Source: Verrucomicrobiota bacterium (lineage in GTDB: Bacteria > Verrucomicrobiota > Verrucomicrobiia > Palsa-1439). From it: a stretch of DNA of 64,000 nt. Shown piece by piece: positions 1 through 64,000 of this stretch. Location: NCBI GenBank assembly GCA_037127585.1, contig JBAXYB010000003.1, forward strand, positions 3,248 through 67,247. The letters are read 5' to 3'. Within the stretch, counting starts at the first letter, position 1; every line of letters starts with the position of its first letter. The notes under the pieces were generated by a model. It searched no databases. It had not been told where the DNA came from and worked only from the letters and a program-made list of their open reading frames with translations. The position numbers were made by a program, and so were the translations under genes.

Positions 1-1169
1 GACATTCCAAAGAGGAGTATGATCGTCGTCTTAACCATGCAAAGCAAGCGAAGGAAAATGCAGCGAAACTCTCCGAAAAGTTCTCGGCAAAAACACTCGA
101 TCAGATTCAAGACAATGAGATTGAGGAATTGCTTGCCGCCGTTCAAGCAGAGCGCAGTAGCTCGGACGTTTACGAAGAAGTCCTGAAAGAAAAAGAGAGC
201 GGCTCAGATAAGTATTACCTCAAAGCGATGAACTGCCCACACCATCACCGGGTCTTCGCAGCCGAGCCGCATAGTTACCGGGATTTGCCACTGCGGTTGG
301 CGGAGTACGGCACTTGTTACCGGTACGAGCAGTCGGGCGAACTCTTCGGCTTGATGCGCGTGCGTTCGCTCAACATGAACGACGCGCACATCTACTGCAC
401 GCCCGAGCAATTCGCCGCCGAGTTCAATGCGGTCAACGAGATGTACCTGAAGTATTTCAAGATTTTTGGCTTCGAGAAATATCAGATGCGTTTCAGCACC
501 AGCGCGCCGGAAGGGCTCGGCAAGAAGTACGTGGACGAGCCGGCATTGTGGAAGCAGACCGAGGACATGGTCCGACAAGTCTTGATCGACTCGAAAATCA
601 ACTTCGTCGAGGTCGCCAACGAAGCCGCGTTCTACGGCCCGAAGATCGACGTGCAAGTTTGGAGCGCCATCGGCCGCGAGTTCACCATCGCGACGAATCA
701 GGTGGACTTCGCCGTCCCGAAGCGTTTCGGCCTCGTGTACAAGGATCGCGACAACACCGAGAAGACCCCGCTCTGCATTCACCGCGCGCCGCTCGGCACG
801 CACGAACGTTTCATCGGTTTCCTCATCGAACATTACGCCGGCAATTTCCCGCTCTGGCTCGCGCCGGAGCAGGTGCGAGTCATCACGCTCGGCTCGGAAG
901 AGCCGCTGTTGAATTACGCCAAGGACGTGGTCAATCAACTCCGTGCCCAGCAAGTTCGCGCGGAAGGTGATTACAGCAACGACCCCATGAAGGCGAAGAT
1001 CGCCGAAGCCGAGAAAGCCAAAGTCCACACGATGCTCGTCATCGGCGGTCGCGACATGGAAGCCGGCGCGGTCAGCATCCGGCTCCACGGCAAAGGCATG
1101 GTCGGTACAAAACCGAAGGCGGAAGTGATAGCCGACATTCTTGCCGCGATTCGCGAGCGGCGTTCCTAA
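1..1169 (+). CDS. thrS: threonyl-tRNA synthetase, C-terminal catalytic and anticodon-binding part (5' end outside window)
   Basis: ORF is open to the window start (frame 3). It carries the class II aaRS motif region KAMNCPHHH...YRYEQSGEL...RVRSLNMNDAHIY typical of ThrRS, and the anticodon-binding end of the gene. Confidence 0.85.
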   Translation, partial: HSKEEYDRRLNHAKQAKENAAKLSEKFSAKTLDQIQDNEIEELLAAVQAERSSSDVYEEVLKEKESGSDKYYLKAMNCPHHHRVFAAEPHSYRDLPLRLAEYGTCYRYEQSGELFGLMRVRSLNMNDAHIYCTPEQFAAEFNAVNEMYLKYFKIFGFEKYQMRFSTSAPEGLGKKYVDEPALWKQTEDMVRQVLIDSKINFVEVANEAAFYGPKIDVQVWSAIGREFTIATNQVDFAVPKRFGLVYKDRDNTEKTPLCIHRAPLGTHERFIGFLIEHYAGNFPLWLAPEQVRVITLGSEEPLLNYAKDVVNQLRAQQVRAEGDYSNDPMKAKIAEAEKAKVHTMLVIGGRDMEAGAVSIRLHGKGMVGTKPKAEVIADILAAIRERRS

Positions 1170-1244
1170 CCGCGGTGGGGTTGACGGGCGGTGTACAATG
1201 TTTGGCGCGCAAATCTTAACTGACTTCACCATCGGAGGACGACA

Positions 1245-2393
1245 ATGAGCAAGACACTGAATGTTGGAATGATCGGGTACAAATTCATGGGCAAGGCGCA
1301 CTCGAACGCCTGGCTCAAGGCGGATAAATTTTTTGATCTCAAAGCGCGCCCGGTCATGAAAATGATCTGTGGCCGCGACAAAGCCGGCGTCTCCCAAGCC
1401 GCGTTCCGCTGGGGCTGGGATCAATTCGTCACCGACTGGCGCGATGTCGTCAACGATCCGACGATTGATATCGTCGACATCAACACGCCCAACGACACGC
1501 ACGCCGAGATCGCCATCGCCGCCGCCAAAGCCGGCAAGGCCATCCTCTGCGAAAAACCGCTCGCGATGGATGTGAAGCAAGGCAAACAGATGGTCGAGGC
1601 CGTCAAGAAAGCCGGCGTGGTCAACATGATCTGCCACAATTACCGGCGCATTCCTGCGCTGGTGCAGGCTAAGAAGATGATTGAGGCCGGCGACATCGGG
1701 ACGATCTTTCATTACCGGGCCCGGTACGCGCAGGACTGGATTGTGGATCCAAATTTCCCGCTTGTCTGGCGGTTGCAGAGCAAAGTGGCCGGCAGCGGCA
1801 CGCACGGCGACATCAACGCCCACATCATCGACATCGCCCGGTATCTCGTTGGCGAATTTTCTGAAGTCTGCGGCCAGATGGAAACGTTCATCAAAGAACG
1901 CCCTTTGCCGACGGAGCAAGGCGGCCTCAGTGCGACTGGCTCGAAGAAAATGGGCAAGGTTACGGTTGACGACACGGCGATGTTCATTGGCCGGTTCAAG
2001 AACGGCGCGCTGGCCAATCTCGAAGCGACCCGGTTCGCTCTCGGTCGCAAGAACGGTATCCAAGTCGAAATCAACGGAAGCAAAGGCAGTCTCTATTTCG
2101 ACTTCGAAGACATGAACCGCCTCAAGTATTACAACGAAGCCGACCCTGCCGACCGGCGTGGTTTCCGCGATATCCTCGTGACCGAAGGCGTGCATGCGTA
2201 TGCGAACCATTGGTGGCCACCCGGCCACATCATCGGCTACGAACACACCTTCGTGCATACGATTGCCGACTTCATCAACGCCGTCGTGGACAAGCGCAGC
2301 GTCCAGCCGACGTTAGCCGACGGGCTGGCGAATCAGATCGTGTTGGAAGCCGTCGAGAAATCCGCCAAGACCCGCAAGTGGGTGAAGCTGTAA
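1245..2393 (+). CDS. Gfo/Idh/MocA family NAD(P)-dependent oxidoreductase
   Basis: N-terminal Rossmann motif VGMIGYKFMGKAHSNAW. Length and overall profile fit the Gfo/Idh/MocA family. Confidence 0.8.
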   Translation: MSKTLNVGMIGYKFMGKAHSNAWLKADKFFDLKARPVMKMICGRDKAGVSQAAFRWGWDQFVTDWRDVVNDPTIDIVDINTPNDTHAEIAIAAAKAGKAILCEKPLAMDVKQGKQMVEAVKKAGVVNMICHNYRRIPALVQAKKMIEAGDIGTIFHYRARYAQDWIVDPNFPLVWRLQSKVAGSGTHGDINAHIIDIARYLVGEFSEVCGQMETFIKERPLPTEQGGLSATGSKKMGKVTVDDTAMFIGRFKNGALANLEATRFALGRKNGIQVEINGSKGSLYFDFEDMNRLKYYNEADPADRRGFRDILVTEGVHAYANHWWPPGHIIGYEHTFVHTIADFINAVVDKRSVQPTLADGLANQIVLEAVEKSAKTRKWVKL

Positions 2394-2408
2394 GGGACTT
2401 GGTGTAGC

Positions 2409-2440
2409 GGCGCTTCTGTGAAGCGCCGAATTGTTTGTTT
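2409..2440 (+). terminator. putative rho-independent terminator after the oxidoreductase gene
   Basis: GC hairpin GGCGCTTC-tgtg-GAAGCGCC followed by a T-rich tract (gaattgtttgtttct). Confidence 0.45.
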
Positions 2441-2500
2441 CTCAGCGGGAATCGGCGGCTCACAGAGCCGCCGCTACAACTATTTATAACACGCACTAAC

Positions 2501-3403
2501 TCACTTCCGCTGCCACTCGTCTTTCGTCTCCATAACACCGCGCGGGCCGGGGCCGTCGAGCCAGGCTTTGGCTTCCGCATTGCCGGTGAGATACGCGTCC
2601 CAGAATGCCGTGCTGATGGCGAGGATCGCCTTGTGATGATTCGGGTTGCGCGGTTCGACATCGCCCGGGAGTGGTCGGTCGGTAAACGCGGAATGTTCAG
2701 CTCGGTCGAGAACGAGCTCATACTTGCTGCCCGCCGGCAGCGCCGGAAAGACCGTCCGACGCGATGCCACGGTGGCATGACCGATCGGCGCAGTGTCCTT
2801 CGTGCCGGTCATGAGCAGCCACGGAATCTTTACACTCCCGAAAGCGGTTTGGGCATTGCCGGCGACAGGGGTGCTGGGACTGAATGCGATGGCGGCTTTG
2901 ATGCGCGGGTCAGTGAATTCGCCCACGGGAAAATGTTGGCCGCTGACGGCTTGGGTGGTGACCGCACCGAATGAGTGGCCGGACATACCGACTCGATTCA
3001 TGTCGAGGCGACCGGCGAGGGCGGGAACAGCGGGCAGTTTGTCGAGGACAGCGGAAACATCTTTGACACGGAGGAGAAAGTTCTGGGCGCTGGCGGCGTT
3101 TTGCATGGCGGCCAGGCGTTTCTCCGGCGGCTGCCCCTGCCAGACGCCAGTATCACTGCCGGGATGTTGGAGATAGACGACGACGTAACCGTGCGCGGAC
3201 CAGTGTTGGCCGAGGAACGCGCTGCCGTTACGCGAGCCGCCGAGGCCGTGGCTGAAGAGAATGACCGGGGCCGGCTTTTTGTCCGCCGGGAGGAAGACGC
3301 GCACGGGAATCTCGCGCTGCCGGGCGGCATCGGTCACGGTGAAATCGAGTGGCTCGCCGGCGTGGACGGTGACTGCTATCAGGAAGCTGAGGAGAAGTTT
3401 CAT
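2501..3403 (-). CDS. secreted alpha/beta hydrolase (PAF-acetylhydrolase / lipase-like)
   Basis: Signal peptide MKLLLSFLIAVTVHA at the internal ATG. Nucleophile elbow GMSGHSFGA. The ORF-track start further upstream is probably spurious. Confidence 0.7.
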   Translation of the reverse strand: MKLLLSFLIAVTVHAGEPLDFTVTDAARQREIPVRVFLPADKKPAPVILFSHGLGGSRNGSAFLGQHWSAHGYVVVYLQHPGSDTGVWQGQPPEKRLAAMQNAASAQNFLLRVKDVSAVLDKLPAVPALAGRLDMNRVGMSGHSFGAVTTQAVSGQHFPVGEFTDPRIKAAIAFSPSTPVAGNAQTAFGSVKIPWLLMTGTKDTAPIGHATVASRRTVFPALPAGSKYELVLDRAEHSAFTDRPLPGDVEPRNPNHHKAILAISTAFWDAYLTGNAEAKAWLDGPGPRGVMETKDEWQRK

Positions 3404-3437
3404 ATTAACCACACAGACGGATTGCCGGTCAGAAAGG

Positions 3438-5558
3438 TTACGAAGATTGGGCTTCGGCAATGACGGCGAGCGCTTCTTCGCCGAAGCGTTGGGCTTTGGC
3501 GGGGCCGATGCCGCGCACGTTTAACAGATCGGCGGGCGACTCCGGCAGGAGTCGCGCTAGCTCTTGCAGCGTCTTGTCCGGGAAGACGACGTACGCCGGT
3601 ATGCCCATTCGCGTGGAAGTTTCGCGTCGCCATTTTTTCAACGCTTCGAAGACGTTGTTGTTGTAGTCCGCTGGTGGAGTGGCGGCTGTCCCAGCCGCTT
3701 TCTTGCGAGCCGGTCGCGGCGCTGAGGCCGCTCCCACATTCGCTGCCGGCATTGTTAGGGGGATTGTTTTCTGTTTCAGCATCACTTCTCGGCCGAGGTC
3801 CGTGATCGAGAGGGTGGGGAAACGGTCGCCACCAACCGCAATGCAGCCGGCACGGATCAACGAGTCGAGCAACGACCACACGTAATCGGAGCCTTGCTCG
3901 GCCAAAAGTCCATAAGTCGAGAGTTGATCGAGACGGGCATCGACGACTTCTTTCGAGCGTGACCCGGTCAGTGTCTGGGCAATGCGGGCGCGGCCAAACC
4001 GGCCGTTGACGCGCGCGACGCAACTCAATGTCTTTTGAATGCTGACGGTTTCGGCGTCGGTCGGTAAGCGCGGGGCGGTCTTGCCGGTCTGGGTGACGCA
4101 GTTGTCGCAGACGGTGCAATGCGGACTGGCCTCAGTGTCGCCGAAGTAATCGAGGATGAAGTTGTGCCGGCAGCCGTGGTGATCGGCGTAGGCGATGATC
4201 TTGTGGAGCTTGCCGAGGTCGCGCTGGCGTTTGCTTTCGAGGCGCTCAAAATCAATCTCCAATTCGGAGAAGGCTTTGACTGGTTCGACGAGGCCGGTCG
4301 TGTAGGTCCGATTGCCGGATTCATAATCGCGGGCGATGAAGCCGGCCCGTTCGAGTTGAAACAAGGCGCTACCGACGGCCATGCCGTTCTTGACGCCCGG
4401 CAATTGTTCGGCGATGTCGTCAATCGACATGGTGATCGGGCCGCGTTGACAGAGGCGGGTTAAGGTCTGGTACAAGGCGGCGATGATTTCGCGAGTTGGG
4501 TTGGCGCCTTCGATGAAAAACTCCTGCGTGCGAACGTCGGCATAGTTAAACAGGATCTCGCAGCGGGCCGGCTCGCCATCGCGACCGGCGCGGCCGGCCT
4601 CCTGGTAATATGCCTCGACGCTGCCGGGGATGTCGAAGTGAATGACGAACCGCAAGTCCGACCGGTCGATGCCCATGCCGAAGGCATTGGTCGCGACCGC
4701 CACGTCGCAATCGCCGTTCATGAATTTGGTTTGGGCTTTGTTGCGTTGCTCGGGCGTCATCGCGCCGTGGTAGGCGATGCATTTAATGGGCAACTCGGCG
4801 GCGACTTTTTCGACGTTCTTGCGGGTGGCGCAATAGATGATGCCGGTCTTGTATTGGCGGACGATGTCGACGATGTGCTGAAATTTCGCGGCTTTGCCTT
4901 TGACGTTGGCGACGGCGAGCGTGAGGTTGTGCCGGGCAAAGCCGGTGACGAAAACTTGCGGTTCTTGCCGGCCAAACTTACCGAGGGCGAGCTGTTCGAT
5001 GATGTCGGCCCGGACTTCAGGCGTGGCGGTGGCGGTGAGGGCGATGACCTGCGGTTGTCCGAGTTCTTTGAGCGCCCATTTCAAGCGGATGTAGTCGGGC
5101 CGGAAGTCATGTCCCCATTGTGAGATGCAATGCGCCTCGTCCACCGCAAAGAGCGCGATGGACAACGGCGCTAGGGCGCGGATGAAGCGGTCGCTCTTGA
5201 AGCGTTCTGGCGCGATGTAGACGAGCCGGTAATCGCCGCGTTGCATGCCGGCGGTGCGGGCATCGATCTCGGATTGACTGAGCGAGGAGTTGATGAACGT
5301 GGCCGGGATCTTCTTATCGGTGAGGGCATCGACCTGATCTTTCATCAAGGCGATGAGCGGCGAGACGACGACGGTAATGCCTTCGAGGGCGAGGGCGGGG
5401 TACTGATAGCAGAGTGATTTGCCGCCGCCGGTCGGCATGATGACGAGCGTGTCCTGGCCATCGAGGATGGTCTCGATGACGTGCTCCTGGCCTTCGAGAA
5501 ATTCCCGAAAGCCGAAGTGTTGCTCAAGGAGTTGGTGGCGTTGCGTCGAGTCAAGCAT
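3438..5558 (-). CDS. recQ: ATP-dependent DNA helicase RecQ
   Basis: Canonical RecQ N-terminus (LEQHFGFREFLEGQEHVIETILDGQDTLVIMPTGGGKSLCYQ). DEAH box, RQC and C-terminal HRDC-like region are present. 706 aa. Confidence 0.9.
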   Translation of the reverse strand: MLDSTQRHQLLEQHFGFREFLEGQEHVIETILDGQDTLVIMPTGGGKSLCYQYPALALEGITVVVSPLIALMKDQVDALTDKKIPATFINSSLSQSEIDARTAGMQRGDYRLVYIAPERFKSDRFIRALAPLSIALFAVDEAHCISQWGHDFRPDYIRLKWALKELGQPQVIALTATATPEVRADIIEQLALGKFGRQEPQVFVTGFARHNLTLAVANVKGKAAKFQHIVDIVRQYKTGIIYCATRKNVEKVAAELPIKCIAYHGAMTPEQRNKAQTKFMNGDCDVAVATNAFGMGIDRSDLRFVIHFDIPGSVEAYYQEAGRAGRDGEPARCEILFNYADVRTQEFFIEGANPTREIIAALYQTLTRLCQRGPITMSIDDIAEQLPGVKNGMAVGSALFQLERAGFIARDYESGNRTYTTGLVEPVKAFSELEIDFERLESKRQRDLGKLHKIIAYADHHGCRHNFILDYFGDTEASPHCTVCDNCVTQTGKTAPRLPTDAETVSIQKTLSCVARVNGRFGRARIAQTLTGSRSKEVVDARLDQLSTYGLLAEQGSDYVWSLLDSLIRAGCIAVGGDRFPTLSITDLGREVMLKQKTIPLTMPAANVGAASAPRPARKKAAGTAATPPADYNNNVFEALKKWRRETSTRMGIPAYVVFPDKTLQELARLLPESPADLLNVRGIGPAKAQRFGEEALAVIAEAQSS

Positions 5559-5961
5559 GACGTGTAAATGGATAGTGTGGCAATTGGAAGCCGCTCGAGC
5601 CGAATAGTAGGGTGCTTGTGCGAACTTGCCAAGCTCCGGGACAATGTCGCTAGTGATCTCGGGCCGGTAAGGCGCAACGATCGGCCTTCTACCTACGCCG
5701 GTGTAGCGTGCATTATCCCCAGCGCTGATTCCAGCGTGACGAGTCGCGTCAATCTTGCTAAACGCAACGCGCCATGACTATCACCACCTTGCCGCTCTGG
5801 CCTACCGGCTGTCCGAATAATCCGCAACCTGAGCACGGATGTCTGGCAGGCGCTGCCAACGTTTCAGAATCTGCCCGGCACGGGTGCGAAAATGAGCGCG
5901 ACGAACTCCCTGACAATTCCGACGCAGACTTACCGGCTAAACGGGCGCGTGCCGTAGCGCG

Positions 5962-5991
5962 TTGACAAGGCGGGCGGGCGGCGTCTACGAT
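5962..5991 (+). promoter_or_regulatory. candidate sigma70-like promoter (TTGACA-18 nt-TACGAT) for DUF502/recO
   Basis: TTGACA at 5962-5967 and TACGAT at 5986-5991. This would place the transcription start next to the second ATG (5999), suggesting a short or leaderless 5' UTR. Confidence 0.25.
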
Positions 5992-6607
5992 GCCGGTCAT
6001 GAGCGAGCAGTGGAAATCCATTCGTATTTCATTTTTTACCGGGTTGCTAGTGGTGGTACCGGTCGGGGCGTCGATTGGGTTGATCTGGTGGGTGATCAAA
6101 TTGGTGACGGCGTGGTTGCCGGATCAATATGATTCGCCATTGTGGCGCATGGCGGGCGTGGTGTTCCTGGTTGTGGTGACCGTCTTGGTGGGGATGCTGA
6201 TGCGGAAAGTGGCCGGTAAGCGGCTGATTTCGTTGGGTGAAGATTTGATCGGGCAGACGCCGTTGTTGAATAAGATTTATCCGTTCATGAAAGAGATCAG
6301 TCACACGATGCTCTCCGGGCAGAAGACGATGTTTCAGCGGGTAGTGCTAGTGCAGTTTCCACGCCGGGGAATTTATTCGATTGGATTCATCACGAGCGAG
6401 ACGGCGGGTGAGGCGCAGGCGAAAACGAAGGAGCAAGTCGTCAATGTGTTCGTGCCGACCACTCCGAATCCGACGAGTGGTTTTTTAGTATTGGTGCCGC
6501 GGGAGCAGGTGACGAATATGGATATGTCTGTGACGGAGGGGATGAAAATGGTGATTTCCGGCGGCGCGGTGGTGCCGGCGTATTTGCCGGACGGCAAGCG
6601 GCCGTGA
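5990..6607 (+). CDS. DUF502 family membrane protein
   Basis: N-terminal TM helix (FFTGLLVVVPVGASIGLIWWVIKLV) and a conserved DUF502-like core. True start may be the ATG at 5999. Confidence 0.65.
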   Translation: MPVMSEQWKSIRISFFTGLLVVVPVGASIGLIWWVIKLVTAWLPDQYDSPLWRMAGVVFLVVVTVLVGMLMRKVAGKRLISLGEDLIGQTPLLNKIYPFMKEISHTMLSGQKTMFQRVVLVQFPRRGIYSIGFITSETAGEAQAKTKEQVVNVFVPTTPNPTSGFLVLVPREQVTNMDMSVTEGMKMVISGGAVVPAYLPDGKRP

Positions 6608-7248
6608 TGGAGACGGAGCGCGCGGAGGGGATTGTGGTGCGGTTGCAGCCGGTCACCGAGACGAGTTTGTTGGTGACGTGGTTTACGCGGGAACACGGGA
6701 AGTTGAAGACGTTGGCGAAGGGCGCGCGGCGACCGAAGAGTCCGTTGCGGGGACGGATCGATCTTTTTTACGAGGACGAGATCATTTTTTTGCGGAGTCG
6801 ACGGAGTGATTTGCATTTGTTGCACGATTGTTTTTTGGAGAATTCACACCGGCGGTTGCGGGAGAGTCTGGCCGGGTTGATGGCCGCCTCTTATGTCTGC
6901 GAGTTGGTTGATGTGCTGACGGAGGTCGAAGACCGGCACGCTGCCATATATATAGCGCTGACGCAGGTGTTGGGGATGTTGGAGAAGTCGGCAGGGGTGG
7001 TGCCGCTGCTGTGGTTTGAGTTGCAGGTGTTGGCCGCGGCGGGCTGGCGACCGGAGTTTACTGACGAGACGGGAACGGGGAAGGTGTTGCGGTCGTTGGC
7101 GGCAGCCAGTGCGACCGGAGTGCAGCGCGTGAAGTTGACTGTCGCGCAAGCGCGGGCGGCGCAGGTGAAGTTGGGGCGGTTCCGGGAAGAGCAGGTGGGC
7201 CGGGGGTTGCGATCGGAAAAAATGTGCTTTGAGAAAATCAATCGTTGA
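6604..7248 (+). CDS. recO: DNA repair protein RecO
   Basis: N-terminal OB-fold signature AEGIVVRLQPVTETSLLVTWFTREHGKLKTLAKGARRPKSPLRG. Overlaps the upstream stop (GTGATGG). Confidence 0.8.
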   Translation: MMETERAEGIVVRLQPVTETSLLVTWFTREHGKLKTLAKGARRPKSPLRGRIDLFYEDEIIFLRSRRSDLHLLHDCFLENSHRRLRESLAGLMAASYVCELVDVLTEVEDRHAAIYIALTQVLGMLEKSAGVVPLLWFELQVLAAAGWRPEFTDETGTGKVLRSLAAASATGVQRVKLTVAQARAAQVKLGRFREEQVGRGLRSEKMCFEKINR

Positions 7249-7394
7249 CATTATCCGGTCGGATACTAAGATGCGCCGCACGTAGTGGTGGATGGAATAG
7301 GTTCCGATTGATACTTCAATGAACACGCTTGTCATGACGCAGGCGCCGAGCCGGCAAGCCAACCCAAAACAACCGTACCAGGAGTAGAAGAGCT

Positions 7395-9134
7395 ATGGCT
7401 ACTGAAGCGACAACACGCCGTCAAGTTGAGTTCCCAACGCACGAACGTCCCCATACCGAGATCAGTATCACAGCCATGTTTGGGATTGCGGCGGCTTTTA
7501 CCGTTGCGTGGTTTGGGATCTTGTACGTTACACCGCCAACGAATCACAATTTCGTCCGCGACCTTTTCATGGGTGCGGAAGTGGATCACGAGGGGAAGGT
7601 AATCAAGGGGTTCTTGACTGAACGCGTGATCTTCCAAGGCATGATTACCTTGGTTTGGGCGTGCTCAATGGCGACCGTGGTTTTGAAGCTCATGCGCCTC
7701 AAGAAGGAACAAGCGAGTCTCGAGGATGATCTGATTCCTGAGGGGATCGATATGGGTGACTCCGATAAGCTGATTGAAGTTTATCAAAGGATTAAGTCAA
7801 TGCCGGATATCTCGGAGAGTCTTGGCGTCAGTCGCGTGGGGCGCGTGTTGGCCATGTGGATTAATACGGGTGACTTTGAGCGAACTGCGGAATTTGCGCA
7901 TCTCCAATCGGATATGGATGCAGCGATTTCAGATTCCAGCTACCGCACAAACCGCTTGTACATTTGGGCGATGCCGTTGTTGGGATTCGTTGGAACGGTC
8001 TTCGGTGTTGCGGCCGGCATCAGCGGATTTGCAGCGTTTTTGCGGAGTGGAAATGTTTCGGCACAACAGATCACCGAGCAGGTCGGTAACATTACGACTG
8101 GTTTGGCTGTTGCGTTTTTCTGTACGTTATTGGGTCTTTTGACCGCTGGTTTGGCGGCCTTCCCGAGTTTGATGGCGGAACGTAAAGAGGAAGGCATTCT
8201 CTCGGAAATCGATGAATATGTTGAAGACCGGTTGTTGTCACACATGCCATCGGGCGGTGCCGCTGCGCTTGAGCAACAGAAGTTTCCGATTGATGAACTG
8301 GTTGGGGCGATTCGCGAGGGGATGGCTGGGCTGACAGCGCAGACCAAATTCCCGGTGGAAGAACTCGCCCAAGCGATTGATGCCGGGTTCCGGCGCTTGC
8401 CGAATCCAGAGCGCTATGAGGAAGTCTTCTCCAAGGCGGTCGCGAAAGCTGGCGAAGTCATCAATACGAAATACGAAGAATTTCAGACGAATTACGAGCG
8501 CCGGATCGGCGAGCTTGGTTCAACGTTGGGCGGTAAGCTGGGTGAAGTGGCCAATAACTTTAATAGCGGCACCACCCGCATGATGGCCGACTTTACGAAG
8601 GCCCAAGAGAAGAGCCTTGAACAGTTCGCGAAGAACGATGCCAAGCTCACCGAAAACTTTGAAGAATTGACGGAGAAGGTTACCGCGATGGGGAAAGAAA
8701 TTGCCGAACAGATCGGCGATTCCCACGAGACCTACCTCGAAGCTGTCACCGATCTCGACAAGAAAGAAATTCAACGTTGGGAGAAGATGGTCAACGACTT
8801 CAATCAGTTGTCGGTCAAGTTGGCCGATTCGTTCAAGCAATCGGTTTCCACACTCGACTCCGCATCGGGCCGGTATGCCGATCGGATTCAGCAATCGGTG
8901 CAACAATTGACCGATCAACTGGAGAAGATCGCGCAGCTCGGCAATGAGATTGATAAGGTCTTGCGGACAACGCAGAGCATGGAAGCTACACTCCGGCAGG
9001 TTGGCAGTTCGGATGAGTTCCGCCAGACGTTGGCGAACATTCGGAGCCACTTGGTCACCAGTGATGAGTTGTTGAAGCAATTGTCCAAGCCGCGCAAAGT
9101 CGTGTTCCAAGAAGCGCGCGCCGACGACATTTAA
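7395..9134 (+). CDS. MotA/TolQ/ExbB-family proton channel protein with long C-terminal coiled-coil extension
   Basis: TM helices plus the MotA/ExbB signature RLYIWAMPLLGFVGTVFGVAAGISGFAAFL. ~300 extra C-terminal residues are coiled-coil rich, with repeated KFP[IV][DE]EL..AI..G motifs. 579 aa, versus ~240 aa for typical ExbB. Confidence 0.75.
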   Translation: MATEATTRRQVEFPTHERPHTEISITAMFGIAAAFTVAWFGILYVTPPTNHNFVRDLFMGAEVDHEGKVIKGFLTERVIFQGMITLVWACSMATVVLKLMRLKKEQASLEDDLIPEGIDMGDSDKLIEVYQRIKSMPDISESLGVSRVGRVLAMWINTGDFERTAEFAHLQSDMDAAISDSSYRTNRLYIWAMPLLGFVGTVFGVAAGISGFAAFLRSGNVSAQQITEQVGNITTGLAVAFFCTLLGLLTAGLAAFPSLMAERKEEGILSEIDEYVEDRLLSHMPSGGAAALEQQKFPIDELVGAIREGMAGLTAQTKFPVEELAQAIDAGFRRLPNPERYEEVFSKAVAKAGEVINTKYEEFQTNYERRIGELGSTLGGKLGEVANNFNSGTTRMMADFTKAQEKSLEQFAKNDAKLTENFEELTEKVTAMGKEIAEQIGDSHETYLEAVTDLDKKEIQRWEKMVNDFNQLSVKLADSFKQSVSTLDSASGRYADRIQQSVQQLTDQLEKIAQLGNEIDKVLRTTQSMEATLRQVGSSDEFRQTLANIRSHLVTSDELLKQLSKPRKVVFQEARADDI

Positions 9135-9177
9135 TAGGTCAACTTGACTTCGAACCTACCGGAAGGAAGGTAACAGC

Positions 9178-9723
9178 ATGGCTGGACGCAAGGAGTATAA
9201 GAAGATCGACATTGATGTGGAGCCGTTCTTGTCGATTATGGCCATCGTCATGAAGTTAATCTCCTTGATTCTCGTCGTGATCGTGATGCGAATCGCGGCG
9301 AACCGGGATAAAAAGCACGTGGTGGCCTTGGAAGGGTTGTGGGACGGGTCTACTGGGAATACCAAGAATATCAAAGAGCCAGTCTACTTAGATTGTTTCG
9401 AGGATAAGGTTATTATCTATCCCGGTTCTATCACGAACACGTGGGAGGCTTTGCAAAAACCTGGCAATCCAGTCGAGAAGTTGTTTGATAGAATTCAAGC
9501 GAACTCGACCAACGAATACGTTGTAGTGCTGGCTCGACCGCAGTCGGTGAAATTCTATCGAGCCATTCGCCGGAAACTTAGTCAACGTGGCGGTATCGAC
9601 GTTGGTGCGGATGTAGTCGATGCCAAGTATACAGTGAACTGGGATGCGGCGCTTGGTGCTTTGTCTGTATCGGAGGAAGTACCCGAAACGGCAACGAACA
9701 ACCCGCCGGCTTCGGTCAATTAG
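9178..9723 (+). CDS. ExbD/TolR-family biopolymer transport protein (paralog 1)
   Basis: Basic N-terminus plus TM (IDIDVEPFLSIMAIVMKLISLILVV). Periplasmic domain motifs KEPVYLDCFEDKVIIYPG and EYVVVLARPQSVKFYRAIRRKL match ExbD. Confidence 0.75.
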   Translation: MAGRKEYKKIDIDVEPFLSIMAIVMKLISLILVVIVMRIAANRDKKHVVALEGLWDGSTGNTKNIKEPVYLDCFEDKVIIYPGSITNTWEALQKPGNPVEKLFDRIQANSTNEYVVVLARPQSVKFYRAIRRKLSQRGGIDVGADVVDAKYTVNWDAALGALSVSEEVPETATNNPPASVN

Positions 9724-9753
9724 CAGTGGTGATAACTAACGGAGCAATGAGCC

Positions 9754-10389
9754 ATGCCCAAGCGTAAAAAGAAACATGAGCCAGAGATGCTGATCGTATC
9801 GTTTTGCGACATCGTAACGATTACGACGGCCGCGTTGTTTTTCTGTTTGTTGATCACCGTTCAAGAGGCAGTCAAGGTCCCCGTCTTCAAACCAACGCCG
9901 CGGTCCGCGCCGACGGACAAGACCCCCGTGTTTTTTGAATGCCGGGAAAATGCTGTGATCTATATCGACAAAGAAGGGCTGGATGCGCAGGTTCAACGGA
10001 TGCTGCAGACACTGCCGGCCAATGTGAAGAGTGGTGATATCCAAGCATTTGTTCGGGCAGTTGGAACTGATACGGTTGGCAACGAGTACTACCGGGTCAT
10101 TCCTAGTTATTTGCTGACAGCCATTATGGCATTAGAGCCAAAACCAGGATCCAAGGGTGAAGACAAGCAGCAGTTGAAAGCGGAGAACAGTCGATTTCAC
10201 TTGGTTCTCCGCCAATTGGATCGCAAAAAGCAGTATGCTGTTTTCTTGGTTCGCGACGATAGCTTTGAGGTGTTTCGCAGTGCCCGCAAAGAGGCATTCA
10301 CCACGGGTTTTGAAATCGGTTGGGAATTACTTGGAAAAGATGAACCAGTTAAGTTTGGCTCCGGTGGTGCTGAGATACCGACGAGCTAG
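9754..10389 (+). CDS. ExbD/TolR-family biopolymer transport protein (paralog 2, extended)
   Basis: MPKRKKKHEPEMLIVSFCDIVTITTAALFF TM segment. KTPVFFECRENAVIYIDKEG and YAVFLVRDDSFEVFRSARKEAFTTGFEIG match ExbD. 211 aa. Confidence 0.7.
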   Translation: MPKRKKKHEPEMLIVSFCDIVTITTAALFFCLLITVQEAVKVPVFKPTPRSAPTDKTPVFFECRENAVIYIDKEGLDAQVQRMLQTLPANVKSGDIQAFVRAVGTDTVGNEYYRVIPSYLLTAIMALEPKPGSKGEDKQQLKAENSRFHLVLRQLDRKKQYAVFLVRDDSFEVFRSARKEAFTTGFEIGWELLGKDEPVKFGSGGAEIPTS

Positions 10390-10600
10390 CATGGGTTCGT
10401 AGGTTGTTTTTCTCCGACAACTTTCTTAAAGTTGCGAGCTAGTGCTCATTGAGTTAGCGCCAGACATTAGTTTGCCAATTTAGCGGCGAGATGGTAAGTT
10501 CGCAGCGTTCTGGATAGTTCGAATATCAAGGGCAACCTTGGCAGAACCAGAAGATGTAGTTCGATAGTTACGAATTTCGACCGGTAAAGCTAAATCACCT

Positions 10601-11623
10601 ATGCCACGCAAACCACAGGCAGGAAAAGGCAAGAGCAAGAGTACGGTAATTGTGTGGGTTGTGCTTGGGGTGTTGCTCTTGGGTGCTGGTGTTCTGGCAA
10701 TCAATGTGACCCAGCGTTTCCGTCGCGTGGTCCAGGAGACCAATCAGGTCCGGTCGGCAGTTCAAGAGGCTGTCAAACGTCAAGAGATGGTGGTCAAATC
10801 CCCCGCGCGTAAAGAATTTTCCTCGGCGTTTCTGCAAATGGCTTTTGGCGACAATCCGCCACTCTTGGAGCAGATTAAGGATGCGCTCAGTCGGGCGATC
10901 GGCGAAAAACCGTCACTAACCCAAGGGGATGTGGCCATGATGTTGGTGACGTACCGGGCGGAGGGCGAGCTTCACGATGTCGCGATTCATGTCTTCGGTA
11001 ACCTAAACCCGGAACGCTTACCGGCATTCAGTACGGAGGGTTACTGGAAGTCTCAGTTGCCGGAGCAGTTCTACAACATGGGGCAGACGATGTTGTCATT
11101 GATGGGGCGCGAAGTATTGATTTTGGCGTCGAAAGATGTCGAGAAACGGCAACGGGAGTTACTGGACGCCAGCACCAATGATCGTTTCACAGTCGTTCAG
11201 GATTATTTCCACGACCCCGTTTCTTTCATCGCCGTCATTCCCGAGCCGGCAAAACTGTTTACCGATCAATACCGGCCGTTTATGGCGGCGGTGCTCGTGA
11301 AAGGCAAAATCTCCATGGACGAAGCCCGGTTTGAGTTTGTGGCGTTAAGTTTCGACCAGCGTAAAGCTCAGGAACTCGCCCAAATGCTTTCCGATGCACG
11401 GACGATGGCAACCAGCATTGCGCGGGTGCGTTTTGGTGGGGCTGCCATTGCGGAGTCGGCGTTTCAATCCCTCGCACGTTCGCATGTGCGCGCCGAAGGG
11501 CCGACCGTGGTCATCAACTCCATGATGCCGGGTAGCGTGTTGGAGAAATCCTTGCCGCAAATTGTACGCGTTCTCTCCAAAGGCACTGGGCGAATCCGTC
11601 GCGGTCCGGGTTATCCGAGCTGA
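10601..11623 (+). CDS. hypothetical membrane-anchored protein
   Basis: Basic N-terminus and a single TM (STVIVWVVLGVLLLGAGVLAINV), then a ~300-aa soluble domain with no motif I recognise. Lies in the ExbB/ExbD cluster. Confidence 0.5.
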   Translation: MPRKPQAGKGKSKSTVIVWVVLGVLLLGAGVLAINVTQRFRRVVQETNQVRSAVQEAVKRQEMVVKSPARKEFSSAFLQMAFGDNPPLLEQIKDALSRAIGEKPSLTQGDVAMMLVTYRAEGELHDVAIHVFGNLNPERLPAFSTEGYWKSQLPEQFYNMGQTMLSLMGREVLILASKDVEKRQRELLDASTNDRFTVVQDYFHDPVSFIAVIPEPAKLFTDQYRPFMAAVLVKGKISMDEARFEFVALSFDQRKAQELAQMLSDARTMATSIARVRFGGAAIAESAFQSLARSHVRAEGPTVVINSMMPGSVLEKSLPQIVRVLSKGTGRIRRGPGYPS

Positions 11624-11626
11624 CGA

Positions 11627-13582
11627 GTGGCATCGCGTGACATGAAACTAGCCCGCTGCATTCTAGCGATTGTCGGGTGTGTTACCCTTGCAGATTTCGT
11701 TGCCGGTGCTGACTTGAATGACCCGGTGGACGTCAAACTCAAGAATGCCTATCAACGAATTCGGTTTGGCCAGCAGTACCCAGAAGAGGCGGTTCAGTTC
11801 ATCCAGTCGCAGTTACAGGATGTCGCTCGTCCGTTGACGGTATTACCCCAATTAGCCAAGGATAAGCGCGTCGAAGTTCGCGCGCTGGTGGCCCTGTTGT
11901 ATGGTGAATATGGCGACGCCGAAGCCAGTAAGATTCTCTGGCTCCTCACGCGCGATGAATTTGAATCAGTTCGCTTAACCGCAGCCGGAGCGATCGCGCG
12001 CTTGGGCCACTTGACAATAGTTACCGGTAATGTCGAGGGACTTCAGGACGAACGGCCGGCCGTCCGCCGGTTGACGGCCAGTATCTTGGCGGCTCTCGGT
12101 GATAAGTCGGCTGAAGAGGCACTCATTGATGCGCTCAAAGATGATAACGAGTTGGTTCGTACCGATATCGTGAAGGCCCTCAGCAAGGCCGCTTGCGGAA
12201 CGGACAAAGCTTTATCGTCCTTAATCGAAGCGTTGCATGATCCCAGCGTCAATGTCCGGGATCGAGCCGCTCAAGTGTTGGGCGGTTTTCAACAGATTGA
12301 CGTAGTCGATCCGCTCGTCAATGCGTTGAAGGACCCGGACTGGCATGTGCGTGCCGCGGCGGCGGATGCCCTCGGTGGCTGGGTCAAGATTCCGGTCGTT
12401 GTAGACGCACTGATCCGAGTCTTGGAGAACGACACTTTTGCCTTGGTCCGCGACCGGGCCGCGGATGCATTATCGCATCTTGGCGATGATGAGCGGGTGG
12501 TTCCCGCCTTGGTCAAAGCCCTCGGTGCCGAGCAACGCGATGTCCGCTTTCACGCCGCCCAAGCTCTAATCTCAGCCAAAGCCTCCAGCGCGTTGCCATT
12601 ACTCACGGCGGAATGGCGACGGACAACTCCCGCACCGGGCGGGCGTGATGCTTTTCCTGATCTTCGTGAGAAAATAATGGATATTTTTGGTCGTCTTGGT
12701 GGCGGTGATCAATTGCCAGTGATTATCGAAGGGACCAACGATTCAGAACCGCAGGTCCAATTGGCGGCCGTGAATGCGCTTCGTCGTCTCAAGGAACGCG
12801 GTGCCGGTAAACAGCTTAACGCCTGTTTAACCGATAAGAATCCCCACGTCCGCGCTGCCGCAGTCCGGGCCATTGGCGACCTCGGCGAGAAGGAAGCATC
12901 CATCAGGATATTGCCGCTGTTACGCGACGAAAGTAGTTATGTGAGGAGTGCGGCGGCCGAAGCGCTTGGCAAGCTCGGTGACCGGACTGCAATCATCCCG
13001 TTAATTCAGGTCCTCACCGGCGAAAAGCTGCCGGATGATCCCAAAGCCGGTTTGGTTATCGGTTCGGGAGATAAGTTTCTCGCTGACCTCGAGCTCACAA
13101 AAGTTCAGACCAGAACCCGGGCCATCGAAGCCCTCGGCGTCTTGCGTGCACCCGAAGCAGTTGAACCGATTATTAAAAACGGCTTAACAGCCGAAGATGC
13201 CGGGGTGCGGGCCGTTTCCGCCTATGCTCTTGGTCAGATCGGCGACGTGCGTGCGGTTGAGCCACTCAAAGATGTCGTCCGTAGTTATTACCTGACCGCG
13301 CCGACTGATCTTGATTACGTTATTAATCCCGGCGGTGGCGAAAAAGTTGCCGACGAAGCGCGGCGCATGAAAGAAAAGGAATCTCGCGTGCGCGCCTCCG
13401 TTACCTGGGCGCTTGGCCAGATCGGTGATGCCGCGGCCAAAGAAACCTTACTCAAGGCAATGAACGATCAGAACAGCTTGGTGCGCGACTCCGCGTTTGA
13501 AGCGCTTGCCAAAATTGCCGAAAAAGAAGAAGCCCAACAAATCGCGACGGACGCCAAAAAGAAATCCGAGAAAACACCCTAG
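11627..13582 (+). CDS. secreted HEAT-repeat (PBS-lyase-like) protein
   Basis: Signal-peptide-like N-terminus (MKLARCILAIVGCVTLADFVAGA). More than 12 tandem ~30-aa repeats of the form VR..A..ALG..GD..A...L...L.D. Confidence 0.75.
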   Translation: MASRDMKLARCILAIVGCVTLADFVAGADLNDPVDVKLKNAYQRIRFGQQYPEEAVQFIQSQLQDVARPLTVLPQLAKDKRVEVRALVALLYGEYGDAEASKILWLLTRDEFESVRLTAAGAIARLGHLTIVTGNVEGLQDERPAVRRLTASILAALGDKSAEEALIDALKDDNELVRTDIVKALSKAACGTDKALSSLIEALHDPSVNVRDRAAQVLGGFQQIDVVDPLVNALKDPDWHVRAAAADALGGWVKIPVVVDALIRVLENDTFALVRDRAADALSHLGDDERVVPALVKALGAEQRDVRFHAAQALISAKASSALPLLTAEWRRTTPAPGGRDAFPDLREKIMDIFGRLGGGDQLPVIIEGTNDSEPQVQLAAVNALRRLKERGAGKQLNACLTDKNPHVRAAAVRAIGDLGEKEASIRILPLLRDESSYVRSAAAEALGKLGDRTAIIPLIQVLTGEKLPDDPKAGLVIGSGDKFLADLELTKVQTRTRAIEALGVLRAPEAVEPIIKNGLTAEDAGVRAVSAYALGQIGDVRAVEPLKDVVRSYYLTAPTDLDYVINPGGGEKVADEARRMKEKESRVRASVTWALGQIGDAAAKETLLKAMNDQNSLVRDSAFEALAKIAEKEEAQQIATDAKKKSEKTP

Positions 13583-13647
13583 CTCGTGCCGGGCGGTTGA
13601 CATCCCAACCGTGTGCACTACATTCCGTCGGGTAGTACAAGGATGAG

Positions 13648-14655
13648 ATGGATTTAGTGAGACTTCACCTGCGAGATTTTATCTGGATTACGCTCGGGAC
13701 TCTGTTCTTACCGGCCTACACTCTGACAGGCTCCGCGGAAGATCCCGGCATACCCTGGCTCAATCACTTAAGCCTTAGCGCCCCGGAGCACGCCGGCTTG
13801 GTGGACAATGTGCTGCCACTTCTGCGCGGCGCACCGGCGGCCGTTGACCCAGATTTGGCCGTGGTCACCTTCCGAACTGGAGCCGCCGGTATCAAAGACG
13901 CCGTAATCCAACTCTACCAAGCGCCCACTTCCGGTGGCGCTCCAGTCCTCAACCCCCAAGGCGTCGTCCGCGACCGCGTCGGTGAATCGATGGCCGACTC
14001 GGCTGACAAACTACTTGGGCTCGTGCTCCAACAACCCGCTTGCTTCGGTGCCGCCACCGAGGTCCGGCGGCAACGCCGCGCTCTCAACTTGACCTTCAAC
14101 GGCGACCTCACTCTCTTGCGCGAACAAACCGTCGAACCACTCTACGTCGTCGGCGTCCTCGTTCATGCCGAACGGTACCTGCCGCGGAGTCTCAGTGCGC
14201 GCGTTCGAGCCGTTGTTCTCACTGCGCAACTCGACTTCGGTGAATGGCGCGGCCGGCTCAACTTCGTGACCGACAACCCAGCCGACGCTGAACAGGTCGG
14301 CAACATCGTGGCCGCGTGGCGTGATCTGGCCGGCTCGCTGGCGGCACACTTTGCCGGTCACTCCTCCGGCGACCGACTGCGTGCCGCGCTCCAAGCTTCC
14401 ACCGTTGTCGTCAACGAGAACCAAGTAACTGCCACCAGCGCGATCCCTGCGCCCGTCGTCGTTCGTGTCGCGAAAGAAGCCGCCGGTCACGGTAGCGGTT
14501 GCCCACCGGGCGGCGTTTGTGACCGGAACAAAATTGCCATTTGCCACAAATCCAGCACCACACTTTGTCTCCCACCAGCTGCGGTATCCGCTCACTTGGC
14601 GCATGGTGACACGTGTGGCCCCTGCGGTGTCCACGCCGCTACCGCTACCCCGTGA
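13648..14655 (+). CDS. hypothetical secreted protein with Cys-rich C-terminus
   Basis: N-terminal hydrophobic leader. C-terminal CPPGGVCDRNKIAICHKSSTTLCLPPAAVSAHLAHGDTCGPCG. Stop overlaps the start of the next HEAT gene (GTGATG). Confidence 0.45.
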   Translation: MDLVRLHLRDFIWITLGTLFLPAYTLTGSAEDPGIPWLNHLSLSAPEHAGLVDNVLPLLRGAPAAVDPDLAVVTFRTGAAGIKDAVIQLYQAPTSGGAPVLNPQGVVRDRVGESMADSADKLLGLVLQQPACFGAATEVRRQRRALNLTFNGDLTLLREQTVEPLYVVGVLVHAERYLPRSLSARVRAVVLTAQLDFGEWRGRLNFVTDNPADAEQVGNIVAAWRDLAGSLAAHFAGHSSGDRLRAALQASTVVVNENQVTATSAIPAPVVVRVAKEAAGHGSGCPPGGVCDRNKIAICHKSSTTLCLPPAAVSAHLAHGDTCGPCGVHAATATP

Positions 14656-15650
14656 TGCGGCTGACCATCATCGTCTGCTTCGCTCTCACCGGCCTACTAC
14701 TTGCCCAAGAACCCGAATCCCGACTCGACCGGCTCACTCGCTGGTTGCGTTCGCCACGAGCCAGCATCCGCGAAGAGGCTGTTACCGAGCTCGACACCGT
14801 TCCCATCAATAGCGCCTTGCCGTTGCTCCTCTCCGCGCTCAGCGATTCGAGCACCGTTGTCCGGGCCGCCGCCGCCAGTTCACTCGCGCGCACCGCCGAT
14901 AAACGTGCCGTACCGGCGTTGCGACCTTTGCTGAAAGATGACGACGAACATGTCCGGGCCGCCGCCGTCTGGGCACTCTGCCACACTGCCGGCAAAGCCA
15001 TCCTGCCGGACGTGCTTTCAATGTGCCTCGACGACGCCTCCGGTATCGTCCGCTTCCGAGCGGTTTGGGGTTTGGCCTTCATTGGCGATAAGTCCGCCTT
15101 ACCGGTCGCCGTCGCCGCACTCGGCGACTACAACACCGCCGTGCGCGAACGCTCCGCACTCCTCGCGCTCGACGTGCTGGCCGACGGGACGATTGGTGAT
15201 CGACTGGTCAAACAGGCGAAAAATATATTTCCACCAACGCGGCGAATTGTCATGTACCTCTTCACCCGGTATGGTGACGCAAAACAAGCCGGGCTGGCAC
15301 TCCAGGCCGGCCTGAAGGATGGCGAACCGCTCGTGCGCGCCGAAGCCGCACTCGCACTCGGCCGGCGCCACGCGAAGAACGTCGTGCCATTCTTGTTGCC
15401 GGCGCTCCAGGACGACGACGATCACGTGCGCGGTGCGGCGGCTCATGCACTCGGTTTGTTGGGAGAGCCTTCTAGCCGGGAAGCCTTACGTCCGTTGCTG
15501 CAAGACGAGGCCGCGTTCGTACGAGCCGTGGCGGCGGAATCCCTGCAACAATTGGGCGATCAAACCATCAAACCACCGGCCGGTTTCCGCGCGGCGGACC
15601 TGTTCACCTATCCAATTTACAGCCCCGAGAATGCGCAACGTTACCGCTGA
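14655..15650 (+). CDS. secreted HEAT-repeat protein
   Basis: Signal peptide MRLTIIVCFALTGLLLAQ followed by HEAT/PBS-lyase repeats (VRAAAASSLARTADKRAVPALRPLLKDDDEHVRAAAVWAL...). Confidence 0.75.
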   Translation: MRLTIIVCFALTGLLLAQEPESRLDRLTRWLRSPRASIREEAVTELDTVPINSALPLLLSALSDSSTVVRAAAASSLARTADKRAVPALRPLLKDDDEHVRAAAVWALCHTAGKAILPDVLSMCLDDASGIVRFRAVWGLAFIGDKSALPVAVAALGDYNTAVRERSALLALDVLADGTIGDRLVKQAKNIFPPTRRIVMYLFTRYGDAKQAGLALQAGLKDGEPLVRAEAALALGRRHAKNVVPFLLPALQDDDDHVRGAAAHALGLLGEPSSREALRPLLQDEAAFVRAVAAESLQQLGDQTIKPPAGFRAADLFTYPIYSPENAQRYR

Positions 15651-16420
15651 GGACCGGGGCAATGACCGTTCGGTGACTTCTTCACGAACTCGATAAACTC
15701 CAGCGCTTCCGCTGTCTTGAACGCGCCGTCCGTCTCCGCCAATGCCTGCGAGCCAGTCTTGCCGGCGAGATAGAATAGTTGAAATAGCCGTTTCAACTCC
15801 GACACCGCCTCGCGGGGAACTTTCGTCCGCCGCAATCCGACAAGATTCAAAGCGTGAATCTCATTCCGTTCCGCCGCGAGTGTGAACGGCGGCACGTCCA
15901 TCGACACGCGCGCATTCCCGGAGAACATCGCCAACCGGCCGATGTGCGTGAATTGATGGATGACCACCCCGCCCGAGATGAATGCCCGGTCGCCCACGTG
16001 GACGTGACCGGCCAACAGCGCGCAGTTGCAGATGATGACATTGTTGCCGATGACGCAATTGTGTCCGACGTGCGCCGTTGCCATGAGGTAACAATCGTTC
16101 CCGATCACCGTCGCGCTTTCCGGCTCCGTGCCGCGATGGACGTTGCAGTATTCCCGGAACACATTCCGGTCGCCAACGCGCAAGAAGCTTCGGATCGACC
16201 GATCAAACTTCAAATCCTGCGGCTCATGGCCGATGACCGCGCCCATGTGAATCTGGTTGTCGCGGCCAATCTCCGTGTGCCCGGTCAGATAAGCGTTGGC
16301 CCAGATCCGCGTCCCGGCTCCGACTTTTACGTGCTCCTCAATAATCGCGTGTGGCCCGACCTCCACCGAGGAATCGAGTTCGGCCTTCGGGCTGATGATA
16401 GCTGTTGGATGAATCGCCAT
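15641..16420 (-). CDS. lpxA: acyl-ACP--UDP-N-acetylglucosamine O-acyltransferase LpxA
   Basis: MAIHPTAIISPKAELDSSVEVGPHAIIEEHVKVGAGTRIWANAYLTGHTEIGRDNQIHMGAVIGHEPQDLKF hexapeptide LbH fold, diagnostic of LpxA. Start at the internal ATG 16420. Confidence 0.85.
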   Translation of the reverse strand: MAIHPTAIISPKAELDSSVEVGPHAIIEEHVKVGAGTRIWANAYLTGHTEIGRDNQIHMGAVIGHEPQDLKFDRSIRSFLRVGDRNVFREYCNVHRGTEPESATVIGNDCYLMATAHVGHNCVIGNNVIICNCALLAGHVHVGDRAFISGGVVIHQFTHIGRLAMFSGNARVSMDVPPFTLAAERNEIHALNLVGLRRTKVPREAVSELKRLFQLFYLAGKTGSQALAETDGAFKTAEALEFIEFVKKSPNGHCPGPQR

Positions 16421-16829
16421 GTCGAGTTGGGAGTATAGGTTATCCCGTGCCGGGTGGGAAGTCCCGGTGCCGGTCAAACCACCAGACCCACAGAAAAAGC
16501 GGCAAGCAAAACACGCCGGTAATGGTCACGGTATTTCCACTCGGCGGCGGCGGCCTGAAGATATTTCCGAGATAGTTCAACGAAAGCAATCCTACGAACG
16601 ACCAATATCCGATCGAGCCAATCTTGTCTTGTGCTTTTGAAGCGCGCGCGCAGAACCATACACTGCCCGGCCGGTATTTCGTCACCGCGTAATACATGGC
16701 CGCCAGCAACGTTGCCCAACCGGCATCGGCCACACCACATCCGGCCAAAGTGCCCGCCCGATTAACATACAGGTAACATTGCCAATTCCATCCTTAATGT
16801 AGGAACGACATTCTTGTCGCGACCGGAAA

Positions 16830-18305
16830 CTAATACTGCGGCACGTCCGTGTCGATCCGCTCAGCCCAGGCGTTGATGCCGCCGGCGACGTTCTTGACTT
16901 TCGTGTAGCCTTGGGTCTTGAGGAAGCTGACGGCGCGGGCGCTGCGACCGCCCATTTTGCAGTGGACGACGAGCTGTTTGTCCTTCGGCAGTTCCCGGAA
17001 ACGCTGCGGCAACTCCGGCAGGGGAAGTTTGACGGAGCCGTCGATGACGCTGATCTCGAATTCGTCGGGGTTGCGAACGTCGACGAGAACAAAATCTTCT
17101 TTGGCGTCGCGCATCTTCTTGAGGGTCTCGACACTGATGTCGTCGGGACCGAGGCCTTCTTCCTTTTTCTCGACGATGCTGTCGCCGGAGGTGCCGCCGT
17201 CTTCGCCGCGACCGATGCCGCAGAATTCGTTGTAGTCGATCAACGCGGTGATCGTCGGATTCTTTCCGCAGAGGGGGCAGTTGTGGTCTTTCGGGATTTT
17301 GTATTCCCGGAAAGTCATATCCATCGCGTCGAAGCGGAGCAACCGACCCATGAGCGGTTTGCCTTTGCCGATGATGAGTTTGATGGCTTCGTTGGCTTGG
17401 ATGTTGCCGATGATTCCGCAGATGACGCCGAGCACACCGCCTTCGGCGCAACTCGGGACGAGTCCGGGCGGCGGCGGTTCGGGGTACCAGCACCGGTAAC
17501 ATGGCCCGCCGAGGTGTGGCGCGAACACGCTGGCCATGCCTTCAAAGCGGAAGATCGAGCCGTAGACGTTCGGCTTCTTGAGCATCACGCAGGCGTCGTT
17601 GACGAGGTACCGGGTCGGGAAATTGTCGGTGCCGTCGACGACGAGATCGTAGTCCTTGATGAGGTCGAGCGCGTTCTCAGAGGTGATCTTGGTTTCGTGG
17701 GGGATGAAGTTCAGGTTCGGGTTGATCGCCTTCATCTTCTCGCCGGCGCTCTGGACTTTCGGTTTGCCGACGTCGCCGGTGAAATGGATGATCTGGCGCT
17801 GGAGATTGCTGAAATCCACGGTGTCGAATTCCACCATGCCGATGGTGCCGACGCCGGCCGCGGTGAGATAGAGGGCGAGGGGCGAACCGAGTCCGCCGCT
17901 GCCGATGAGCAATACCTTCGCGGCTTTGATGCGTTCCTGACCTTCGACGCCGACTTCCGGCAAGATGAGATGCCGGGAGTAACGCTTGATTTCTTCATTG
18001 GTCAGTTTCGCGCGGGTCTTGATGACCGGGTCGATGCCGCCGGCAATGGACGGGACAATCGCGATTTCATCGCCTTCCTTGACAGGAGTGTGGTCGCCCT
18101 GCAAGCGGATGTCCTCGTCGTTGACGTAGACGCGGACGAAGTTCCGCAGTTTGCCATCGCCGGTATAGAGGTGTTGCCGGAGTTGGGCATGCTGGGTGGT
18201 TAAATTGTTGAGAACTTCGCTGATGGTCGTGCCGGCGACTTCGACATTCGCTTGGTTGTCGGCGAAGCGGCGGAGCGCGGTCGGAATGGTAACGATGATT
18301 GGCAT
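16830..18305 (-). CDS. moeZ: fused sulfur-carrier protein (CysO/MoaD-like, ends in GG) + MoeZ/MoeB-type E1 adenylyltransferase + C-terminal rhodanese
   Basis: N-terminal ~90 aa MoaD/ThiS fold ending in ...EGDEIAIVPSIAGG. ThiF/MoeB nucleotide-binding motif VLLIGSGGLGSPLALYL and CxxC pairs. C-terminal rhodanese with active-site loop VVHCKMGGRSARA. Continuous ORF, no stop between domains. Confidence 0.8.
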   Translation of the reverse strand: MPIIVTIPTALRRFADNQANVEVAGTTISEVLNNLTTQHAQLRQHLYTGDGKLRNFVRVYVNDEDIRLQGDHTPVKEGDEIAIVPSIAGGIDPVIKTRAKLTNEEIKRYSRHLILPEVGVEGQERIKAAKVLLIGSGGLGSPLALYLTAAGVGTIGMVEFDTVDFSNLQRQIIHFTGDVGKPKVQSAGEKMKAINPNLNFIPHETKITSENALDLIKDYDLVVDGTDNFPTRYLVNDACVMLKKPNVYGSIFRFEGMASVFAPHLGGPCYRCWYPEPPPPGLVPSCAEGGVLGVICGIIGNIQANEAIKLIIGKGKPLMGRLLRFDAMDMTFREYKIPKDHNCPLCGKNPTITALIDYNEFCGIGRGEDGGTSGDSIVEKKEEGLGPDDISVETLKKMRDAKEDFVLVDVRNPDEFEISVIDGSVKLPLPELPQRFRELPKDKQLVVHCKMGGRSARAVSFLKTQGYTKVKNVAGGINAWAERIDTDVPQY

Positions 18306-18312
18306 GGTGTCT

Positions 18313-18717
18313 CTATAGCACTTCAATTGGCTCTTGGTCAAATTGGCTGCGGTCATCCCGTAGCAGCCACGAGTTTGTTTCGACAGCTTTCCCTTTGCAT
18401 ACCGAGACGATCAGGTAGGCGAGATTTGGAAACGCGTTATCGAGGTCGAACTGCGATGGTCGCGCCGGCACGTCGGGATGCGAGTGGTAGATGCCGAGGA
18501 CTTGGATGGCCCGTTTGTCCGCGGCGCGTTCGATATCTCGGTAGGCGAGGGGATCGATGAGGTACCGGTTGTGGGCGCTGTCGTCGCGCTGGTTGTCGGC
18601 CCGGGCAATTTCGCTCACGACGTTGCCGTGACCGAGGAGGACGCCGCATGCTTCGTTTGGGTAACCGGCTTCGAGGTGTTGGTGGATTTGTGTCAGCAGT
18701 GCCTGTTTGATCTTCAT
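18313..18717 (-). CDS. mec: Mov34/MPN/JAMM metalloprotease (Mec+ / CysO-cysteine peptidase-like)
   Basis: JAMM motif EACGVLLG ... HSHPDVPARPSQFD. 134 aa. Confidence 0.8.
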   Translation of the reverse strand: MKIKQALLTQIHQHLEAGYPNEACGVLLGHGNVVSEIARADNQRDDSAHNRYLIDPLAYRDIERAADKRAIQVLGIYHSHPDVPARPSQFDLDNAFPNLAYLIVSVCKGKAVETNSWLLRDDRSQFDQEPIEVL

Positions 18718-19646
18718 CGCGCTTCCCAGAATTTGTCGCTTTGATACCGCGCCCCGCCGTCCGGCGCAACCGCGACGATGACGCCTTGTTGAATCCGCCC
18801 GGCCAACGTCACCGCCGCGCAGACAGCGGCTCCCGCACTGATGCCGACGAACAAGCCTTCCGCGCTCGTCAGTTGTCGGGCCATCGCTTGGGCGTCTTCA
18901 GTGCTGACGCCGATGGTTTCGTCGGCGAATTTCGAGCTGAATATTTCCGGCACGTGCGAGGCCGTCTCCATATGTTTGAGACCTTCGAGACCGTGGAACG
19001 GTCCTTCGGGTTGCATCGCGATGATGCGGATGGCCGGATTGTGTTCGCGGAGCCGGCGGCCAGTGCCCATCAACGTTCCGCTCGTGCCAAGGCCGGCAAT
19101 GAAATGCGTTACTTCGCCGGCGGTTTGCGTGATGATTTCTGCGCCGGTCGTCTCGTAATGGGCTTGGGGGTTCTCGAGGTTTCCGTACTGGTTTGGGTAG
19201 AAGTACTGGCCGGTACTGGTTTCGAGGAGCTTCTGCGTTTCATAATACGCGCCGTCGCTGCCTTGCGCTGGATCGGTGAGAACTAATTCGGCTCCGTATG
19301 AAGCGAGCAACTTTTTCCGTTCGATGCTCGCGTTTGCCGGCATGAGCAGTTTGCACCGATAACCTTTGCGGGCGGCAATCATCGCGTACGCGATGCCGGT
19401 GTTGCCGCTGGTAGCGTCGACAATGGTTTTGTCTTTTGTCAGCGCACCGGAGATTTCGCCTTGGCGAATCATCCGGTACGCGGGCCGGTCTTTCACGGAG
19501 CCGCCCGGGTTGAACCATTCGGCTTTCAGGAAAACGCGGACATGCGGAAAAGTCGCGATGCGGAGCAGGGGAATGAGCGGCGTGTTGCCGATCTGGCGTA
19601 GTAACGCGTCGGAATCATCAGCCGGCAATGGAGAGGCGCTATTCAA
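18714..19646 (-). CDS. cysM: cysteine synthase (CysM/CysK family, PLP-dependent)
   Basis: PLP-lysine motif KAEWFNPGGSVKDRPAYRMI, plus SGNTGIAYAMIAA. The ORF-track N-terminal extension is rejected because it runs through the tRNA. Probable TTG start at 19646. Confidence 0.75.
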   Translation of the reverse strand: MNSASPLPADDSDALLRQIGNTPLIPLLRIATFPHVRVFLKAEWFNPGGSVKDRPAYRMIRQGEISGALTKDKTIVDATSGNTGIAYAMIAARKGYRCKLLMPANASIERKKLLASYGAELVLTDPAQGSDGAYYETQKLLETSTGQYFYPNQYGNLENPQAHYETTGAEIITQTAGEVTHFIAGLGTSGTLMGTGRRLREHNPAIRIIAMQPEGPFHGLEGLKHMETASHVPEIFSSKFADETIGVSTEDAQAMARQLTSAEGLFVGISAGAAVCAAVTLAGRIQQGVIVAVAPDGGARYQSDKFWEAR

Positions 19647-19668
19647 AAGAGTTGTCTTGGGCTTGGAT

Positions 19669-19744
19669 TGGTGGAGATGAGGGGATTCGAACCCCTGGCC
19701 TCCTCGTTGCGAACGAGGCGCTCTACCAACTGAGCTACATCCCC
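19669..19744 (-). tRNA. tRNA-Ala (anticodon CGC), CCA encoded
   Basis: Cloverleaf by eye: 7-bp acceptor stem with G3:U70 (Ala identity), D-arm GCTCAGTTGGTAGAGC, anticodon stem CCTCG/CGAGG with loop TTCGCAA, T-arm GGTTCGAATCC, 3' CCA. Confidence 0.85.
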
Positions 19745-19826
19745 GACCCAAGCGCAGAATCTGCGACGCGCGGAATTTACTGTTTGAGTTGATTGCCGTC
19801 AACGTTTCACTTATGGTCACACCACT

Positions 19827-21278
19827 TTGAATCCCGAGACACAAAATCCAATTACTTTCTCCCTGGAAGAACTCAACGTCACGCCGGATTGGCTGAAAGC
19901 CCCGGTCAAGAGCTATGACCGCCATCCGGGTGATACCGGCAAGCGGTCGTTTGGCGACGGGCCACGCGAGCGGTCGGGCCCACCGCGGGGCGATCGGAAC
20001 GGGCCGCCCCGGCGTGACCGGCCGCCGGGCGGTCGTCGCGATGATCGATCTGGCGGTGGTCGGCCAATGGGTCGCCCAGCGGCACCTCGGGCGGAAGCGC
20101 CCCCGCAACCGTTACCCAATGTGGACGTACTTTTCGTTCCGAACGAGGCGGTACTGGTGGCGTTGATTGACACGGTCAAACAATCACGACGCGCCTTTGC
20201 ACTATTCGATCTCGCGAAACTTGTGCTCAATAAACCCGAGCGCCACAACGTTAAGTTCGTCCCCAAAGACGGCGAGTTGTACTGTGCGTTGTTGGCCGGC
20301 GGTGTGTTTTTGTCGCGCGAAGAGGCCATCCGCCACACGCTCCGGCAGGGAGTGGACAAAGTTTTCTCCCGCCAAGAAAAACCAATTGATCCGCCGAAAG
20401 GTAATTTCCAATTCGTCAATCGCTGCGGTCTGACCGGCGAATGGCTGGGACCACCGAACTATCACGAATACCAAGCGCGGCTCGTGCGTCATCACCAACA
20501 ACGGTTCGCGCACATGCCTTTCGACCGATTTAAGTCGAGCGTTGAGACGGTTCACGATCCAGAGGCCGTCAAAGCCTGGATCGAGTCCAAGAGCAAAGTG
20601 ACCGAATACACCTGCCTGCTCGACGCCGAGCCGAAGGTGTTTGCCGACCGGACGGAGTTGGAGAAACATATCCGGCAAGAACACCTCGACAAGATTGTCT
20701 CCGCCGTCAATGTCGTCGAACTGACTGGAGTGATGTCGCGCCAAGTCGAAGATCGCCGGTTGCTCGACCTCGTGCGCGACGCGTGGGAAAGCGAACACCG
20801 CTTCCCGATTCGGACCGTGAACGAACTCCGGCCCCAGCTCGTCAAAGCCGGTCTCCATTTCTTCAAACACAAAAAAGGCGTGACCTACATTACGCCCATT
20901 AAGCTGAACCGGTTTGATGCCATCACGCACCTGACTGAGCACGTGCAAAAGATCATCACGTATCTGCGCGCCCATGACGACGCGACGCGCAAAAAACTCG
21001 CCGAGCATCTCGCGCCGGTTGACGAGACCATGCTGGCGTCAGACCTCCACTGGCTCATTCAAGACGGGTACGTTGTTGAATTCCACAACGGCCGCCTCTG
21101 GGCTTTGGATGACCGGCCCGCGAAGCCAGTCACTCCGCCGCCCGCCGCTCAGACAGCCGAAATTGCTGCTGAGGCGCCGGCTCCGTCAAATCCGGCCGAC
21201 CCGGTGCCAAATTTGGCTGCACCAGCAACCGAAACAGTTCAAGCAGCGGCCCCGGTAATCGACAATCCGCCAAATTAG
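19827..21278 (+). CDS. hypothetical protein with Arg/Gly/Pro-rich N-terminal low-complexity region
   Basis: 483-aa ORF (TTG start per the track). RGG/RGD-like N-terminal tract (GPPRGDRNGPPRRDRPPGGRRDDRSGGGRP). Conserved-looking globular region and Pro/Ala-rich tail. No motif I recognise. Confidence 0.5.
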   Translation: MNPETQNPITFSLEELNVTPDWLKAPVKSYDRHPGDTGKRSFGDGPRERSGPPRGDRNGPPRRDRPPGGRRDDRSGGGRPMGRPAAPRAEAPPQPLPNVDVLFVPNEAVLVALIDTVKQSRRAFALFDLAKLVLNKPERHNVKFVPKDGELYCALLAGGVFLSREEAIRHTLRQGVDKVFSRQEKPIDPPKGNFQFVNRCGLTGEWLGPPNYHEYQARLVRHHQQRFAHMPFDRFKSSVETVHDPEAVKAWIESKSKVTEYTCLLDAEPKVFADRTELEKHIRQEHLDKIVSAVNVVELTGVMSRQVEDRRLLDLVRDAWESEHRFPIRTVNELRPQLVKAGLHFFKHKKGVTYITPIKLNRFDAITHLTEHVQKIITYLRAHDDATRKKLAEHLAPVDETMLASDLHWLIQDGYVVEFHNGRLWALDDRPAKPVTPPPAAQTAEIAAEAPAPSNPADPVPNLAAPATETVQAAAPVIDNPPN

Positions 21279-21322
21279 GCCTGTTTTGAGCGTTGGCATA
21301 CCCACTGCTAAAGAGAAGGGGT

Positions 21323-21505
21323 ATGAAACGCAATGGACAGAAAACACAACCAGCCCGAACCCAGACCATAGCCGACTTGGTCATGACCGTGTCGAAACTC
21401 ACCCGCGATGAACGCCTCGGTGCGTACATTGTAGCCGACATGATCAATGCGCGCCTCGTCCGCCTTGAAGGCAAGTTTCACGGCCGGCGCGTTGTCGTCG
21501 GCTAA
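21323..21505 (+). CDS. small hypothetical protein (60 aa)
   Basis: Strong SD (GAGAAGGGG) 5 nt upstream of ATG 21323. No motif I recognise. Confidence 0.35.
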   Translation: MKRNGQKTQPARTQTIADLVMTVSKLTRDERLGAYIVADMINARLVRLEGKFHGRRVVVG

Positions 21506-21555
21506 GCAGAATCCGCTTTACCAGCGGCGACCTCATCGGCCACATTCGTGGCCGT

Positions 21556-21885
21556 ATGAGTTCGCTCAACAACCCATTCGCGGCGCTCTCGAATCAAGGC
21601 TTACCGGCCGGCCCCGAACTTCCTCCGCCCAAGCCACCCAAACTCGGTCGGGTTGTCCTCCGCAAAGAAACCGCCCACCGTGGCGGTAAGACCGTCATCG
21701 TCGTCCACGAGTTCGCCTCGCAAATCACCGGCAAGCAGATCGATGACCTCGCCACGAAGCTCAAGAAAACCTGTGGCTGCGGCGGCACCGTGCGCGATCG
21801 CCAAATCGAAATCCAAGGCGACCAACCCGGCAAGATTCGCGCGTTGCTCGAAGCTGAAGGTTTTCAAGTTGCCGGCGTCAAGTGA
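21556..21885 (+). CDS. translation initiation factor SUI1/YciH family
   Basis: GRVVLRKETAHRGGKTVIVVHEF ... LKKTCGCGGTVRDRQIEIQGDQPGKIRALL matches the SUI1 fold signature. Confidence 0.8.
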   Translation: MSSLNNPFAALSNQGLPAGPELPPPKPPKLGRVVLRKETAHRGGKTVIVVHEFASQITGKQIDDLATKLKKTCGCGGTVRDRQIEIQGDQPGKIRALLEAEGFQVAGVK

Positions 21886-21888
21886 ATA

Positions 21889-22176
21889 CTATTGAAGTTC
21901 TGCCTGAACGTCGCGTGCGCCGTGAAGCACTCGGATAATTTGGAGTTCATCCGCGGCAATTCGGTAGAAGATCACGTATGAATTCGCTGGGAAGCTGCGG
22001 AGTCCGCTCGCCAGCTCGTCGCGTTGCCGGCCAAGCTCTGGGTAATCGCACAGCAGACGGCTTTTCTGTTCGATCAGCTCAAGGATCGACAACGCGGCTT
22101 GGGGATCATCGTTCGCAATGCGGTCAGCCAGCTCAGCCAAGTCGATCTCAGCTTGGAGCGTAACTCGCAGGCGCAT
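21889..22176 (-). CDS. parE: type II toxin-antitoxin system RelE/ParE family toxin
   Basis: 95 aa, ParE-like sequence (SYVIFYRIAADELQIIRVLHGARD). Overlaps the stop of the upstream antitoxin gene. Confidence 0.75.
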   Translation of the reverse strand: MRLRVTLQAEIDLAELADRIANDDPQAALSILELIEQKSRLLCDYPELGRQRDELASGLRSFPANSYVIFYRIAADELQIIRVLHGARDVQAELQ

Positions 22177-22388
22177 CAGCGACCTTGCTTCAACCGCCGG
22201 AACACTGCGTCACCTTCGCCGAGGTCGCCCCGGTTCGCTTGGGCGATCCCGACGGCGATATCCGCGCGGAGCGTTTGCAGGCGGAGGCGCTGGACTTCAT
22301 GCGAGGCGGCGAGCCATTCGGAAAGCTCCAAGCGTTCGCGGGCGGATAGGTGTTCCGCCGCCAGCTTGATTTCCTGAATCGTGCTCAC
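22176..22388 (-). CDS. parD: type II antitoxin (ParD-like) cognate to ParE
   Basis: 70-aa ORF immediately upstream of the toxin and overlapping it. Helical, charged; typical TA architecture. Confidence 0.6.
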   Translation of the reverse strand: MSTIQEIKLAAEHLSARERLELSEWLAASHEVQRLRLQTLRADIAVGIAQANRGDLGEGDAVFRRLKQGR

Positions 22389-22449
22389 GGCGAAACTTTA
22401 CCCGAGTTGAGAGTGGTGAACAAGTGCCATTCCAGTCCGGCAGGCAAGG

Positions 22450-23988
22450 TCACAAGGTCGGCTTCTCAGCCTCAGCCCGGCGGCGTTGCTCGTCGAGATA
22501 CCGGTTAAGAGAGTTCAAGTAGGCGAGGGCGCTGGCTTCGATGATGTCGGTGCTGACTCCCTTGCCGGTGACGATGCGGCCATCAAAGTCGACGCGGACG
22601 CTGACTTCGCCGATGGCATCTTTCCCCCGCGAAACGCTCGACACGCTATAATCGTTCAACGCGCCCTTGATGCCGGTGATGCGATCCACGGTCTTGAGCA
22701 TCGCGTCGATCGGCCCGTCACCAGTGCCGGCATCGCTGATTGGTTCGTTTTTGTCGGCGCGAATCAAGCGGACGCTGGCCGTGGGAATCGTACCGGTCAT
22801 GACACTGAGGTAATCCAGTTTCCAGACCGGCGGGACTTCGGTGAATTGGCCTTCGACGATGGCGCGGACGTCTTCGTCGTAGACATGTTTCTTTTTGTCG
22901 GCGAGAGCCTTGATTGCGTCAGTGATGCGGCGGATTTCTTCGTCGCTGAGTTTGTAGCCCATCTCTTCGAGCTTCTTGCGAACGGCATGGTTGCCCATGT
23001 GTTTGCCCAACGTGAGTTCACTCGTGCGACCCACGTCTTCGGCGCACATGATCTCGTAATTCGCGCGGTTCTTGAGCATGCCGTGTTGGTGAATGCCGGA
23101 CTCGTGCGCGAACGCGTTGTCGCCGACGATGGCTTTGTTGCGTTGCACGACCATGCCGGTGAGATGGGACACGAGTCGGCTCGCGGGATAGATCTGGTGC
23201 GTGTCGATGCCGGTCGTCACGCCGCCGAAAATCTCGGGGCGCATCTTCAACGCCATCACGACTTCTTCGAGCGACGTGTTGCCGGCGCGTTCGCCGAGCC
23301 CGTTGAGGGTGCATTCGATCTGACGCGCTCCGGCTTGCACGGCGGCCAACGAGTTGGCGACGGCGAGGCCGAGGTCGTCATGGCAATGCACCGAGAAGAT
23401 CAAGCCCGGCACTTTCACGTTCGCGACAAGAAACGCGATCAACGCGCCGTATTCACCGGGAATTGCATAGCCGACGGTGTCTGGAATGTTCAACGTCGTC
23501 GCGCCGGCTTCAGCGCAGGCGGTGTAGAGTTCGACGAGGTAGTCGCGATCCGACCGGGTCGTGTCTTGTGCGGAGTATTCCACGTTGTCGGTGAATGTTC
23601 GCGCGAGTTTCACGGCGGCGACGGAGCGCTTGATGTTTTCGGCGCGGGACACGTTGAGCATGGTCTTCAAATGAATATCGCTGCCGGAGCTGAAGGTGTG
23701 AATACGGCGGCTCTTGGCCGGGGCGATTGCCTCGCCAGCGCGGACGATGTCTTTTTCCATCGTGCGGGCGAGTGCGCAGATGCACGGCCCCTGGATTTCG
23801 GTGGCGATGGCGTGGACGGCCTCGAAATCACCGTCGCTGGCGATGGGGAAGCCGGCTTCGATGATGTCTACTTTGAGGCGCGCGAGTTGGCGGGCGACCT
23901 CGAGTTTCTCGCGCGTGTTCATCGACGCGCCGGGGCATTGTTCGCCGTCGCGCAACGTCGTATCGAATATCAAGACTTGGTCACTCAT
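22450..23988 (-). CDS. leuA: 2-isopropylmalate synthase
   Basis: MSDQVLIFDTTLRDGEQCPGASM...HCHDDLGLAVANSLAAVQAGA, the canonical LeuA N-terminus and HxH motif. SD AAGGAAAAC before ATG 23988. Confidence 0.9.
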   Translation of the reverse strand: MSDQVLIFDTTLRDGEQCPGASMNTREKLEVARQLARLKVDIIEAGFPIASDGDFEAVHAIATEIQGPCICALARTMEKDIVRAGEAIAPAKSRRIHTFSSGSDIHLKTMLNVSRAENIKRSVAAVKLARTFTDNVEYSAQDTTRSDRDYLVELYTACAEAGATTLNIPDTVGYAIPGEYGALIAFLVANVKVPGLIFSVHCHDDLGLAVANSLAAVQAGARQIECTLNGLGERAGNTSLEEVVMALKMRPEIFGGVTTGIDTHQIYPASRLVSHLTGMVVQRNKAIVGDNAFAHESGIHQHGMLKNRANYEIMCAEDVGRTSELTLGKHMGNHAVRKKLEEMGYKLSDEEIRRITDAIKALADKKKHVYDEDVRAIVEGQFTEVPPVWKLDYLSVMTGTIPTASVRLIRADKNEPISDAGTGDGPIDAMLKTVDRITGIKGALNDYSVSSVSRGKDAIGEVSVRVDFDGRIVTGKGVSTDIIEASALAYLNSLNRYLDEQRRRAEAEKPTL

Positions 23989-23994
23989 GTTTTC

Positions 23995-24150
23995 CTTTTT
24001 GCCGGTGGGGACAGTGGAAAATGCAAAACCCACTGTCCGAACCGGACAGTGGGTTGTTTACCGTTTCTCAGCGCAAAGCTCAACCCGCTGTCCGACCCGT
24101 CAGGGCCAGACCTAGCAACGCCAGAAGCAAGTTGAGATTACAATTCATTA
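23995..24150 (-). promoter_or_regulatory. transcription attenuator (leader peptide + antiterminator/terminator alternative hairpins) controlling leuA
   Basis: mRNA segments A GGACAGCGGGUUG (contains the leader stop), B CAACCCACUGUCCG, C CGGACAGUGGG, then UUUUGCAUUUU, then D CCACUGUCC. B:C is a perfect 11-bp hairpin followed by the U tract (terminator). A:B (13 bp, 1 mismatch) is the mutually exclusive antiterminator. Confidence 0.6.
24080..24148 (-). CDS. leu operon leader peptide (22 aa, MNCNLNLLLALLGLALTGRTAG)
   Basis: 8 of 22 codons are Leu (mixed codons incl. CUA). The stop codon lies inside the first stem of an alternative-hairpin attenuator directly upstream of leuA. Confidence 0.6.
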   Translation of the reverse strand: MNCNLNLLLALLGLALTGRTAG

Positions 24151-24211
24151 CGGGCGAATATGTAGCAGTCAGACACGTTCGCGTCAAGTCGGGGCGAATT
24201 GCAATTCGCTC

Positions 24212-25615
24212 CTACGGTCCAATCACGATGCCGGGAGTGGTGGGCTGCTTGGGGGAAAACTCACCGCCAAGGCTTTCGATGAGGTAATGCCGCGTGTCGA
24301 TGGAGAACTCCGCCATGTAGGGCGTGCCCTTGAGTTGGCTCAGCAGGCCGGCCATGACTTTGCGGAGTTGATAGGACGGCATATCGATCAACTTCTTTAT
24401 CATCTGGTCGGCGAGCGTCACGTCGCCGATAAACTTCAGATACCGGACGCCTTCGGCGCGCGTGTCGTCCATGTCGTACATCGGTTCGGTGGCGGGAGGC
24501 GACGGCGGGACGACTTTCTCGGTGATGATCTGCATTACGCGTTTGGTCGAATCGCGGTCACCGAGGAGGCGCAGCGATTCGATGGCGCGTTGGCGGGTGG
24601 TCGGGCCGTGGGCTTTCATTTCGAAGAGCACTTTTTGGAGCGGGGCGATGGCTTGCTTATCGCCAAGCTTGCCGAGGGCTTCGGCGGCGTTCGACTGCGT
24701 CTCTTCGTTGCTGGTGCCAAGTAACCCGATCAATACCGGCACGGCAGCAGTCGCGGGCAGTTCGCCGAGCGCCCACGCGACGCGGGCTTGGGCGAACGGC
24801 GGACATTTTGAGACAGCATCCAGCATTGGTTGCCGGGAATCGGGATTACCGAGTTTGCCGACGGCGTCTGCCGTCGCCCGCGCCACCAGCGGATTGACAT
24901 CGAGGAGCAGGGGATGGAGTGCGATGGCCACTGCCGGTTGCTTCCAGCCGCCAAGTGCGCGGGCGGACTCAGTGCGAACCGGCGCGCTCGGATGTTTCAA
25001 CAATTCCACGAGCGCATCGCGGGCCGTGTCGCTATGAATCGACAGCAACGCGTCAGCGGCCGCCCGGCGCACGAATGGATCGTCGTCACGACCGAGCTGG
25101 CGGGCCAGTGCCACGCTCATTTCGACGCGGAGCGCGCCGAGCGCTTCGCAGACGTGCCGGCGCAGAACGGAGTCAGTGCTATCGAGCAGTGGAATGAGAT
25201 CGTCCGCCAGCCCGGTAAGTTTCAGCTTCGCAGCGGCATCAGCGGCGAGTTGCTGTTTAAGCGGACTCTTGTTTGTCAGATCGTACCGGATTTGGTCAGG
25301 GTTGGTCGGTTCTTCGATGGCCTTTGCTGTAATGGCCGATGGTTTATTGAGCGCTTGCTCGCGGACGGTGGCGACCGGGTCATTGGCCAGTTTGCGAATC
25401 AGTTCGACGTCGGCGGGATCACAGATCGTTTGCAGGGCGACAAGGCCTTGAATGCGGATGAGCGGGTCTTTCTCGCGCAGGCTGGCGCGGAGCATGTCGT
25501 GAGTCGCCGCGTCTTTCACCGGCATGAGAATCACCCCGGTCTCCAAGTTCGTCTCGATGACTTGGGCGAATGTCGCATTGGCCAGCGACAATAAGATAAT
25601 AATGACGTGTTTCAT
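24212..25615 (-). CDS. secreted HEAT-repeat protein
   Basis: Signal peptide MKHVIIILLSLANATFAQ followed by HEAT/PBS-lyase-type repeats. Start overlaps the stop of the ABC permease gene. Confidence 0.7.
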   Translation of the reverse strand: MKHVIIILLSLANATFAQVIETNLETGVILMPVKDAATHDMLRASLREKDPLIRIQGLVALQTICDPADVELIRKLANDPVATVREQALNKPSAITAKAIEEPTNPDQIRYDLTNKSPLKQQLAADAAAKLKLTGLADDLIPLLDSTDSVLRRHVCEALGALRVEMSVALARQLGRDDDPFVRRAAADALLSIHSDTARDALVELLKHPSAPVRTESARALGGWKQPAVAIALHPLLLDVNPLVARATADAVGKLGNPDSRQPMLDAVSKCPPFAQARVAWALGELPATAAVPVLIGLLGTSNEETQSNAAEALGKLGDKQAIAPLQKVLFEMKAHGPTTRQRAIESLRLLGDRDSTKRVMQIITEKVVPPSPPATEPMYDMDDTRAEGVRYLKFIGDVTLADQMIKKLIDMPSYQLRKVMAGLLSQLKGTPYMAEFSIDTRHYLIESLGGEFSPKQPTTPGIVIGP

Positions 25616-27285
25616 TTTTCGGGCGAAAGCATTTTCCAAATACGCTGGCAGGCGATAATGAAAAAGATGGCGCTCAGAGCTAAGACAAACGTGACATGCG
25701 AATGCCACAACTCGCGCGACTCACTGAAGTATTCGGTCGTCAACGCCTGGATTGCGCCGACAAACGGATTCAGCGCTAAAATCGCATCGCGGATGTTGCC
25801 GGCCAAATGCTCGCCGAGCAAAAGCGGAAAGAACGTCGCGACCGAGAGCACGGCAAGAATGCCGTAGGCGATTCCGGTCGCGGAGGCGGTCTTCTTCGCG
25901 ACCGCCGAACTGAATAGCCCGGTCATCAATGCCAGCAGAATCGTCGCGCCGATGATTTTCCAAGCGATGAAGATCTGTTGGAGCGTGTTGGTCTTCAGGT
26001 AGTAGATTGAGAACCACAACGGGATCGCGCCGACAACCACGAACAACACAAACACGGCCGCCGTGAATAGTTTGCCCCAGAGGAACTGCCAAGCGCTGAT
26101 CCGCGTCTGCCGGAGTAAGTCGAGGTTGCCGCGTTCGCGTTCCTGCGTAATCGCGCCGACGGTCAACGACGGCACGACGAGCACGATCAAGCCGAGTTGA
26201 AAGACCAGCGCCACCGTCCGGATTAAGTCGGGACTGCCGAGCGCGATGTTGCCGGCGACGAGTGACATCAAAATCATCGAGCCGGCCAGGCACAAATACG
26301 CGCAACGAAAAATCCAGATGCCGCCACCGAACGCTTGCGCGCGCATTTCGCGGGCGAAGACCGGGTTGATCCAATCGGGAATGTGCCCGCGCCGACGGAT
26401 CGGGTCGATCAGGTAGAATGGAAAGCTGAGTTTGCGTTGTGCCAGCAGCTTTGGGTCGTCGATGACCGGTGAGTGAGCCCGCGACGGTTGCCGGGCCGAG
26501 CGATACACGCTGGTGAGCAAATAAACGAGCAAACCAAACGACACCGTCCCGGCAAAGCCCGCAAAGATTATCCACGACGCCGGCAAGCCGGTCTTGCCGC
26601 CGCCAGGCGCGAGGTCAAACGCCGGCACGACCACCGATGCGATGGCTGCCAACGGGCTGCAAGACCGCACCAACACCGTCCAGTACGCCGCTTCGGGGCG
26701 CGTCTGCAGGATGACGTAAGGAATCCACGGCAACGCGTTGAGCCCGAGAATCAGCAGGTACGTCGTCACGAGCGCCGAGTGCGACGTGGGCCGCGCGGCG
26801 CTGATTGCCAACCCAAGCAACGCGAGAAACAGCGCTGTCAGCGCGGTCAGTCCGAAGATGATGATGGTTTCCGGCACCGACACCGCGCCGAGGAAGAAGC
26901 ACGCCGTAAAAATTGGAAACGACAGCACGACGAATAGCAGCAGACACGTCACCGATGAGAATAGCTTGCCGGTGATGATGTCCGCCGGACTCAATTGGGT
27001 CGTGAACAACAGCTCGTACGAGTTCTGTTCTTTCTCGACGGTAATGGCCGTCGCGCCAAAAGCCGGCGCGTACAACATCACCAGCAACAGTTGCCCGATG
27101 GTGAACACGAGCAACACCGACCGGGTCGATTGCGCCGCCAAAGAGTAAATGCCCTCGGTCGGCCAGAGAAACCAGACCACCGCCGCCAGCCCGGCAAGAT
27201 ACAGCGCCGTCAGCAGAAACGTCAGCCGACTGCGCAGCGCGCTCGTCAGTTCGCGGTGGAGGATGGGGTTATCGAGCATCGTCAA
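25612..27285 (-). CDS. ABC-2 type transporter permease (large, ~12 TM)
   Basis: 557-aa polytopic membrane protein with duplicated 6-TM ABC-2 organisation. Coupled to the upstream ATPase gene. Confidence 0.7.
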   Translation of the reverse strand: MTMLDNPILHRELTSALRSRLTFLLTALYLAGLAAVVWFLWPTEGIYSLAAQSTRSVLLVFTIGQLLLVMLYAPAFGATAITVEKEQNSYELLFTTQLSPADIITGKLFSSVTCLLLFVVLSFPIFTACFFLGAVSVPETIIIFGLTALTALFLALLGLAISAARPTSHSALVTTYLLILGLNALPWIPYVILQTRPEAAYWTVLVRSCSPLAAIASVVVPAFDLAPGGGKTGLPASWIIFAGFAGTVSFGLLVYLLTSVYRSARQPSRAHSPVIDDPKLLAQRKLSFPFYLIDPIRRRGHIPDWINPVFAREMRAQAFGGGIWIFRCAYLCLAGSMILMSLVAGNIALGSPDLIRTVALVFQLGLIVLVVPSLTVGAITQERERGNLDLLRQTRISAWQFLWGKLFTAAVFVLFVVVGAIPLWFSIYYLKTNTLQQIFIAWKIIGATILLALMTGLFSSAVAKKTASATGIAYGILAVLSVATFFPLLLGEHLAGNIRDAILALNPFVGAIQALTTEYFSESRELWHSHVTFVLALSAIFFIIACQRIWKMLSPEK

Positions 27286-28216
27286 CCCTCCGCTTGCCGG
27301 CTTTGGCTTCGGCGGTGATTTTTAGGTAGACGTTCTCAAGCTCGACCGGCACCTCGCGGTACCAGAGAACGCCGTGGCCTTGCTTCACTAAATCCGCCAG
27401 CAACGCGACGATGTCTTCATCCTTACCGGCGAGCGAGACACGGATCATGTTGCCGACGACTTGCTGCACTTCGGTTTTGGTCTTGAGGTAATCGGCGGTC
27501 TTGCCGGCGTCGCCGGTCACTTCGATTTCGATCATCCGCTGATCTTCAATTTGATGGAGCACGTTCGCGACGCTGTCGCACAACAACATCTTGCCTTGTT
27601 CGATGATGCCGACCCGGTCGCACGTCGTGGCGAGCTCCGGTAGGATGTGCGATGAAACCAAAATCGTCTTGCCAAGTTGCTGGAGCGTCTTCAACAACGC
27701 GCGCATCTCGATCCGGGCCCGCGGGTCCAGGCCGTTGGTTGGTTCGTCGAGGAACAACACTTTTGGATCGTGAATCAACGTCCGCGCGATGCCGACGCGT
27801 TGCTTCATGCCGTGCGAGAGGGAATCGACGAAGTAATCCTTCATCTCGTCCGCGCCGGATATCTTCAGAACATCGTCCACTCGTGATTTTCGTTTTGCTT
27901 TCGGAATCCGGTGGGCGGCGGCGAAGAAGTCGAGGTATTCCCACACGCGCATGCCCCGGTACACGCCGACGGCATCGGGCGCGTATCCGACGACTTCCTT
28001 GGCGCGTCGCGGATGCGCGACGACGTCGATGCCGCCGACTTCGGCCTTGCCGGAGGTGGGGGCCATCATGCCGGCGAGGATGCGGATCGTCGTGGTCTTG
28101 CCGGAGCCGTTGGGGCCGATGTAGCCGAAGATTTCTTTTTCGGCGACGTTGAGAGTGAGATTGTCGAGGGCGAGGAAGTTCTCGTACTTCTTCGTAAGGT
28201 TTTCGGTGCGGATCAC
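27269..28216 (-). CDS. ABC transporter ATP-binding protein
   Basis: Walker A GPNGSGKTTT, ABC signature LSHGMKQRVGIA, Walker B LFLDEPTNGLD. Confidence 0.9.
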   Translation of the reverse strand: MIRTENLTKKYENFLALDNLTLNVAEKEIFGYIGPNGSGKTTTIRILAGMMAPTSGKAEVGGIDVVAHPRRAKEVVGYAPDAVGVYRGMRVWEYLDFFAAAHRIPKAKRKSRVDDVLKISGADEMKDYFVDSLSHGMKQRVGIARTLIHDPKVLFLDEPTNGLDPRARIEMRALLKTLQQLGKTILVSSHILPELATTCDRVGIIEQGKMLLCDSVANVLHQIEDQRMIEIEVTGDAGKTADYLKTKTEVQQVVGNMIRVSLAGKDEDIVALLADLVKQGHGVLWYREVPVELENVYLKITAEAKAGKRRVDDAR

Positions 28217-30552
28217 GGGACGGTACCTCCAAGTTCGAAATCAAGTTCGCGAATCTGCCAGTAGTTGACCGAGGTCGGTTCGGTTAAGCCGAGCGGTTCG
28301 ATGTCCACCGCCACGAGGAACGAGCGGGTGACCGGGTCGTACCACTGGGCTGGATTGGGAATGGTTTCGCCGGTAAGCGGCAGGTGGCGTTTCTCGTCGG
28401 TCGATTGGATTTGGACGCGGCACTTAAATGCGCTGCCCCGGTAGTTGACGAAAACTTTGGCGCTGGTGATCTGCAAGTCCGGGCACTCTGCCGGCAAGGT
28501 GAACTCCGCGAGAATCGTGCTGCTGCGCGTGCCGGAGTAACGGCCTTCGGCGCGTTCGACGGTCCGGGCGTCCTTGTTTTTCAGGCGTAACGTCATCAAC
28601 CCGCGCGGCACCGTGAGTTGCCGGCCAGCGTAGGTGACCGGCGCTCCGATGTTCCAGAAGTTCACGGCGCGGCGGGCGATTTGTTGTTGGATAGTGACCG
28701 GGAAGAGCGGTTGGTCGCTCCAGCCGTAAACGGCGGGGCCGCGTTCGCGGAAGTTGGTGTTGTCGCCGAGGCGCTGTTTGCCGAGCGTGTAAACCGGGTC
28801 GGGGAAGAAGAGGCGGCGGATGCGGGTGCGGAGTTCGTCGGTCGAGTTCGCGACGACGCGGGTGGTGAACGCGTCGCTGGCGGCGAGGTTGCGGAAGGTT
28901 TTGGTGGCGCCGGCCGGTAAATCGCCAAGGGGCGCGATGAGCCGGTTGCATTTGAAGAAGCAATCTTCCAGCGGTTGCGCGGTCGGATTGTTCACGGTGA
29001 CGGTCAACCCGGCTTCGCTCAAGACTGCGCGAGCTTGGGGTTGTTGGCCGTCGGGCAACACCGCCTGGCCGAACATCGCGCGCATGTCGCTGGCACGAAT
29101 GGCCAACCCCGGCATGCTCAAATCATCATCGACGCGGACACTGAACGGGTCGCCGCCCGGCCGCGGTCGGACGCGCAAGGTTTCGGCCGACGCAGTCAGA
29201 TCGAAGGCGGCGGCGCGCGGCGAATAGAGGCCGAGGACGCTGTGGGCGACGGCGTGTTCGCCGGCGACGTAGATGACGTTGACTTCGTTGAGGAAGGGTT
29301 GCGGTTGGCCTTTCCACCGGTCGGCGGCGACGACGACGGCACCGCCGGTGATGACGGCGAGAATGACCACGACCGGCCAGCCGCGTTCGGGGTTGCGGGT
29401 GAGGCGAAAGGCGTAGAGCACGACGATCAGGCCGGCAGCGAGGACGGCGAGATAAATCAGGATCGGGCCGCGCCCCAGCACTTTGATGCCGGCCAGACTT
29501 GAGACAATGGCATCGGTGCTAGCGGTGCGTTCGAAGAGGCGGTCGGTGGCCGGGATGGTTTTGAGCGCGTAGCTGAGCAGCTCGGCGCTGAAGTTGGTGG
29601 TGCCGGTCCAGCGTTGAAACGCTAGGTCACCGGAATCGAGCGCGAAGGTGGCAACGCTGCCAAGTCCTTCGCGGCGGACGGCGAGGAGCGGGGAGTTGGT
29701 GTCGCCGGCGAGGACGGTGCCGTCCCGAACGACCATGCGGCGGAAGGTTAGACCGTCCTCGAAGACGGTGGGTGTGCCCCACCGGCGGAGGCGGGGTTCA
29801 GTGGCGAGTTTGTCGGCTGGGGCGAACTCGACGGGGGCGATGGCCGGCCAGCTCGGGTTGACCGGTAAGAAAAGGGTGCCGCCCGCGCGCACCCAATCAA
29901 GGATGGCTTGGCGTTGCATGGTGTTCAGATCCGTGGGGCCGGGATCGCCGAGAATCAACAAGCTGACGCTTTCGTAATCGACAGCCCGGGCCGGTAAGTC
30001 GCGGGGCATGACGCTGACAGGGGCGACCGGCTTGCGCGTCCAGCCGGCGGGGAGATCGCTCGGGGTCCGGTACGAAGTCAGGCGCGCATCGGCGACCAGC
30101 ATGAGCGCGGCGTTGTCGGGAATGATTTTCCCGAGGATCTCGTACTGCGACCAAACTTTGAGCCCGCCATCGGTCAGTTTGGCGGTGAGCACTTTGATGA
30201 CGGAGGTGGATTCGGCTTTGTCCTGGCCGGGTTTGGTGATCGGCGCGTTTTCGGAAGCGTCCGGGAAGACGGTGAGATAAATGGTGCGGCGCGACTGGGC
30301 CGGCAGGAAGACGGGTTTGCTGATGCTGATGGATTGGCCTTGGGCGCGGCTGGCCGGTTCGACGACGATGGTGGCGTGGCGGTCGGGGCCAGGATTTTCG
30401 ATGTCCACGCGCAACGGCGTCCAGTGGCGGTTGGGGAACTGGTGGTTGAAACCGAAGGTGGCGTTGCGGATGACTGGCAGTTCGGTCGAATCGGCGCGAC
30501 AGACCAGGGCCAGGCTCAACAGGAAGACCGGAAACAAAAAGAAACGAAGCAT
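28213..30552 (-). CDS. large signal-peptide membrane protein, putative ABC-transporter auxiliary component (GldG-like?)
   Basis: 779 aa. Signal peptide MLRFFLFPVFLLSLALVCRA, a ~350-aa periplasmic domain, two central TM helices, and a second ~350-aa domain. The stop/start overlap (ATGA) couples it to the ABC ATPase gene. Confidence 0.45.
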   Translation of the reverse strand: MLRFFLFPVFLLSLALVCRADSTELPVIRNATFGFNHQFPNRHWTPLRVDIENPGPDRHATIVVEPASRAQGQSISISKPVFLPAQSRRTIYLTVFPDASENAPITKPGQDKAESTSVIKVLTAKLTDGGLKVWSQYEILGKIIPDNAALMLVADARLTSYRTPSDLPAGWTRKPVAPVSVMPRDLPARAVDYESVSLLILGDPGPTDLNTMQRQAILDWVRAGGTLFLPVNPSWPAIAPVEFAPADKLATEPRLRRWGTPTVFEDGLTFRRMVVRDGTVLAGDTNSPLLAVRREGLGSVATFALDSGDLAFQRWTGTTNFSAELLSYALKTIPATDRLFERTASTDAIVSSLAGIKVLGRGPILIYLAVLAAGLIVVLYAFRLTRNPERGWPVVVILAVITGGAVVVAADRWKGQPQPFLNEVNVIYVAGEHAVAHSVLGLYSPRAAAFDLTASAETLRVRPRPGGDPFSVRVDDDLSMPGLAIRASDMRAMFGQAVLPDGQQPQARAVLSEAGLTVTVNNPTAQPLEDCFFKCNRLIAPLGDLPAGATKTFRNLAASDAFTTRVVANSTDELRTRIRRLFFPDPVYTLGKQRLGDNTNFRERGPAVYGWSDQPLFPVTIQQQIARRAVNFWNIGAPVTYAGRQLTVPRGLMTLRLKNKDARTVERAEGRYSGTRSSTILAEFTLPAECPDLQITSAKVFVNYRGSAFKCRVQIQSTDEKRHLPLTGETIPNPAQWYDPVTRSFLVAVDIEPLGLTEPTSVNYWQIRELDFELGGTVP

Positions 30553-30681
30553 GCCGGCCGGAAGTCTTACCCGTCGCAGGTAAAAGGGGAAAGTGAAAAA
30601 ATCAGCGCGAATACCGGCAACTGCGAACTAAGAACCGTTGAACTGGGAAATGCACGAATCAGGATCAACCGCCAAGTCGCC

Positions 30682-31203
30682 CTACGCACGGCCGGTTGCG
30701 GCGGTTACCGGCGATTGCTTGGCGATTAGCCCGTTGATCTCGCGAATCATCGCCGTGTTTTCGCTGACGACTTTGTATTCGACCCAAAATGCGTAGAGGT
30801 TGAATACCACGACCACCCACGAGACCCATGCGTGCAGCATGCCGCGCGAGAGGCCGGTATCTTTGGCGCCGCCAAGCAAGGCGGCGGCGATGATCGTGAT
30901 GCAGCCGAAGGTCGCCATGCCGGAGCTGCGGCCGGTGAGCCGGCGGATCCGACGGGTGTAGCCGGTCTGGGGATCGTTCGGGAGATGATGGGTGGCGATG
31001 GCTTCTTTGATGCCTTTGCCGGAGCCCATGAAATGCATCATCACGACGCAATGGGTCAGGCAGGTGTAGAGGCCGGTCAAGACGCCGAGTCCTTGATGCA
31101 GCCAATTGGCGGAGTGATGCGTCATTCCAAAGTAGAGGGTGATGGCAAATAGGACTACATTCCAGAAAGCCATCCCGATGAAAATCTTGCCCATTTGTAG
31201 CAT
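30682..31203 (-). CDS. hypothetical 4-TM membrane protein
   Basis: 173-aa ORF filling the AKR-to-large-protein gap. Four hydrophobic helices with His/Cys-rich loops (THHSANWLHQG, CLTHCVVMMHFMG). Confidence 0.45.
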   Translation of the reverse strand: MLQMGKIFIGMAFWNVVLFAITLYFGMTHHSANWLHQGLGVLTGLYTCLTHCVVMMHFMGSGKGIKEAIATHHLPNDPQTGYTRRIRRLTGRSSGMATFGCITIIAAALLGGAKDTGLSRGMLHAWVSWVVVVFNLYAFWVEYKVVSENTAMIREINGLIAKQSPVTAATGRA

Positions 31204-31209
31204 AACGTT

Positions 31210-32169
31210 TTATCCCTGCAGTGAACCTTGGACGGCGACCATTTCGTCGCGGGTGATTTGGGGCAACATGCTCGTACCGACATGCGCCTCGACTTGGGCG
31301 CGATCTTTGACGCCGATAATCGCCACCGAGACGGCAACGTTGCTGAGCACAAATTTCACGGCTAACTGCGGGAGCGTGAAACCGGCCCGGGTGGCGACCG
31401 GCCGCAAACGTTCGACGGTATCCATCTGCCGGTCGAACTCGGCCCGACTTTCGCCCGCGAGCCATTTGCTGCGAATATCGTCGGGTGCGAATTGGGAGTT
31501 CTTGTTGTACTTGCCGGTGAGTTTACCCATCGCGAGGACGCCGCGCGCAATGACCGCAATCCCGCGAGCCCGGCAATAGGGGAGAATGTCGCGTTCCGCG
31601 CGGCGGTCGAACAGGTTGTAGTTGCATTGGACTGCGCCGAGAGTCCGCTTTTCGTCGAAGCGCAGCACCATATCGAGATCGTTTGTCGAAACGCCGAACG
31701 CGCGAATCTTGCCGGCTTGCTGGAGAGTGTCGAAGGCGGCGAGAAATTCGGCCCAGCGTTCCGTCCGCCAGATGTGACATTGATAGAGGTCGAGATGGTC
31801 GGTTCGGAGTCGGCGCAGGCTGGCTTCGCACGCGCCGATGATGTAGTCGCGCGATTCGTTGAGGGTCCGGTACCCCGCAGCATCCCGGCCGAAGCCGACT
31901 TTGGTCGCGATGTAAACCTTGTCCCGGCAAGGCTGCAAAGCTTGGCCGAGAATTTCTTCGCTCCGGCCCCAGCCGTATTGGTCGGACGTATCGAAAAAGT
32001 TGCAGCCGAGTTCGACGGCGCGTTGGACGGTGGCGACGGACTCGGTGTCCGTGATTCCGCTCCAGCCGTCGGGCTTGCCGTCCAGCGTAATGGCGCCGCC
32101 GAATTGCCAGCCGCCGACGCCGATTTCGCCGACGCGCCACCCGGTCTTTCCGAAAGTGCGTAGAATCAT
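31210..32169 (-). CDS. aldo/keto reductase family oxidoreductase
   Basis: MILRTFGKTGWRVGEIGVGGW...FFDTSDQYGWGRSEEILGQAL, the typical AKR N-terminus with catalytic Tyr/Asp. ATG overlaps the ccsA stop (TAATG). Confidence 0.85.
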   Translation of the reverse strand: MILRTFGKTGWRVGEIGVGGWQFGGAITLDGKPDGWSGITDTESVATVQRAVELGCNFFDTSDQYGWGRSEEILGQALQPCRDKVYIATKVGFGRDAAGYRTLNESRDYIIGACEASLRRLRTDHLDLYQCHIWRTERWAEFLAAFDTLQQAGKIRAFGVSTNDLDMVLRFDEKRTLGAVQCNYNLFDRRAERDILPYCRARGIAVIARGVLAMGKLTGKYNKNSQFAPDDIRSKWLAGESRAEFDRQMDTVERLRPVATRAGFTLPQLAVKFVLSNVAVSVAIIGVKDRAQVEAHVGTSMLPQITRDEMVAVQGSLQG

Positions 32170-34097
32170 TAGACCTTTTGGACCAGCTGGAAACTGCGCC
32201 AGCGGCGGACCGGTAGGAGGCCGAGGAGGATGAGGCAGACTTGGGTGCCGTTAAAGAGCATCAGCCATTTGAACGCGGCGTCCATGAAGCCGTAGCTGTG
32301 GAGGCCGATGCCGAGCATGTTGACGCCGAACCACGAGAACGCGGTGACGATGTTGCCGAAGATGGCGAGGTTCATCAGGCCGCGGTCGCGGACGAGGCCG
32401 CCCCAGCGCGCGTGGAGGATCAGCGCATTCCAGATCACGATGAGGAGCGCGCCGTTTTCTTTCGGATCCCAACCCCAGAAGCGGCCCCAGGATTGATCCG
32501 CCCAGATGCCGCCGAGGACCGTGCCGACGAAGCTGAAGAGCGTGGCGAAACAGACGATGGCATAAACCATATTGGCCAATGCCTTGCCCAGATTTGCGGT
32601 GCCGGCTTTTGTCGCGAGTACCGGCGTGAAGACGCCGAGAACGATGTAGGCCAGCGCCAAGGTGCCGGCAACGAATGTGGCCGCGTAACCCAGCGTGACA
32701 CAGACGACATGCGTCGCGAGCCAGAAGTTGGTGTCGAGCACGGCGCGGAGCATTTCCATTGTGTCGCCGCCGAGGGCGAGGTTGTGGGCGATCAGTAAGG
32801 TGACGAAGCCGGCCAGTCCGGCGACCGCGCTGCCGAGGCCGATTTTATAGACCCGCTCCAGGACGAGGCCGAGTCCGCACGCGCCCCAACCGATGAAGAT
32901 GGCGGAGGAATAGAGGTTCGTGACCGGCGGTCGGCCTTCGAGCACCATCCGGTAGATGAGGCCAAAGGTGTGGACCACAAAAGCCAGTCCGATCAGGAAA
33001 AATGCCGACCGGCGCAGGGACTCCGAAAGTTGCGGGGCGGGACCGAAAAGCAGCAACGCGCCGGCGGCGAGCATGAAGGCGACGAGATAAATGATGGTGG
33101 CGTGGAGAAAGACTTTTATCTGGTTGAAGTAAAACTCCGACCGGCCTTTGGCCACTTCGCGCGCGAAGCCGGTCAGCAGCCAATTCTTGTAGCCGGACAC
33201 CGCGCTATTGAATTCCGCGGCTTCATCGTGTCCGTACGCCGTGGCCATCCGGGCAAAGAAACTCACCGCTGGCGCGAGCGAGCCGCCGCCGCGCAGGGTG
33301 CTGAGGACGCTGGCGCCGACGTTGAGCCAGGCGTCTTTGTTGGCGGGATCGGTTGGGGGCACGGTCAAGGGATAGGCAAAGTTGGCTTGTTCATCGAACT
33401 GCTGTGCGAGACCGGAGAATCGTTTCAGGGCGGCTTCATCAAACTGCTGGCCGGCCTGCTGCGCGCGCAACGCCGCCAGCCCCGCCGGTAACGCGGCTTG
33501 AAACTTGGCCAGCAACTCCGCGAAGTTGTGCGTGTCTTCGGGCTGGATGCTGCTTTTGAGGCGTTGATAGAGGAGGAGGCCGTTGGCGAGTTTGAGAAGT
33601 TGTTTTTGATAGGTCGTGCGGTTGGCGTCTTCGATGGCGCTGGCGGTGCGCGCTTGGGCCGAGATTTCCGCCAGCCGGTTCTCGAGTTCGGCAAAAGTAT
33701 AGTAGCGCAGGCCGGATTTCTCGACACCCTTGTCGCCGAGTTTGAGTTCGCTGATGAGGTCGGGATGATGAATCAGAAAGATCGGGCGCGAATCCGCGAT
33801 GTCGGGCTTGAAGAAAACTTCGAGCAGCCAGTCGGTGGATTTGAGTTTGGCCGGATGGTGCCAGAATTTCCAGCTGGGAACTTCTTCCAGCGGCACATCG
33901 CCGGTACTGCGAATTTGCAGCAGCGAATTGCGGGCGACCGAGTCGAAGGGTTGGATGCGACCGTTGAGCAAGACCGGCAGGCGACCGAAGTCCGCGGTAT
34001 GCATTGCGCTGTCTTTCTTCGGCAACATCACGACAATGATTTCCGTGGCGAACAGCGCCAGGAACAGCCACGGCAGAGCTTTCAAGAGAGCTTTCAT
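32169..34097 (-). CDS. ccsA: cytochrome c biogenesis protein CcsA (ResC family) with N-terminal extension
   Basis: Trp-rich WWD motif WADQSWGRFWGWDPKENGAL and conserved His residues. Start at MKALLKALPWLF overlaps the ccsB stop (ATGA). Confidence 0.85.
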   Translation of the reverse strand: MKALLKALPWLFLALFATEIIVVMLPKKDSAMHTADFGRLPVLLNGRIQPFDSVARNSLLQIRSTGDVPLEEVPSWKFWHHPAKLKSTDWLLEVFFKPDIADSRPIFLIHHPDLISELKLGDKGVEKSGLRYYTFAELENRLAEISAQARTASAIEDANRTTYQKQLLKLANGLLLYQRLKSSIQPEDTHNFAELLAKFQAALPAGLAALRAQQAGQQFDEAALKRFSGLAQQFDEQANFAYPLTVPPTDPANKDAWLNVGASVLSTLRGGGSLAPAVSFFARMATAYGHDEAAEFNSAVSGYKNWLLTGFAREVAKGRSEFYFNQIKVFLHATIIYLVAFMLAAGALLLFGPAPQLSESLRRSAFFLIGLAFVVHTFGLIYRMVLEGRPPVTNLYSSAIFIGWGACGLGLVLERVYKIGLGSAVAGLAGFVTLLIAHNLALGGDTMEMLRAVLDTNFWLATHVVCVTLGYAATFVAGTLALAYIVLGVFTPVLATKAGTANLGKALANMVYAIVCFATLFSFVGTVLGGIWADQSWGRFWGWDPKENGALLIVIWNALILHARWGGLVRDRGLMNLAIFGNIVTAFSWFGVNMLGIGLHSYGFMDAAFKWLMLFNGTQVCLILLGLLPVRRWRSFQLVQKV

Positions 34098-35239
34098 GCG
34101 ACCTTCCGTTTCTTGGCAAAGCCAACGAGATGAGTCCCGAATTGGACGAGTAATCCCAAACCGACGAGCACGCACGAGAAATACGGCGTGAGCCAACTGG
34201 GGTTGTGAACCACTTGGAGGACGGTCCCTTGGTTGTCGGGGTCAAAGCTGGCTTGGTAGTACGTGTCGCCGTCGTACCGGAGCGGGTTGTTCATGTAGAT
34301 CAAGACTTCGCGCTTCTCGCCGGTCGCCGGGCGCTCGATGCGGACGCGGCTCGAGAAGTTTTTGGGGATATCCGTGCCAGGATATTTGTCGTGCTTGAAT
34401 TCCAGAAGGTGGAGCGTGAACGGCTTGTAGAATCGTTCGCCGCGTAACGCGAGTTGATACCGGCGACCGTTGTGGGTGAATTCCTGGGGCCGCGTCAGAT
34501 ACGCGGAGATGAGAAAGGTGCCGAGCGAGCCTTGCGGCGTGACGAGCTCGACGATGCCGGAGGGCATGTCGCGCCGGTCCATGACGGTTTCGTGCGGCAG
34601 TTCGCGCCACCAGATGCCAGCGCCGAAGCCGGCCGTGACGGCGATTTCGGAATAACCCGGGCCGGTTTTTTCGACGAGAGCCGAGTTTTTGTAATACGTC
34701 TGGACGCGAATGGAGAAGGGCATGTCTGCCTGATTGATCTCGCCCAGCTTCGCCAACCGGCCGGCGGGGATGGCGACGACTTTGTCGGTGGTTGCTTCGG
34801 TCGTATCGATCACTGCGAGTTCATATTGACTCGACGCTTCCGAATAGTTCTTCGTCTCGCCGTGACGCATGTGCAGCATGCTTTCCGTCGAGAGTACATC
34901 GGTCAGCAGTTGCCCGAAGAGCAGGAGGACGACGCCGAGATGAATCATCGCGATGCCGTATTTCTTCTTGCCGGGTTGGTAGTAGCGGAAGTGGGCGGCG
35001 AATAGATTGATGAGCAGGAGCCAGCCGATGGCATAGCCTGCCGGAAAAATCGGAATCCGCCAACTCGATCCGCCCGGCGCCCAGTAGATGAAGAAGCTCC
35101 GAAAGAAATCGTTCTGCGCCCGGTACAACCCAAGATTTACCTGTGCCAGTGTGCCCCAAAACACCAGCACCAACCCCAGCGCCAGCAAAACTACGGTGAG
35201 CCGGAGTGACGTAACAATCTTGTAGAGCTTGGTAAGCAT
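34094..35239 (-). CDS. ccsB: cytochrome c biogenesis protein CcsB/ResB
   Basis: N-terminal TM region (LRLTVVLLALGLVLVFWGTLAQVNLGLYRAQNDFFRSFFIYW), large periplasmic domain and C-terminal TM. The ResB profile. Confidence 0.8.
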   Translation of the reverse strand: MLTKLYKIVTSLRLTVVLLALGLVLVFWGTLAQVNLGLYRAQNDFFRSFFIYWAPGGSSWRIPIFPAGYAIGWLLLINLFAAHFRYYQPGKKKYGIAMIHLGVVLLLFGQLLTDVLSTESMLHMRHGETKNYSEASSQYELAVIDTTEATTDKVVAIPAGRLAKLGEINQADMPFSIRVQTYYKNSALVEKTGPGYSEIAVTAGFGAGIWWRELPHETVMDRRDMPSGIVELVTPQGSLGTFLISAYLTRPQEFTHNGRRYQLALRGERFYKPFTLHLLEFKHDKYPGTDIPKNFSSRVRIERPATGEKREVLIYMNNPLRYDGDTYYQASFDPDNQGTVLQVVHNPSWLTPYFSCVLVGLGLLVQFGTHLVGFAKKRKVA

Positions 35240-35240
35240 C

Positions 35241-36233
35241 TCAGTACTTAGCCTCTTGCACGAATTTGCTAAACGCATCTTTCTGGGCGGCGACAATCTT
35301 GGCGTCACCCATCAGCTTGTAGAACCACGCTTGCCCCGGCTGCAGCACCATCGCGCCGACCAGTGCGGCGGGCTGACCGCTCCGTGCATCTGTGCCGGAC
35401 ATCTCGACGAAGGTTGCCGAACCGCGCGTCAAAGCTGCCTTCGCGAGTTCGTCGGAGGTCTGCTCACCTAAGCCGAGTTGCTTGCGCCACCGGTTCACAT
35501 TCGCCGCCAAGCCGCCGCCATCGCCGGCCGACGAACTTATGTTCACGGCGGCTTGGCCGCCGGCAATCGTGAACTTAGCCACGAGAAATTGTCCGCCGGT
35601 CACTTCCGTCCAGTCGCCGGGCGGCGTCCATTGCGGCTTGTCGGCGTTCGCGGCGGGCGCGGTTTCAGTGGTCGCGAATTGAAGCGATTTGAGAAACTCG
35701 ACAAAGACCGGCTTTTGTTGCGCCACGAGTTGATCGTCGCCGGTCATTTTGTAAAACCAGGCCGTGCCGGTCCGATGTTGAATGACAGCTAGAATCCGCA
35801 GCGGTTCGCCATTCGGGCCGGCGCCGGCTTGCTCGTAAAGTTCAGCAGACTGACCGGCCAACTCGACTGGTTGCGCGAGCGCCTTCAATTCCGTCTCGGA
35901 TACCGGCGGTTGACTGACTTGGCCGCGCCACCGGTTCACATTGCTAAGTTCGCCGCCTGCCGCGCCCGGTAACGGGACGATGCTGACATCGGCTTCCTTG
36001 CCGGCTGGCCCTTTGACCCGGAACGACGCCACGCGGAATTCACTTGGTGCGCCTTCCTTCCAGCCGGCCGGTAAATTCCATTTCAACTTCGGCGGGGCTG
36101 GCTCTGCCGCGTGGTCCGCATGGCCGTCGGGCATCGCTGGCGGTGCCGACTGTTCTTTCGGGACGGTATAAACTTTGATGTCGTTCTGTTCGCAGCCGGT
36201 CAGTCCCAGCGCGAATAGGACACATACCTTCAC
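35241..36233 (-). CDS. hypothetical lipoprotein with tandemly duplicated domain
   Basis: Lipobox ALGLTGC (probable GTG start). Two internal ~130-aa repeats, each with W.(L|P)P.(G|D)W.E, (R|L)VA.F and NVNRWR(G|K)Q motifs. Start overlaps the ccsB region. Confidence 0.5.
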   Translation of the reverse strand: MKVCVLFALGLTGCEQNDIKVYTVPKEQSAPPAMPDGHADHAAEPAPPKLKWNLPAGWKEGAPSEFRVASFRVKGPAGKEADVSIVPLPGAAGGELSNVNRWRGQVSQPPVSETELKALAQPVELAGQSAELYEQAGAGPNGEPLRILAVIQHRTGTAWFYKMTGDDQLVAQQKPVFVEFLKSLQFATTETAPAANADKPQWTPPGDWTEVTGGQFLVAKFTIAGGQAAVNISSSAGDGGGLAANVNRWRKQLGLGEQTSDELAKAALTRGSATFVEMSGTDARSGQPAALVGAMVLQPGQAWFYKLMGDAKIVAAQKDAFSKFVQEAKY

Positions 36234-36299
36234 AGGGAAATCGTGATTCACAGCGTGACTATTACTGACTTTGATTGTGCGGCGCAAGCTGTCGTTTGG

Positions 36300-36983
36300 C
36301 TATAACAACACGGCAGCGGTGACAGCCGGTTGGATGCAATCGGGGCCATCGTTCTGGGGTTTGTTCACGAGTGTGGCGACCGGGAAACCTACCATCTCCG
36401 CGGCCGGGTAGGGGACGAGCGCAGGCGTTAATTCGGCCGGTGTCCGTTCTTGCGAACTTAGCCACAAGTCGTAGAACTTTGGCTGGAGAATTACCGGCAT
36501 TCGGTCGTGGACTGATTGCACGACGGCATTGGGTGTCGTCGTAATTAGACAGCACGATACGATCTCTTGGCCGGTCGGATCGCGCCAGACATCCCACAAT
36601 CCAGCGAACGCAAATACGGCTTTCGATTTTAAGCGGAAGTAGTATGGGGTTTTCGGTTTGGTCGGTTTCCACTCGTAGAATCCATCGGCCAACACCAGGC
36701 AGCGCCGGCGTTTCAGCGGCCCGCGAAAACTGGGCTTCTCGGCGATCCCTTCACACCGGGCATTCGCGAGCTTATTGCCGATGGTCGAGTCTTTCGCCCA
36801 CGTCGGGATTAAACCCCATTTGGCTTTGCTCACTTCGAGTTTTCCATCGTTCAAGACAACGACGACCGGCTGCGATGGACAGATGTTAAAGCGTGGGCTG
36901 ACTGCGGCCGATTCGGGTTTGAGGCCGGTAATCGAATCGGTCAATCCGCGCACGTCGACGGTCAGTGTAAAGCGTCCGCACAT
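36300..36983 (-). CDS. SOS response-associated peptidase (SRAP/YedK, abasic-site processing protein)
   Basis: N-terminal MCGRF with catalytic Cys2, plus conserved ...RRCLVLADGFYEWK. Confidence 0.85.
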   Translation of the reverse strand: MCGRFTLTVDVRGLTDSITGLKPESAAVSPRFNICPSQPVVVVLNDGKLEVSKAKWGLIPTWAKDSTIGNKLANARCEGIAEKPSFRGPLKRRRCLVLADGFYEWKPTKPKTPYYFRLKSKAVFAFAGLWDVWRDPTGQEIVSCCLITTTPNAVVQSVHDRMPVILQPKFYDLWLSSQERTPAELTPALVPYPAAEMVGFPVATLVNKPQNDGPDCIQPAVTAAVLL

Positions 36984-37141
36984 GCCAGTGAATTACCGGA
37001 GTGGGTGTGGGGAGTCAATGCTGCCGGACGATTCGGCAACGCTACTGCGTTCGCCTTAGCTTGTGGCTTTGATTTGGTTGGCAATCTTTGATGTCAATCC
37101 GCTACCATTCCGCTAACAGCAACTCAACCCTGGAGGCACCG

Positions 37142-37456
37142 ATGAAATACATGATCTGTTGGAATGAACGTCCGCAAGGCTCAGCGTTGGAATATGAGAA
37201 TGCCCAGAAGCGCATTCTGGAGATTTTCACGCAATGGAAAGCGCCCGCCAATTTCAAGATCGAGTTCTTCGTGGTGCGGGTGGGCGATTGGGGCGGGTAT
37301 ATGTTGGTGGACTGTGATGATCCGTTGACCGTCCACAAGTTCTGCTCGACCTACCCGGCGTTTACCGTTGAGGCGCGCCCGGTGGTGCCGGTCATGGACG
37401 CGGTGCGAGTCGAATTGGAAGCGATGGCTTGGCGCGATGGATTGAAGAAGGGGTGA
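37142..37456 (+). CDS. DUF3303-like small protein
   Basis: ~105 aa with a ...VDCDDP...F...EARPVVPV pattern resembling the DUF3303 family. Start taken at MKYMICW. Confidence 0.45.
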   Translation: MKYMICWNERPQGSALEYENAQKRILEIFTQWKAPANFKIEFFVVRVGDWGGYMLVDCDDPLTVHKFCSTYPAFTVEARPVVPVMDAVRVELEAMAWRDGLKKG

Positions 37457-37577
37457 CGGTCGCGTATCCCCCAGAACACGCCTCGCAGAGGCGTGGCTAC
37501 ACCGGATGACGGAACGCAATCGCGCGCCGGTTGCTCCGTGTTGCTGGGTCTGATAATATCCCGCGCGGATCGCAACT

Positions 37578-39401
37578 ATGAATTCTCTCTGGCTCATTAT
37601 TGTTTCGGCGGCGGCTTTTGCTGTGGCGTACCGGTTCTACGGGGCGTTTCTGGCGGCGAAGGTCGCGGTGTTGGATGATTCCCGGGCGACACCGGCGCAC
37701 CGACTGAAGGACGGTGTGGATTATCATCCGACGAATAAGCTCGTGTTGTTCGGGCATCATTTCGCGGCGATTGCGGGGCCGGGGCCGTTGGTGGGGCCGG
37801 TGTTGGCGGCGCAGTGGGGTTACTTGCCGGGGTTTACTTGGATTGTGGTGGGGGCGTGTCTGGCGGGGGCGGTGCATGACTTTGTGATTTTGTGGGCATC
37901 GGTCCGGCAGGATGGGTTGACGTTGCCGAAGATCGCGCGGGCCAACATCGGGCCGGTGGCGGGGGTGACGACGAGTGTGGCGACGTTGTTCATCATCGTG
38001 TGTACGTTGGCGAGCGTGGGGATTGTGGTGGTGAATGCGTTGGCGGAAAGCTCGTGGGGGATGTTCACGATTATTGTGACGATACCGGCGGCGCTGATTA
38101 CCGGGTTGTGGATGTACAAGATTCGTCCGGGAAAGGTGACGGAGGCGTCGATTATCGGGGTGACGATTGTGCTGGCGGGGGTGTTGTTCGGGAAACCGTT
38201 TGCGGAATCGGGAATGGCCGGGTCGCTGTTGTTCTCGAAGCAGACGTTGTCGATCATGTTGCCGGTGTATGCGTTCATCGCGGCTAGTTTGCCGGTGTGG
38301 GTTTTGATGTGTCCGCGAGATTATTTGAGTTCGTATATGAAGATCGGCGTGATGGTTGTGCTCGGGGTGGGGATTTGTGTGGCGCATCCGACGTTGAAGA
38401 TGCCGGCGACCACGCCGTTTCTGCACGGCGGGGGGCCGGTGATTTCGGGGACGGTGTGGCCGTTCGTGTGCATCGTGATTATGTGCGGGGCTATCTCGGG
38501 ATTTCATGCGTTGATCGCCTCGGGGACGACGCCGAAGATGTTGAATAAGGAGTCGGATATTAAGCCGATTGCGTATGGCGCGATGGTGATCGAGGGGTTT
38601 GTGGCGATCACGGCTTTGATCGCGGCGTGTGCGCTGGAGCCGGGGGATTATTTTGCGATTAATGTGGCGAAGGAGAAGCATGCGGCCATCGTGCAATCGG
38701 TGGCGGCGAATCAGCAGTGGGATATTTCACCGCGGGAGTTGCCGGCGTTGGAGGCGGGGACGGAGGAGAAGTTGGAGGGGCGCGTCGGCGGGGCGGTGAC
38801 GTTGGCGGTGGGGATGGCGAAGGTGTTTTCGGCCGTGCCGGGGATGAAGCATTTGATGAGTTACTGGTACCACTTCGTGATCATGTTTGAGGCGTTGTTT
38901 ATTTTGACGCTGTTGGAAACGGGGACGCGGGTGGCCCGGTTTGTCTTTCAAGAATCAGCGACGGCGATTGGCGGGAAGCCGAAGTGGGGGATGAATATCG
39001 CGATGAGCGCGGCGGTGTGTTTGGCGTGGGGGTATCTGTTGTACTCCGGTAATCTGAACATGCTGTGGCGGATGCTCGGCATCGCGAATCAGCTGTTGGC
39101 GACGATCGCGCTGGCGGTCGGGACGACGTATCTGCTCAATCACGCGCCGAAGCGCCGGTATGCGTTGTGTACCGGGATTCCGTTCGCATTCATTCTCGTC
39201 ACGGTGCTTACGGCCGGCATTCAGAGTGTTCACCAATGGTGGGGGCAGATCGCGACGGCGCCGGCGAACGAAGTCTTTATGTTGCGGCTGACGTGCGTGT
39301 TGGCGAGCATCATGCAGGTGTTGACGGTCATCATCGCGTTGGATGCGATGCGCGTGTGGGTGAAGTCGCTGACCGGTGGGGCAGGGCGGCGAGTGGTCTG
39401 A
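37578..39401 (+). CDS. cstA: carbon starvation protein A
   Basis: Canonical CstA N-terminus (FGHHFAAIAGPGPLVGPVLAAQWGYLPGFTWIVVGACLAGAVHDF). 607 aa, polytopic. Confidence 0.9.
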   Translation: MNSLWLIIVSAAAFAVAYRFYGAFLAAKVAVLDDSRATPAHRLKDGVDYHPTNKLVLFGHHFAAIAGPGPLVGPVLAAQWGYLPGFTWIVVGACLAGAVHDFVILWASVRQDGLTLPKIARANIGPVAGVTTSVATLFIIVCTLASVGIVVVNALAESSWGMFTIIVTIPAALITGLWMYKIRPGKVTEASIIGVTIVLAGVLFGKPFAESGMAGSLLFSKQTLSIMLPVYAFIAASLPVWVLMCPRDYLSSYMKIGVMVVLGVGICVAHPTLKMPATTPFLHGGGPVISGTVWPFVCIVIMCGAISGFHALIASGTTPKMLNKESDIKPIAYGAMVIEGFVAITALIAACALEPGDYFAINVAKEKHAAIVQSVAANQQWDISPRELPALEAGTEEKLEGRVGGAVTLAVGMAKVFSAVPGMKHLMSYWYHFVIMFEALFILTLLETGTRVARFVFQESATAIGGKPKWGMNIAMSAAVCLAWGYLLYSGNLNMLWRMLGIANQLLATIALAVGTTYLLNHAPKRRYALCTGIPFAFILVTVLTAGIQSVHQWWGQIATAPANEVFMLRLTCVLASIMQVLTVIIALDAMRVWVKSLTGGAGRRVV

Positions 39402-40181
39402 TCAGGGCGGTGGAACGAGGAGGCCTTGGAGTGCCCGGTCCAGCCAACCGAAAACAACGACCGGCATGCCCTTCGTCCCGGTCACAATCGCGGTCCCTTG
39501 CAAGTTGCCGGTGCAAACGGTGAGTTCATTCTCCTCCACGGCTTGGCCGGCTTTCTTGCGCAATTCGAGGAGTCGCTTCGATGAAAGGAGCGAACCACGA
39601 TCCTCGCTCGCGACCGCGATATGCAACGGCCGCTTGCCGATCTTGGTGATGATGGTGTCGGTGCGGACGTCCTGAATGATGAGGCCGGGGCTGAACACCA
39701 GAATCGCCGCGATGTCTTCGTTAAATGCGGAGTAGCGCAATGCCAGATTCGCCCCGAGGTTCGCGCCCACAATGCCAATGCGCTGTTTGTTAATGCCGGG
39801 CTGTTCCGCCAGCCAGTCGAACGCGGCGTTGATGTCCATCAGCATGTCCTGATAATCCTGCGGCTTGAAGCTGTGGTAGTCCACCAATTGCGGGCCGTCC
39901 GCCGTCAATCGCCGCTTGCTCTCCCCGTGGCCGCGCAAATCAATCGCCAACGCGGCGATGCCGTTTCGTTGCAAGGCCGGGGCGATCCCGCTCCACTCGT
40001 CGCGATTTTTGCCGAGCGAATGCAATAACACCACCGCGGGTGCGTTGTTGCTTTCCACCGGGTAGTAAGTCGCGGCAATGCCGAGATCATCGGTGGCGGT
40101 CACGTTGATGCTGCGCGCCGTGCCAGCATTCACCGCCACCGCCCCGATGCAGATCAACGCGAGAAAAAGTCTTATGAACAC
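39402..40181 (-). CDS. alpha/beta hydrolase-fold protein (nucleophile elbow reads GANLG)
   Basis: Signal peptide, then HS/LRGHGES and an alpha/beta-hydrolase topology. The expected GxSxG reads IGIVGANLGANLAL, with Asn in place of Ser. Confidence 0.55.
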   Translation of the reverse strand: MFIRLFLALICIGAVAVNAGTARSINVTATDDLGIAATYYPVESNNAPAVVLLHSLGKNRDEWSGIAPALQRNGIAALAIDLRGHGESKRRLTADGPQLVDYHSFKPQDYQDMLMDINAAFDWLAEQPGINKQRIGIVGANLGANLALRYSAFNEDIAAILVFSPGLIIQDVRTDTIITKIGKRPLHIAVASEDRGSLLSSKRLLELRKKAGQAVEENELTVCTGNLQGTAIVTGTKGMPVVVFGWLDRALQGLLVPPP

Positions 40182-40297
40182 GGCGCGACTTTAACACAGG
40201 GTCAATCGAGCGCAACGGTATTCAAAAGTGTGTTCCGACCGGAAAACAACAAGCCCCGCAATTGCGGGGCTTGTCGGTAATTGGATTGTCGGAAGGA

Positions 40298-41086
40298 TTA
40301 CGTTTGGCGGCGGCGCAAGAACCACGCGCCCACCAAGCCACAGCCGACCAACACCATCGTCGATGGCTCAGGAACAATGGCGAGGTTGTTATAGAATGCG
40401 TCTTTGTTGCCGCCACTGCCGGCGTTGAAGTTAAACAGACGAATCCGGTCGATACCGCCGGAATTATTCAAACCGATGTTGGAGAAGAAGCTGTTGGTGC
40501 CGCCGTTGGAACCGTTCAGACTGCCGACCGTCAAATCCATCGTGTCGCCCGTGCCCGTCAAGGTGAAGGTCAGTCGCAGACCGTCGCCGGTAAACGGAAC
40601 GCCAGAGGCAGTGCCAGAGGCGGTTTGAATCGTGTAGCTGGTCTGGCCGCCAGTAAAGAAAAACTCGATTCGATTCTGACTGCTGGAGTTCTGGAGTCCG
40701 AGTCCAACCGTCGCGCCGTTATCAATGAACCCATTGTCCAGATCAATGACTACGCTTTGTCCCAGGCTCAGCGCGCCGATGAAGGGTCGGGTCGCATCGG
40801 CTGTTGCACTAGTGTTTGCAAACATCCCCCACGCTTGGCCGCTGGTATTAATGCCGCCGCTGGTGCCGCCAGCGTTGGATGTCGAGTTTCCGAGAAACTG
40901 GCCACTATTGACCGGCGAACCAAAAATCCAATTGCCAAAACCGGTGCCAGCGTTTGCTCCGTTCGTCCACGTACCGCCAGCGTAATTGCCGGCATTATCG
41001 GAGGCTGGGGTTGAGGCGTGACTCGTCACCGCGAAGAGTGCACTGGCTAAAGTTCCCAACAAGAGTTGCTTCATGACGACTTTCAT
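40298..41086 (-). CDS. PEP-CTERM sorting domain-containing secreted protein
   Basis: Signal peptide, Gly/Thr/Asn-rich body, and C-terminal VPEPSTMVLVGCGLVGAWFLRRRQT (PEP motif + TM + basic tail). Confidence 0.85.
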   Translation of the reverse strand: MKVVMKQLLLGTLASALFAVTSHASTPASDNAGNYAGGTWTNGANAGTGFGNWIFGSPVNSGQFLGNSTSNAGGTSGGINTSGQAWGMFANTSATADATRPFIGALSLGQSVVIDLDNGFIDNGATVGLGLQNSSSQNRIEFFFTGGQTSYTIQTASGTASGVPFTGDGLRLTFTLTGTGDTMDLTVGSLNGSNGGTNSFFSNIGLNNSGGIDRIRLFNFNAGSGGNKDAFYNNLAIVPEPSTMVLVGCGLVGAWFLRRRQT

Positions 41087-41201
41087 TGTGGTTTTCTCCC
41101 TATGCTGATTACTTGTTTTGCTGCGTCGATACCGTCACTTGGTAAAGCGGTCTATCTGGAGTGTTAATTACTCATCCACCCGATGACTGTCAATAGTTTT
41201 T

Positions 41202-42086
41202 TTGAATTTGTTTGCCCTCGGTAGCGGCTTTGCTAGTCTCGCGGCGCCGATGAATCTCGATCTTCTCAATACCATTACCGCGCTCTCCCACGAATTCGGC
41301 ACCCCAGATTTCGTCAAAGGCGGCGGCGGCAACACCTCCTGCAAAACCGCCGACACACTCTGGGTCAAACCGTCCGGCACCACGCTGGCAGGCCTCACGC
41401 CGGCAACGTTCGTGGCCATGGACCGGCAGAAACTCGCGCGCCTGTACGTCGCGGCGATACCGGTCGAATCGCAGGCCCGTGAATCACTCGTCAAAGATCT
41501 GATGGCCGCCGCCGTCAAGCCAGATTCCAATGGCCGCCCGTCGGTCGAAGCGCCGCTGCACGATATTCTGTCCGGCGCATTTGTCGTCCATACGCATTGC
41601 ACCCTCGTCAACGGTCTGACCTGCGCCCGGCAAGGTGCGGCGGCTTGTGCGCGACTGTTTCCGGAAGCGCTGTGGATTCCGTACATCGATCCCGGTTTCA
41701 CTCTTTGCATGGATGTGCGGCGGCGGCTGCACAACCAACGGCTCGTCATCCTCGAGAATCACGGCATCTTTGTGGCCGGTGACACCGCGGAAGAAATCCG
41801 CGGCACCTATCAACGCGTCCTCGGCGCTTTGCGGACCGAGTACGCCAAAGCCGGCATCTCGACCGATTTAAAACCCGGCAAGCTTCCCGCCGAACCCGAG
41901 CCCGTCACGCCAGATCATATGGTGTACATGAAACACCCGAAGCTCGGCCCAGAGATGGCGGCCGACTGCGCCCTCATCCGGCAACTCGCGGACGCCTTTG
42001 GTGGAATGCAACTTCTCGATGACCGCGCCCAGCAGTTCATCCGCGAATGGGAAGTCGAAGCCTACCGGTCAAAACAAGTGGCATGA
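41202..42086 (+). CDS. class II aldolase/adducin family protein (possible rhamnulose-1-phosphate aldolase)
   Basis: GGGNTSCK...KPSG class II aldolase motifs. Lies near rhaA. Confidence 0.6.
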   Translation: MNLFALGSGFASLAAPMNLDLLNTITALSHEFGTPDFVKGGGGNTSCKTADTLWVKPSGTTLAGLTPATFVAMDRQKLARLYVAAIPVESQARESLVKDLMAAAVKPDSNGRPSVEAPLHDILSGAFVVHTHCTLVNGLTCARQGAAACARLFPEALWIPYIDPGFTLCMDVRRRLHNQRLVILENHGIFVAGDTAEEIRGTYQRVLGALRTEYAKAGISTDLKPGKLPAEPEPVTPDHMVYMKHPKLGPEMAADCALIRQLADAFGGMQLLDDRAQQFIREWEVEAYRSKQVA

Positions 42087-42186
42087 GATGAAGTTTGTAG
42101 TCAGGCACGTAGCATCAGCGGAGTGCCGTTCGCGGGAAACGCCACTGCGCCGGGCTGCGTGGCTTACTACAAACAGGAAGTCAGCA

Positions 42187-43403
42187 TGAATCAACGCGTC
42201 TGGTGGTGGGTCGGCGGCGGTGCGATTGTTATCGCGTTTCTCTGGTTCGCGACGTTTGCGCTCCGAAATCCTTCAAATGATTCCACGAACGATGCGACTG
42301 GTTTAGCGGTGGAGTCGTCACCTCAGGTTCGACCCCGGCCCACAGCAATTGCAGAAGAGACGCCTGCGACAGATTTCACGTCGAGTGAATCCGGAGCTTT
42401 CACCAACGCTGCTGATATTTATCGGCGTGCCTTCAAGCTTGTAGATGAATTAGGTAGGTCGAACCAAGCGTTGCTTGCCAATTGGACGACAAACCTCGAT
42501 GAAGCCGTCAGGGCGGAATTGTGTGAGAAAATTCGTCCGATCTGCGACTTGATGCGTGAAGCTGCCGTTGTGACCAACTGCGACTGGGGAATCGTACAAC
42601 ACACCATAAAGACCGCGGTACCTTTCTTGGGTTCCGCCCGGAATCTGGCGCGTGTCGGCATTTGGAGCGCGGCCAACTGCCAGGAAGATTCTGCTGCTGC
42701 CAGCGACGATCTCGTGGCGTCTTTACAAGTTGGGAGGCAGGTTGATCAACATGGTTTGATTGGCTACCTCGTCGATATGGCGATCGAGACTCTGACCCTT
42801 GCGTGCGTCAGCTCCAATCTCTTCCGGTTTTCAGCGTCGGACCGCGAGCGTATGGCCGTTATCATCGAGGATCCCAGTTTGTCTGAATTGCCTGGGCGAG
42901 CCGTCCAAATGGAATCAGAGATGCTTGAGCGATACCTTGCTGAGTTAGCGGCCAAGCCGGTGAGTGAGGCCAATGAGGAATTGGCAAACATCATCAGCTT
43001 CTCTGAAGACAATGTGCCGCATGTCGATTTTCCAACTGCAATGGTTGCCTTCAAACAGGTGATTGCTGTTCAGCGGGAACTTGTCGAGGCACTGGCGTCT
43101 CCTGAGAAGTACGACGAGTGGTATCGGCATTACACCGAAGTAAAGGCATCTAGCCCGATCGCAAAACTCAGCTTGGACGTCTACGAGATCTGGGTGGATA
43201 AGGTGCGACGCTATGCCGCCAATCGGGCCATTGTGCTCGCGGCACTGGCGGTGGCGTCTGGTGGTGTCGACGCGCTGGCCGCGCACGTCGATCCAACCAC
43301 TGGGGAGTCGCTTGGTTACCGGCAGATTTCTGGTGGTTTTGAATTGCAGTCTGAGTACAAGGTCAACGATAAACCGATGAAGGTATTTTTCCCGATGCCC
43401 TGA
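42187..43403 (+). CDS. hypothetical membrane-anchored protein
   Basis: N-terminal TM (MNQRVWWWVGGGAIVIAFLWFATFAL), then a ~370-aa helical domain. No motif I recognise. Confidence 0.45.
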
Positions 43404-43423
43404 ACTTTGAAAGGAACAATCTT

Positions 43424-44671
43424 ATGAGTAAACCCTACCAACACGCCCAACAAGCCTACGCCGAACTCAACGTCGACACCAAGAAAGCGATTAAACAAGC
43501 GCTTGCCATTCCGATCTCGATGCACTGCTGGCAGGTGGACGACGTTACCGGCTTCGAAGTGAAAGAGGAAGGCCTGGCCGGCGGCGGCATCATGGCGACC
43601 GGCAATTATCCTGGTCGCGCCCGCAATCCCCAAGAAGCCCGGCAGGATTACGAGCAGGTCTTGAAACTCGTCCCCGGCACGCTCCGTCTCAACATCCACG
43701 CCTGCTACGCCGAGACTGCCGGCAAGGTCGTCGACCGCGACGCGCTCGAACCGAAACATTTCGCCAACTGGATGGCGTGGGGCAAACAGCAGGGCGTCAA
43801 ACTTGATTTCAATCCGACGTTCTTCGCGCATCCGAAAGCGAACGACGGTTACACGCTCAGTCATACCGGCAAGGCGACCCGGCAGTTCTGGATCAATCAC
43901 GCCATTGCTTGCCGGAAGATTGCCGCCGCGATGGCCAAACACCAAGGCAGCCCGGCCATCGTCAACCACTGGATACCGGACGGCACCAAAGATTATCCCG
44001 CCGACCGGTGGACGCATCGCGCGCTCCTCACCGAATCCCTCGACGCCGTGCTTGCGAAGAAATTACCGGGCTGCGTCGATTACGTCGAAAGCAAACTCTT
44101 CGGTCTCGGCAGCGAAGAATACGTCGTTGGCTCCGCGGAATACTACAGCAGCTATGCCCTCAGCCGCGGCATCGGCTACTGCCTCGACATGGGCCACTGG
44201 CATCCGACCGAAGAAATCTATGACAAGATTTCCGCGTACCTCCAGTTTCACAAAAAGCTACTCCTCCATGTCAGTCGTCCGATCCGCTGGGACAGCGACC
44301 ACGTCGTCATCTTCAACGAAGCGTTAAAGAACGTCTTCCTCGAAATCCAGCGTGGCCGCGCGTGGGACCGAGTCGCGTTCGCCACCGATTACTTCGACGC
44401 CAGCATCAACCGCATCGCTGCCTACGCGATCGGCCTCCGTGCCACGCGCAAAGCGATTCTCTACGCGTTGCTCGATCCGAGTGCCGAGTTGCAGAAACTC
44501 GAAGCCACCGGCAACAACGCCGGCCGCCTCGCGTTGATGGAAGACATGAAGACGATGCCCTTCGGTGCTGTCTGGGACGAAGCCTGCGACCAAGCCGGCA
44601 TCCCGCACGACCGGCAATGGATGAATGCCGTGATGACGTACGAGGCGAAAGTCCAGTCGAAGCGAAAGTAG
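43424..44671 (+). CDS. rhaA: L-rhamnose isomerase
   Basis: ALAIPISMHCWQVDDVTGFE matches the RhaA N-terminal signature (PVSMHCWQGDDVSGFE in E. coli). 415 aa. Confidence 0.85.
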   Translation: MSKPYQHAQQAYAELNVDTKKAIKQALAIPISMHCWQVDDVTGFEVKEEGLAGGGIMATGNYPGRARNPQEARQDYEQVLKLVPGTLRLNIHACYAETAGKVVDRDALEPKHFANWMAWGKQQGVKLDFNPTFFAHPKANDGYTLSHTGKATRQFWINHAIACRKIAAAMAKHQGSPAIVNHWIPDGTKDYPADRWTHRALLTESLDAVLAKKLPGCVDYVESKLFGLGSEEYVVGSAEYYSSYALSRGIGYCLDMGHWHPTEEIYDKISAYLQFHKKLLLHVSRPIRWDSDHVVIFNEALKNVFLEIQRGRAWDRVAFATDYFDASINRIAAYAIGLRATRKAILYALLDPSAELQKLEATGNNAGRLALMEDMKTMPFGAVWDEACDQAGIPHDRQWMNAVMTYEAKVQSKRK

Positions 44672-44748
44672 TTCCGCCATATTGCGCGGCGTACAACCAT
44701 CGACGAATATCTCAATTGGCAACTGGCGTGCACTGACTGGTTCGGTAA

Positions 44749-45501
44749 TTGAAAAGGGAATGCATGAACCAAACTAGCCTCAGCCAAGAATGGAATGCTC
44801 TCGCCCCGGCCTGGATCCGGGAATCACGCGAAGGTGCCAATCCGACCCGCAACGGTTTGCTCGACCCACCCATGCTCGCGGCATGCGGCGATGTGACCGG
44901 GCTGCGGGTGCTGGATTGCGGCTGTGGCGAAGGCCGGTTCTGCCGGTTGCTCGCAGACCGGGGCGCGGCTTACGTCTTGGGACTCGATCTCTGCCGGCCG
45001 ATGATCGAGGCCGCGGAAAAAATGAAGTCCGACCGGGTCGAGTACCGGGTCGCCAATGTGGAGGACTTGAGCTTTCTCGACAACGCGACGTTTGATCTCG
45101 TCGTGTCGTACTTGAACCAGTGCGACTTGCCGGATTTCGGGGCCAACAACCGGGAAGTATTTCGCGTGTTGAAGCCCGGCGGCAAATTCATCATCGCCAA
45201 TCTGCATCCCATGCGGTCGGCAGTTGGCGGTTGGCATCAGGCCGCCGACGGGACGAAACTCCATGTCATCCTCGACCGCTATTTTGAGGAAACCGAACGG
45301 CACTGGAAAATGTTGGGAGTCGAGTTCACGAACTTCCACCGCACGCTGGAGACATACACGCGGAGCTTCCGGGCGGCTGGTTTCAACATCACGGAAATCA
45401 TCGAGCCCACGATCACGCCCGAACAATTGCAGCGCTTCCCGCAACTCGCCGAGGAACTCCGCGTGCCGAACTTCATTGTCTACGTCCTTCAGAAGCCCTG
45501 A
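44749..45501 (+). CDS. class I SAM-dependent methyltransferase
   Basis: Motif I VLDCGCGEGRF, post-I acidic residue, motif II/III region. Confidence 0.8.
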   Translation: MKRECMNQTSLSQEWNALAPAWIRESREGANPTRNGLLDPPMLAACGDVTGLRVLDCGCGEGRFCRLLADRGAAYVLGLDLCRPMIEAAEKMKSDRVEYRVANVEDLSFLDNATFDLVVSYLNQCDLPDFGANNREVFRVLKPGGKFIIANLHPMRSAVGGWHQAADGTKLHVILDRYFEETERHWKMLGVEFTNFHRTLETYTRSFRAAGFNITEIIEPTITPEQLQRFPQLAEELRVPNFIVYVLQKP

Positions 45502-45608
45502 ACCGAGCTGTTTAGTGCGACCGGGGCGTTTCCCCAACGATAATCTGCTCTCGGCCGACCATTTTCCGGGCTTACCTAATTGTTCTCCGAGCTTGGAAAC
45601 AAAACCGG

Positions 45609-46673
45609 CTAGCCGCCGTCACAGTTCTTGTACCGTATCGCGAGCTTGGTGCTGCGGGAAGCTTGGTTCACCGAGTAATAACTTAAACCGGACCCGAGAA
45701 TGAGTAGCCCACAACCGAACCACAGGTTTGCTCCCGGGAAGATCGCGAGGTAGAGGCAACTGATGATGGTGGAAAGGAGGGGGGTCAAATAGGAGGCGGC
45801 TGCGACGGTCACTACACGGCCCCGGCGCATGGCGTTGTCCCAAAGTGCGTACGATGCATAGGTCGTGATCCCTTGAAACAGTAGTTCGGCCACGGCCCGG
45901 CGGCTCCAGTGGTGCGGTTCGTCCAGGGTGCAACTGAGTAGGAACAGCAGGCCCGCGATCACGGGGAGAAATACCGACATGGCGCCGGTCGTTTGTCCGC
46001 CGGCCCATTTCCGCGCGAGATTGGAGTACAACGCCCAACACACAGCGGCGCCCGCGGCCAAGAGATAAACGGTCGGATGGCTGCCGACGTTCTGGAACCA
46101 GCTGGCCGATGACACCGTGGCGCCGTGCATTAGCACCAGGAACACGCCGACCATCGCCAATAGCGTTCCGGGAATCAACACCCACGTCGCCCGTTCGCCG
46201 AGGAGGACGAGTGAGAACACGAGGGCCAGCGTCGGCCAGAGATAGTTCAACAGGCCGACCGCCAACACTTCTTGCCGGTTCGCCGCCTGACCGATGGCCA
46301 GATACAACAGCAGCGTATAACCGGCGACCAACCCGCCACACCCGAACAGATACCGGTCGGGCAGTTTGCGAATCTGGCGCCGCCGGTCGGGTTGGCCCAA
46401 CAGCGCGAGCAACGCGAGGGCGCCGGCAATTCCGTGGACCGCTGTCGCAGCGGTGACTGGCCCTACGTCCTCGGACAACCGGCGGACACAGGCAATCGTG
46501 GTACTCCACAACAAGATCGCGCCGAACTCGCCCACGGTCGCCAACGTTGATCCGCGGGGCGATGCCAGCGCGCTCGAATCCAGGGACTGGCCGGTGTCGC
46601 ACTGAAATGGTTGAGAGCTGGGGGCCAGGCGGTCGGGAGAAACCGAACGTGCGGGGGCGGGTTCAAAGCGCAT
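45609..46673 (-). CDS. DMT superfamily (EamA-like) transporter
   Basis: ~10 TM helices with EamA repeats. N-terminal ~60 aa of the ORF are probably not translated (start uncertain). Confidence 0.65.
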   Translation of the reverse strand: MRFEPAPARSVSPDRLAPSSQPFQCDTGQSLDSSALASPRGSTLATVGEFGAILLWSTTIACVRRLSEDVGPVTAATAVHGIAGALALLALLGQPDRRRQIRKLPDRYLFGCGGLVAGYTLLLYLAIGQAANRQEVLAVGLLNYLWPTLALVFSLVLLGERATWVLIPGTLLAMVGVFLVLMHGATVSSASWFQNVGSHPTVYLLAAGAAVCWALYSNLARKWAGGQTTGAMSVFLPVIAGLLFLLSCTLDEPHHWSRRAVAELLFQGITTYASYALWDNAMRRGRVVTVAAASYLTPLLSTIISCLYLAIFPGANLWFGCGLLILGSGLSYYSVNQASRSTKLAIRYKNCDGG

Positions 46674-46825
46674 GACCGACTCTCCTGTGGCGTTGGTTTA
46701 GGTTGCCGCCAGCCTTCTAATGAATTGCTCCCCGGCAGTCAAGACCACCGGAGGGGGCGCCCGGCGCGGATATTTTGGCGTGGCGTTACCGGGTAGGGTA
46801 TTGGATATTCTCCAAGCGACCGACT

Positions 46826-49303
46826 ATGACACTGACTGAGATTCTGCTGAAGAACGCGCGCGAGTTGCCGGACAAGATCGCGTTGGCGATGCGGGTGGGT
46901 TACCGGACCCAGACGCTGTCGTACCGGGACGTTTATCAACGGGCGGCGGGGATTGCCGGCTTTCTCAAAGAGAATGGGCTGACGAAGGGCGACCGGGTGT
47001 TGGTGCTGGCGCCGAATTCGCCGGACTGGATTTGTTTGTTCTGGGGCGTATTGCTCAACGGCAATGTGATCGTGCCACTGAATCTGCAGAGCACACCGGA
47101 GATGGTCGAACAAATCGCGGCGCAGTCGGGCGCGAAGATTTTCTTCCGGCATCACGGGTACCGCCCTCACCCTAACCCTCTCCCGCAAGCGGGAGAGGGG
47201 ATAAGAGTTGTTGATCTCGATAGTCTTCACGAATTGCGGGCCGATACGTGCGCGGATGTGGGCGCGCAGGAGAACGATCTGGTCGAGATCATGTACACGT
47301 CCGGGACGACGGGGCAACCGAAGGGCGTGATGCTGACGCATGGGAATCTACGCGCCAACGTCGAGGCGGTCGCGGCGGCGATGCCGATGGACGGCGGTGA
47401 TACGTTCTTGTCGATTCTGCCGTTGAGTCATGTGTTCGAGCAGACGATTGGGTTTTTGTATCCGTTTCTTGTCACGGCGAAGATCGTGTACGCACATTCG
47501 CCGGCGGCGATTGCAGAGTTGATTCGCGAACATCGGGTGACAACGATGGCGGGTGTGCCGGAGTTTCTGCGGGTATTGCTCACGAAGATCGAGGATCGTG
47601 CGGCTGCCGCCGGCAAGAAGGCGGCGTTTGACCGGATGATGAAGCTCGGTTCGGCGTTGCCGTTTCGGCCGGTGCGAAAACTATTGTTTGCGCCATTGCA
47701 TCGGCGGTTTGGCGGGAAGTTCCGGCGCGTGGCGTCGGGCGGCGCGCCGTTGGATTCGGAGTTGGAGCACCGGTGGAACGCGATGGGTTTTTTCGTGCTG
47801 CAAGGCTATGGGCTGACGGAGACTTCGCCGGTCATTTCGACGAACACGGAGTTTGCTCACCGATTTCGGTCGGTTGGTAAACTTCTGTCGTGCGTTCAAG
47901 TGCGGATTGCCGGCGACGGCGAGATTCAGGTGCACGGTCCGAGTGTCACGCAGGGCTATTACCGGGAAGCGGAGTTGACGAAGGCAGCGTTCACCGAGGA
48001 CGGCTGGTTCAAGACGGGCGACATCGGCGAGTTGGACAAGGACGGCTTTCTGTTTCTGAAAGGCCGCAAGAAATACATGATCCTCGGGGCGGGCGGGCAG
48101 AACGTTTACCCGGAGGATCTCGAAGCGGCGTTGAACAAGCAGCCCGGGATGAAGGACAGCTGCGTGGTCGGCTGGGAACGACGGCCTGGGCAGGTGGAGA
48201 TTCACGCGGTCTTGCTCGGCGCGGACTTGAAGGCGGAGGCGATTGTCGCGGCGGCGAATGACCGGCTCGCGACATATCAACGCATTGCCGGCTGGTCGGT
48301 TTGGCCGAACGACGATTTCCCGCGGGCGGCGACGCGGAAGGTGAAGAAGGAGGAAGTGTTGACATGGTTGAAGGCGCAAGGGCAGGGGGCCGCCGTGTCG
48401 CCGAAAGCCATTCAGCAGGTCACCCCGCTGGTGCGGCTGTTGGCGAGCATCGCGGACGTGGAGGCGCATGAGATTACGGCGACGACCGATATTTTCCGGG
48501 AACTGCCGTTCGATTCGCTGTTGCGCGTGGAGTTGATTGCCGGCATCGAACAGAACTTCGGCGTGCTGTTGGACGAAGGGACGCTCGGCACGTCGCTGAC
48601 CGTGGCGAAGCTGGACGAGTTGATCAAGAAAGCGCCGGTCACAAAGGCGCAACTCGGTTTTAAGGAATGGCCGGTAGCGGGTTGGGCGAAAGCGATCCGG
48701 TGGGTGGGGCAGAAGTTGATCGTCGCGCCGGTGAATTGGGCGTGCCTGGATTTACGCGTGGAAGGCGTGGAGCATCTGCGCGGGTTACCGGTGCCGGCGG
48801 TGTTTATGGGGAATCACTTGAGCTTTCTCGATTCGCTGGCGTTTCTGATGGCGTTGCCGCCCGAAATTCGGAAGCGCATCGGCTTCGCGGCGGCGCTCGA
48901 TGTGGTGTACCAAGAGTTCCGGCAGTTCGCATTTCTCGCGGATTTATTCTTTAACAGCTTTCCTTTCCCGCGGCGGGAAGGCGAGAATATCAAGGCCGGC
49001 TTGGATAGTATGGGGCGGATGTTGGATCGCGGTTTTTCGGTGATGATTTTTCCGGAAGGCCAGATCAGCGTGACCGGCGAACTGCAGCCGTTGAAACGTG
49101 GGACTGGCTTGGTGGCGGTGGAGATGAAATGCCCGATCGTCCCGGTGCGCATTACCGGCACGCGGGAAGTGTTGCCGCTGGGGAAAGTCTGGCCACGGCG
49201 CGGGCCGGTCACGGTGCGGTTCGGTCCGCCGCTGCGGTTCGGCCGGGACGAGACGTACGAGGGCGCGACCGCCAAGGTTGAGCAGGCGCTGCGGGCCTTG
49301 TAA
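46826..49303 (+). CDS. tri-domain acyl-activating protein: AMP-dependent synthetase/ligase + acyl-carrier-like domain + PlsC-type acyltransferase (Aas-like, permuted order)
   Basis: AMP-binding motif MYTSGTTGQPKGVMLTHGNL. 4'-PP-like helix ELPFDSLLRVELIAGIEQNFGV. Acyltransferase HX4D motif GNHLSFLD and FPEG. Contains the in-frame palindromic insert at 47167-47200. Confidence 0.75.
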   Translation: MTLTEILLKNARELPDKIALAMRVGYRTQTLSYRDVYQRAAGIAGFLKENGLTKGDRVLVLAPNSPDWICLFWGVLLNGNVIVPLNLQSTPEMVEQIAAQSGAKIFFRHHGYRPHPNPLPQAGEGIRVVDLDSLHELRADTCADVGAQENDLVEIMYTSGTTGQPKGVMLTHGNLRANVEAVAAAMPMDGGDTFLSILPLSHVFEQTIGFLYPFLVTAKIVYAHSPAAIAELIREHRVTTMAGVPEFLRVLLTKIEDRAAAAGKKAAFDRMMKLGSALPFRPVRKLLFAPLHRRFGGKFRRVASGGAPLDSELEHRWNAMGFFVLQGYGLTETSPVISTNTEFAHRFRSVGKLLSCVQVRIAGDGEIQVHGPSVTQGYYREAELTKAAFTEDGWFKTGDIGELDKDGFLFLKGRKKYMILGAGGQNVYPEDLEAALNKQPGMKDSCVVGWERRPGQVEIHAVLLGADLKAEAIVAAANDRLATYQRIAGWSVWPNDDFPRAATRKVKKEEVLTWLKAQGQGAAVSPKAIQQVTPLVRLLASIADVEAHEITATTDIFRELPFDSLLRVELIAGIEQNFGVLLDEGTLGTSLTVAKLDELIKKAPVTKAQLGFKEWPVAGWAKAIRWVGQKLIVAPVNWACLDLRVEGVEHLRGLPVPAVFMGNHLSFLDSLAFLMALPPEIRKRIGFAAALDVVYQEFRQFAFLADLFFNSFPFPRREGENIKAGLDSMGRMLDRGFSVMIFPEGQISVTGELQPLKRGTGLVAVEMKCPIVPVRITGTREVLPLGKVWPRRGPVTVRFGPPLRFGRDETYEGATAKVEQALRAL
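47167..47200 (+). repeat. small palindromic repeat element inserted in-frame in the acyl-CoA ligase gene
   Basis: CACCCTAACCCTCTCCCGCAAGCGGGAGAGGGG, with a 10-bp perfect stem CCCTCTCCCG/CGGGAGAGGG. Encodes HPNPLPQAGEG inside the ORF. Confidence 0.6.
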
Positions 49304-49356
49304 GTTCGGCGAAACTATTCGAGCGGGGCCGTGTTTGATAGAGTCAGATGACTTGA

Positions 49357-50780
49357 TGAGCACACTCCAACCATACGTGGGCAAGTGGAATGGGACGCTG
49401 GCGGCGCATCTATTGAATCGGACCGGCTTCGGCCCGTTGCCGGCGGAGATTGAGCGGGCGGTGGCGGCCGGCCTGACGAAGACGGTTGACGGTTTGCTGA
49501 GTCCGGAAAACGAAGGGTCACAGTTTCCCATGCCGGTCATGCCTGAGGTGGCGGAGTTTCCACGCCGGGAGTTGGCGGCGTTGTCGCCCGAGGAGCGTAA
49601 GAAAAAGATGGAGGAAATCCAGCGCGCGAACCGGGAAGGTGTCGAGGCCGTGCGGGCGTGGTGGATTGGGCGGATGTGGCGCAGTCAATGGCCGTTGCGG
49701 GAGAAGCTGGTATTGTTTTGGCACGGGCATTTCACGAGCAGCGTGATGGATGTGAAGGTGCCGCGGTTGATGTTTAACCAGAACGCGTTTTTCCGCAAAA
49801 ATTGTCTCGGTGATTTTCGCACGTTGCTGGTGGGGATCAGTCAGGACCCAGCCATGCTCCGGTATCTGGATAACAACACCAATCGCCGGGAACACCCGAA
49901 CGAGAATTATGCCCGGGAGTTGATGGAGTTGTTTTCGATGGGCATCGGGAATTACACCGAGGACGATGTGAAGGCGGCGGCGCGCGCGTTTACCGGTTGG
50001 ACGTCGGAAGGCGAGGACTTTGTCTTTAACGAGCGGGCGCATGACGGCAATGTGAAGACGTTCTTGAATGAGACGGGTCGGTTCGACGGCACGGACATCA
50101 TCGACATCATTTTGTTGCAACCGTGCACCGCCCGGTTCATGGCGACCAAATTGCTGAATTATTTTGTGACGGATCATCCCGCCCCGGCGGCGGTCGAGGC
50201 AGTGGCGGCGATGTTGCGAAGTAATGGGTATCAGTTCAAGCCGGTGTTGCGCGCGATTTTTACCAGTGACTATTTCTATTCCACCACGGCGTACCGGTCG
50301 CAAATCAAGAGCCCGGCGCAACTGGTGGTCGGCTCGGTCCGGTTGTTGGATATTGCGCTCGATGAGCGGGCGCTGGGGATTGCGATGCGCGGTCTCGGTC
50401 AGGATTTGTTGGCGCCGCCGAATGTGAAGGGGTGGGATGGTGGCGAGACGTGGATCAATACGACAACGTTGTTGATGCGGTATAACTATGCCGGGTTCTT
50501 GCTCAGTGGCGATGTGCCTGACGCGGTCCCGCAGAAGGCGCGCGCGCGGCTGAATCGGTTGGGAAAACCGAAAAACAAACTGGCGCTGTTGTACCCGCCG
50601 GAAGTTGTCGATAACGCCCCCAAGCTGGTGGACGCGCTGATTGCGCGGTTGCTGCAAACCAAACTCGACGCCAAAGCCCGGCAGTGGCTCCTCGAACAAG
50701 CGGAAACCGCGCGGTTGAGCGAGCGGCCGGTTCGCGTCGCGCACCTGATTATGAGCATGCCGGATTATCAACTCTGCTGA
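49357..50780 (+). CDS. DUF1800 domain-containing protein
   Basis: Conserved DUF1800 core (LFWHGHFTSS...). Always paired with DUF1501 in PVC genomes. Confidence 0.75.
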
Positions 50781-50786
50781 GGTACT

Positions 50787-52088
50787 ATGAACGATTCATT
50801 CCACACCCGCCGTGAGTTTTTACGCAAGGGCATTTACTTTGTCGCGGCCAGTGCGACGGCACCGTTCTTCCTGACTCGGACCGCGCTGGCGCTCGATAGT
50901 CTGGCCGCCAATTCGCCCACGCGCGGTCTGCCCGGCGTTGTTGATGACCGGATTCTCGTGGTCATTCAGATGAGCGGCGGCAATGACGGTCTCAACACGA
51001 TCGTGCCGCATGCGATGGATGAGTATTACAAGTTGCGACCAACGCTTGGGGTGGGTAAGAAGTCTTTGTTGAAGTTGGATGACACGGTTGGCTTTCATCC
51101 CGGTCTCGCGAAGGTTAAAGATCTCTACGACTCCGGCAAGGTAGCGGTGATTCACGGCGTCGGTTATCAAAACCCCGACCGGTCGCACTTCCGGTCAATG
51201 GAAATCTGGCATACGGCCGACCCGAAGAGCAAAGCCGTTTCGTACGGCTGGCTCGGCCGGTATCTCGATAGCGCTTGTCCGGGGTGTGACCCGCGCACGA
51301 AGAAAATCAATCCGATGGGCGGGATCAACATCGGCGGCGACATGCCGGTGGCGATGAAGTCCGCGAAAGGCGTGAGCATCGCGTTGGAGAATCCCGATTC
51401 GTTCAAGTGGCAGCCATTGATCGATGAAAAGTCGGATGCGAAGAACGCGTCGGCCACGTATGAAAAACTCAACCACATTGTGGCGAGTAATCTTGATGAT
51501 CCACAGATCGCGCGGTTGGATTTTCTATCGCGCGTCGCAATGAACGCGGATGTGAGTTCCGACAAGATCCATGATATCTCCAAGCGGACGCGTTCGGGCG
51601 GCACGTACCCGGCGACCGGGCTCGGCAACCAACTCAAGATCGTCGCGCAGATGATTACTGGCGGCTTAAACACGCGGATCTATTACGTCGCGTTCAGCGG
51701 GTTCGACACCCACGCCAACGAACCCGGGACGCATGAGCGGCTGCTGGCGGAATTGGCCGATGAGGTGAGCGCGTTTCAGAAAGACTTGGAAGCGCGGGAT
51801 CAGGCCAGTCGCGTGTTGACGATGACGTTCAGTGAGTTCGGCCGGCGCGTCGCGCAAAACGCCAGCAATGGTACCGACCACGGGACCGCCGCACCGATGT
51901 TCATCTTCGGCGACCATCTCAAAGCCGGGGTCTATGGCAAACATCCGAGTCTGACCGATCTTGACCGCGGCGATCTGAAGTTCAACACGGACTTCCGTAG
52001 TGTCTACGCGACTGTGTTGGAAAACTGGCTGGGCGCAAAGAGCGCGCCGATTCTTGGCCAGCAGTTCGAGAAGTTGAAGTTCGTGTAG
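50787..52088 (+). CDS. DUF1501 domain-containing (sulfatase-fold-like) protein with Tat-type signal
   Basis: MNDSFHTRREFLRKGIYFVAASATAPFF Tat-like leader. Conserved ...GFDTHANE... and ...NGTDHGTAAP... motifs. Confidence 0.8.
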   Translation: MNDSFHTRREFLRKGIYFVAASATAPFFLTRTALALDSLAANSPTRGLPGVVDDRILVVIQMSGGNDGLNTIVPHAMDEYYKLRPTLGVGKKSLLKLDDTVGFHPGLAKVKDLYDSGKVAVIHGVGYQNPDRSHFRSMEIWHTADPKSKAVSYGWLGRYLDSACPGCDPRTKKINPMGGINIGGDMPVAMKSAKGVSIALENPDSFKWQPLIDEKSDAKNASATYEKLNHIVASNLDDPQIARLDFLSRVAMNADVSSDKIHDISKRTRSGGTYPATGLGNQLKIVAQMITGGLNTRIYYVAFSGFDTHANEPGTHERLLAELADEVSAFQKDLEARDQASRVLTMTFSEFGRRVAQNASNGTDHGTAAPMFIFGDHLKAGVYGKHPSLTDLDRGDLKFNTDFRSVYATVLENWLGAKSAPILGQQFEKLKFV

Positions 52089-52119
52089 CGCTTGGAAGGT
52101 GGGCGGTGAAGTGAAAGTC

Positions 52120-52190
52120 CTTGTGGGAGCGGCGACCCCGCCGCGATCTTTGCTCGACCCGGTCGCGGCGGGACGCCGCTCCCACAAAGC
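52120..52190. repeat. long near-perfect inverted repeat (stem-loop) downstream of DUF1501 gene; possible terminator/REP
   Basis: CTTGTGGGAGCGGCG...CGCCGCTCCCACAAAG outer 15-bp stem plus inner GC-rich stem ACCCCGCCGCGATC/GGTCGCGGCGGGAC. Confidence 0.5.
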
Positions 52191-52246
52191 CAAATCCGGA
52201 TCCTGGCGTTGTATGCTAGTGGCGGGACGGATATGATGCAGCCACG

Positions 52247-52984
52247 ATGCGTTTTCGATTGCTGACATATAATGTCCACGGTTGCCGCGGCACGGACCGG
52301 CGAGTGTCACCGGCACGCATTGCGACCGTGATCGAGGCGACCGGTGCTGATGTGGTGGCGTTGCAGGAGTTGGACTTCAACCGGGTGCGCTCGGGTCATG
52401 TCGATCAAGCGGCGGCGATTGCCGCGAAACTGTCGATGGAGTTTCATTATCAACCGGCCTGGCATCTGGCCGAAGAAAAGTTGGGTGATGCGATTTTGTC
52501 GCGGTTGCCCATGCGGTTGATGAAGGCGGGAGCCTTACCGTCTTTCTCCCGTTGGAAACGCGAACGCCGCGGTGCGGTCTGGGTGCGACTCGAAAACGGC
52601 GGGCGACCGGTGCATCTGGTCAATACCCACCTCGGTTTGAACCTGCGCGACCGGCTCGCCCAGACGGAAGCGTTGTTCGGACCGGAGTGGTTGGGGAATT
52701 CGCAGTGCGGGCCGCCGCTGGTTTTGTGCGGTGATTTCAATGCCTTACCGGGCTCAGCGGTGCATCGCCGGGTTTTGCAGCAATTGCACGATGTACATGC
52801 CAACACGCTGACCACGCGGCGCCGGCGGCGGACGTTTCCGACTCAGTACCCGGTCGCCTGTTTGGATCATATTTTCCTGAGTGAGAAGGTGACGGTGCAC
52901 CACGTCGAGGTGGTGCGGACGCCGTTGACGCGGATCGCATCGGACCATTATCCATTGCTGGCGGAATTGAGCGTGCCGTTCTAA
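52247..52984 (+). CDS. endonuclease/exonuclease/phosphatase (EEP) family protein
   Basis: MRFRLLTYNVHGCRGTD...VVALQELD N-terminal EEP motifs. C-terminal SDHYPL. Confidence 0.8.
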   Translation: MRFRLLTYNVHGCRGTDRRVSPARIATVIEATGADVVALQELDFNRVRSGHVDQAAAIAAKLSMEFHYQPAWHLAEEKLGDAILSRLPMRLMKAGALPSFSRWKRERRGAVWVRLENGGRPVHLVNTHLGLNLRDRLAQTEALFGPEWLGNSQCGPPLVLCGDFNALPGSAVHRRVLQQLHDVHANTLTTRRRRRTFPTQYPVACLDHIFLSEKVTVHHVEVVRTPLTRIASDHYPLLAELSVPF

Positions 52985-53090
52985 ATCGGAAAGATTCAGT
53001 GTACGTGGAGGGCCACGCTCCGTCGTGGCCTATTCCCAGCGGACGCGAAAGAGCGCGTTCCTTCAAAATGTAACGCGCCGAAGGGTGCAT

Positions 53091-53160
53091 GGTAGGGACG
53101 GCGCGCCGCGCCGTCCGAGTCGTCGGCGGATCACGGCGCTCGCGGCGCGAGCGCCCTATC
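53091..53160. repeat. 70-bp REP-like palindromic repeat element, copy A
   Basis: GGTAGGGACGGCGCGCCGCGCCGTCCGA (28 nt identical to the copy at 63716) + second GC hairpin, ending CCCTATC. Intergenic. Confidence 0.7.
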
Positions 53161-53382
53161 AACCAATCAGTAACTGCATTGTTCCGGCCACGTGCGTGTT
53201 TTGAAATTCGTTTCAGGTGTAGCGGCGGCTGTCTCAGCCGCCGGTTTCGTTCGGCAGTCAAACGCACGGCGCTTGAGACAAACGCCGCTACACCGATTTT
53301 CCAACACGCATCGCGTCAGCATCATCGCCGGCAAAACTAACCAGCGCGAAACTCAACAGGAGAATGAATGCGATTGGAAGCT

Positions 53383-53994
53383 TCATGGGGTTTTCGTTTC
53401 CGGGATGCGCTTAAGTTCGAAGGCGCGTTTCTCCGGAAATGCGCCGGCATCATTGGCGTATTTCTGGAGGAAGGTTTCCCAGTCGGCCGGTTTGGTGGTG
53501 AACAACATCAGGTCGTTGGTCGTGCCGTAATGGGGTAGGGCGAGTTGTTTCTTAGTCAAACCGTCCTCGACCCATTGGTAGTCCAGCGCGATCAATTGCA
53601 GCCGGTTTGTTTCGAGGATCACCTTGCACACACTGTGGACGGGATGTACGGCAGCAAAAGTCCAGTGCTCATTGAGTCGCATATCACCACCGTCTAGGCC
53701 GGCGACGACATCAACGAAAAATGATTTGCCAACAGTGAAAAAGATCAAGTCGAATGGAGCGCCGACGTTCCGCGAGTCGTAGGCCGTTAGTTTGTAATGA
53801 TTGGCATCCCCGGTTTCGATGATCCAAGGACTGATGTTATTGCTCCCGACCGGTTCGCCGTGGTTTTGCAGCAATTGCCAGCGCCCGAGCACGGCGTTCG
53901 GCGCAACCCGCGCTGTGGATGAGTAAAACGGCTCGATCGAGTGGATGACGCAACCGGTAAGAATGACGGCCAAGAGCGGGATAAAGCGTTTCAT
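53383..53994 (-). CDS. hypothetical lipoprotein
   Basis: MKRFIPLLAVILTGC lipobox. No motif I recognise. Confidence 0.55.
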   Translation of the reverse strand: MKRFIPLLAVILTGCVIHSIEPFYSSTARVAPNAVLGRWQLLQNHGEPVGSNNISPWIIETGDANHYKLTAYDSRNVGAPFDLIFFTVGKSFFVDVVAGLDGGDMRLNEHWTFAAVHPVHSVCKVILETNRLQLIALDYQWVEDGLTKKQLALPHYGTTNDLMLFTTKPADWETFLQKYANDAGAFPEKRAFELKRIPETKTP

Positions 53995-54115
53995 AGGTGC
54001 TCCCTCGTTTCTGTTGTTGGAAGTGTAGTTCCCCCCGGTTCGCACGCAAGCTCAAAGCCGGGCGGATGGAAATCCTATTGCGTGACCGCGCCTGGTGCCG
54101 CCATAATCTCCCGCT

Positions 54116-54583
54116 ATGTACCGCGACCGCCGCCGATCCCACCGCGCAAGCCAACACCCGGAGACGCGTGAACTTCGGCAACAACTGATCAAAGCGAAAC
54201 GCCGCCGCAGCGACAAGCTGTTGATGCGAATCATCATCTTTGGGCCGTTGTTGTTGTATTTCGCGTTCGAAATGGGACGCAGCTTTCTTTACATGCAAAG
54301 CGTCCGGTCGTTTGCCGCCTCGATTGACCAGTTGCCACCGGCCGAAGTGAAAGCCAAGGTCAAACGGTACGCGATCGAGCTCGATAGCCGGAATCCGCTC
54401 ATTCGCAATGGCGCAATTGCTGCGCTCAAAATCGCGACCGGCTGGAATGTTGGCTCGGAGGCCGCGGAGTGGAAAGCGCGCTGGGTCATGGAAGAACCGT
54501 ATTGGGAATACCGGTCGCGGCCAGCGATGAATGTACCGGCAGGCCCGGAAGTGGATTGGCGGAAGGATTTGCCGAAGCCATGA
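54116..54583 (+). CDS. hypothetical membrane protein
   Basis: Basic N-terminus, one TM (MRIIIFGPLLLYFAFEMG), soluble domain. Stop overlaps the next start (ATGA). Confidence 0.4.
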   Translation: MYRDRRRSHRASQHPETRELRQQLIKAKRRRSDKLLMRIIIFGPLLLYFAFEMGRSFLYMQSVRSFAASIDQLPPAEVKAKVKRYAIELDSRNPLIRNGAIAALKIATGWNVGSEAAEWKARWVMEEPYWEYRSRPAMNVPAGPEVDWRKDLPKP

Positions 54584-54774
54584 AGTTGTTTCACTGGGGT
54601 TTGATGCTGCGATACATGGTGTATGGCGTGTTGCCGCTGTTGTTGCTGTTCGCGGCGTTTCAACGCTTCGGCGGCGGCGATGTCGGTGTTTTCATCGTGG
54701 TTTTGGCGGCGCTGCTGCCGTTCATCGCGATTGGCTGGCTCGGCTATCAACATTACCGGCACCGCGGGAAATGA
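54580..54774 (+). CDS. small 2-TM membrane protein (64 aa)
   Basis: MKLFHWGLMLRYMVYGVLPLLLLFAAF...VFIVVLAALLPFIAIGWLGY. Translationally coupled to the upstream ORF. Confidence 0.4.
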   Translation: MKLFHWGLMLRYMVYGVLPLLLLFAAFQRFGGGDVGVFIVVLAALLPFIAIGWLGYQHYRHRGK

Positions 54775-54845
54775 CGCGGTATTTTGGGCTTGTCGGCGCA
54801 ATAGTTTGAGCGCAATCTAATCCTGTTGGTTCACCCCGGTCGGAG

Positions 54846-55439
54846 GTGTTTATGGCGGTTGTTACAAAGCCTGACACTGGATCGCGCAGTCTGGAAGCGG
54901 TCCTTGAAGTTCTGCATGCCGAAGCTGAACACAAAGCTTCCCTGCGGATGTTTTTCGCAGCGGCTGAGCACTGTCGGAATTATCACGGCGCATTTGCCGC
55001 TGAGACCGAGACCGCGCGGGCGCGCCTGGCGGCGGAATATGAAAAGCTCGGGGTGATCGCCGAACAGGAACGCAAGGAGCTCGGCGTGACATTTGCCCCG
55101 CACCCCGTTGTGCACTTGCCGGCGAACTGGCATTGTCCTGCTTGTCACACGAGCTTCCCGGCCGCGCTGGTCGTCTGCGGTAAATGCGGGTTCGACCTGC
55201 GGACCGGTAAAGCTTACCAAGCAGAGACCAAGCCTCCGCGGCGGGAGTGGATTGGGAATACGAAAGTTACCGCTTCGCCGCACCTCGGTCGCGCCAAACG
55301 GCGGGAGGATCATAGCTTGGTGTGGGTCATTGGCGGGACCGCAGTCGGGGTGCTCGTGTTGCTGGTGGTGCTCGCCATTTGCAAACAGCATCTCTCGGCG
55401 GAGCATGTTCCCGCCTTGCGCTCGGATGTTCAGCGGTGA
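54846..55439 (+). CDS. hypothetical zinc-ribbon protein with C-terminal TM anchor
   Basis: CPACHT...CGKCG four-Cys ribbon. C-terminal TM WVIGGTAVGVLVLLVVLAIC. Confidence 0.45.
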   Translation: MFMAVVTKPDTGSRSLEAVLEVLHAEAEHKASLRMFFAAAEHCRNYHGAFAAETETARARLAAEYEKLGVIAEQERKELGVTFAPHPVVHLPANWHCPACHTSFPAALVVCGKCGFDLRTGKAYQAETKPPRREWIGNTKVTASPHLGRAKRREDHSLVWVIGGTAVGVLVLLVVLAICKQHLSAEHVPALRSDVQR

Positions 55440-55508
55440 GGGGAATGCACGCTTGACCCACCGGAAAGCGCGTGTTACCAAAACTGCGGAGAGCGTTTCG
55501 ACGAATTC

Positions 55509-55991
55509 ATGCGATGCCCAAAATGCGGGGAACAAGACGACAAGGTTATTGACTCGCGCAGCAGTAGCGATGGGGCGCAGATTCGTCGACGGCGGGAATG
55601 TCTCGATTGCGGCACGCGGTTCACCACGTACGAAGCGGTGTTTCACGAGCCGATGCGGGTCAAGAAACGGACCGGCGATTATCAGGAGTTTGAGCGCCGC
55701 AAACTCCGCAATGGCATCGACCGCGCCTGCGAGAAACGCCCGGTCAGCACCGAACAGATCGAAGCCAGTGTCGAACGGATCATGACGGAACTTGAAAATG
55801 AATATGGCCGCGAAGTGACTTCGGAACAGATCGGGGAACGCGTGATGCGCCACCTCCGGAAGCTGGACGAAGTTGCCTATGTCCGTTTTGCCTCGGTGTA
55901 CCGGCAGTTCCATGATGCCGAACAGTTCATCCACGAAATTCAGCGCATGGTCAAACGGCCCGCGAAACCGACCCGAGGCAAGGAGCGATGA
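55509..55991 (+). CDS. nrdR: transcriptional repressor NrdR
   Basis: MRCPKCGEQDDKVIDSR...CLDCGTRFTTYE zinc ribbon + ATP-cone. Canonical NrdR. Confidence 0.9.
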   Translation: MRCPKCGEQDDKVIDSRSSSDGAQIRRRRECLDCGTRFTTYEAVFHEPMRVKKRTGDYQEFERRKLRNGIDRACEKRPVSTEQIEASVERIMTELENEYGREVTSEQIGERVMRHLRKLDEVAYVRFASVYRQFHDAEQFIHEIQRMVKRPAKPTRGKER

Positions 55992-56554
55992 TTCAACTCC
56001 GCGAAGAAATCGCCTGGGTGCGCGACAGTCAGGACCGGCTCACGCCGTTCGATGTCGCCCGGCTGGCCGCATCGATTCATGGCGCTGTGGCGGTGGCAGG
56101 TGCCGCGGAACATCTGCTGGCGGAATCTGTGGCGTCGGCGATTCATCTCTACACGCGCGATGTGTGTCAGCGCCAAACCATCGCGGCGGTTGAGATTGCC
56201 GAGCTGGTCAATGCCGTACTGACGATGCTGGGACTCGAAGAAATCGCGCGCGCTTACGAACAACGCCGGCAATGGACTGAAATTCGCCTCGATCAACTCA
56301 GTGCCACGGCCGACTTCGAACTCGGCTTTTACCGGCGGCTCAACTCCGAGCTCAATGCCGTTGTGGACGATGAACTCGAATTGGTTCAACTTCGCGGCCT
56401 CCGTGCCTGTGTGATGCAACTGCAAGGCGCGCGCCGGTGGGGCGAGAGCTGTCGCGCGTTGGCGGATGACATTGTTGGTTTCGTGCGCGACCGGGTCCGA
56501 CAAGTCCGCCGGGCGAGCTCCACCGCGTTGTGCGTGGAAGTGCTGGAGTCATAA
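55988..56554 (+). CDS. hypothetical protein coupled to nrdR
   Basis: 188-aa helical ORF. Overlaps the nrdR stop (ATGA) and the HIT start (TAATG). Confidence 0.45.
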   Translation: MIQLREEIAWVRDSQDRLTPFDVARLAASIHGAVAVAGAAEHLLAESVASAIHLYTRDVCQRQTIAAVEIAELVNAVLTMLGLEEIARAYEQRRQWTEIRLDQLSATADFELGFYRRLNSELNAVVDDELELVQLRGLRACVMQLQGARRWGESCRALADDIVGFVRDRVRQVRRASSTALCVEVLES

Positions 56555-56892
56555 TGGCCGACAACATTTTCGCCAAGATCATCGCCAAGCAGATTCCGGC
56601 AACCATCGTGTTCGAGGACGACCGGGTGCTGGCGTTTCGCGACGTCAACCCGCAAGCGCCCGTCCACATTCTCGTCGTCCCGAAACCGGACATTGCCAAT
56701 GTCAGCGCGACCCGGGATGAAGTGATGCTGGGGCACTTGTTGACTGTGGCGGCGGACATTGCCCGCCAAGAGGGGATTGATTCGACAGGCTACCGGCTGG
56801 TCATAAACAAAGGGCGCGATGCCGGCGAGAGTGTTCCCCATTTGCACGTTCATTTGCTTGGCGGACGTTCCCTGAACTGGCCGCCCGGCTGA
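56554..56892 (+). CDS. HIT family (histidine triad) nucleotide-binding protein
   Basis: MADNIFAKII...VPHLHVHLLGG histidine triad. Confidence 0.85.
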   Translation: MADNIFAKIIAKQIPATIVFEDDRVLAFRDVNPQAPVHILVVPKPDIANVSATRDEVMLGHLLTVAADIARQEGIDSTGYRLVINKGRDAGESVPHLHVHLLGGRSLNWPPG

Positions 56893-58373
56893 TGATTCTC
56901 TTCGAAGATAAGCACCTGCTGGTCGTCAACAAACCGTCCGGCATCAATACGCACAAACCGGACAAGTACACGCCCGACGGCTTGCACGAATGGCTGCTCA
57001 AGCGCGGCCATAAACTTTCCATCCTCCACCGGCTCGACAAGGATACCTCGGGTGTTCTCGTGTTTGGCAAGAGCACGTTGGCGAATCAATCTCTCGCCAA
57101 GCAGTTCGAGAAGCACAAAATCAAAAAGGAATACCTTTTCCTCTCCGCGAGCCGGCCGAAGCGGCACCGGTTTTGTGAGGAAGGACCCAATGAGCAGACG
57201 TGGTTCGAGTACGTGTCGCCGGTGGGCGAGAATCATCTCCTCAAAGCCGAACCCGTCACCGGTAAGACGCATCAGATCCGCCGGCACTCGGCGTATTGTA
57301 AGTTTCCGGTCTTGGGCGACACCAAGTACGGTGACATGCCGGCCCCGCGGCTGATGTTGCATGCCCACCGGATTACGTTTACGCATCCGGCCAGTGGTGA
57401 ACTGGTGACGTTTTCGGCGAGCATACCGGCCGTGTTTGAAGATTTGGATGCGTTGACGGCAGCGCGTGAGTTTCGCGAGCTGTTGTTCGATCCGGCGGAG
57501 ACCAATGCGTACCGGCTCGTGAGCGGGGCGGCTGATGGATTGCCGGACGTGATTGTTGATTCGTATGCCGGTCGGTTTTTTGTGCAGCGGTTGTCGGAAA
57601 CAGCCAAACCCCCTCACCTTAATCCTCTCCCCCGGAGGGGAGAGGAGACCGGCGAGGGGGAGTTCTGCGTGTATGATCAACTCGCAACGAAACAGACGCG
57701 CACGCCGGCCCAGTGCATTCAGGGCGCGGCGGTCGCGGAACGGTTCCCGATCCGCGAGAACGGCGTGACTTATCTCATCAACTTCGGCGAAGGCTTGTCG
57801 ACCGGCATCTTTCTCGATCAACGCGAAAATCGCCGGCGACTCTTGAACATGCCGCTGGCCGGTAAGCGGGTGCTAAATTGTTTTTCATACACGTGCGCGT
57901 TCTCCGTTGCGGCGGCGAAGGCGGGGGCGGTGACGACCAGCATTGATCTGTCGCGAAAGTATCTCGACTGGGGGAAGGAAAACTTCCGCGTGAATAATCT
58001 TGATCCTGAGAAACACGATTTCGTTTACGGCGATGTGTTCGAATGGCTCAGGAAGTTCGTGAAGCGTGGCGACCGGTGGGACATGGTGCTGATCGATCCG
58101 CCGACGTTCGCGACGACGAAGAAAGGCCGGGCGTTTCGGGCGGAGCGTGATTACGAGGAACTGGCGGCGTTGGCCATGCCGTTAGTGGTGCCGGGTGGGG
58201 CGCTGTTTTGTTCGACGAATCAGCGGACTTTGTCGCCGGAGAATTTCGAGCGGGCGATTCGGTCGACGGAACGCCAGATTACGGCGCTGGAGTTTGAGAC
58301 GTTGCCTTTTGATTATCGGGTGGCGGAGGGGGAGCACCCGTACTTGAAGACGCTGTGGGCAACCCTGGAATAG
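56892..58373 (+). CDS. fusion of RluA-family pseudouridine synthase and RlmI-like class I SAM rRNA methyltransferase
   Basis: N-terminus: HRLDKDTSGVLVFGKS (RluA catalytic Asp motif). C-terminus: YRLVSGAADGLPDVIVDSYAGRFFVQ and VLNCFSYTCAFS...LIDPPTFA (RlmI/YccW-like). In-frame palindromic insert at 57615-57647 in the linker. Confidence 0.7.
   Translation: MILFEDKHLLVVNKPSGINTHKPDKYTPDGLHEWLLKRGHKLSILHRLDKDTSGVLVFGKSTLANQSLAKQFEKHKIKKEYLFLSASRPKRHRFCEEGPNEQTWFEYVSPVGENHLLKAEPVTGKTHQIRRHSAYCKFPVLGDTKYGDMPAPRLMLHAHRITFTHPASGELVTFSASIPAVFEDLDALTAAREFRELLFDPAETNAYRLVSGAADGLPDVIVDSYAGRFFVQRLSETAKPPHLNPLPRRGEETGEGEFCVYDQLATKQTRTPAQCIQGAAVAERFPIRENGVTYLINFGEGLSTGIFLDQRENRRRLLNMPLAGKRVLNCFSYTCAFSVAAAKAGAVTTSIDLSRKYLDWGKENFRVNNLDPEKHDFVYGDVFEWLRKFVKRGDRWDMVLIDPPTFATTKKGRAFRAERDYEELAALAMPLVVPGGALFCSTNQRTLSPENFERAIRSTERQITALEFETLPFDYRVAEGEHPYLKTLWATLE
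57615..57647 (+). repeat. second copy of the small palindromic element, in-frame in the RluA-RlmI fusion gene
   Basis: CACCTTAATCCTCTCCCCCGGAGGGGAGAGGAG, with a 9-bp stem CCTCTCCCC/GGGGAGAGG. Encodes HLNPLPRRGEE in the same relative frame as the copy at 47167. Confidence 0.6.
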
Positions 58374-60081
58374 ACGCCCACGGAATCTGCGCCAAGAGTG
58401 GTTGCGCGGCCCCGATGCCACCGGCCAGCGCGACGATGTAGGTCAGCGGTTTCCCAATCGGCGAGTACGTGGTCGTCGTTGAAGCCTTGGCGCCTTCCAC
58501 GGTGGTGGAAACATACGGCCCGAGGTGGCGCATGATGGTCTCCGGTTGCGGGAGCTTGTTCCAGGCGATGAAACTGTCGGTGTTGGTGGCAGTGGCGTGC
58601 GCGAGCGTGTAGAGGCCGCCCATGACTTTTCGCAGATCACAGTACGTGAACGATGAGCCTCCGGTCGGAACGCGTTGCGCGACGCTCTTGAACTCGGCGG
58701 AGTCGGCCAGCGACGTCGTGCCGGACTTGATCTGGGTGATGATTTCTTTCGCGTAATCGGGCGTCAACGCGAGGACGAAGTATTTTTCCGTCAACACGTA
58801 CGTCGGCGCAGCGTAACTGCTCCCGGTGCGGATGACGTGCAAGGTTTCGCCGGCATGCGTGATGTCATCGGTGCGCTCGACGGTCTTCTTGATCGTCTCG
58901 ACAATGGTGTCAAACTTTGTGATCGGGTCTTTCACTTCGGCGACCAACGCGAAGTCAGGGGACCGGGCGCCGGATCGCCAATTGCCGATGTAAGCGACTT
59001 CTGGCCCGAGGTGCGTCAGGAAATCGTCACTGAGCCGTACGCCGGCATCGGAGAGATACTTATCGAGGTCGCCGCCGATTTTCAGGGCCGTGGGATTGCC
59101 GGAGCGGGCGAGGGCTTCCATCAACTTCGTGAAGCCGCCGGCCAGATCAGTCGACTGCACGGCGTACAATGCGGAGTCCCCCGGGGCGACGGCCAGCGTG
59201 CTCTGTTGAATCGGCGGGTCAGGTTGGTGGTCTTTGGAGTACGTGATGATGCTGGAGTCCGTGAGGCCGGCGCCATCGAAATTCACGGCGACGGTGGTCG
59301 CTTGAATGTTCCCGAGACTTTCGAGCATCGGACTGCCTTGGGCGGCCATCAGTAGCAGCATGCCGTATTGACTGAAGAGTTGTTCCATGTTGATGAAGGC
59401 GTGGCCCGCGCTGTTCTTTGGTAAGCGCTGGATGGCGTTTTGGAAACGCATGCTGCCGGCCAACGAGACTGCCTCCGGTAACGCATTGCGAGTGAAGCGG
59501 GTAATCATGTCGCGCATCTGCTCCTCGTCAGTCGTGCCGACTAACAGCGTGCCGAGAAATCCATAGCAGAATTGCGCCGCCGGACTGGCATGCACCACCG
59601 TATAGTCAATGCTCAGATAGTTTTTCTTTTCGAGCGTGGCGGCCGGGTTGTACTTCGCCAGTTGGTGCTCATAAACTTTCAGATATGCGAACGCCTGGAC
59701 CTTGTGCAATTTACAATCGATGCCGACGGCCCCGCCGACCTCGGTCTTCGGAGTCGCGGCAAACCGAGTGATGGCGACGAACACTTCGCCTTGCGGCAAG
59801 GCGAGCGCCTCTTCCCAGCGTTCTTTCTTCAATCCGCCTTGCACTGCCGCGAGTGGCTTCTGAAGGAACGCTTGCACCTCCGGCTCGGCCCACAACGCTG
59901 CCAACGGCGTGCCGCGCAACTGCTCCCGGGCGGCCTGAAAATCCGGTGCGTCCACAAACAGGAGAGTGCTCTCCGGTAACAGTTCAGCGCCGGCGGGAGA
60001 ACGTCCACCCCGATTAAAAATTAGGATGGCGGCGGCGACGATCAACGTCAGCGCGATGAAGATGAGTAAAACTTTTTTCAT
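58279..60081 (-). CDS. hypothetical secreted/membrane-anchored protein (DUF3352-like?)
   Basis: MKKVLLIFIALTLIVAAAILIF N-terminal anchor. ~600 aa with a Pro-rich C-terminal tail. Family assignment is tentative. Confidence 0.45.
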   Translation of the reverse strand: MKKVLLIFIALTLIVAAAILIFNRGGRSPAGAELLPESTLLFVDAPDFQAAREQLRGTPLAALWAEPEVQAFLQKPLAAVQGGLKKERWEEALALPQGEVFVAITRFAATPKTEVGGAVGIDCKLHKVQAFAYLKVYEHQLAKYNPAATLEKKNYLSIDYTVVHASPAAQFCYGFLGTLLVGTTDEEQMRDMITRFTRNALPEAVSLAGSMRFQNAIQRLPKNSAGHAFINMEQLFSQYGMLLLMAAQGSPMLESLGNIQATTVAVNFDGAGLTDSSIITYSKDHQPDPPIQQSTLAVAPGDSALYAVQSTDLAGGFTKLMEALARSGNPTALKIGGDLDKYLSDAGVRLSDDFLTHLGPEVAYIGNWRSGARSPDFALVAEVKDPITKFDTIVETIKKTVERTDDITHAGETLHVIRTGSSYAAPTYVLTEKYFVLALTPDYAKEIITQIKSGTTSLADSAEFKSVAQRVPTGGSSFTYCDLRKVMGGLYTLAHATATNTDSFIAWNKLPQPETIMRHLGPYVSTTVEGAKASTTTTYSPIGKPLTYIVALAGGIGAAQPLLAQIPWASIPGLPTASSSTGAPPPPPDNQKATSQTPAP

Positions 60082-60116
60082 GAGCGCGCGGATGCTATGC
60101 GTCGAACGGGAGGGCG

Positions 60117-60527
60117 TCAAGCTTGCGGCGGGATCGGCGAATGGGTGCCGCGGGTTCGCCAGTAGTATTCGAGGCCCACACTCATGCCGTTTCGATGGGG
60201 CAATGTGAAAATGAAGCCACTGATCAGAGCGCCGACCAACCCATAGAACCAGACTGAATACGGATTATAGACGCGAAAATAGATGATCACGATCAATGGG
60301 AAAATAAACAGTGCGCGGTCGATCAATAGCAAATAAGCCCAGAGATCGCCTTGGTTCTGGAGATATTGCAGGTCGCACGCAGGACACCGGTCATGCAATG
60401 TGATCCACTTCTTGAACAATGCGCCGGCACCACACCGTGGGCATTTCCGCTGCGCCCCACGCCAGAGTACCGACTTTAATGTTGGATGCGTGTCCTGCAC
60501 TCGCCAATTGTAACATGGTTGCCCCAT
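60117..60527 (-). CDS. DUF983 family membrane protein
   Basis: CPRCGAGALF...CPACDLQY zinc-ribbon followed by two TM helices, the DUF983 architecture. Confidence 0.65.
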   Translation of the reverse strand: MGQPCYNWRVQDTHPTLKSVLWRGAQRKCPRCGAGALFKKWITLHDRCPACDLQYLQNQGDLWAYLLLIDRALFIFPLIVIIYFRVYNPYSVWFYGLVGALISGFIFTLPHRNGMSVGLEYYWRTRGTHSPIPPQA

Positions 60528-60618
60528 GGGCTTGGTTATAAAACAGGTTTGAAACGGAAGCGCCCGGTAATCCTCAGGGGATTACCGGGCGCCTAGAAAC
60601 TCGGCCGGTCAGGGTTCT

Positions 60619-61368
60619 TTACTTCCCGTTGCCGTGCCCATGGCCATTGCCGTTGCCATTACCATTCCCCTGGCCGCCTTGACCCTTTTTGCCTTTGGAA
60701 TGGGGCACGAGAACCGCCACCGATTTGGACGATGAGTTGCCGCTCGCATCCGTGCTGGTAATCGTGATCGTGTAGATGCGGCCATTGCCGGGACCTGCCC
60801 GTTCCGCGCGCAACAAGACCTTGTGATCATTGAGCACTTCCCAATCGGGGCTGAAGTTGCCATCGCCAATGCTGTCCACCGACTCGTCACTTTAGATGCT
60901 CAAGGTCGTCGTCGTCTCGCCGTCACAATTATCAACGATGTCGTAGTTCACGGTGACCGGCACCATCTTATGGTTGGGCGGCCACAAGAGCGACTTGCTG
61001 AGGTTGACGTTCGTGATCGCTGGCGCTTCCGCGTCGACAACCGTGATGGTGAAGATGCAGGAGGTGGTATTGGTATTCGCATCGGTAACGGTGCAGAGCA
61101 CGGTATTAGTTCCGACTGGGAAGGTTGCGCCGGAAGCTGGAACCGTCGTCACAGTAATCGGCAATGCTGCGCCGGTCACAATGGGCGCGGAGTAGGCAAC
61201 GCTGGCCGAGCAGACGCCGGGATCATTTGACACCGTAATGTCCGCGGGGCAAGTAATGGCCAGTTGGGCAAAGACCGGAGAAGCAATTCCCGCCAGAATT
61301 GTCAGCAGGACGGTGGCGACAAATTGCCTGACTGTTGGTTTACAGGACTCGATAGTTACTGAACGCAT
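60619..61368 (-). pseudogene. HYR-domain surface protein interrupted by a single in-frame TAA (60892-60894); downstream 60619-60891 continues in the same frame
   Basis: The two ORF-track entries (60892-61368 and 60619-60879) are in the same frame, separated only by one TAA. The downstream part encodes a beta-rich domain and a G/N/H-rich tail. Confidence 0.4.
60892..61368 (-). CDS. secreted HYR (hyalin repeat) domain protein, N-terminal segment ending at in-frame TAA
   Basis: Signal peptide, then CPADITVSNDPGVCSASVAYSAPIVTGAA...TFPVGTNTVLCTVTDANTNTTSCIFTITVVD, an HYR domain. Confidence 0.65.
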   Translation of the reverse strand: MRSVTIESCKPTVRQFVATVLLTILAGIASPVFAQLAITCPADITVSNDPGVCSASVAYSAPIVTGAALPITVTTVPASGATFPVGTNTVLCTVTDANTNTTSCIFTITVVDAEAPAITNVNLSKSLLWPPNHKMVPVTVNYDIVDNCDGETTTTLSI

Positions 61369-61557
61369 AGTGAGAACCTCCGTGTGTACTGATTGTTATG
61401 TTTTGAGTGACTACGCCGCGAGGCGGAGTCCTTGCACGGTTGGTTTGTAGGCCATTGCCGACGACTTGTCAACCTTGTAATCCATATAATATAAGGCCTG
61501 CAAGTCAGTCAAACGCCGGTTGCCAAAGCGGGCCAGATGCGGTAGTTACCTTGCCAA

Positions 61558-62313
61558 ATGACCAGCTTCAAGCATTTTACTTTCGTTCTCCTGGCTTGGG
61601 TCGGGGCTGCCCAGGCGCAAATGGGACCGTGCGCGTCGCCCAACGGCCCGCTCTTACCGGATCTAATCGTCGACAAGCGCGCGCTGCGGACGGACCGCTC
61701 GATCACGCAGGAATACATCGCGGCTGATAGTTGTCAGATTATCGAGGGTTGCGTCACGATCTCTGGTTTCCGGCGCTTGCTCCGGTTCACAACCACGACG
61801 CCCAACATCGGTACCACTGCGCTCGTCATTGGCGCGCCAGCGGAATGCTCCCTGTTGTTTCATTTCAGCGAATGCCACGGCCATTACCATCTGGAAGAAT
61901 ACGCGGACTACCGGCTCTGGACTAAGACCGGCTTCCGGATATGGCGACAGCATCGCGACTGGTCCGTACCGGCCTCGGCATCGACCAACCAACTCCTCCT
62001 CGCCACGTTGAGCGATGCCGGCGAGTTGATTACTGGACGTAAGCAAGGCTTCTGCATGCTTGACTCCACGCCGTACATAAAATCGCCGGTGCCGCCGGGT
62101 TTTCATGACTGCATTTCGAATCAAGGCATCAGCGCTGGTTGGGCGGACGTTTACGACAAAGGGCTGGATTGCCAGTTCATTGACGTGACCGGCCTGGCGC
62201 CCGGCCGCTACACGTTGGAGATCGAGGTTAACTCTGACCGGGTTTTACCGGAGAGTGATTACCGGAACAACAGCACCAGCGTGGCGGTTAAGATTCCGCC
62301 CGTGGCGAATTAA
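61558..62313 (+). CDS. secreted lysyl oxidase (LOX) catalytic-domain homologue
   Basis: Signal peptide MTSFKHFTFVLLAWVGAAQA. Copper-binding His motif FHFSECHGHYH (vs WEWHSCHQHYH in animal LOX). KQGFCMLD (LTQ Lys) and ADVYD (LTQ Tyr). C-terminal GLDCQFIDVTGLAPGRYTLEIEVNSDRVLPESDYRNN aligns almost residue-by-residue with human LOX. Confidence 0.8.
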   Translation: MTSFKHFTFVLLAWVGAAQAQMGPCASPNGPLLPDLIVDKRALRTDRSITQEYIAADSCQIIEGCVTISGFRRLLRFTTTTPNIGTTALVIGAPAECSLLFHFSECHGHYHLEEYADYRLWTKTGFRIWRQHRDWSVPASASTNQLLLATLSDAGELITGRKQGFCMLDSTPYIKSPVPPGFHDCISNQGISAGWADVYDKGLDCQFIDVTGLAPGRYTLEIEVNSDRVLPESDYRNNSTSVAVKIPPVAN

Positions 62314-63713
62314 CGTTGCCCCGCGAGCTGGATGTCTTCCCAGCCGCCGCCGAGCGCTTTGTAGAGCGCGATGAGATTGGTGGTCACCGTCCGCTCGCTC
62401 TGGGCGAGATCGTCTTCAGCCCGGTAGAGGGCGCGTCTGACGATGAGCACATCGAGGAAGTTGCTGTTGCCTTTGGAATAGAGCTGATTGGCCAACTCGA
62501 CGGCTTGCCGGTTGGCGGTGACTTGTTCGCGCAACGCGCGCAGCCGCTCCTGTTCTTGCGCGTAATTCACGAGAGCATTCTCGACATCCTCCAGCGACGT
62601 GAGCACGGTCTTTTCGTAGAGGGCCAGCGCCTGTTCTTCGCGAGCATTCGCGGCCTTGATCTGACTGTGAATCCGGCCGATCTCGAGCAACCGCCATGTG
62701 ACCGTCGGCCCCGCTGACCAGTACCGACTGCCACTGGAAAACCAATCGCTAAAACTCAAGCTCTGGAAGCCGCCCGTACCGATCAATGAAAACTTCGGAA
62801 ATAATTCTGCCGTCTCCACACCGATGCGCGCCGTCGTCGAGGCGAGCTGGTGCTCTGCGCGACGAACATCGGCTCGGCGACGCAAAAGGTCGGATGGCAA
62901 GCCGACCGGCACTTCGGGTGGAATGGGGGGGATCGCGTTATCCGGTGACAATTCGGTGATGAGCGCATCCGGTGTTTGCCCGACCAACACGGCCAACCGG
63001 TGCATCGTTTGTTTTGTCGCCCCCTGCAACGTCGGTAACTCGGCCTGCGTGCCGGCTAGTAACGCCGCCGCTTGGGCGACGTCGAGTTTACTGCTGATGC
63101 CACCCTTGAACCGGGCGCGCGTCAATTCGAGTGCAGCTTGTTGCGCCGCGATGTTGTCGCGGGCAATGGCGAGGCGCCGTTGATAGCCGCGCAGTTCGAC
63201 ATAATTGCGCGCGACCTCTGCCAATACGCTCACCAGGACATCACGCCGGTCTTCTTCCGTCGAAGCCAGATTCGCATTCAACACTTCCACGCCACGCCGC
63301 TTGCCGCCAAAAACATCGATCTCCCAGGACGCGTCAAAGTGTGCGTCGTACGTGCTTGTGTGTAATGTGTCGAAGGCGAAGATCTGTGCGTTCGAGCTGA
63401 CTTGAGCATCAATATAGGACGCATTGCCTGTGATAGTCGGTAGGAAATCCCAACGTCCCGCGGTTCGCAGTGCTCTGGATTCGCGTAGCTGACCGGCGGC
63501 GATGCGGAGGTCGTGATTGGCTTTCACGGCGCGCTCGATCAACGAATCGAGTTCGGGATCGTTGAACGTCTTCCACCACTTCGCCAATTTCGTCGGGCTG
63601 TTGGTCGTGCCGCCGGTCGTGGGCTCCGTCCAATTGGCTGGGAGCTTGGTTTTCGGCGGGTGATAGTCCGGTCCGACTGCGCAGCCCGTAAATAGAAGTG
63701 CAACCAAGAGCAA
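62310..63713 (-). CDS. RND efflux outer-membrane factor lipoprotein (NodT family)
   Basis: Lipobox LLVALLFTGC-AVGPDYHPP, typical of NodT OMFs. Two TolC-like repeats. The ORF-track N-terminus (MRHSPGRAV...) is rejected because it translates the REP element. Probable TTG start at 63713. Confidence 0.75.
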   Translation of the reverse strand: MLLVALLFTGCAVGPDYHPPKTKLPANWTEPTTGGTTNSPTKLAKWWKTFNDPELDSLIERAVKANHDLRIAAGQLRESRALRTAGRWDFLPTITGNASYIDAQVSSNAQIFAFDTLHTSTYDAHFDASWEIDVFGGKRRGVEVLNANLASTEEDRRDVLVSVLAEVARNYVELRGYQRRLAIARDNIAAQQAALELTRARFKGGISSKLDVAQAAALLAGTQAELPTLQGATKQTMHRLAVLVGQTPDALITELSPDNAIPPIPPEVPVGLPSDLLRRRADVRRAEHQLASTTARIGVETAELFPKFSLIGTGGFQSLSFSDWFSSGSRYWSAGPTVTWRLLEIGRIHSQIKAANAREEQALALYEKTVLTSLEDVENALVNYAQEQERLRALREQVTANRQAVELANQLYSKGNSNFLDVLIVRRALYRAEDDLAQSERTVTTNLIALYKALGGGWEDIQLAGQR

Positions 63714-63715
63714 CC

Positions 63716-63785
63716 GGTAGGGACGGCGCGCCGCGCCGTCCGAATCCGTTGTCAATCGCGGCGGTCGCGGCGCAACCGCCCTACC
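63716..63785. repeat. 70-bp REP-like palindromic repeat element, copy B (intergenic between RND pump and OMF genes)
   Basis: First 28 nt identical to copy A (53091). Terminal inverted repeat GGTAGGG...CCCTACC. Internal palindrome GGACGGCGCG-C-CGCGCCGTCC. Confidence 0.7.
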
Positions 63786-63796
63786 GGGGCTATGCC

Positions 63797-64000
63797 TCAT
63801 AGCGCCGCTTCCTCCGGAATTTCAGCATATTCGGGAGCGGGATTCTTCGCCCGGTCGCGGGCGATCACCATGTAGATCGACGGCAAGATGAAGAGCGTGA
63901 ACAAAGTCCCAATCGCCATACCGGTGACGAGGACGGTGCCGATGCTGTTGCGCGAACCGGCACCGGGGCCTGTCGCCAGGACGAGCGGGAAATGGCCGGC
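63797..64000 (-). CDS. RND family efflux transporter permease (AcrB-like), C-terminal end only (5' part outside window)
   Basis: Reverse-strand translation ...SIGTVLVTGMAIGTLFTLFILPSIYMVIARDRAKN* matches the last TM helix of AcrB/MdtC-type pumps. Confidence 0.7.
   Translation of the reverse strand, partial: AGHFPLVLATGPGAGSRNSIGTVLVTGMAIGTLFTLFILPSIYMVIARDRAKNPAPEYAEIPEEAAL

Follow-up and report, generated by a model that had tools for sequence, protein, structure and literature searches.

Four overlapping genes, here designated A, B, C and D, occupy the minus strand at positions 24212-30552 of the window, that is, of the whole 64,000-nucleotide stretch of Verrucomicrobiota DNA that was analysed. 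The positions of their open reading frames were checked in the sequence, and the features of the locus are as follows.

28213..30552, minus strand: gene A, 779 amino acids from an ATG start; membrane-anchored accessory protein of an unnamed family
30493..30552, minus strand: predicted signal peptide of A, residues 1-20, MLRFFLFPVFLLSLALVCRA with cleavage before D; cleavage site inferred from the sequence
29473..30492, minus strand: first periplasmic ectodomain of A, residues ~21-360
29311..29472, minus strand: membrane hairpin of A, residues 361-414, with the short conserved cytoplasmic loop R-L-T-R-N-P-E-R-G-W
28216..29310, minus strand: second periplasmic ectodomain of A, residues 415-779, all-beta
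27269..28216, minus strand: gene B, ABC ATPase, 315 amino acids from a GTG start
25612..27279, minus strand: gene C, fused tandem ABC-2 permease, 555 amino acids from the ATG at 27279
25612..27285, minus strand: longest open reading frame of gene C, 557 amino acids from a TTG start
24212..25615, minus strand: gene D, HEAT-repeat protein with a predicted signal peptide, 467 amino acids from the ATG at 25615
24212..25708, minus strand: longest open reading frame of gene D
24027..24055, minus strand: terminator-like hairpin with a 13-bp stem, 8 G-C pairs and a T-rich tail, which closes the operon

Genes A to D constitute a real, co-translated and conserved four-gene operon. The GTG start codon of B is contained within a 4-nt GTGA overlap with A, and a GGAGG sequence can be read 10 nt upstream. 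The overlap between B and C amounts to 17 nt if C starts at the TTG and to 11 nt from the ATG at 27279; the shorter value is the likely one, because a GGAGG precedes this ATG by 7 nt and translation from it yields the N-terminus "ML.NP" common to the orthologues. C and D in turn share a 4-nt ATGA overlap. The translational coupling of all four genes proposed in a preliminary description of this DNA is thus borne out, with overlaps of 4, 11 (17 for the longest open reading frame) and 4 nt. A strong terminator hairpin lies 157 nt past the D stop codon, between D and a LeuA-like gene that is unrelated. No sigma-70-like promoter was seen upstream of A, and a search of the window with Rfam placed no family in or near the operon, its sole match being a tRNA at 19672..19744. 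Upstream of the operon, the window also holds ResB and CcsA-like cytochrome c maturation genes, as recognized by Pfam.

The same arrangement is found throughout related Verrucomicrobiota, where A precedes B in 18 of 18 loci, A-B-C is found in 17, and the complete order A-B-C-D is kept in all 16 loci whose contigs reach far enough. Since the four genes recur in the same order in 16/16 loci, the arrangement is not a matter of chance, and the conservation on which the preliminary description had hinged is confirmed. Between two Verrucomicrobiota subclades, identities are 33-36% for A, 63% for B, 50% for C and 35% for D, with C being the best conserved non-ATPase gene across the clade. The context in distant clades was read from nine loci with A-like genes at about 20-25% identity; a homologue search with a 104-sequence alignment yielded hardly any sequences outside the near clade. 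Among clusters of the A family, Anaerolineae were the one taxon for which look-ups gave names. A B orthologue (44-68% identity) directly follows the A-like gene in seven of the nine (L019, L021, L022, L023, L024, L026 and L027), and the A-ATPase pair is therefore considered the conserved core. The permease is split over two genes in L019, does not adjoin the A-B pair in L022 and L023, and in L029 is an ABC-2 permease directly after the A-like gene. In L028 the A-like gene has no adjoining ABC gene, and in L027 it is translationally coupled to a gene for a MoxR AAA_3 ATPase.

The flanks of the 18 Verrucomicrobiota loci hold no conserved neighbour pointing to a pathway. Only one gene, of the pseudopilin-like N_methyl/DUF1559 kind, recurs in these flanks, following D in seven loci; it was treated as incidental because genes of this family are highly abundant in these phyla. 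DegT, epimerase and GT2 sugar-nucleotide enzymes or a polyprenyl synthase adjoin the module in three distant contexts; few such neighbours were seen, some of them transcribed in the divergent direction. A metagenome locus scan returned nothing with P0047, and with P0064 only the contig that carries P0064 itself.

By its sequence, B is an intact ABC ATPase. It scores 100 bits against ABC_tran (PF00005; cut-off 25; E=2e-28), and its translation shows Walker A as GPNGSGKT, the signature in the variant form LSHGMKQR, Walker B as LFLDEP, including the catalytic Glu, and the H-loop as SSHIL. The best NCBIfam match is drrA (TIGR01188) at 226.7 bits, below the cut-off of 312.45; GldA (TIGR03522; 220.6 bits against a cut-off of 402.6) and a lantibiotic-protection ATPase model (169 bits) likewise fall below threshold. 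The nearest solved sequences are the nucleotide-binding domains of ABCA1, ABCA3, ABCA4 and ABCA7, at 188-195 bits, with NosF more distant at 118 bits.

C holds both membrane halves in one polypeptide. Three Pfam models are passed, each over two stretches: ABC2_membrane_3 (PF12698; 50.6 bits, cut-off 31.6), ABC2_membrane_2 (PF12679; 37.4 bits, cut-off 27.2) and ABC2_membrane (PF01061; 33.3 bits, cut-off 26.9). Among NCBIfam models the best match is GldF (TIGR03518) at 56.8 bits, below its cut-off of 288.5, and a SagH-type permease model is matched weakly. The duplication of the permease given in the preliminary description is substantiated, with halves that are 27% identical over 172 amino acids (E=3e-11), and a hydropathy scan shows about 12-13 hydrophobic segments. 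Both halves also contain an N-P-x-x-x-R-E helix and the motif E-[KR]-E-x-x-x-x-[ED]-L-L. Comparison of the C sequence profile to the PDB gave no meaningful match to any solved chain.

Hydropathy and a structure model agree with the layout originally read from protein A, namely a signal peptide and two ectodomains separated by a 2-TM hairpin. The N-terminus shows a hydropathy peak at residues 1-22 and a helix at 2-18 in the model; a Cys at the signal peptide is not kept in the family consensus, and thus A is probably not a lipoprotein. The first ectodomain consists of a beta-sandwich (27-154) and, after it, an alpha/beta domain (176-330) of a non-catalytic GATase1-like/GIFT type, in which neither Cys nor His is found among the conserved columns. 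In structure comparison, the fold matches the GIFT proteins IFT52 and OST48. The second ectodomain comprises a mu-homology-like double beta-sandwich and a jelly-roll-like module, and neither of the two large domains contains anything other than non-catalytic modules for binding or scaffolding. The full-length model is of moderate confidence only (pLDDT 69, pTM 0.44), so the relative placement of the domains is not fixed by it. A DUF4340-like fused partner was considered for the C-terminal half and found no support, there being no Pfam match in that half at E<=0.05.

The hairpin is marked by hydropathy peaks at 364-382 and 392-410 and by model helices at 361-383 and 388-414. Within its loop, E389, G391 and W392 are invariant in the clade, and the consensus across the wide family reads LRxxxRxExAW. 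Two central hydrophobic segments are present in 113 of 123 full-length distant representatives of A, and the loop motif R.E.[GAS]W is kept in 64/116.

A is 100% identical to [quoted passage not shown], and its family profile gathers 6,537 representative clusters at E<=1e-3. At E<=0.1, A matches no NCBIfam model, GldG (TIGR03521) included, and has no Pfam match to ABC_transp_aux (PF09822); none of 10 further family members matches any NCBIfam model. DUF4350 (PF14258) is matched at 18.7 bits (E=0.0023), short of the gathering score of 30.4. This model is matched at E<=0.1 by 19 of 26 clade members (best E=1.1e-6), and one member, P0012, has a precomputed PF14258 assignment. DUF7408 (PF24157; gathering score 27 bits) is not among the Pfam matches of A and is weakly matched by 2/26 clade members. 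The distant family member P0032 passes it at 35.5 bits, and DUF7408 thus covers part of the wider A family; our literature search found no mention of this domain. With GldG-type proteins A shares a GIFT-type extracytoplasmic domain as well as a co-encoded ABC-2 permease and ABC ATPase. It is therefore GldG-like in fold and role, yet below the thresholds of the GldG, ABC_transp_aux and DUF4350 models. Accordingly, the likeness to GldG and ABC_transp_aux suggested at the outset stands for the fold and the gene partners but fails at the level of the models.

The start of D that gives a signal peptide (MKHVIIILLSLANATFA, with cleavage before Q) is the ATG at 25615, and a signal-peptide-like N-terminus together with the ATGA overlap of C and D recurs in most orthologues. 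D is a predicted secreted HEAT-repeat protein that matches HEAT_2 (PF13646) at 147.6 bits (E=1e-43) over five stretches, as well as HEAT_PBS and, weakly, the NblB and CpcE lyase models. Orthologues were found only in the Verrucomicrobiota clade and are absent from the distant loci that could be checked; the terminal HEAT gene remarked upon earlier is thus conserved within the clade but not beyond it. Another HEAT protein is encoded at 11627..13582, near an ExbB-like gene; the HEAT repeats that it has in common with D are weak evidence of a shared function.

On balance, and with moderate confidence, we take the operon to encode a cell-envelope transport machine of the ABC-2 (type V) kind. The transporter type is assigned because the ABC-2 Pfam cut-offs are passed, GldA/DrrA and GldF are the nearest models, and the ABCA proteins are the nearest solved ATPases. 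Its function is most likely that of an ATP-driven envelope exporter or mechanotransducer, and it probably acts on some cell-envelope component. If we may guess at a cargo by analogy, it might be a lipid-linked or polymeric envelope component, whether glycan or lipid. This guess draws on family precedents and on weak context, the hints being the sugar-nucleotide and polyprenyl neighbours in three distant contexts and the proposal, as cited in PMC7226087, that GIFT domains are sugar binders (Beatson and Ponting 2004).

In the mechanism envisaged for such a machine, two copies of B would lie under one C, and the hairpin of A would pack against C, bringing the conserved cytoplasmic loop of A (R-x-E-x-G-W) close to the ATPase. 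Such a placement would explain why the genes for A and the ATPase have stayed neighbours in lineages that are very distant from one another. Movements of C powered by ATP could then be relayed to the periplasmic part of A, which would either receive material expelled from the membrane or itself be moved, and A may hand such material to D, a soluble alpha-solenoid that would serve as carrier or adaptor. No permease lies beside the A-B pair in L022 and L023, which makes the stoichiometry, and even the need for C, tentative. The A-like gene without an ABC neighbour in L028 counts against this reading, as does the lack of a conserved neighbour in the flanks that would indicate a pathway.

The best-known ABC-2 example with a GIFT-type accessory protein is GldAFG. 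Like the operon, GldA/GldF/GldG of Flavobacterium johnsoniae combine an ABC-2 permease and an ABC ATPase with a large periplasmic accessory protein that is anchored in the membrane and has a GIFT/GATase1-like alpha/beta domain. The highest-scoring named NCBIfam models include GldA (220.6 bits) and GldF (56.8 bits). That the operon is a true orthologue of this Bacteroidota gliding-motility transporter is nevertheless close to refuted, and we regard it as highly improbable. The Gld models remain far under their cut-offs (402.6 and 288.5), neither TIGR03521 nor ABC_transp_aux matches A, and no other gld or type IX secretion gene occurs among the window ORFs scanned with Pfam. The architecture also differs: GldG has one ectodomain between two terminal anchors, whereas A has a central two-helix hairpin and an all-beta second ectodomain, for which we know of no counterpart in GldG. 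Moreover, the operon has a fused tandem permease and an added HEAT protein, and its host is a Verrucomicrobiota bacterium, without a gliding or type IX secretion context. A second set of relatives is formed by the DUF4350 (arCOG01314) proteins of MoxR-vWA neighbourhoods, for which a complex acting in secretion or membrane remodelling has been predicted (Makarova et al. 2015, PMC5898192). These resemble A in their signal peptide, extracytoplasmic GldG-related flavodoxin-like domain and membrane anchor; a direct, weak likeness to DUF4350 is seen in the 19/26 members noted above, and the coupling to a MoxR AAA_3 ATPase gene in L027 is a further resemblance. Unlike them, A has an ABC ATPase as its constant partner, rather than MoxR and a vWA protein, and it has one more membrane helix and one more ectodomain.

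NosDFY, which is needed for nitrous oxide reductase maturation, likewise joins an ABC-2 permease and ATPase to a large periplasmic protein and sets a precedent for ATP hydrolysis driving periplasmic work. In a NosDFY- or FtsEX-like mechanotransducer without a transported substrate, B would move C, and C would work the periplasmic A and D; D would be a chaperone of the HEAT type, either loading a cofactor or remodelling a client in the periplasm. Consistent with this are the scaffold-like, non-catalytic ectodomains of A, the presence of NosF among the solved relatives of B, and the matches of C to GldF and to ABC2_membrane_2, a model that also covers NosY-type permeases. The HEAT_PBS and weak NblB/CpcE lyase matches of D, which cover cofactor-handling proteins, and the ResB and CcsA-like genes upstream point the same way. 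We nonetheless consider this alternative unlikely: ABCA-type ATPase domains score much higher than NosF, neither ectodomain of A has the NosD beta-helix fold, no NosD-, NosL- or NosZ-like gene is present, no nos gene was seen by Pfam among the scanned neighbours, and the ResB/CcsA neighbourhood is conserved in no other locus. In addition, distant clades that retain A-B(-C) have no D, which therefore cannot be the universal client. Less probable still is an efflux pump for resistance or immunity, of the ABC-2 kind represented by DrrAB or by lantibiotic immunity, in which a toxic peptide or hydrophobic compound would be expelled and A and D would serve as shields or binders. The drrA model is the best match of B, and lantibiotic-protection and SagH-type models are also hit, but all of these scores are well under the family cut-offs, and no biosynthetic or regulatory genes lie beside the operon in any locus. 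A strictly conserved accessory protein of ~800 amino acids and a housekeeping-like, clade-wide distribution, both seen here, are not known to be typical for immunity pumps.

The ABC-2 transport machine favoured above finds a further parallel in the eukaryotic ABCA lipid exporters, in which one chain comprises two type V membrane halves and two large extracytoplasmic domains. By analogy, both ectodomains of the operon's machine would be supplied in trans by A, whereas those of ABCA sit within the permease chain; the comparison with A is put forward purely as an analogy. A broader proposal, offered tentatively and with appreciable doubt, is that the A family represents a widespread, undescribed class of ABC-coupled envelope machines, in Verrucomicrobiota, Anaerolineae and probably other phyla. 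In these, a hairpin-anchored A would give the type V core two ectodomains in trans, as ABCA has in cis, and the loop would contact the ATPase, so that the A-ATPase pair, and not the permease-ATPase pair, would be the fixed unit.

Much of the bacterial envelope depends for its construction or upkeep on ABC-2 transporters that have accessory proteins, and the operon adds a clean and conserved case from a phylum that has been little studied. It brings to light the large A family, thousands of sequence clusters that are all called "hypothetical" and lack an NCBIfam model, and whose genes are nearly always linked to a single type of ABC ATPase. Should the hairpin loop indeed contact the ATPase, this would represent an unusual wiring of an ABC transporter to a periplasmic assembly and a handle by which thousands of genes could be annotated; if not, this would be an ordinary uncharacterised ABC-2 exporter operon.

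Beside A, a 266-aa ORF at 30665..31465 was rejected as a gene, because it overlaps the gene of an aldo-keto reductase and its translation, rich in Arg and Pro, is implausible. The region is better explained by an ORF at 30682..31203 that would encode a 173-aa membrane protein.

The accessory membrane protein A, which consists of a signal peptide, an ectodomain, a two-helix hairpin and a second ectodomain, is a GIFT-type protein with a new two-ectodomain architecture; it belongs to a large, unannotated family and is encoded together with an ABC-2 transporter. Its gene is followed by those for an ABC ATPase (B), a fused double ABC-2 permease (C) and a HEAT-repeat protein (D):

28213..30552, reverse strand: A, 779-aa ORF
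27269..28216, reverse strand: B, 315-aa ORF
25612..27285, reverse strand: C, longest ORF, 557 aa
24212..25708, reverse strand: D, longest ORF

As read in the sequence, A and B are joined by a 4-nt GTGA overlap with GGAGG ahead of it, and the overlap of B and C is 17 nt when counted from the TTG start of C. The true B/C overlap is probably 11 nt, since an alternative ATG start at 27279 is preceded by GGAGG at a distance of 7 nt and yields the “ML.NP” N-terminus common to all orthologues. With D starting at ATG 25615, the C/D junction is a 4-nt ATGA overlap and the product begins with a typical signal peptide (MKHVIIILLSLANATFA|Q). A G+C-rich hairpin with a 13-bp stem and a T-rich tail (24055..24027, reverse strand) lies 157 nt past D, and beyond it is an unrelated LeuA-type gene. 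The preliminary description was correct in what it said of the sequence.

A “hypothetical protein” from a Verrucomicrobiota metagenome-assembled genome matches A at 100% identity, and a scan limited to one genome for each species recovered 18 loci with record titles mostly of Pedosphaera, Limisphaerales and other Verrucomicrobiota bins. Searches with the four window proteins (tblastn) found A-B-C-D in one order and orientation in all 16 of the sufficiently long loci, which bears out the operon conservation that had been proposed as a check; the remaining two contigs stop after B and after C. Identity between the two subclades is 33-36% for A, ~63% for B, ~50% for C and ~35% for D (tblastn), and the C/D ATGA junction and the signal peptide of D are seen again in most loci. 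An all-against-all comparison of the flanking ORFs of the 18 loci yielded no further conserved neighbour, and the four genes are thus a self-contained unit. A pseudopilin-like gene of ~280 aa (N_methyl motif, DUF1559) is present in seven loci, immediately past the HEAT gene in six; it lies at 17043..17882 in L002, at equivalent positions in L007, L011, L013, L015 and L016, and on the opposite strand in L004, with no copy in the window or L001. Several of the operon-bearing public bins (L004, L005, L009, L010, L012, L015, L016) bear titles that name Klebsiella, Akkermansia muciniphila or Proteobacteria, probably as wrong organism labels.

Judged by its motifs, B is an intact ABC ATPase, with a PF00005 match of 100 bits and legible Walker A, signature, Walker B and H-loop elements. 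C passed three ABC-2 permease models, in two stretches apiece, and reads as an internal duplication with halves 27% identical over 172 aa (E=3e-11); a hydropathy scan gives ~12-13 hydrophobic segments. Each half starts with an N-P-x-x-x-R-E helix and carries an E-[KR]-E-x-x-x-x-[ED]-L-L motif past its second membrane helix, a position that, from what is generally known of type V ABC transporters, would be the ATPase-facing coupling region. D has a HEAT_2 match in five stretches (E=1e-43). The window encodes a second HEAT-repeat protein (11627..13582, forward strand; 651 aa; HEAT_2, E=2e-79). A few genes ahead of it lies a 579-aa protein (7395..9134, forward strand) that matches MotA/ExbB weakly and contains a long helical stretch resembling apolipoproteins. 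These genes are the “ExbB/ExbD cluster” of the preliminary description, which overstates the tie between D and the other HEAT protein.

The HMM search suggested for A came back negative: GldG and ABC_transp_aux models gave no match (NCBIfam, Pfam), and the single Pfam match, to DUF4350, is sub-threshold (18.7 bits vs 30.4). There was also no relevant match to NCBIfam, nor any to the PDB by sequence. A profile built from 26 clade members and run against 1.84 billion representative proteins returned 6,537 matches at E<=1e-3, 2,858 at E<=1e-10 and 237 at E<=1e-30, with a length of ~800 aa for most of the matches listed. Two mid-protein hydrophobic segments are present in 113 of 123 full-length distant representatives, and an R-x-E-x-[GAS]-W motif occupies the short loop joining these segments in 64 of 116. 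Named members, some of them from Anaerolineae, are all “hypothetical protein”; none of 10 members tested matched an NCBIfam model, and Pfam gives DUF4350 or DUF7408 only, mostly sub-threshold. A literature search found one relevant paper on DUF4350 and none on DUF7408.

The full-length AlphaFold model of A is of moderate confidence (pLDDT 69, pTM 0.44). Residues 25-330 are well modelled as a β-sandwich (27-154) and an α/β domain (176-330), followed by long helices at 361-383 and 388-414. The GH42 trimerisation domain is listed in the structural comparison of A, and PDB sequence matches of the wide family profile include 3soz (E=2e-9), 2gk3 and 3rht. The GIFT group is named for GldG and IFT52, and its eukaryotic members are IFT52 and Wbp1, the OST48 homologue (Beatson and Ponting 2004, cited in PMC7226087). 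A glutaminase-type active site in A is unlikely, as the wide family alignment has no Cys or His in invariant or nearly invariant columns. The second ectodomain has ten invariant arginines and CBM-like modules. The signal peptide, together with an Arg-rich turn of four residues that connects the helices, predicts a periplasmic position for both large domains and a cytoplasmic one for the conserved loop.

Nine readable loci provide the distant context; their A-like proteins share ~20-25% identity with A wherever the two can be aligned over the full length.

Gene neighbourhoods of distant A-like genes
L019: A-B, two separate ABC-2 permease genes and an epimerase, in that order
L021, read also on its longer ENA contig: A-B overlapping by 4 nt; upstream DegT, epimerase and GT2, downstream polyprenyl synthase
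L022: A-B; DegT upstream, polyprenyl synthase downstream
L023: A-B with 4-nt overlap
L024, L026: A-B, contig end thereafter
L027 (1..4824): MoxR-type AAA_3 ATPase, A, B, C, with 4-nt overlap at every junction
L029: ABC-2 permease directly after A
L028: A without an adjoining ABC gene

On these gene orders, the most constant feature is the A-ATPase pair, in which the B orthologues are 44-68% identical to that of the window. A permease adjoins the pair often, not always, and the HEAT gene is confined to the Verrucomicrobiota clade among the loci compared. At L019 (11234..12879) the permease is split into two ABC-2 genes of 237 and 311 aa, as opposed to the fused 555-aa protein, which suggests that the fusion is lineage-specific. 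A DUF58/vWA gene lies ~6 kb from another distant family member (ENA contig of P0082), and together with the MoxR coupling at L027 it may link the A family to MoxR-vWA systems.

The nearest named transporter is Flavobacterium GldAFG, as GldA and GldF are among the best NCBIfam matches of B (220.6 bits, cut-off 402.6) and C (56.8 bits, cut-off 288.5), respectively. The operon is best read as working in the manner of a GldG-type assisted ABC-2 transporter, and it stands outside the Gld and ABC_transp_aux families, given scores far below the cut-offs and an A protein that matches neither GldG nor ABC_transp_aux. The interpretation in the preliminary description was right in outline and overstated in its tie to GldG, and true gliding-motility orthology is a less likely explanation. 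Archaeal DUF4350 proteins have been tied to GldG by HHpred and are predicted to join MoxR and vWA proteins in a complex for secretion or membrane remodelling (PMC5898192); the MoxR partner is echoed at L027, whereas the constant partner of A is an ABC ATPase. ABCA lipid exporters provide, with their ATPase domains, the nearest solved relatives of B (~190 bits); they carry two large ectodomains in cis where A would supply two in trans, an analogy that makes no claim of homology.

In the proposed mechanism, two copies of B and one of C would form a type V ABC core that binds A via its hairpin, with the cytoplasmic loop near the ATPase, and the motion powered by ATP would be transmitted to an assembly in the periplasm that A's binding modules make up. 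D, a soluble protein, would serve as carrier or adaptor in Verrucomicrobiota. Family precedent, the sugar binding proposed for GIFT domains (cited in PMC7226087), the CBM-like modules and the presence of sugar-nucleotide or polyprenyl genes in the vicinity of three distant family members do no more than hint at the cargo, which may be an envelope lipid or else a glycan that is lipid-linked or polymeric; resistance efflux is less likely. The main rival to such export is a mechanotransducer like NosDFY, which would export nothing and act instead on a periplasmic client; NosF is a more distant relative of B, at 118 bits.

Further features of the window are as follows:

32169..35308, reverse strand: ResB-like and CcsA-like Cytochrom_C_asm genes (System II cytochrome c biogenesis) and an aldo-keto reductase gene, upstream of the operon
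30682..31203, reverse strand: 173-aa ORF, multi-pass membrane protein-like, between the reductase gene and A
16830..18356, reverse strand: one 508-aa ORF with ThiS, ThiF and rhodanese domains
18714..20108: 464-aa ORF with a PALP domain only from residue 171
19672..19744, reverse strand: tRNA gene (76 bits) within the 5' part of the 464-aa ORF

The ResB/CcsA/reductase neighbourhood was detected in none of the 18 related loci, and the 173-aa ORF has no Pfam match. A 266-aa ORF that overlaps it, at 30665..31465, looks spurious as a gene, with an Arg/Pro-rich translation and an overlap with the reductase gene. The ThiS/ThiF/rhodanese ORF appears to be a sulfur-carrier protein fused to its own activating enzyme. 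Given the tRNA and the late onset of the PALP domain, the true start of the 18714..20108 gene must lie downstream of the tRNA.

Follow-up and report, generated by a model that had tools for sequence, protein, structure and literature searches.

Probable BoxC / PIT / TM_ECO repeat copies lie in frame within two conserved genes of a Verrucomicrobiota metagenome-assembled genome

Two long open reading frames in the window (the whole 64-kb stretch of DNA that was analyzed) each carry a small palindromic element, in identical strand and frame (Table 1). A preliminary description had placed the elements at 47167-47200 and 57615-57647, and they were found at those places. The two host genes were likewise described as fusion genes, and a Pfam scan of these two genes confirmed both identities. 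The product of the first gene matches a protein of an NCBI Verrucomicrobiota MAG at 100%, and the second gene contains the Pfam domains PseudoU_synth_2 and Methyltrans_SAM. The claim that the inserts share a frame and preserve the ORFs also held. Both reading frames are uninterrupted, and the encoded peptides are RPHPNPLPQAGEG at site 1 and PPHLNPLPRRGEETGEGE at site 2.

Table 1. Positions of the host genes and of the parts of the two repeat elements in the window.
Feature	Position	Strand	Basis or result
Host gene 1, AMP-binding / PP-binding / acyltransferase fusion, 825 aa	46826..49303	+	Pfam
Site 1, complete type-A triplex motif, 36 nt	47164..47199	-	0 mismatches to published TM_ECO pattern
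Site 1, third (Hoogsteen) strand complement CCCTCACCC	47164..47172	+	
Site 1, second loop TAA (TTA on G-rich strand, 'type A')	47173..47175	+	type per PMC4666352
Site 1, pyrimidine stem CCCTCTCCC	47176..47184	+	
Site 1, first loop GCAAGC (outer G/C pair, 4-nt loop remains)	47185..47190	+	
Site 1, purine stem GGGAGAGGG	47191..47199	+	
Host gene 2, RluA-type pseudouridine synthase + RlmI-type SAM methyltransferase, 493 aa	56892..58373	+	Pfam
Site 2, two-tier palindrome, 52 nt (BoxC-like double motif)	57609..57660	.	fold
Site 2, main type-A motif, 36 nt	57611..57646	-	9/9 valid triads
Site 2, second motif, imperfect, common central hairpin, third strand CGGCGAGGG	57623..57658	+	7/9 valid triads

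The pattern CCTCTCCC-N6-GGGAGAGG has exactly two matches in the 64 kb, at 47177-47198 and 57624-57645, where 0 are expected. When the spacer was widened to N4-10, the same two matches were returned against 0.00 expected from 100 shuffles, in agreement with the earlier suggestion that a third copy may be absent from the window. The 8-mer CCTCTCCC is confined to the two sites within the window, and the left arm CACCYTAAYCCTCTCCC has its only two matches there as well. The search first proposed, CCTCTCCC(N)3-5GGGAGAGG, gives zero matches because the 8-mers are six bases apart and not four. In both elements the outer bases of the N6 spacer pair with each other, which gives a stem of 9-10 bp and a loop of 4 nt. 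The two-part architecture described earlier does not hold: the element has three parts, and its third 9-nt strand, CCCTCACCC, which is the defining feature of the family, had been noticed simply as a left arm shared by the two sites. The size of about 33 nt given for each element was too small as well: the core of site 1 is 36 nt and the palindrome of site 2 is 52 nt, both with a G+C content of about 70%. The plus strand of site 1 folds at -22.7 kcal/mol (z = -3.7 versus shuffles). Site 2 folds at -39.9 kcal/mol on the plus strand (z -4.8) and at -45.4 kcal/mol on the minus strand (z -6.0), again versus shuffles. No further copy was found in 3.7 kb of additional contig (ENA contig), and a tRNA was the sole match in the window at the Rfam gathering thresholds.

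BoxC / PIT / TM_ECO repeats have been known for about thirty years, with earlier work reportedly by Bachellier and colleagues in the 1990s and by Hoyne and colleagues in 2000. We know of no study that established their function or their spreading mechanism. They were described as intrastrand-triplex motifs by Holder et al. 2015 (PMC4666352), where TM_ECO is defined as 5'-CCCTCNCCC N3-6 GGGNGAGGG N3 GGGNGAGGG-3' and no more than one triplet may be mismatched. The second loop defines the type, TTA for type A and CCG for type B (PMC4666352), and on the G-rich strand this loop is TTA at both sites. On its minus, G-rich strand, site 1 reads CCCTCTCCC GCTTGC GGGAGAGGG TTA GGGTGAGGG, and the plus (sense) strand is the C-rich complement. 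Site 1 shows 0 substitutions relative to CCCTCNCCC-N6-GGGNGAGGG-TTA-GGGNGAGGG. Site 2 departs from the TM_ECO pattern by 3 substitutions, one on each strand of a single triplet, which together turn C-G*G into T-A*A; the latter belongs to the isomorphic class II triads and was permitted by the authors as a 'mixed stem' (PMC4666352). The common block sequences and architecture bear out the view that the two elements are copies of one repeat family.

Site 2 has a more elaborate structure, with the blocks CCCCCTCACC TTAA TCCTCTCCCC CGGA GGGGAGAGGA GACC GGCGAGGGGG. Its main motif reads TCCTCTCCC CTCCGG GGGAGAGGA TTA AGGTGAGGG on the minus strand, and its second loop appears on the plus strand as TAA at 57620-57622. 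The second motif, on the plus strand, differs from the TM_ECO pattern by 3 substitutions. Inverted pairs of type-A and type-B motifs also occur in E. coli (PMC4666352).

A search of E. coli with site 1 returned 40,261 places in 5,043 of 5,426 genomes, at 80-97.4% identity and at least 80% coverage of the 42-nt query. A plasmid copy of Pantoea sp. At-9b is identical to site 1 across 40 nt. At 13 other Verrucomicrobia loci, which together span about 250 kb, 2 copies of the motif occur. Cultured phage records contained almost none (7 records), and therefore the many matches in IMG/VR are probably host-like or prophage DNA.

Valid triads (C-G*G / T-A*A / T-A*T) can be formed on the minus strand in 9/9 positions at each site. 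Of 125 metagenomic copies, among which 71 different loops occur, 118 carry either C/C/G (96) or T/T/A (22) at the one free triad, as do 124 of 138 viral-contig copies (113 + 11). The T/T/A state of site 2 thus recurs in 22/125 and 11/138 copies, respectively. The third strand covaries with the hairpin, for which two ancient subfamilies could partly account, as opposed to repeated compensatory change. Single-stranded DNA of this motif can, by prediction, fold into a hairpin with a Hoogsteen third strand, giving an intrastrand triplex of the purine-motif class. The intrastrand triplex was observed in vitro for E. coli oligonucleotides only (CD/NMR) and was not detected in vivo (Holder et al., PMC4666352). 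The C-rich strand is the sense strand in both genes, and therefore the mRNA would carry the hairpin only.

The insert of gene 1 comprises residues 113-125, with a net gain of 6 aa (+18 nt) versus orthologues, and that of gene 2 comprises residues 240-257, with a net gain of 12 aa (+36 nt). The inserts are missing from all of the approximately 130 orthologues examined (0/119 with insert for gene 2). The closest insert-free orthologues are 81% identical in amino acid sequence for gene 1 and 88% for gene 2, and a scan of a genome collection for gene 2 gave a best match of 78% identity. As judged by this sequence comparison, the absence from every orthologue examined indicates that both inserts are gains specific to the lineage of this Verrucomicrobiota MAG. 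The stretches that hold the inserts also vary in length among orthologues, and the orthologous stretches that were replaced encode the Pro/Gly-rich turns AKPPGG and LPSLPG. Stretches of the form CCN-CCN...GGN-GGN code for Pro-Pro...Gly-Gly turns.

AF2 models, which have high overall confidence, place both inserts in coils between beta-strands. In gene 1 the coil lies between strands 106-109 and 128-131, with a pLDDT of about 70 and a model mean of 87; this model is numbered from 46823, so 1 is to be added to its residue numbers. In gene 2 it lies between strands 228-233 and 259-265, with a pLDDT of 70-76 versus a mean of 92. The expected placement in loops was thus reproduced by modelling, as predicted coils of reduced confidence. 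The inter-domain linkers proposed earlier were not: by Pfam and AF2 both inserts are inside domains, that of site 1 within the AMP-binding N-domain (Pfam match 10-380) and that of site 2 between two strands in the domain that comes before the methyltransferase fold. Each insert is predicted by these models to add a small proline/glycine-rich surface loop that leaves the protein unbroken.

Across 135 copies, conservation ends 4 nt to the left and 3 nt to the right of CTCACC-N5-CCTCTCCC-N4-8-GGGAGAGG. The comparison of these copies showed no terminal repeats, no target-site duplication, and no consistent flanking direct repeat. A search of JGI metagenomes for filled and empty alleles of site 1, using the conserved flanks with a gap of 40-70 nt, gave 0 matches. 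The junctions and the putative 'replacement' of host bases rest on orthologues that are 82-85% identical in DNA, and we infer the mobility of the repeat from presence and absence only.

Taken together, both sites are very probably copies of the BoxC / PIT / TM_ECO repeat that were gained in this lineage, kept the frame within tolerant coils, and persist as passive survivors. The repeat is a 36-nt unit in which a pyrimidine stem and a purine stem are joined by a further purine strand, each block being 9 nt long. A copy may be pasted at the DNA level without target duplication while a few host bases are replaced, so that the net gains of 18 and 36 nt would come from units of about 38-52 nt. Candidate processes are template switching associated with repair or replication, and short-patch recombination with another copy. 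The copies now present in genes would be the survivors of selection for a length divisible by three, a stop-free frame, and a tolerant loop. The type-A unit has three stop-free frames, and its Pro/Gly-rich peptide must presumably be tolerated by the loop. No function of the insert in the host protein would be implied.

The location of copies elsewhere bears on this reading. E. coli copies are described as always intergenic and without mobile-element association (PMC4666352), and 60/60 E. coli places sampled here were intergenic; plasmid copies are, like them, nearly all intergenic. In the metagenomic sample, about 4-8% of copies lie in frame in real genes. Intragenic copies were counted only with Pfam or PHROG support, and the many long 'spanning ORFs' in GC-rich contigs, which are spurious low-complexity translations, were left out. 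In-frame copies lie in an ABC transporter linker, where the insert includes the same HLNPLPRRGEE peptide, in an E2 acyltransferase linker, and in a TPR-dynamin protein. Others lie in a Mu portal, a Mu transposase, a tyrosine integrase, and an Azospirillum alpha/beta hydrolase. In-frame insertion of a BoxC-type repeat is general but uncommon. An intergenic location, which is typical of E. coli and lies outside the sequence definition, is not seen in the window, where Pfam domains flank both copies; at the metagenomic rate of about 4-8%, 2/2 intragenic copies are an unexpected excess.

A bolder version of this history is conceivable, and we hold it only tentatively. Instead of a passive leftover, the repeat may be an active cross-phylum cassette, as the 40-nt identity with the Pantoea copy would suggest, that spreads as a short templated patch in exchange for a few bases, favours CCN-CCN...GGN-GGN turns like its own stems, and has genes as a major landing site in some lineages, this one included. 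Its sequence would be constrained by the requirement that the triads stay compatible.

One rival reading is that the elements are of the REP/REPIN type and owe their mobility to a RAYT (Y1 HUH) transposase acting in trans from another locus of the genome. Short length, high G+C, and palindromy would fit it, as would the inverted doublet at site 2, which resembles a REPIN, and the multi-copy state of the motif family in many genomes. However, REP super-families are marked by GTAG or CGTC tags (PMC3733652), and neither these tags nor their complements occur in the elements or within 10 nt of them. The conserved unit is moreover asymmetric, with three blocks versus two. For both reasons a REP/RAYT origin was rejected as improbable.

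Co-option of the inserts has also been weighed, either as an mRNA hairpin that slows the ribosome between folding units or as a Pro/Gly/Glu loop with a role in the protein. The great stability of the hairpins (-22.7 and -39.9 kcal/mol), the shared strand and frame, and the 2/2 intragenic copies versus about 4-8% elsewhere would fit such a role. However, every orthologue does without the insert, even at 81-88% identity. With just three open frames in the type-A unit, two copies would share one by chance about 1 time in 3, and the other in-frame copies use all open frames in unrelated proteins. The intact nucleotide motif points to recency or to DNA-level constraint rather than to protein-level selection. 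Co-option is accordingly regarded as very improbable, and passive survival of BoxC / PIT / TM_ECO copies is preferred.

That two Pro/Gly-rich loops came to be encoded by palindromic GC-rich DNA through chance or convergence is scarcely credible: the replaced orthologous stretches are themselves Pro/Gly-rich, but zero matches are expected, site 1 shares its 40-nt identity with the Pantoea copy and other proteobacterial copies, E. coli is rich in matches, and the third strand is conserved despite having no coding rationale. An assembly or binning artefact, with chimeric joins induced by repeats in metagenome assembly, is just as hard to credit. In its favour, the window comes from a MAG, and assemblers are sometimes misled by short repeats. 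However, this repeat of 36-52 nt falls below the usual length of reads and k-mer paths, the sequence on either side of each site belongs in frame to one and the same orthologous gene, and a second public contig (ENA) is 100% identical across 14,779 nt including site 2, although the ENA and NCBI contigs may come from the same reads.

The two sites provide clean filled-versus-empty comparisons in conserved genes. They give direct evidence that new copies arise, apparently with no target duplication and with a few host bases lost, and they place the motif beyond Proteobacteria with its sequence essentially unchanged. Of the environmental copies, a few percent yield Pro/Gly-rich loops or linkers on translation. 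Current views are not overturned; concrete junctions and a natural test set are provided for repeat movement and for the cost of non-B DNA in genes. If the repeat were an active cassette, in-frame copies would be a recurrent source of new protein loops and linkers.

Among known systems, Rickettsia palindromic elements (RPEs) were reportedly described by Ogata and colleagues in 2000. They are about 100-150 bp long, AT-rich, and known only from Rickettsia. The likeness to RPEs drawn in the preliminary description is valid for the phenomenon, since in both cases a palindromic repeat lies in frame in unrelated conserved genes and gives a tolerated surface peptide while the protein stays intact. 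It fails for the family, which is neither RPE-like nor new but the BoxC / PIT / TM_ECO motif. The two have no sequence relationship, and the elements here are 36-52 nt long, GC-rich, of a three-block triplex design, and found in several phyla. REPs are extragenic by definition. REP / BIME / REPIN elements are also short, GC-rich, multi-copy hairpins that sometimes form inverted doublets, whereas the repeat here lacks the GTAG/CGTC tag, has a third block that makes it asymmetric, and is not known to have a cognate transposase. MITEs, among them Correia/NEMIS and ERIC, are small non-autonomous repeats that are tolerable inside ORFs, some of them in frame (Delihas reviews, PMC3184786). The element here is much shorter, and MITE identity was rejected because it has no terminal inverted repeats beyond the motif and no target-site duplication.

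Both sites also align to the full model of Rfam RF01762 (whalefall-1) on the minus strand, with a UCUCUCC/GGAGAGA hairpin followed by AGGGUGAGG. The score under permissive thresholds, where this was the sole hit, is 17.4 bits at both sites versus a gathering threshold of 37, and membership was therefore rejected. The metagenomic 'RNA motif' whalefall-1 could nonetheless be related to this DNA repeat.

With BoxC / PIT / TM_ECO the two sites share the 9-N6-9-N3-9 architecture, the block sequences, the TTA second loop, and a top nucleotide identity of 97-100%; inverted double motifs occur in both. The host phylum is Verrucomicrobiota, as opposed to the 262 proteobacterial genomes in PMC4666352, and site 2 has the T-A*A triad variant. 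The copies described here are translated in frame within genes, whereas those of E. coli are reported as intergenic, as were the places sampled here.

Both elements in the window are members of the BoxC/PIT/TM_ECO family. This motif is defined as 5'-CCCTCNCCC N3-6 GGGNGAGGG N3 GGGNGAGGG-3', with TTA as the second loop in type A; as single-stranded DNA it forms a hairpin to which a third strand binds by Hoogsteen pairing, and 3,610 copies are known across 262 proteobacterial genomes (Holder et al. 2015, PMC4666352). Site 1, on the minus strand, is a type-A motif without mismatch and with nine valid triads. Site 2 also has nine valid triads, a single one being changed from C-G*G to T-A*A across all three strands; a second, imperfect motif (7/9 triads) lies on its opposite strand, with the hairpin common to both. 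Of 5,426 complete E. coli genomes, 5,043 contain matches to the 42-nt site 1 query, at 40,261 places in all and with identity up to 97.4%; the same query has 1,824 matches on 619 plasmids (Klebsiella, Rhizobium, Sinorhizobium, Azospirillum, and others). One copy, on a plasmid of Pantoea sp. At-9b, agrees with site 1 at every position over 40 nt. In a pilot search, CTCACC-N5-CCTCTCCC-N4-8-GGGAGAGG matched viral contigs at least 141 times; the consensus of the matches listed is asymmetric and sharply bounded.

The sequences at 47167-47200 and 57615-57647 agree with the preliminary description, and the 8-mer CCTCTCCC is confined to these two sites, in line with its suspicion that a third copy is absent from the window. 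Its search pattern, with a 3-5-nt gap, had zero matches in the window because CCTCTCCC and GGGAGAGG are six bases apart. When the gap was widened, exactly two matches were found in the 64-kb window, versus none expected from 100 dinucleotide-preserving shuffles. Both sites fold much more stably than shuffled controls, into elements larger than the ~33 nt first proposed: site 2 is a two-tier palindrome of 52 nt (57609-57660), and the outer stem of site 1 forms on the minus strand only, via G-U pairs. As proposed, both sites lie within long plus-strand ORFs in the same frame, encoding RPHPNPLPQAGEG (site 1) and PPHLNPLPRRGEETGEGE (site 2), and Pfam verified the host gene identities.

Features in the window and in comparison loci (L-numbers)
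Feature	Coordinates	Strand	Observation
Gene 1	46826-49303	+	Pfam AMP-binding + PP-binding + acyltransferase
Site 1 motif	47164-47199	-	CCCTCTCCC GCTTGC GGGAGAGGG TTA GGGTGAGGG
Gene 2	56892-58373	+	Pfam PseudoU_synth_2 + Methyltrans_SAM
Site 2 motif	57609-57660	-	TCCTCTCCC CTCCGG GGGAGAGGA TTA AGGTGAGGG
Rfam RF01762 whalefall-1 matches	47163-47199; 57610-57646	-	Same sub-threshold match, 17.4 bits vs gathering score 37
tRNA gene	19672-19744	-	76 bits; sole above-threshold Rfam match in window
DUF3352-like gene	58279-60120	-	Convergent; 3' end overlaps gene 2 3' end by ~95 nt (58279-58373), called likewise in orthologous loci L001, L146
L238, JGI metagenome contig, ABC transporter	4721-4755		Copy between membrane and ATPase domains (Pfam); insert includes HLNPLPRRGEE as in window; exact site 2 core (TTAAT, loop CCGGAG), same frame, PHLNPLPRRGEE
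E2 acyltransferase			Copy in linker after lipoyl domain (Pfam)
TPR-dynamin protein			Copy between its two modules (Pfam)
DUF255 thioredoxin-like protein			In-frame copy (Pfam)
L148, Azospirillum brasilense plasmid p4 hydrolase	862-1662		HANPLPPGERTARRAGEGG upstream of intact motif; looks like a decayed second copy
L056, IMG/VR contig 3300009156_000057	2101-2194		Two inverted motifs ~25 nt apart, in frame, 1,561-aa ORF; encodes ...SPQPSPPVGERVSGAQRPGSLSPIGGEGQGEG...; DarB-like PHROG match just upstream
L236	about 310-1095		Three motifs in ~800 nt
L267	6544-6633		Two motifs 20 nt apart

The RF01762 consensus, UCUCUCC..GGAGAGA...AGGGUGAGG, looks related to the triplex motif, and by this resemblance the metagenomic whalefall-1 'RNA motif' may in truth be such a DNA repeat.

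The triad altered in site 2 is the one left free in the search patterns; its members are x, which ends CCCTCACCx, y, which begins yCCTCTCCC, and z, which follows GGGAGAGG. Among 138 non-redundant viral-contig copies in the matches listed, it is C/C/G in 113, T/T/A in 11, and other in 14; among 125 metagenomic type-A copies, the counts are 96, 22, and 7. The metagenomic copies have 54 different loop sequences with C/C/G and 17 with T/T/A, in contigs of 38-64% G+C. Because x and y do not form a Watson-Crick pair, a hairpin alone predicts no coupling between them. The coupling is predicted by a triplex, and descent from two old subfamilies could yield the same table. RNA does not adopt purine-motif triplexes, according to PMC4666352. 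Since the C-rich strand is the sense strand, the mRNA carries the hairpin only. Thirteen of the 16 4-kb blocks of the window have positive GC skew, and the cumulative skew climbs from 0.05 to 1.19, so the plus strand is probably the leading strand, and the two host genes run in its direction; the G-rich strand of each motif, the one able to form a triplex, would thus be the leading-strand and transcription template.

Comparison with orthologues shows both insertions to be specific to this lineage. The gene 2 insert is present in 0 of 119 orthologues; at the DNA level, nine codons in each of the four closest orthologues correspond to 21 in the window, a net gain of 36 nt. The nine leftover flanking codons have almost nothing in common with those of the orthologues, in proteins 88% identical overall. 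This alignment is better matched by entry of all 52 nt of the palindrome and removal of ~16 host bases than by a clean 36-nt insertion. In gene 1, the interval from HHGY to L(E/D)S has 12 residues in orthologues versus 18 in the window, and the 36-nt unit stands in for AKPPGG (GCG AAG CCG CCG GGC GGG in orthologous locus L003), a net gain of 18 nt. Across 135 copies among the matches listed, conservation stops 4 nt left and 3 nt right of the search pattern, and no target-site duplication was seen. Copies would seem to arise at the DNA level, without target duplication and with a few host bases replaced, template switching and short-patch recombination being candidate processes; selection would afterwards filter for frame, lack of stops, and a tolerant loop. 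Both sites lack the GTAG/CGTC tag, making derivation from REP/RAYT unlikely, and the absence of terminal repeats and duplications makes a MITE nature unlikely as well. Chance similarity is excluded by the shuffles and by direct identity to known copies, and artefact by an ENA contig (assembly ERZ4222710) that matches the window at 100% identity over 14,779 nt, site 2 included.

The AlphaFold2 models place both inserts in coils of lower confidence. In gene 2 (mean pLDDT 92, pTM 0.90), residues 234-258 are coil between strands 228-233 and 259-265, and the two lowest-confidence blocks (76, 70) coincide with the insert. In gene 1 (mean pLDDT 87), the insert is coil (pLDDT ~70) with strands 106-109 and 128-131 on either side. 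Both insert-bearing stretches vary in length among orthologues. Site 1 is within the AMP-binding N-domain (Pfam match 10-380) and site 2 within the domain before the methyltransferase fold; the suggested inter-domain linker location is therefore wrong for this window.

Copies in E. coli are reported to be always intergenic (PMC4666352), and no annotated feature was present at any of 60 evenly sampled places in this species. Likewise, 52 of 53 annotated plasmid rows were intergenic; the lone exception is an Azospirillum alpha/beta hydrolase in the bioF-bioD interval, with the motif translated as LTLTLSPGGRGD. Of 96 metagenomic type-A copies flanked by 300 nt or more on both sides, eight were spanned by ORFs reaching 100 codons or more in each direction, four of them (those tabulated above) in real genes per Pfam, and several in-frame copies elsewhere occupy true inter-domain linkers. 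Viral contigs carry in-frame copies in a Mu portal, a Mu transposase, and a tyrosine integrase. Copies lying in frame are thus general but in the minority, at roughly 4-8% of the metagenomic sample; two of two intragenic copies in the window exceed this rate, but n = 2. The 13 orthologous loci of other Verrucomicrobia (~250 kb) contain two copies, one between convergent genes and one at a contig end. The exact site 2 core also occurs in four more contigs (L204, L205, L222, L242), which, with L238, may by this identity come from relatives of the window's organism. The motif clusters in the metagenome contigs L236 and L267 suggest local amplification.

Stops close three of the six frames of a type-A unit, leaving three open (HPNPLP..GEG, LTLTLS..RERG, and PLSRLRERVRVR), so two copies share one frame by chance about one time in three. 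Every open frame is in use among verified in-frame copies elsewhere. No open-access paper was found on this family in Verrucomicrobiota or translated within conserved enzymes, which is weak evidence of absence. The window presents a known family in an unusual context, and its sites provide usable insertion junctions for this repeat.

The two motifs of site 2 with their common hairpin have a counterpart in E. coli, where type-A and type-B motifs form inverted pairs. The proposed likeness to Rickettsia RPEs holds for behaviour but not for kinship: the window elements behave similarly and are unrelated to RPEs.

Follow-up and report, generated by a model that had tools for sequence, protein, structure and literature searches.

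Sequence and profile comparisons confirm that the gene at positions 61558-62313 (+ strand) of the verrucomicrobial DNA analysed here (a stretch of 64,000 nucleotides, hereafter the window) encodes a predicted exported bacterial relative of the animal lysyl oxidases (LOX) in which all of the catalytic residues are present. By analogy with the characterised members of the family, the protein can be regarded, with a probability of roughly 0.85, as a minimal, chromosomally encoded copper/lysine tyrosylquinone (LTQ) amine oxidase consisting of a signal peptide and a catalytic domain, for which a broad specificity would be likelier than a function as a matrix cross-linker. Within a large family for which annotation already exists, the gene is an ordinary member that is somewhat under-reported in taxonomic terms.

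Gene model, family assignment and active site

On the + strand, the open reading frame (ORF) extends from an ATG at 61558 to a TAA stop codon at 62311-62313 and codes for 251 amino acids including the signal peptide, exactly as given in the initial annotation according to both the ORF list and the sequence; all of the motifs quoted there were also found (FHFSECHGHYH at residue 101, GRKQGFCMLD at 160, WADVYD at 195, GLDCQFIDVTG at 202 and LPESDYRNN at 230). In public gene calls (ENA, Logan), the identical protein (P0001, 230 amino acids) begins at M22, so that the signal peptide is lost. The N-termini of the homologues have the same hydrophobic stretch ending in A-x-A, followed by a conserved Q(L/M)GPC, which argues that the upstream ATG at 61558 is the correct start. 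An antisense ORF of 153 amino acids (61663-62124, - strand) is not a gene, as it clusters across 74 loci only as a shadow of the conserved LOX sequence. Upstream of the start, the intergenic region that separates the gene from a divergently oriented gene on the - strand (61369-61557) is presumed, from its position, to contain the promoter. A scan for the sigma-70 consensus around the LOX gene, which does not cover verrucomicrobial promoter types, returned no promoter-like site, and the terminator-like sites around the gene occur at chance level and within coding sequence, and are thus uninformative.

Residues 1-20 (MTSFKHFTFVLLAWVGAAQA; 61558-61617, + strand) form, by inspection of the sequence, a Sec-type signal peptide with the n/h/c layout that is common to the homologues, that is, Lys5, a hydrophobic core and an A-Q-A end, after which cleavage is predicted. 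In the AlphaFold2 (AF2) model, this segment has a pLDDT of 64-66 and contains a lone helix (residues 4-13). The presence of this export signal supports the proposal that the protein is secreted, and its most likely location would be either the periplasm or the exterior of the cell. The signal peptide is followed by a single catalytic domain that begins about ten residues past the cleavage site, with neither a propeptide nor accessory domains.

The assignment of the protein as a lysyl oxidase family member is borne out by four lines of evidence, namely Pfam, a sequence search of the PDB, the AF2 fold and the conservation of residues. A search with the Pfam profile PF01186 (Lysyl_oxidase), which the initial annotation had named as a check, gave a significant match (E = 3.2e-26; 92.6 bits versus a gathering score of 20.4), and phmmer against the PDB returned human LOXL2 (5ze3) as the sole match (E = 4e-13). 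The AF2 model, computed from an alignment of 64 sequences, has a mean pLDDT of 93.8 and a pTM of 0.88, with low scores confined to residues 1-20 and the last few positions. When this model was compared with the PDB by Foldseek, the only matches at E <= 0.001 were chains A and B of 5ZE3 (E = 6e-13; TM 0.62-0.64 by query length, over 230 columns with 22-23% identity, for a predicted versus a solved structure). Other amine oxidases with quinone cofactors were also considered and rejected: the Pfam scan at E <= 0.01 yielded Lysyl_oxidase only, with no profile of TPQ copper amine oxidases or of LodA/GoxA-type CTQ lysine oxidases, no NCBIfam model matched the protein, and the sequence and fold searches of the PDB led only to LOXL2. 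The alignment over the whole length that had been described holds once two parts are set aside, namely the 20-residue signal peptide and an insert of 28 residues that lies between the third copper histidine and the cofactor lysine, but not otherwise, and HMMER accordingly reports two stretches.

The catalytic residues were evaluated by alignment to LOXL2 and to 64 homologues with 41-70% identity to the query. Adding 317 to the chain index of 5ZE3 yields the UniProt numbering of LOXL2, as confirmed by the known K653 and Y689, which then coincide with the lysine in GHKASFC and the tyrosine in CWDMY, respectively; the numbering of cysteines and ligands is that of the 5ZE3 paper and agrees with this offset. 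The copper-site motif C106-H107-G-H109-Y-H111 (61873-61890, + strand) aligns with C625, H626, H628 and H630 of LOXL2, so that H107, H109 and H111 match the copper ligands of LOXL2 (H292, H294 and H296 in LOX). The predicted LTQ lysine K162 (codon 62041-62043, + strand) and the predicted LTQ tyrosine Y199 (codon 62152-62154, + strand) align with K653 and Y689 of LOXL2, which correspond to K320 and Y355 of LOX. All five of these residues are invariant in the 64 homologues, as are C59, C106, C166, C185 and D197, the latter located two residues before Y199. The copper histidines and the Lys/Tyr pair that had been proposed from the sequence are thus present on a proper alignment. The position of the first "copper-talon" His of animal LOX (H289) is occupied by Ser104; this histidine is reported to be missing in bacterial LOX and not to be needed for either copper binding or activity (PMC4448552).

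Among the cysteines, C106, C166, C185 and C205 align with C625, C657, C673 and C695 of LOXL2, and C59 and C65 are spaced by six residues, as are C573 and C579 of LOXL2. C65 and C205 are both present in 52 of the aligned homologues and both absent in seven, a pattern of co-presence and co-loss that is as expected for a disulfide pair. From these sequence patterns, we infer that the eight cysteines would form four disulfides, three of which would match LOXL2, while the fourth, C25-C97, would be specific to this prokaryotic group. The C-terminal block had been described as nearly identical in pattern to that of human LOX. The skeleton DCQ..D.T...PG.Y...N...ESDY.NN is indeed common to the protein and LOXL2, but with 16 of 37 positions shared, "nearly identical" is too strong.

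A departure from the animal enzymes is a helical region at residues ~123-157 (61924-62028, + strand), which contains a net insert of 28 residues between the copper strand and the cofactor lysine, as judged from the spacing in LOXL2 and from the AF2 model. The distance from the third histidine to the cofactor lysine is 51 residues, compared with 23 in LOXL2, and the model places helices at residues 123-132 and 142-153. Within the insert, G125, W129 and R133 are invariant in the 64-homologue alignment, as is W121 just ahead of it. Among 90 relatives with recognisable motifs, the spacing is 46-51 residues in 50 and has the animal-like value of 21-23 in 39, and the long-spacing class includes Halobacteriales archaea. 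Therefore, the insert is characteristic of a sizeable subclass of the prokaryotic enzymes and does not set this gene apart. It might further be speculated that the insert-bearing prokaryotic enzymes are a functionally distinct subfamily in which the insert gates the active site and sets a range of non-protein substrates, and that the protein of this verrucomicrobial lineage may be a periplasmic oxidase of amines or antibiotics that acts together with the abutting RND efflux pump and is not a cross-linker; we consider this combination improbable.

Proposed function and the neighbouring genes

The steps by which the protein would act can be derived from the established chemistry of the LOX family. 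The Sec system would export the protein and signal peptidase I would cut it after AQA, whereupon the eight cysteines would pair into four disulfides in the oxidising periplasm. Cu(II) would be bound by H107, H109 and H111, and copper and O2 would oxidise Y199, to which K162 would add, so that lysine tyrosylquinone would be formed autocatalytically. The mature enzyme would then convert primary amines, either peptidyl lysine or small amines, to aldehydes by oxidative deamination, with formation of NH3 and H2O2. As a broad-specificity amine oxidase, it might serve, either in the periplasm or extracellularly, in nitrogen scavenging or in the detoxification of amines. Copper binding, cofactor formation, activity and the final location of the protein are all expected by analogy with the family. 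A broad-specificity oxidase is regarded as likelier than a dedicated cross-linker because the characterised archaeal relative has a relaxed specificity and because no neighbouring gene is conserved.

The latter point follows from a search for partners in which the six-frame ORFs of 90 LOX loci and the window were compared all against all with BLASTP and clustered. Leaving aside LOX and the shadow ORFs, no family was present in more than 8-9 of the 91 loci, and the families that reached this number are lineage-specific synteny blocks.

The initial annotation had suggested that the enzyme cross-links surface or secreted proteins, on the grounds that an HYR-domain gene lies next to it and that both are typical of the eukaryotic extracellular matrix. 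In its full form, this proposal would make the enzyme and the adjacent HYR protein a bacterial analogue of extracellular-matrix maturation. There are several points that fit: the LOX protein is predicted from its sequence to be exported, animal LOX acts on peptidyl lysine, the characterised archaeal enzyme deaminates lysine-containing polypeptides, and the HYR family protein is itself secreted and, when read through its stop codon, has a Lys/Gly-rich tail. The HYR domain is indeed present, in an ORF directly beside the LOX gene (60892-61368, - strand), but it is encoded on the opposite strand, divergently from LOX, and the gene as a whole (60619-61368, - strand) is interrupted after codon 158 by an in-frame TAA (60892-60894), which cuts the protein at codon 159, ahead of the Lys-rich tail. 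The 91 codons past this stop (60619-60891) are still well conserved in comparison with the homologues; intact homologues are about 255 amino acids long, have T, D or A at the site of the stop and end in a Gly/Asn/His-rich tail. Because the downstream codons still align with these intact homologues, the TAA is to be read as a nonsense mutation of recent origin, as a polymorphism or as an error of the assembly. It should also be mentioned that two cysteines conserved in the HYR homologues (in CTLSV and ITCTD) are both substituted in the protein of the window (TTLSI and ITSTD).

The HYR gene is also not a conserved partner. A homologue adjoins LOX only in the two public contigs that are identical to the window (L002 and L003), and in none of 86 loci from other organisms. 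At the corresponding site, the closest relative with a long contig (L001) has two unrelated genes, and two more distant verrucomicrobial genomes (L004 and L006) have a gene for a protein of 345 amino acids. Collagen-like substrates are also lacking, in that no frame of the window contains a run of six or more Gly-X-Y repeats. The eukaryotic flavour of the HYR domain carries no weight either, as HYR domains are common in bacteria (859 matches at E <= 1e-5). Thus, a role in the cross-linking of surface or secreted proteins is unsupported speculation, since LOX is not rare in bacteria, has not been transferred recently (see below) and does not have HYR as a conserved partner, and we regard this reading as unlikely.

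Several other genes were observed in the vicinity of LOX in related genomes. In three loci (L004 4967-6004, L005 3824-4861 and L006 4961-6004), the start of LOX is overlapped by 4 bp by the gene for a protein of 345-347 amino acids, which suggests that the two genes form an operon. This protein has no Pfam match; its NDSGGALF motif recalls the active site of S1 serine proteases, but the match to chymotrypsinogen reached only E = 0.41. More generally, the proteins encoded upstream of LOX in relatives (345 amino acids in L004, 245 and 234 in L001, and 306 in L017) gave nothing significant in Pfam or the PDB. Downstream, the same three loci contain a gene with Radical_SAM and LAM_C domains (lysine-2,3-aminomutase-like) and a gene with a weak ATP-grasp match. 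In one Blastocatellia and two Betaproteobacteria genomes (three species), a gene of the di-haem CCP_MauG family is located 0.4-3 kb from LOX (L009/L010 4206-5651, L070 1959-3800 and L072 2025-3866). In methylamine dehydrogenase, it is another quinone cofactor, TTQ, that is matured by MauG, and therefore it is conceivable, by analogy, that these proteins take part in the maturation of the LOX cofactor or in the removal of peroxide, although a recurrence in three species is small.

Abundance and inheritance

The initial annotation had further held that LOX genes are sporadic in bacteria and usually attributed to horizontal transfer. The first part of this statement is contradicted by the abundance of the family. 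A word-indexed search yielded 315 homologues, and PF01186 was found in all of the 120 that were listed; several of them, from Blastocatellia, Pyrinomonadaceae, Acidobacteriota and Thermoplasmatota, bear the NCBI name "lysyl oxidase family protein". When 1.84 billion cluster representatives (50% identity) were searched exhaustively with HMMER, there were 3,792 matches at E <= 1e-3, 1,610 at E <= 1e-10 and 400 at E <= 1e-30. In a set of species-representative genomes, a relative is encoded in 313 stretches from at least eight bacterial or archaeal lineages, according to the record titles, and the best 80 of these 313 come from Verrucomicrobiia, Acidobacteriota, Burkholderiales, Myxococcota, Binatia, Bacteroidota, Actinomycetota, Planctomycetota, Thermoplasmatota and Halobacteriales. 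With 313 genome stretches, about 3,800 clusters at 50% identity and a publication on the subject dating from 2015 (PMC4448552), LOX cannot be called sporadic in bacteria.

With respect to horizontal transfer, the gene might be a recent acquisition from a eukaryote or a distant donor that has not been integrated into the biology of its host. The family is patchy across phyla, the literature invokes several transfers between domains, and there is a single verrucomicrobial species representative among the best 80 of the 313 loci. Nevertheless, the local evidence points in the opposite direction. The GC content of the gene (58.2%) is typical of the window (58.7%). The window is 100% identical to L002 and L003, and, among the other organisms for which a long contig is recorded, the closest LOX, that of a Verrucomicrobiia metagenome-assembled genome (MAG; L001), is located at the same site, between a DUF983 gene and an efflux cluster (OEP / ACR_tran / MFP / TetR). 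In both, the LOX and OEP (outer-membrane efflux) genes converge, and their stop codons overlap in a palindromic TTAA (62310-62313 in the window, 8741-8744 in L001). In L004 and L006, the upstream synteny is retained (NrdR, HIT, a fusion of RluD and a methyltransferase, and DUF3352), so that the position of LOX, downstream of the fusion and DUF3352 genes, is kept in three other verrucomicrobial genomes (L001, L004 and L006). The identities of LOX to its counterparts in L001, L004 and L006 are 71.4, 60.0 and 59.2%, and those of the flanking genes in the same three genomes are 80.0, 64.9 and 66.6% for the RluD-methyltransferase fusion and 64.5, 41.9 and 43.6% for DUF3352, and thus the divergence of LOX matches that of its neighbours. 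In addition, the nearest relatives are all prokaryotic and have the features of the prokaryotic type, namely the absence of the first talon His and the presence of the insert; no relative was found in phages, and the only one on a plasmid is carried by a 1.1-Mb megaplasmid of Gemmatirosa.

The conserved site, the divergence that tracks the neighbours and the typical GC content together form, at the level of sequence, the pattern of a gene that has been inherited vertically at a stable locus within the verrucomicrobial lineage and has not been transferred recently. A recent acquisition is therefore very unlikely, although LOX may have entered the lineage by an ancient transfer. Verrucomicrobiota are thus added to the phyla in which LOX is maintained vertically, which has a modest bearing on the debate about a bacterial origin of animal LOX.

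As an aside, the fused gene of the upstream synteny block (PseudoU_synth_2 and a SAM-dependent methyltransferase, 493 amino acids, 56892-58373, + strand) converges on the DUF3352 gene (58279-60120, - strand), and the two ORFs overlap by about 95 bp, an arrangement that is kept in all four related verrucomicrobial genomes.

The proximity of the efflux cluster raises the question of whether the enzyme inactivates amine-bearing antibiotics such as aminoglycosides and polymyxins, in association with the RND efflux system next to it (OEP / ACR_tran / MFP), which is under TetR regulation. The characterised archaeal enzyme, HTU-LOX, oxidises several aminoglycosides and polymyxin (PMC6452851), and the convergent 4-bp overlap of LOX and OEP is kept in the 71% identical L001, with the TetR gene past the pump. 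However, genes that converge are not co-transcribed, no pump adjoins LOX in L004, L006 or any other lineage, and a neighbourhood shared by two close relatives amounts to no more than ordinary synteny; moreover, the authors of the HTU-LOX study hold a role in resistance unlikely in their own organism (PMC6452851). A function in antibiotic inactivation is thus highly doubtful here. Lastly, the view that the gene encodes a catalytically dead protein with a LOX fold, or that it is decaying, could appeal to the undetectable native activity of the archaeal homologue in its cells, but it is scarcely credible in light of an intact ORF, a confident AF2 model and catalytic residues that, like the cysteines C59, C106, C166 and C185, are invariant in 64 homologues of 41-70% identity.

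To our knowledge, no structure of a prokaryotic LOX has been solved. A compact mature enzyme of 231 residues that has no propeptide and is modelled with high confidence could be well suited to studies of LTQ biogenesis or to biocatalysis.

Comparison with known lysyl oxidases

Compared with human LOXL2 (5ZE3) and other animal LOX, the protein has the same predicted fold, the same Cys-His-x-His-x-His copper motif and the same positions of the LTQ lysine and tyrosine. Three of the five disulfides of the catalytic domain of LOXL2 would be matched, and the C-terminal skeleton is shared. In contrast, the C663-C685 and C732-C746 disulfides of LOXL2 have no counterpart, and the C25-C97 pair would be extra. 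The identity is only 22-23%, SRCR domains and a propeptide are absent, and the protein differs from animal LOX by the serine in place of the first talon His and by the 28-residue, two-helix insert.

That bacteria and archaea possess LOX has been on record since 2015 (Grau-Bove et al., PMC4448552). The bacterial proteins described there likewise consist of a LOX domain and a signal peptide, with the three histidines that are essential and the LTQ residues present and the first histidine missing. Verrucomicrobiota and Acidobacteriota, to which the protein of the window and its nearest relatives belong, are not mentioned in the main text of that paper (PMC4448552); their LOX genes widen the taxonomic range and do not define a new kind of enzyme. 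A phrase search of the literature for the function of bacterial LOX led to this 2015 survey, and the remaining results concerned lipoxygenases, which are also abbreviated "LOX", or eukaryotic, mostly animal, lysyl oxidases.

Two observations on the relatives touch on the domain architecture of the family. Many long relatives of 480-1,570 amino acids (P0123-P0125, P0134, P0210 and others) match the query in four to six stretches, a sequence pattern that suggests tandem LOX domains, and others have long N-terminal extensions, for example, proteins of 811 amino acids in Chitinophaga (L079 4119-6554) and 492 amino acids in a member of the Bacteroidota (L046 4098-5576). Therefore, prokaryotic LOX appear to come in a wider range of architectures than the "simple" one described in 2015.

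A functional comparison is offered by HTU-LOX of the haloarchaeon H. turkmenica, the only prokaryotic relative that has been characterised. This enzyme depends on copper and can be refolded with Cu2+ to an active form that is sensitive to 3-aminopropionitrile and has a broad amine specificity (PMC6452851); it also deaminates lysine-containing polypeptides (PMC6452851). Native amine oxidase activity was not detected in H. turkmenica, and the role of the enzyme was termed cryptic (PMC6452851). Like the verrucomicrobial protein, HTU-LOX consists of one LOX domain preceded by a hydrophobic signal at the N-terminus. It differs in that about 55 inhibitory residues (A39-Q92) precede the catalytic domain, for which the verrucomicrobial protein has no equivalent, and in its host, a haloarchaeon rather than a diderm bacterium. 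Relatives encoded in Halobacteriales MAGs, taken as stand-ins for HTU-LOX, are 42-45% identical to residues 24-246 of the verrucomicrobial protein and fall into its long-spacing, insert-bearing class. By analogy, it is expected that the two enzymes would have copper dependence, sensitivity to 3-aminopropionitrile and a broad amine specificity in common.
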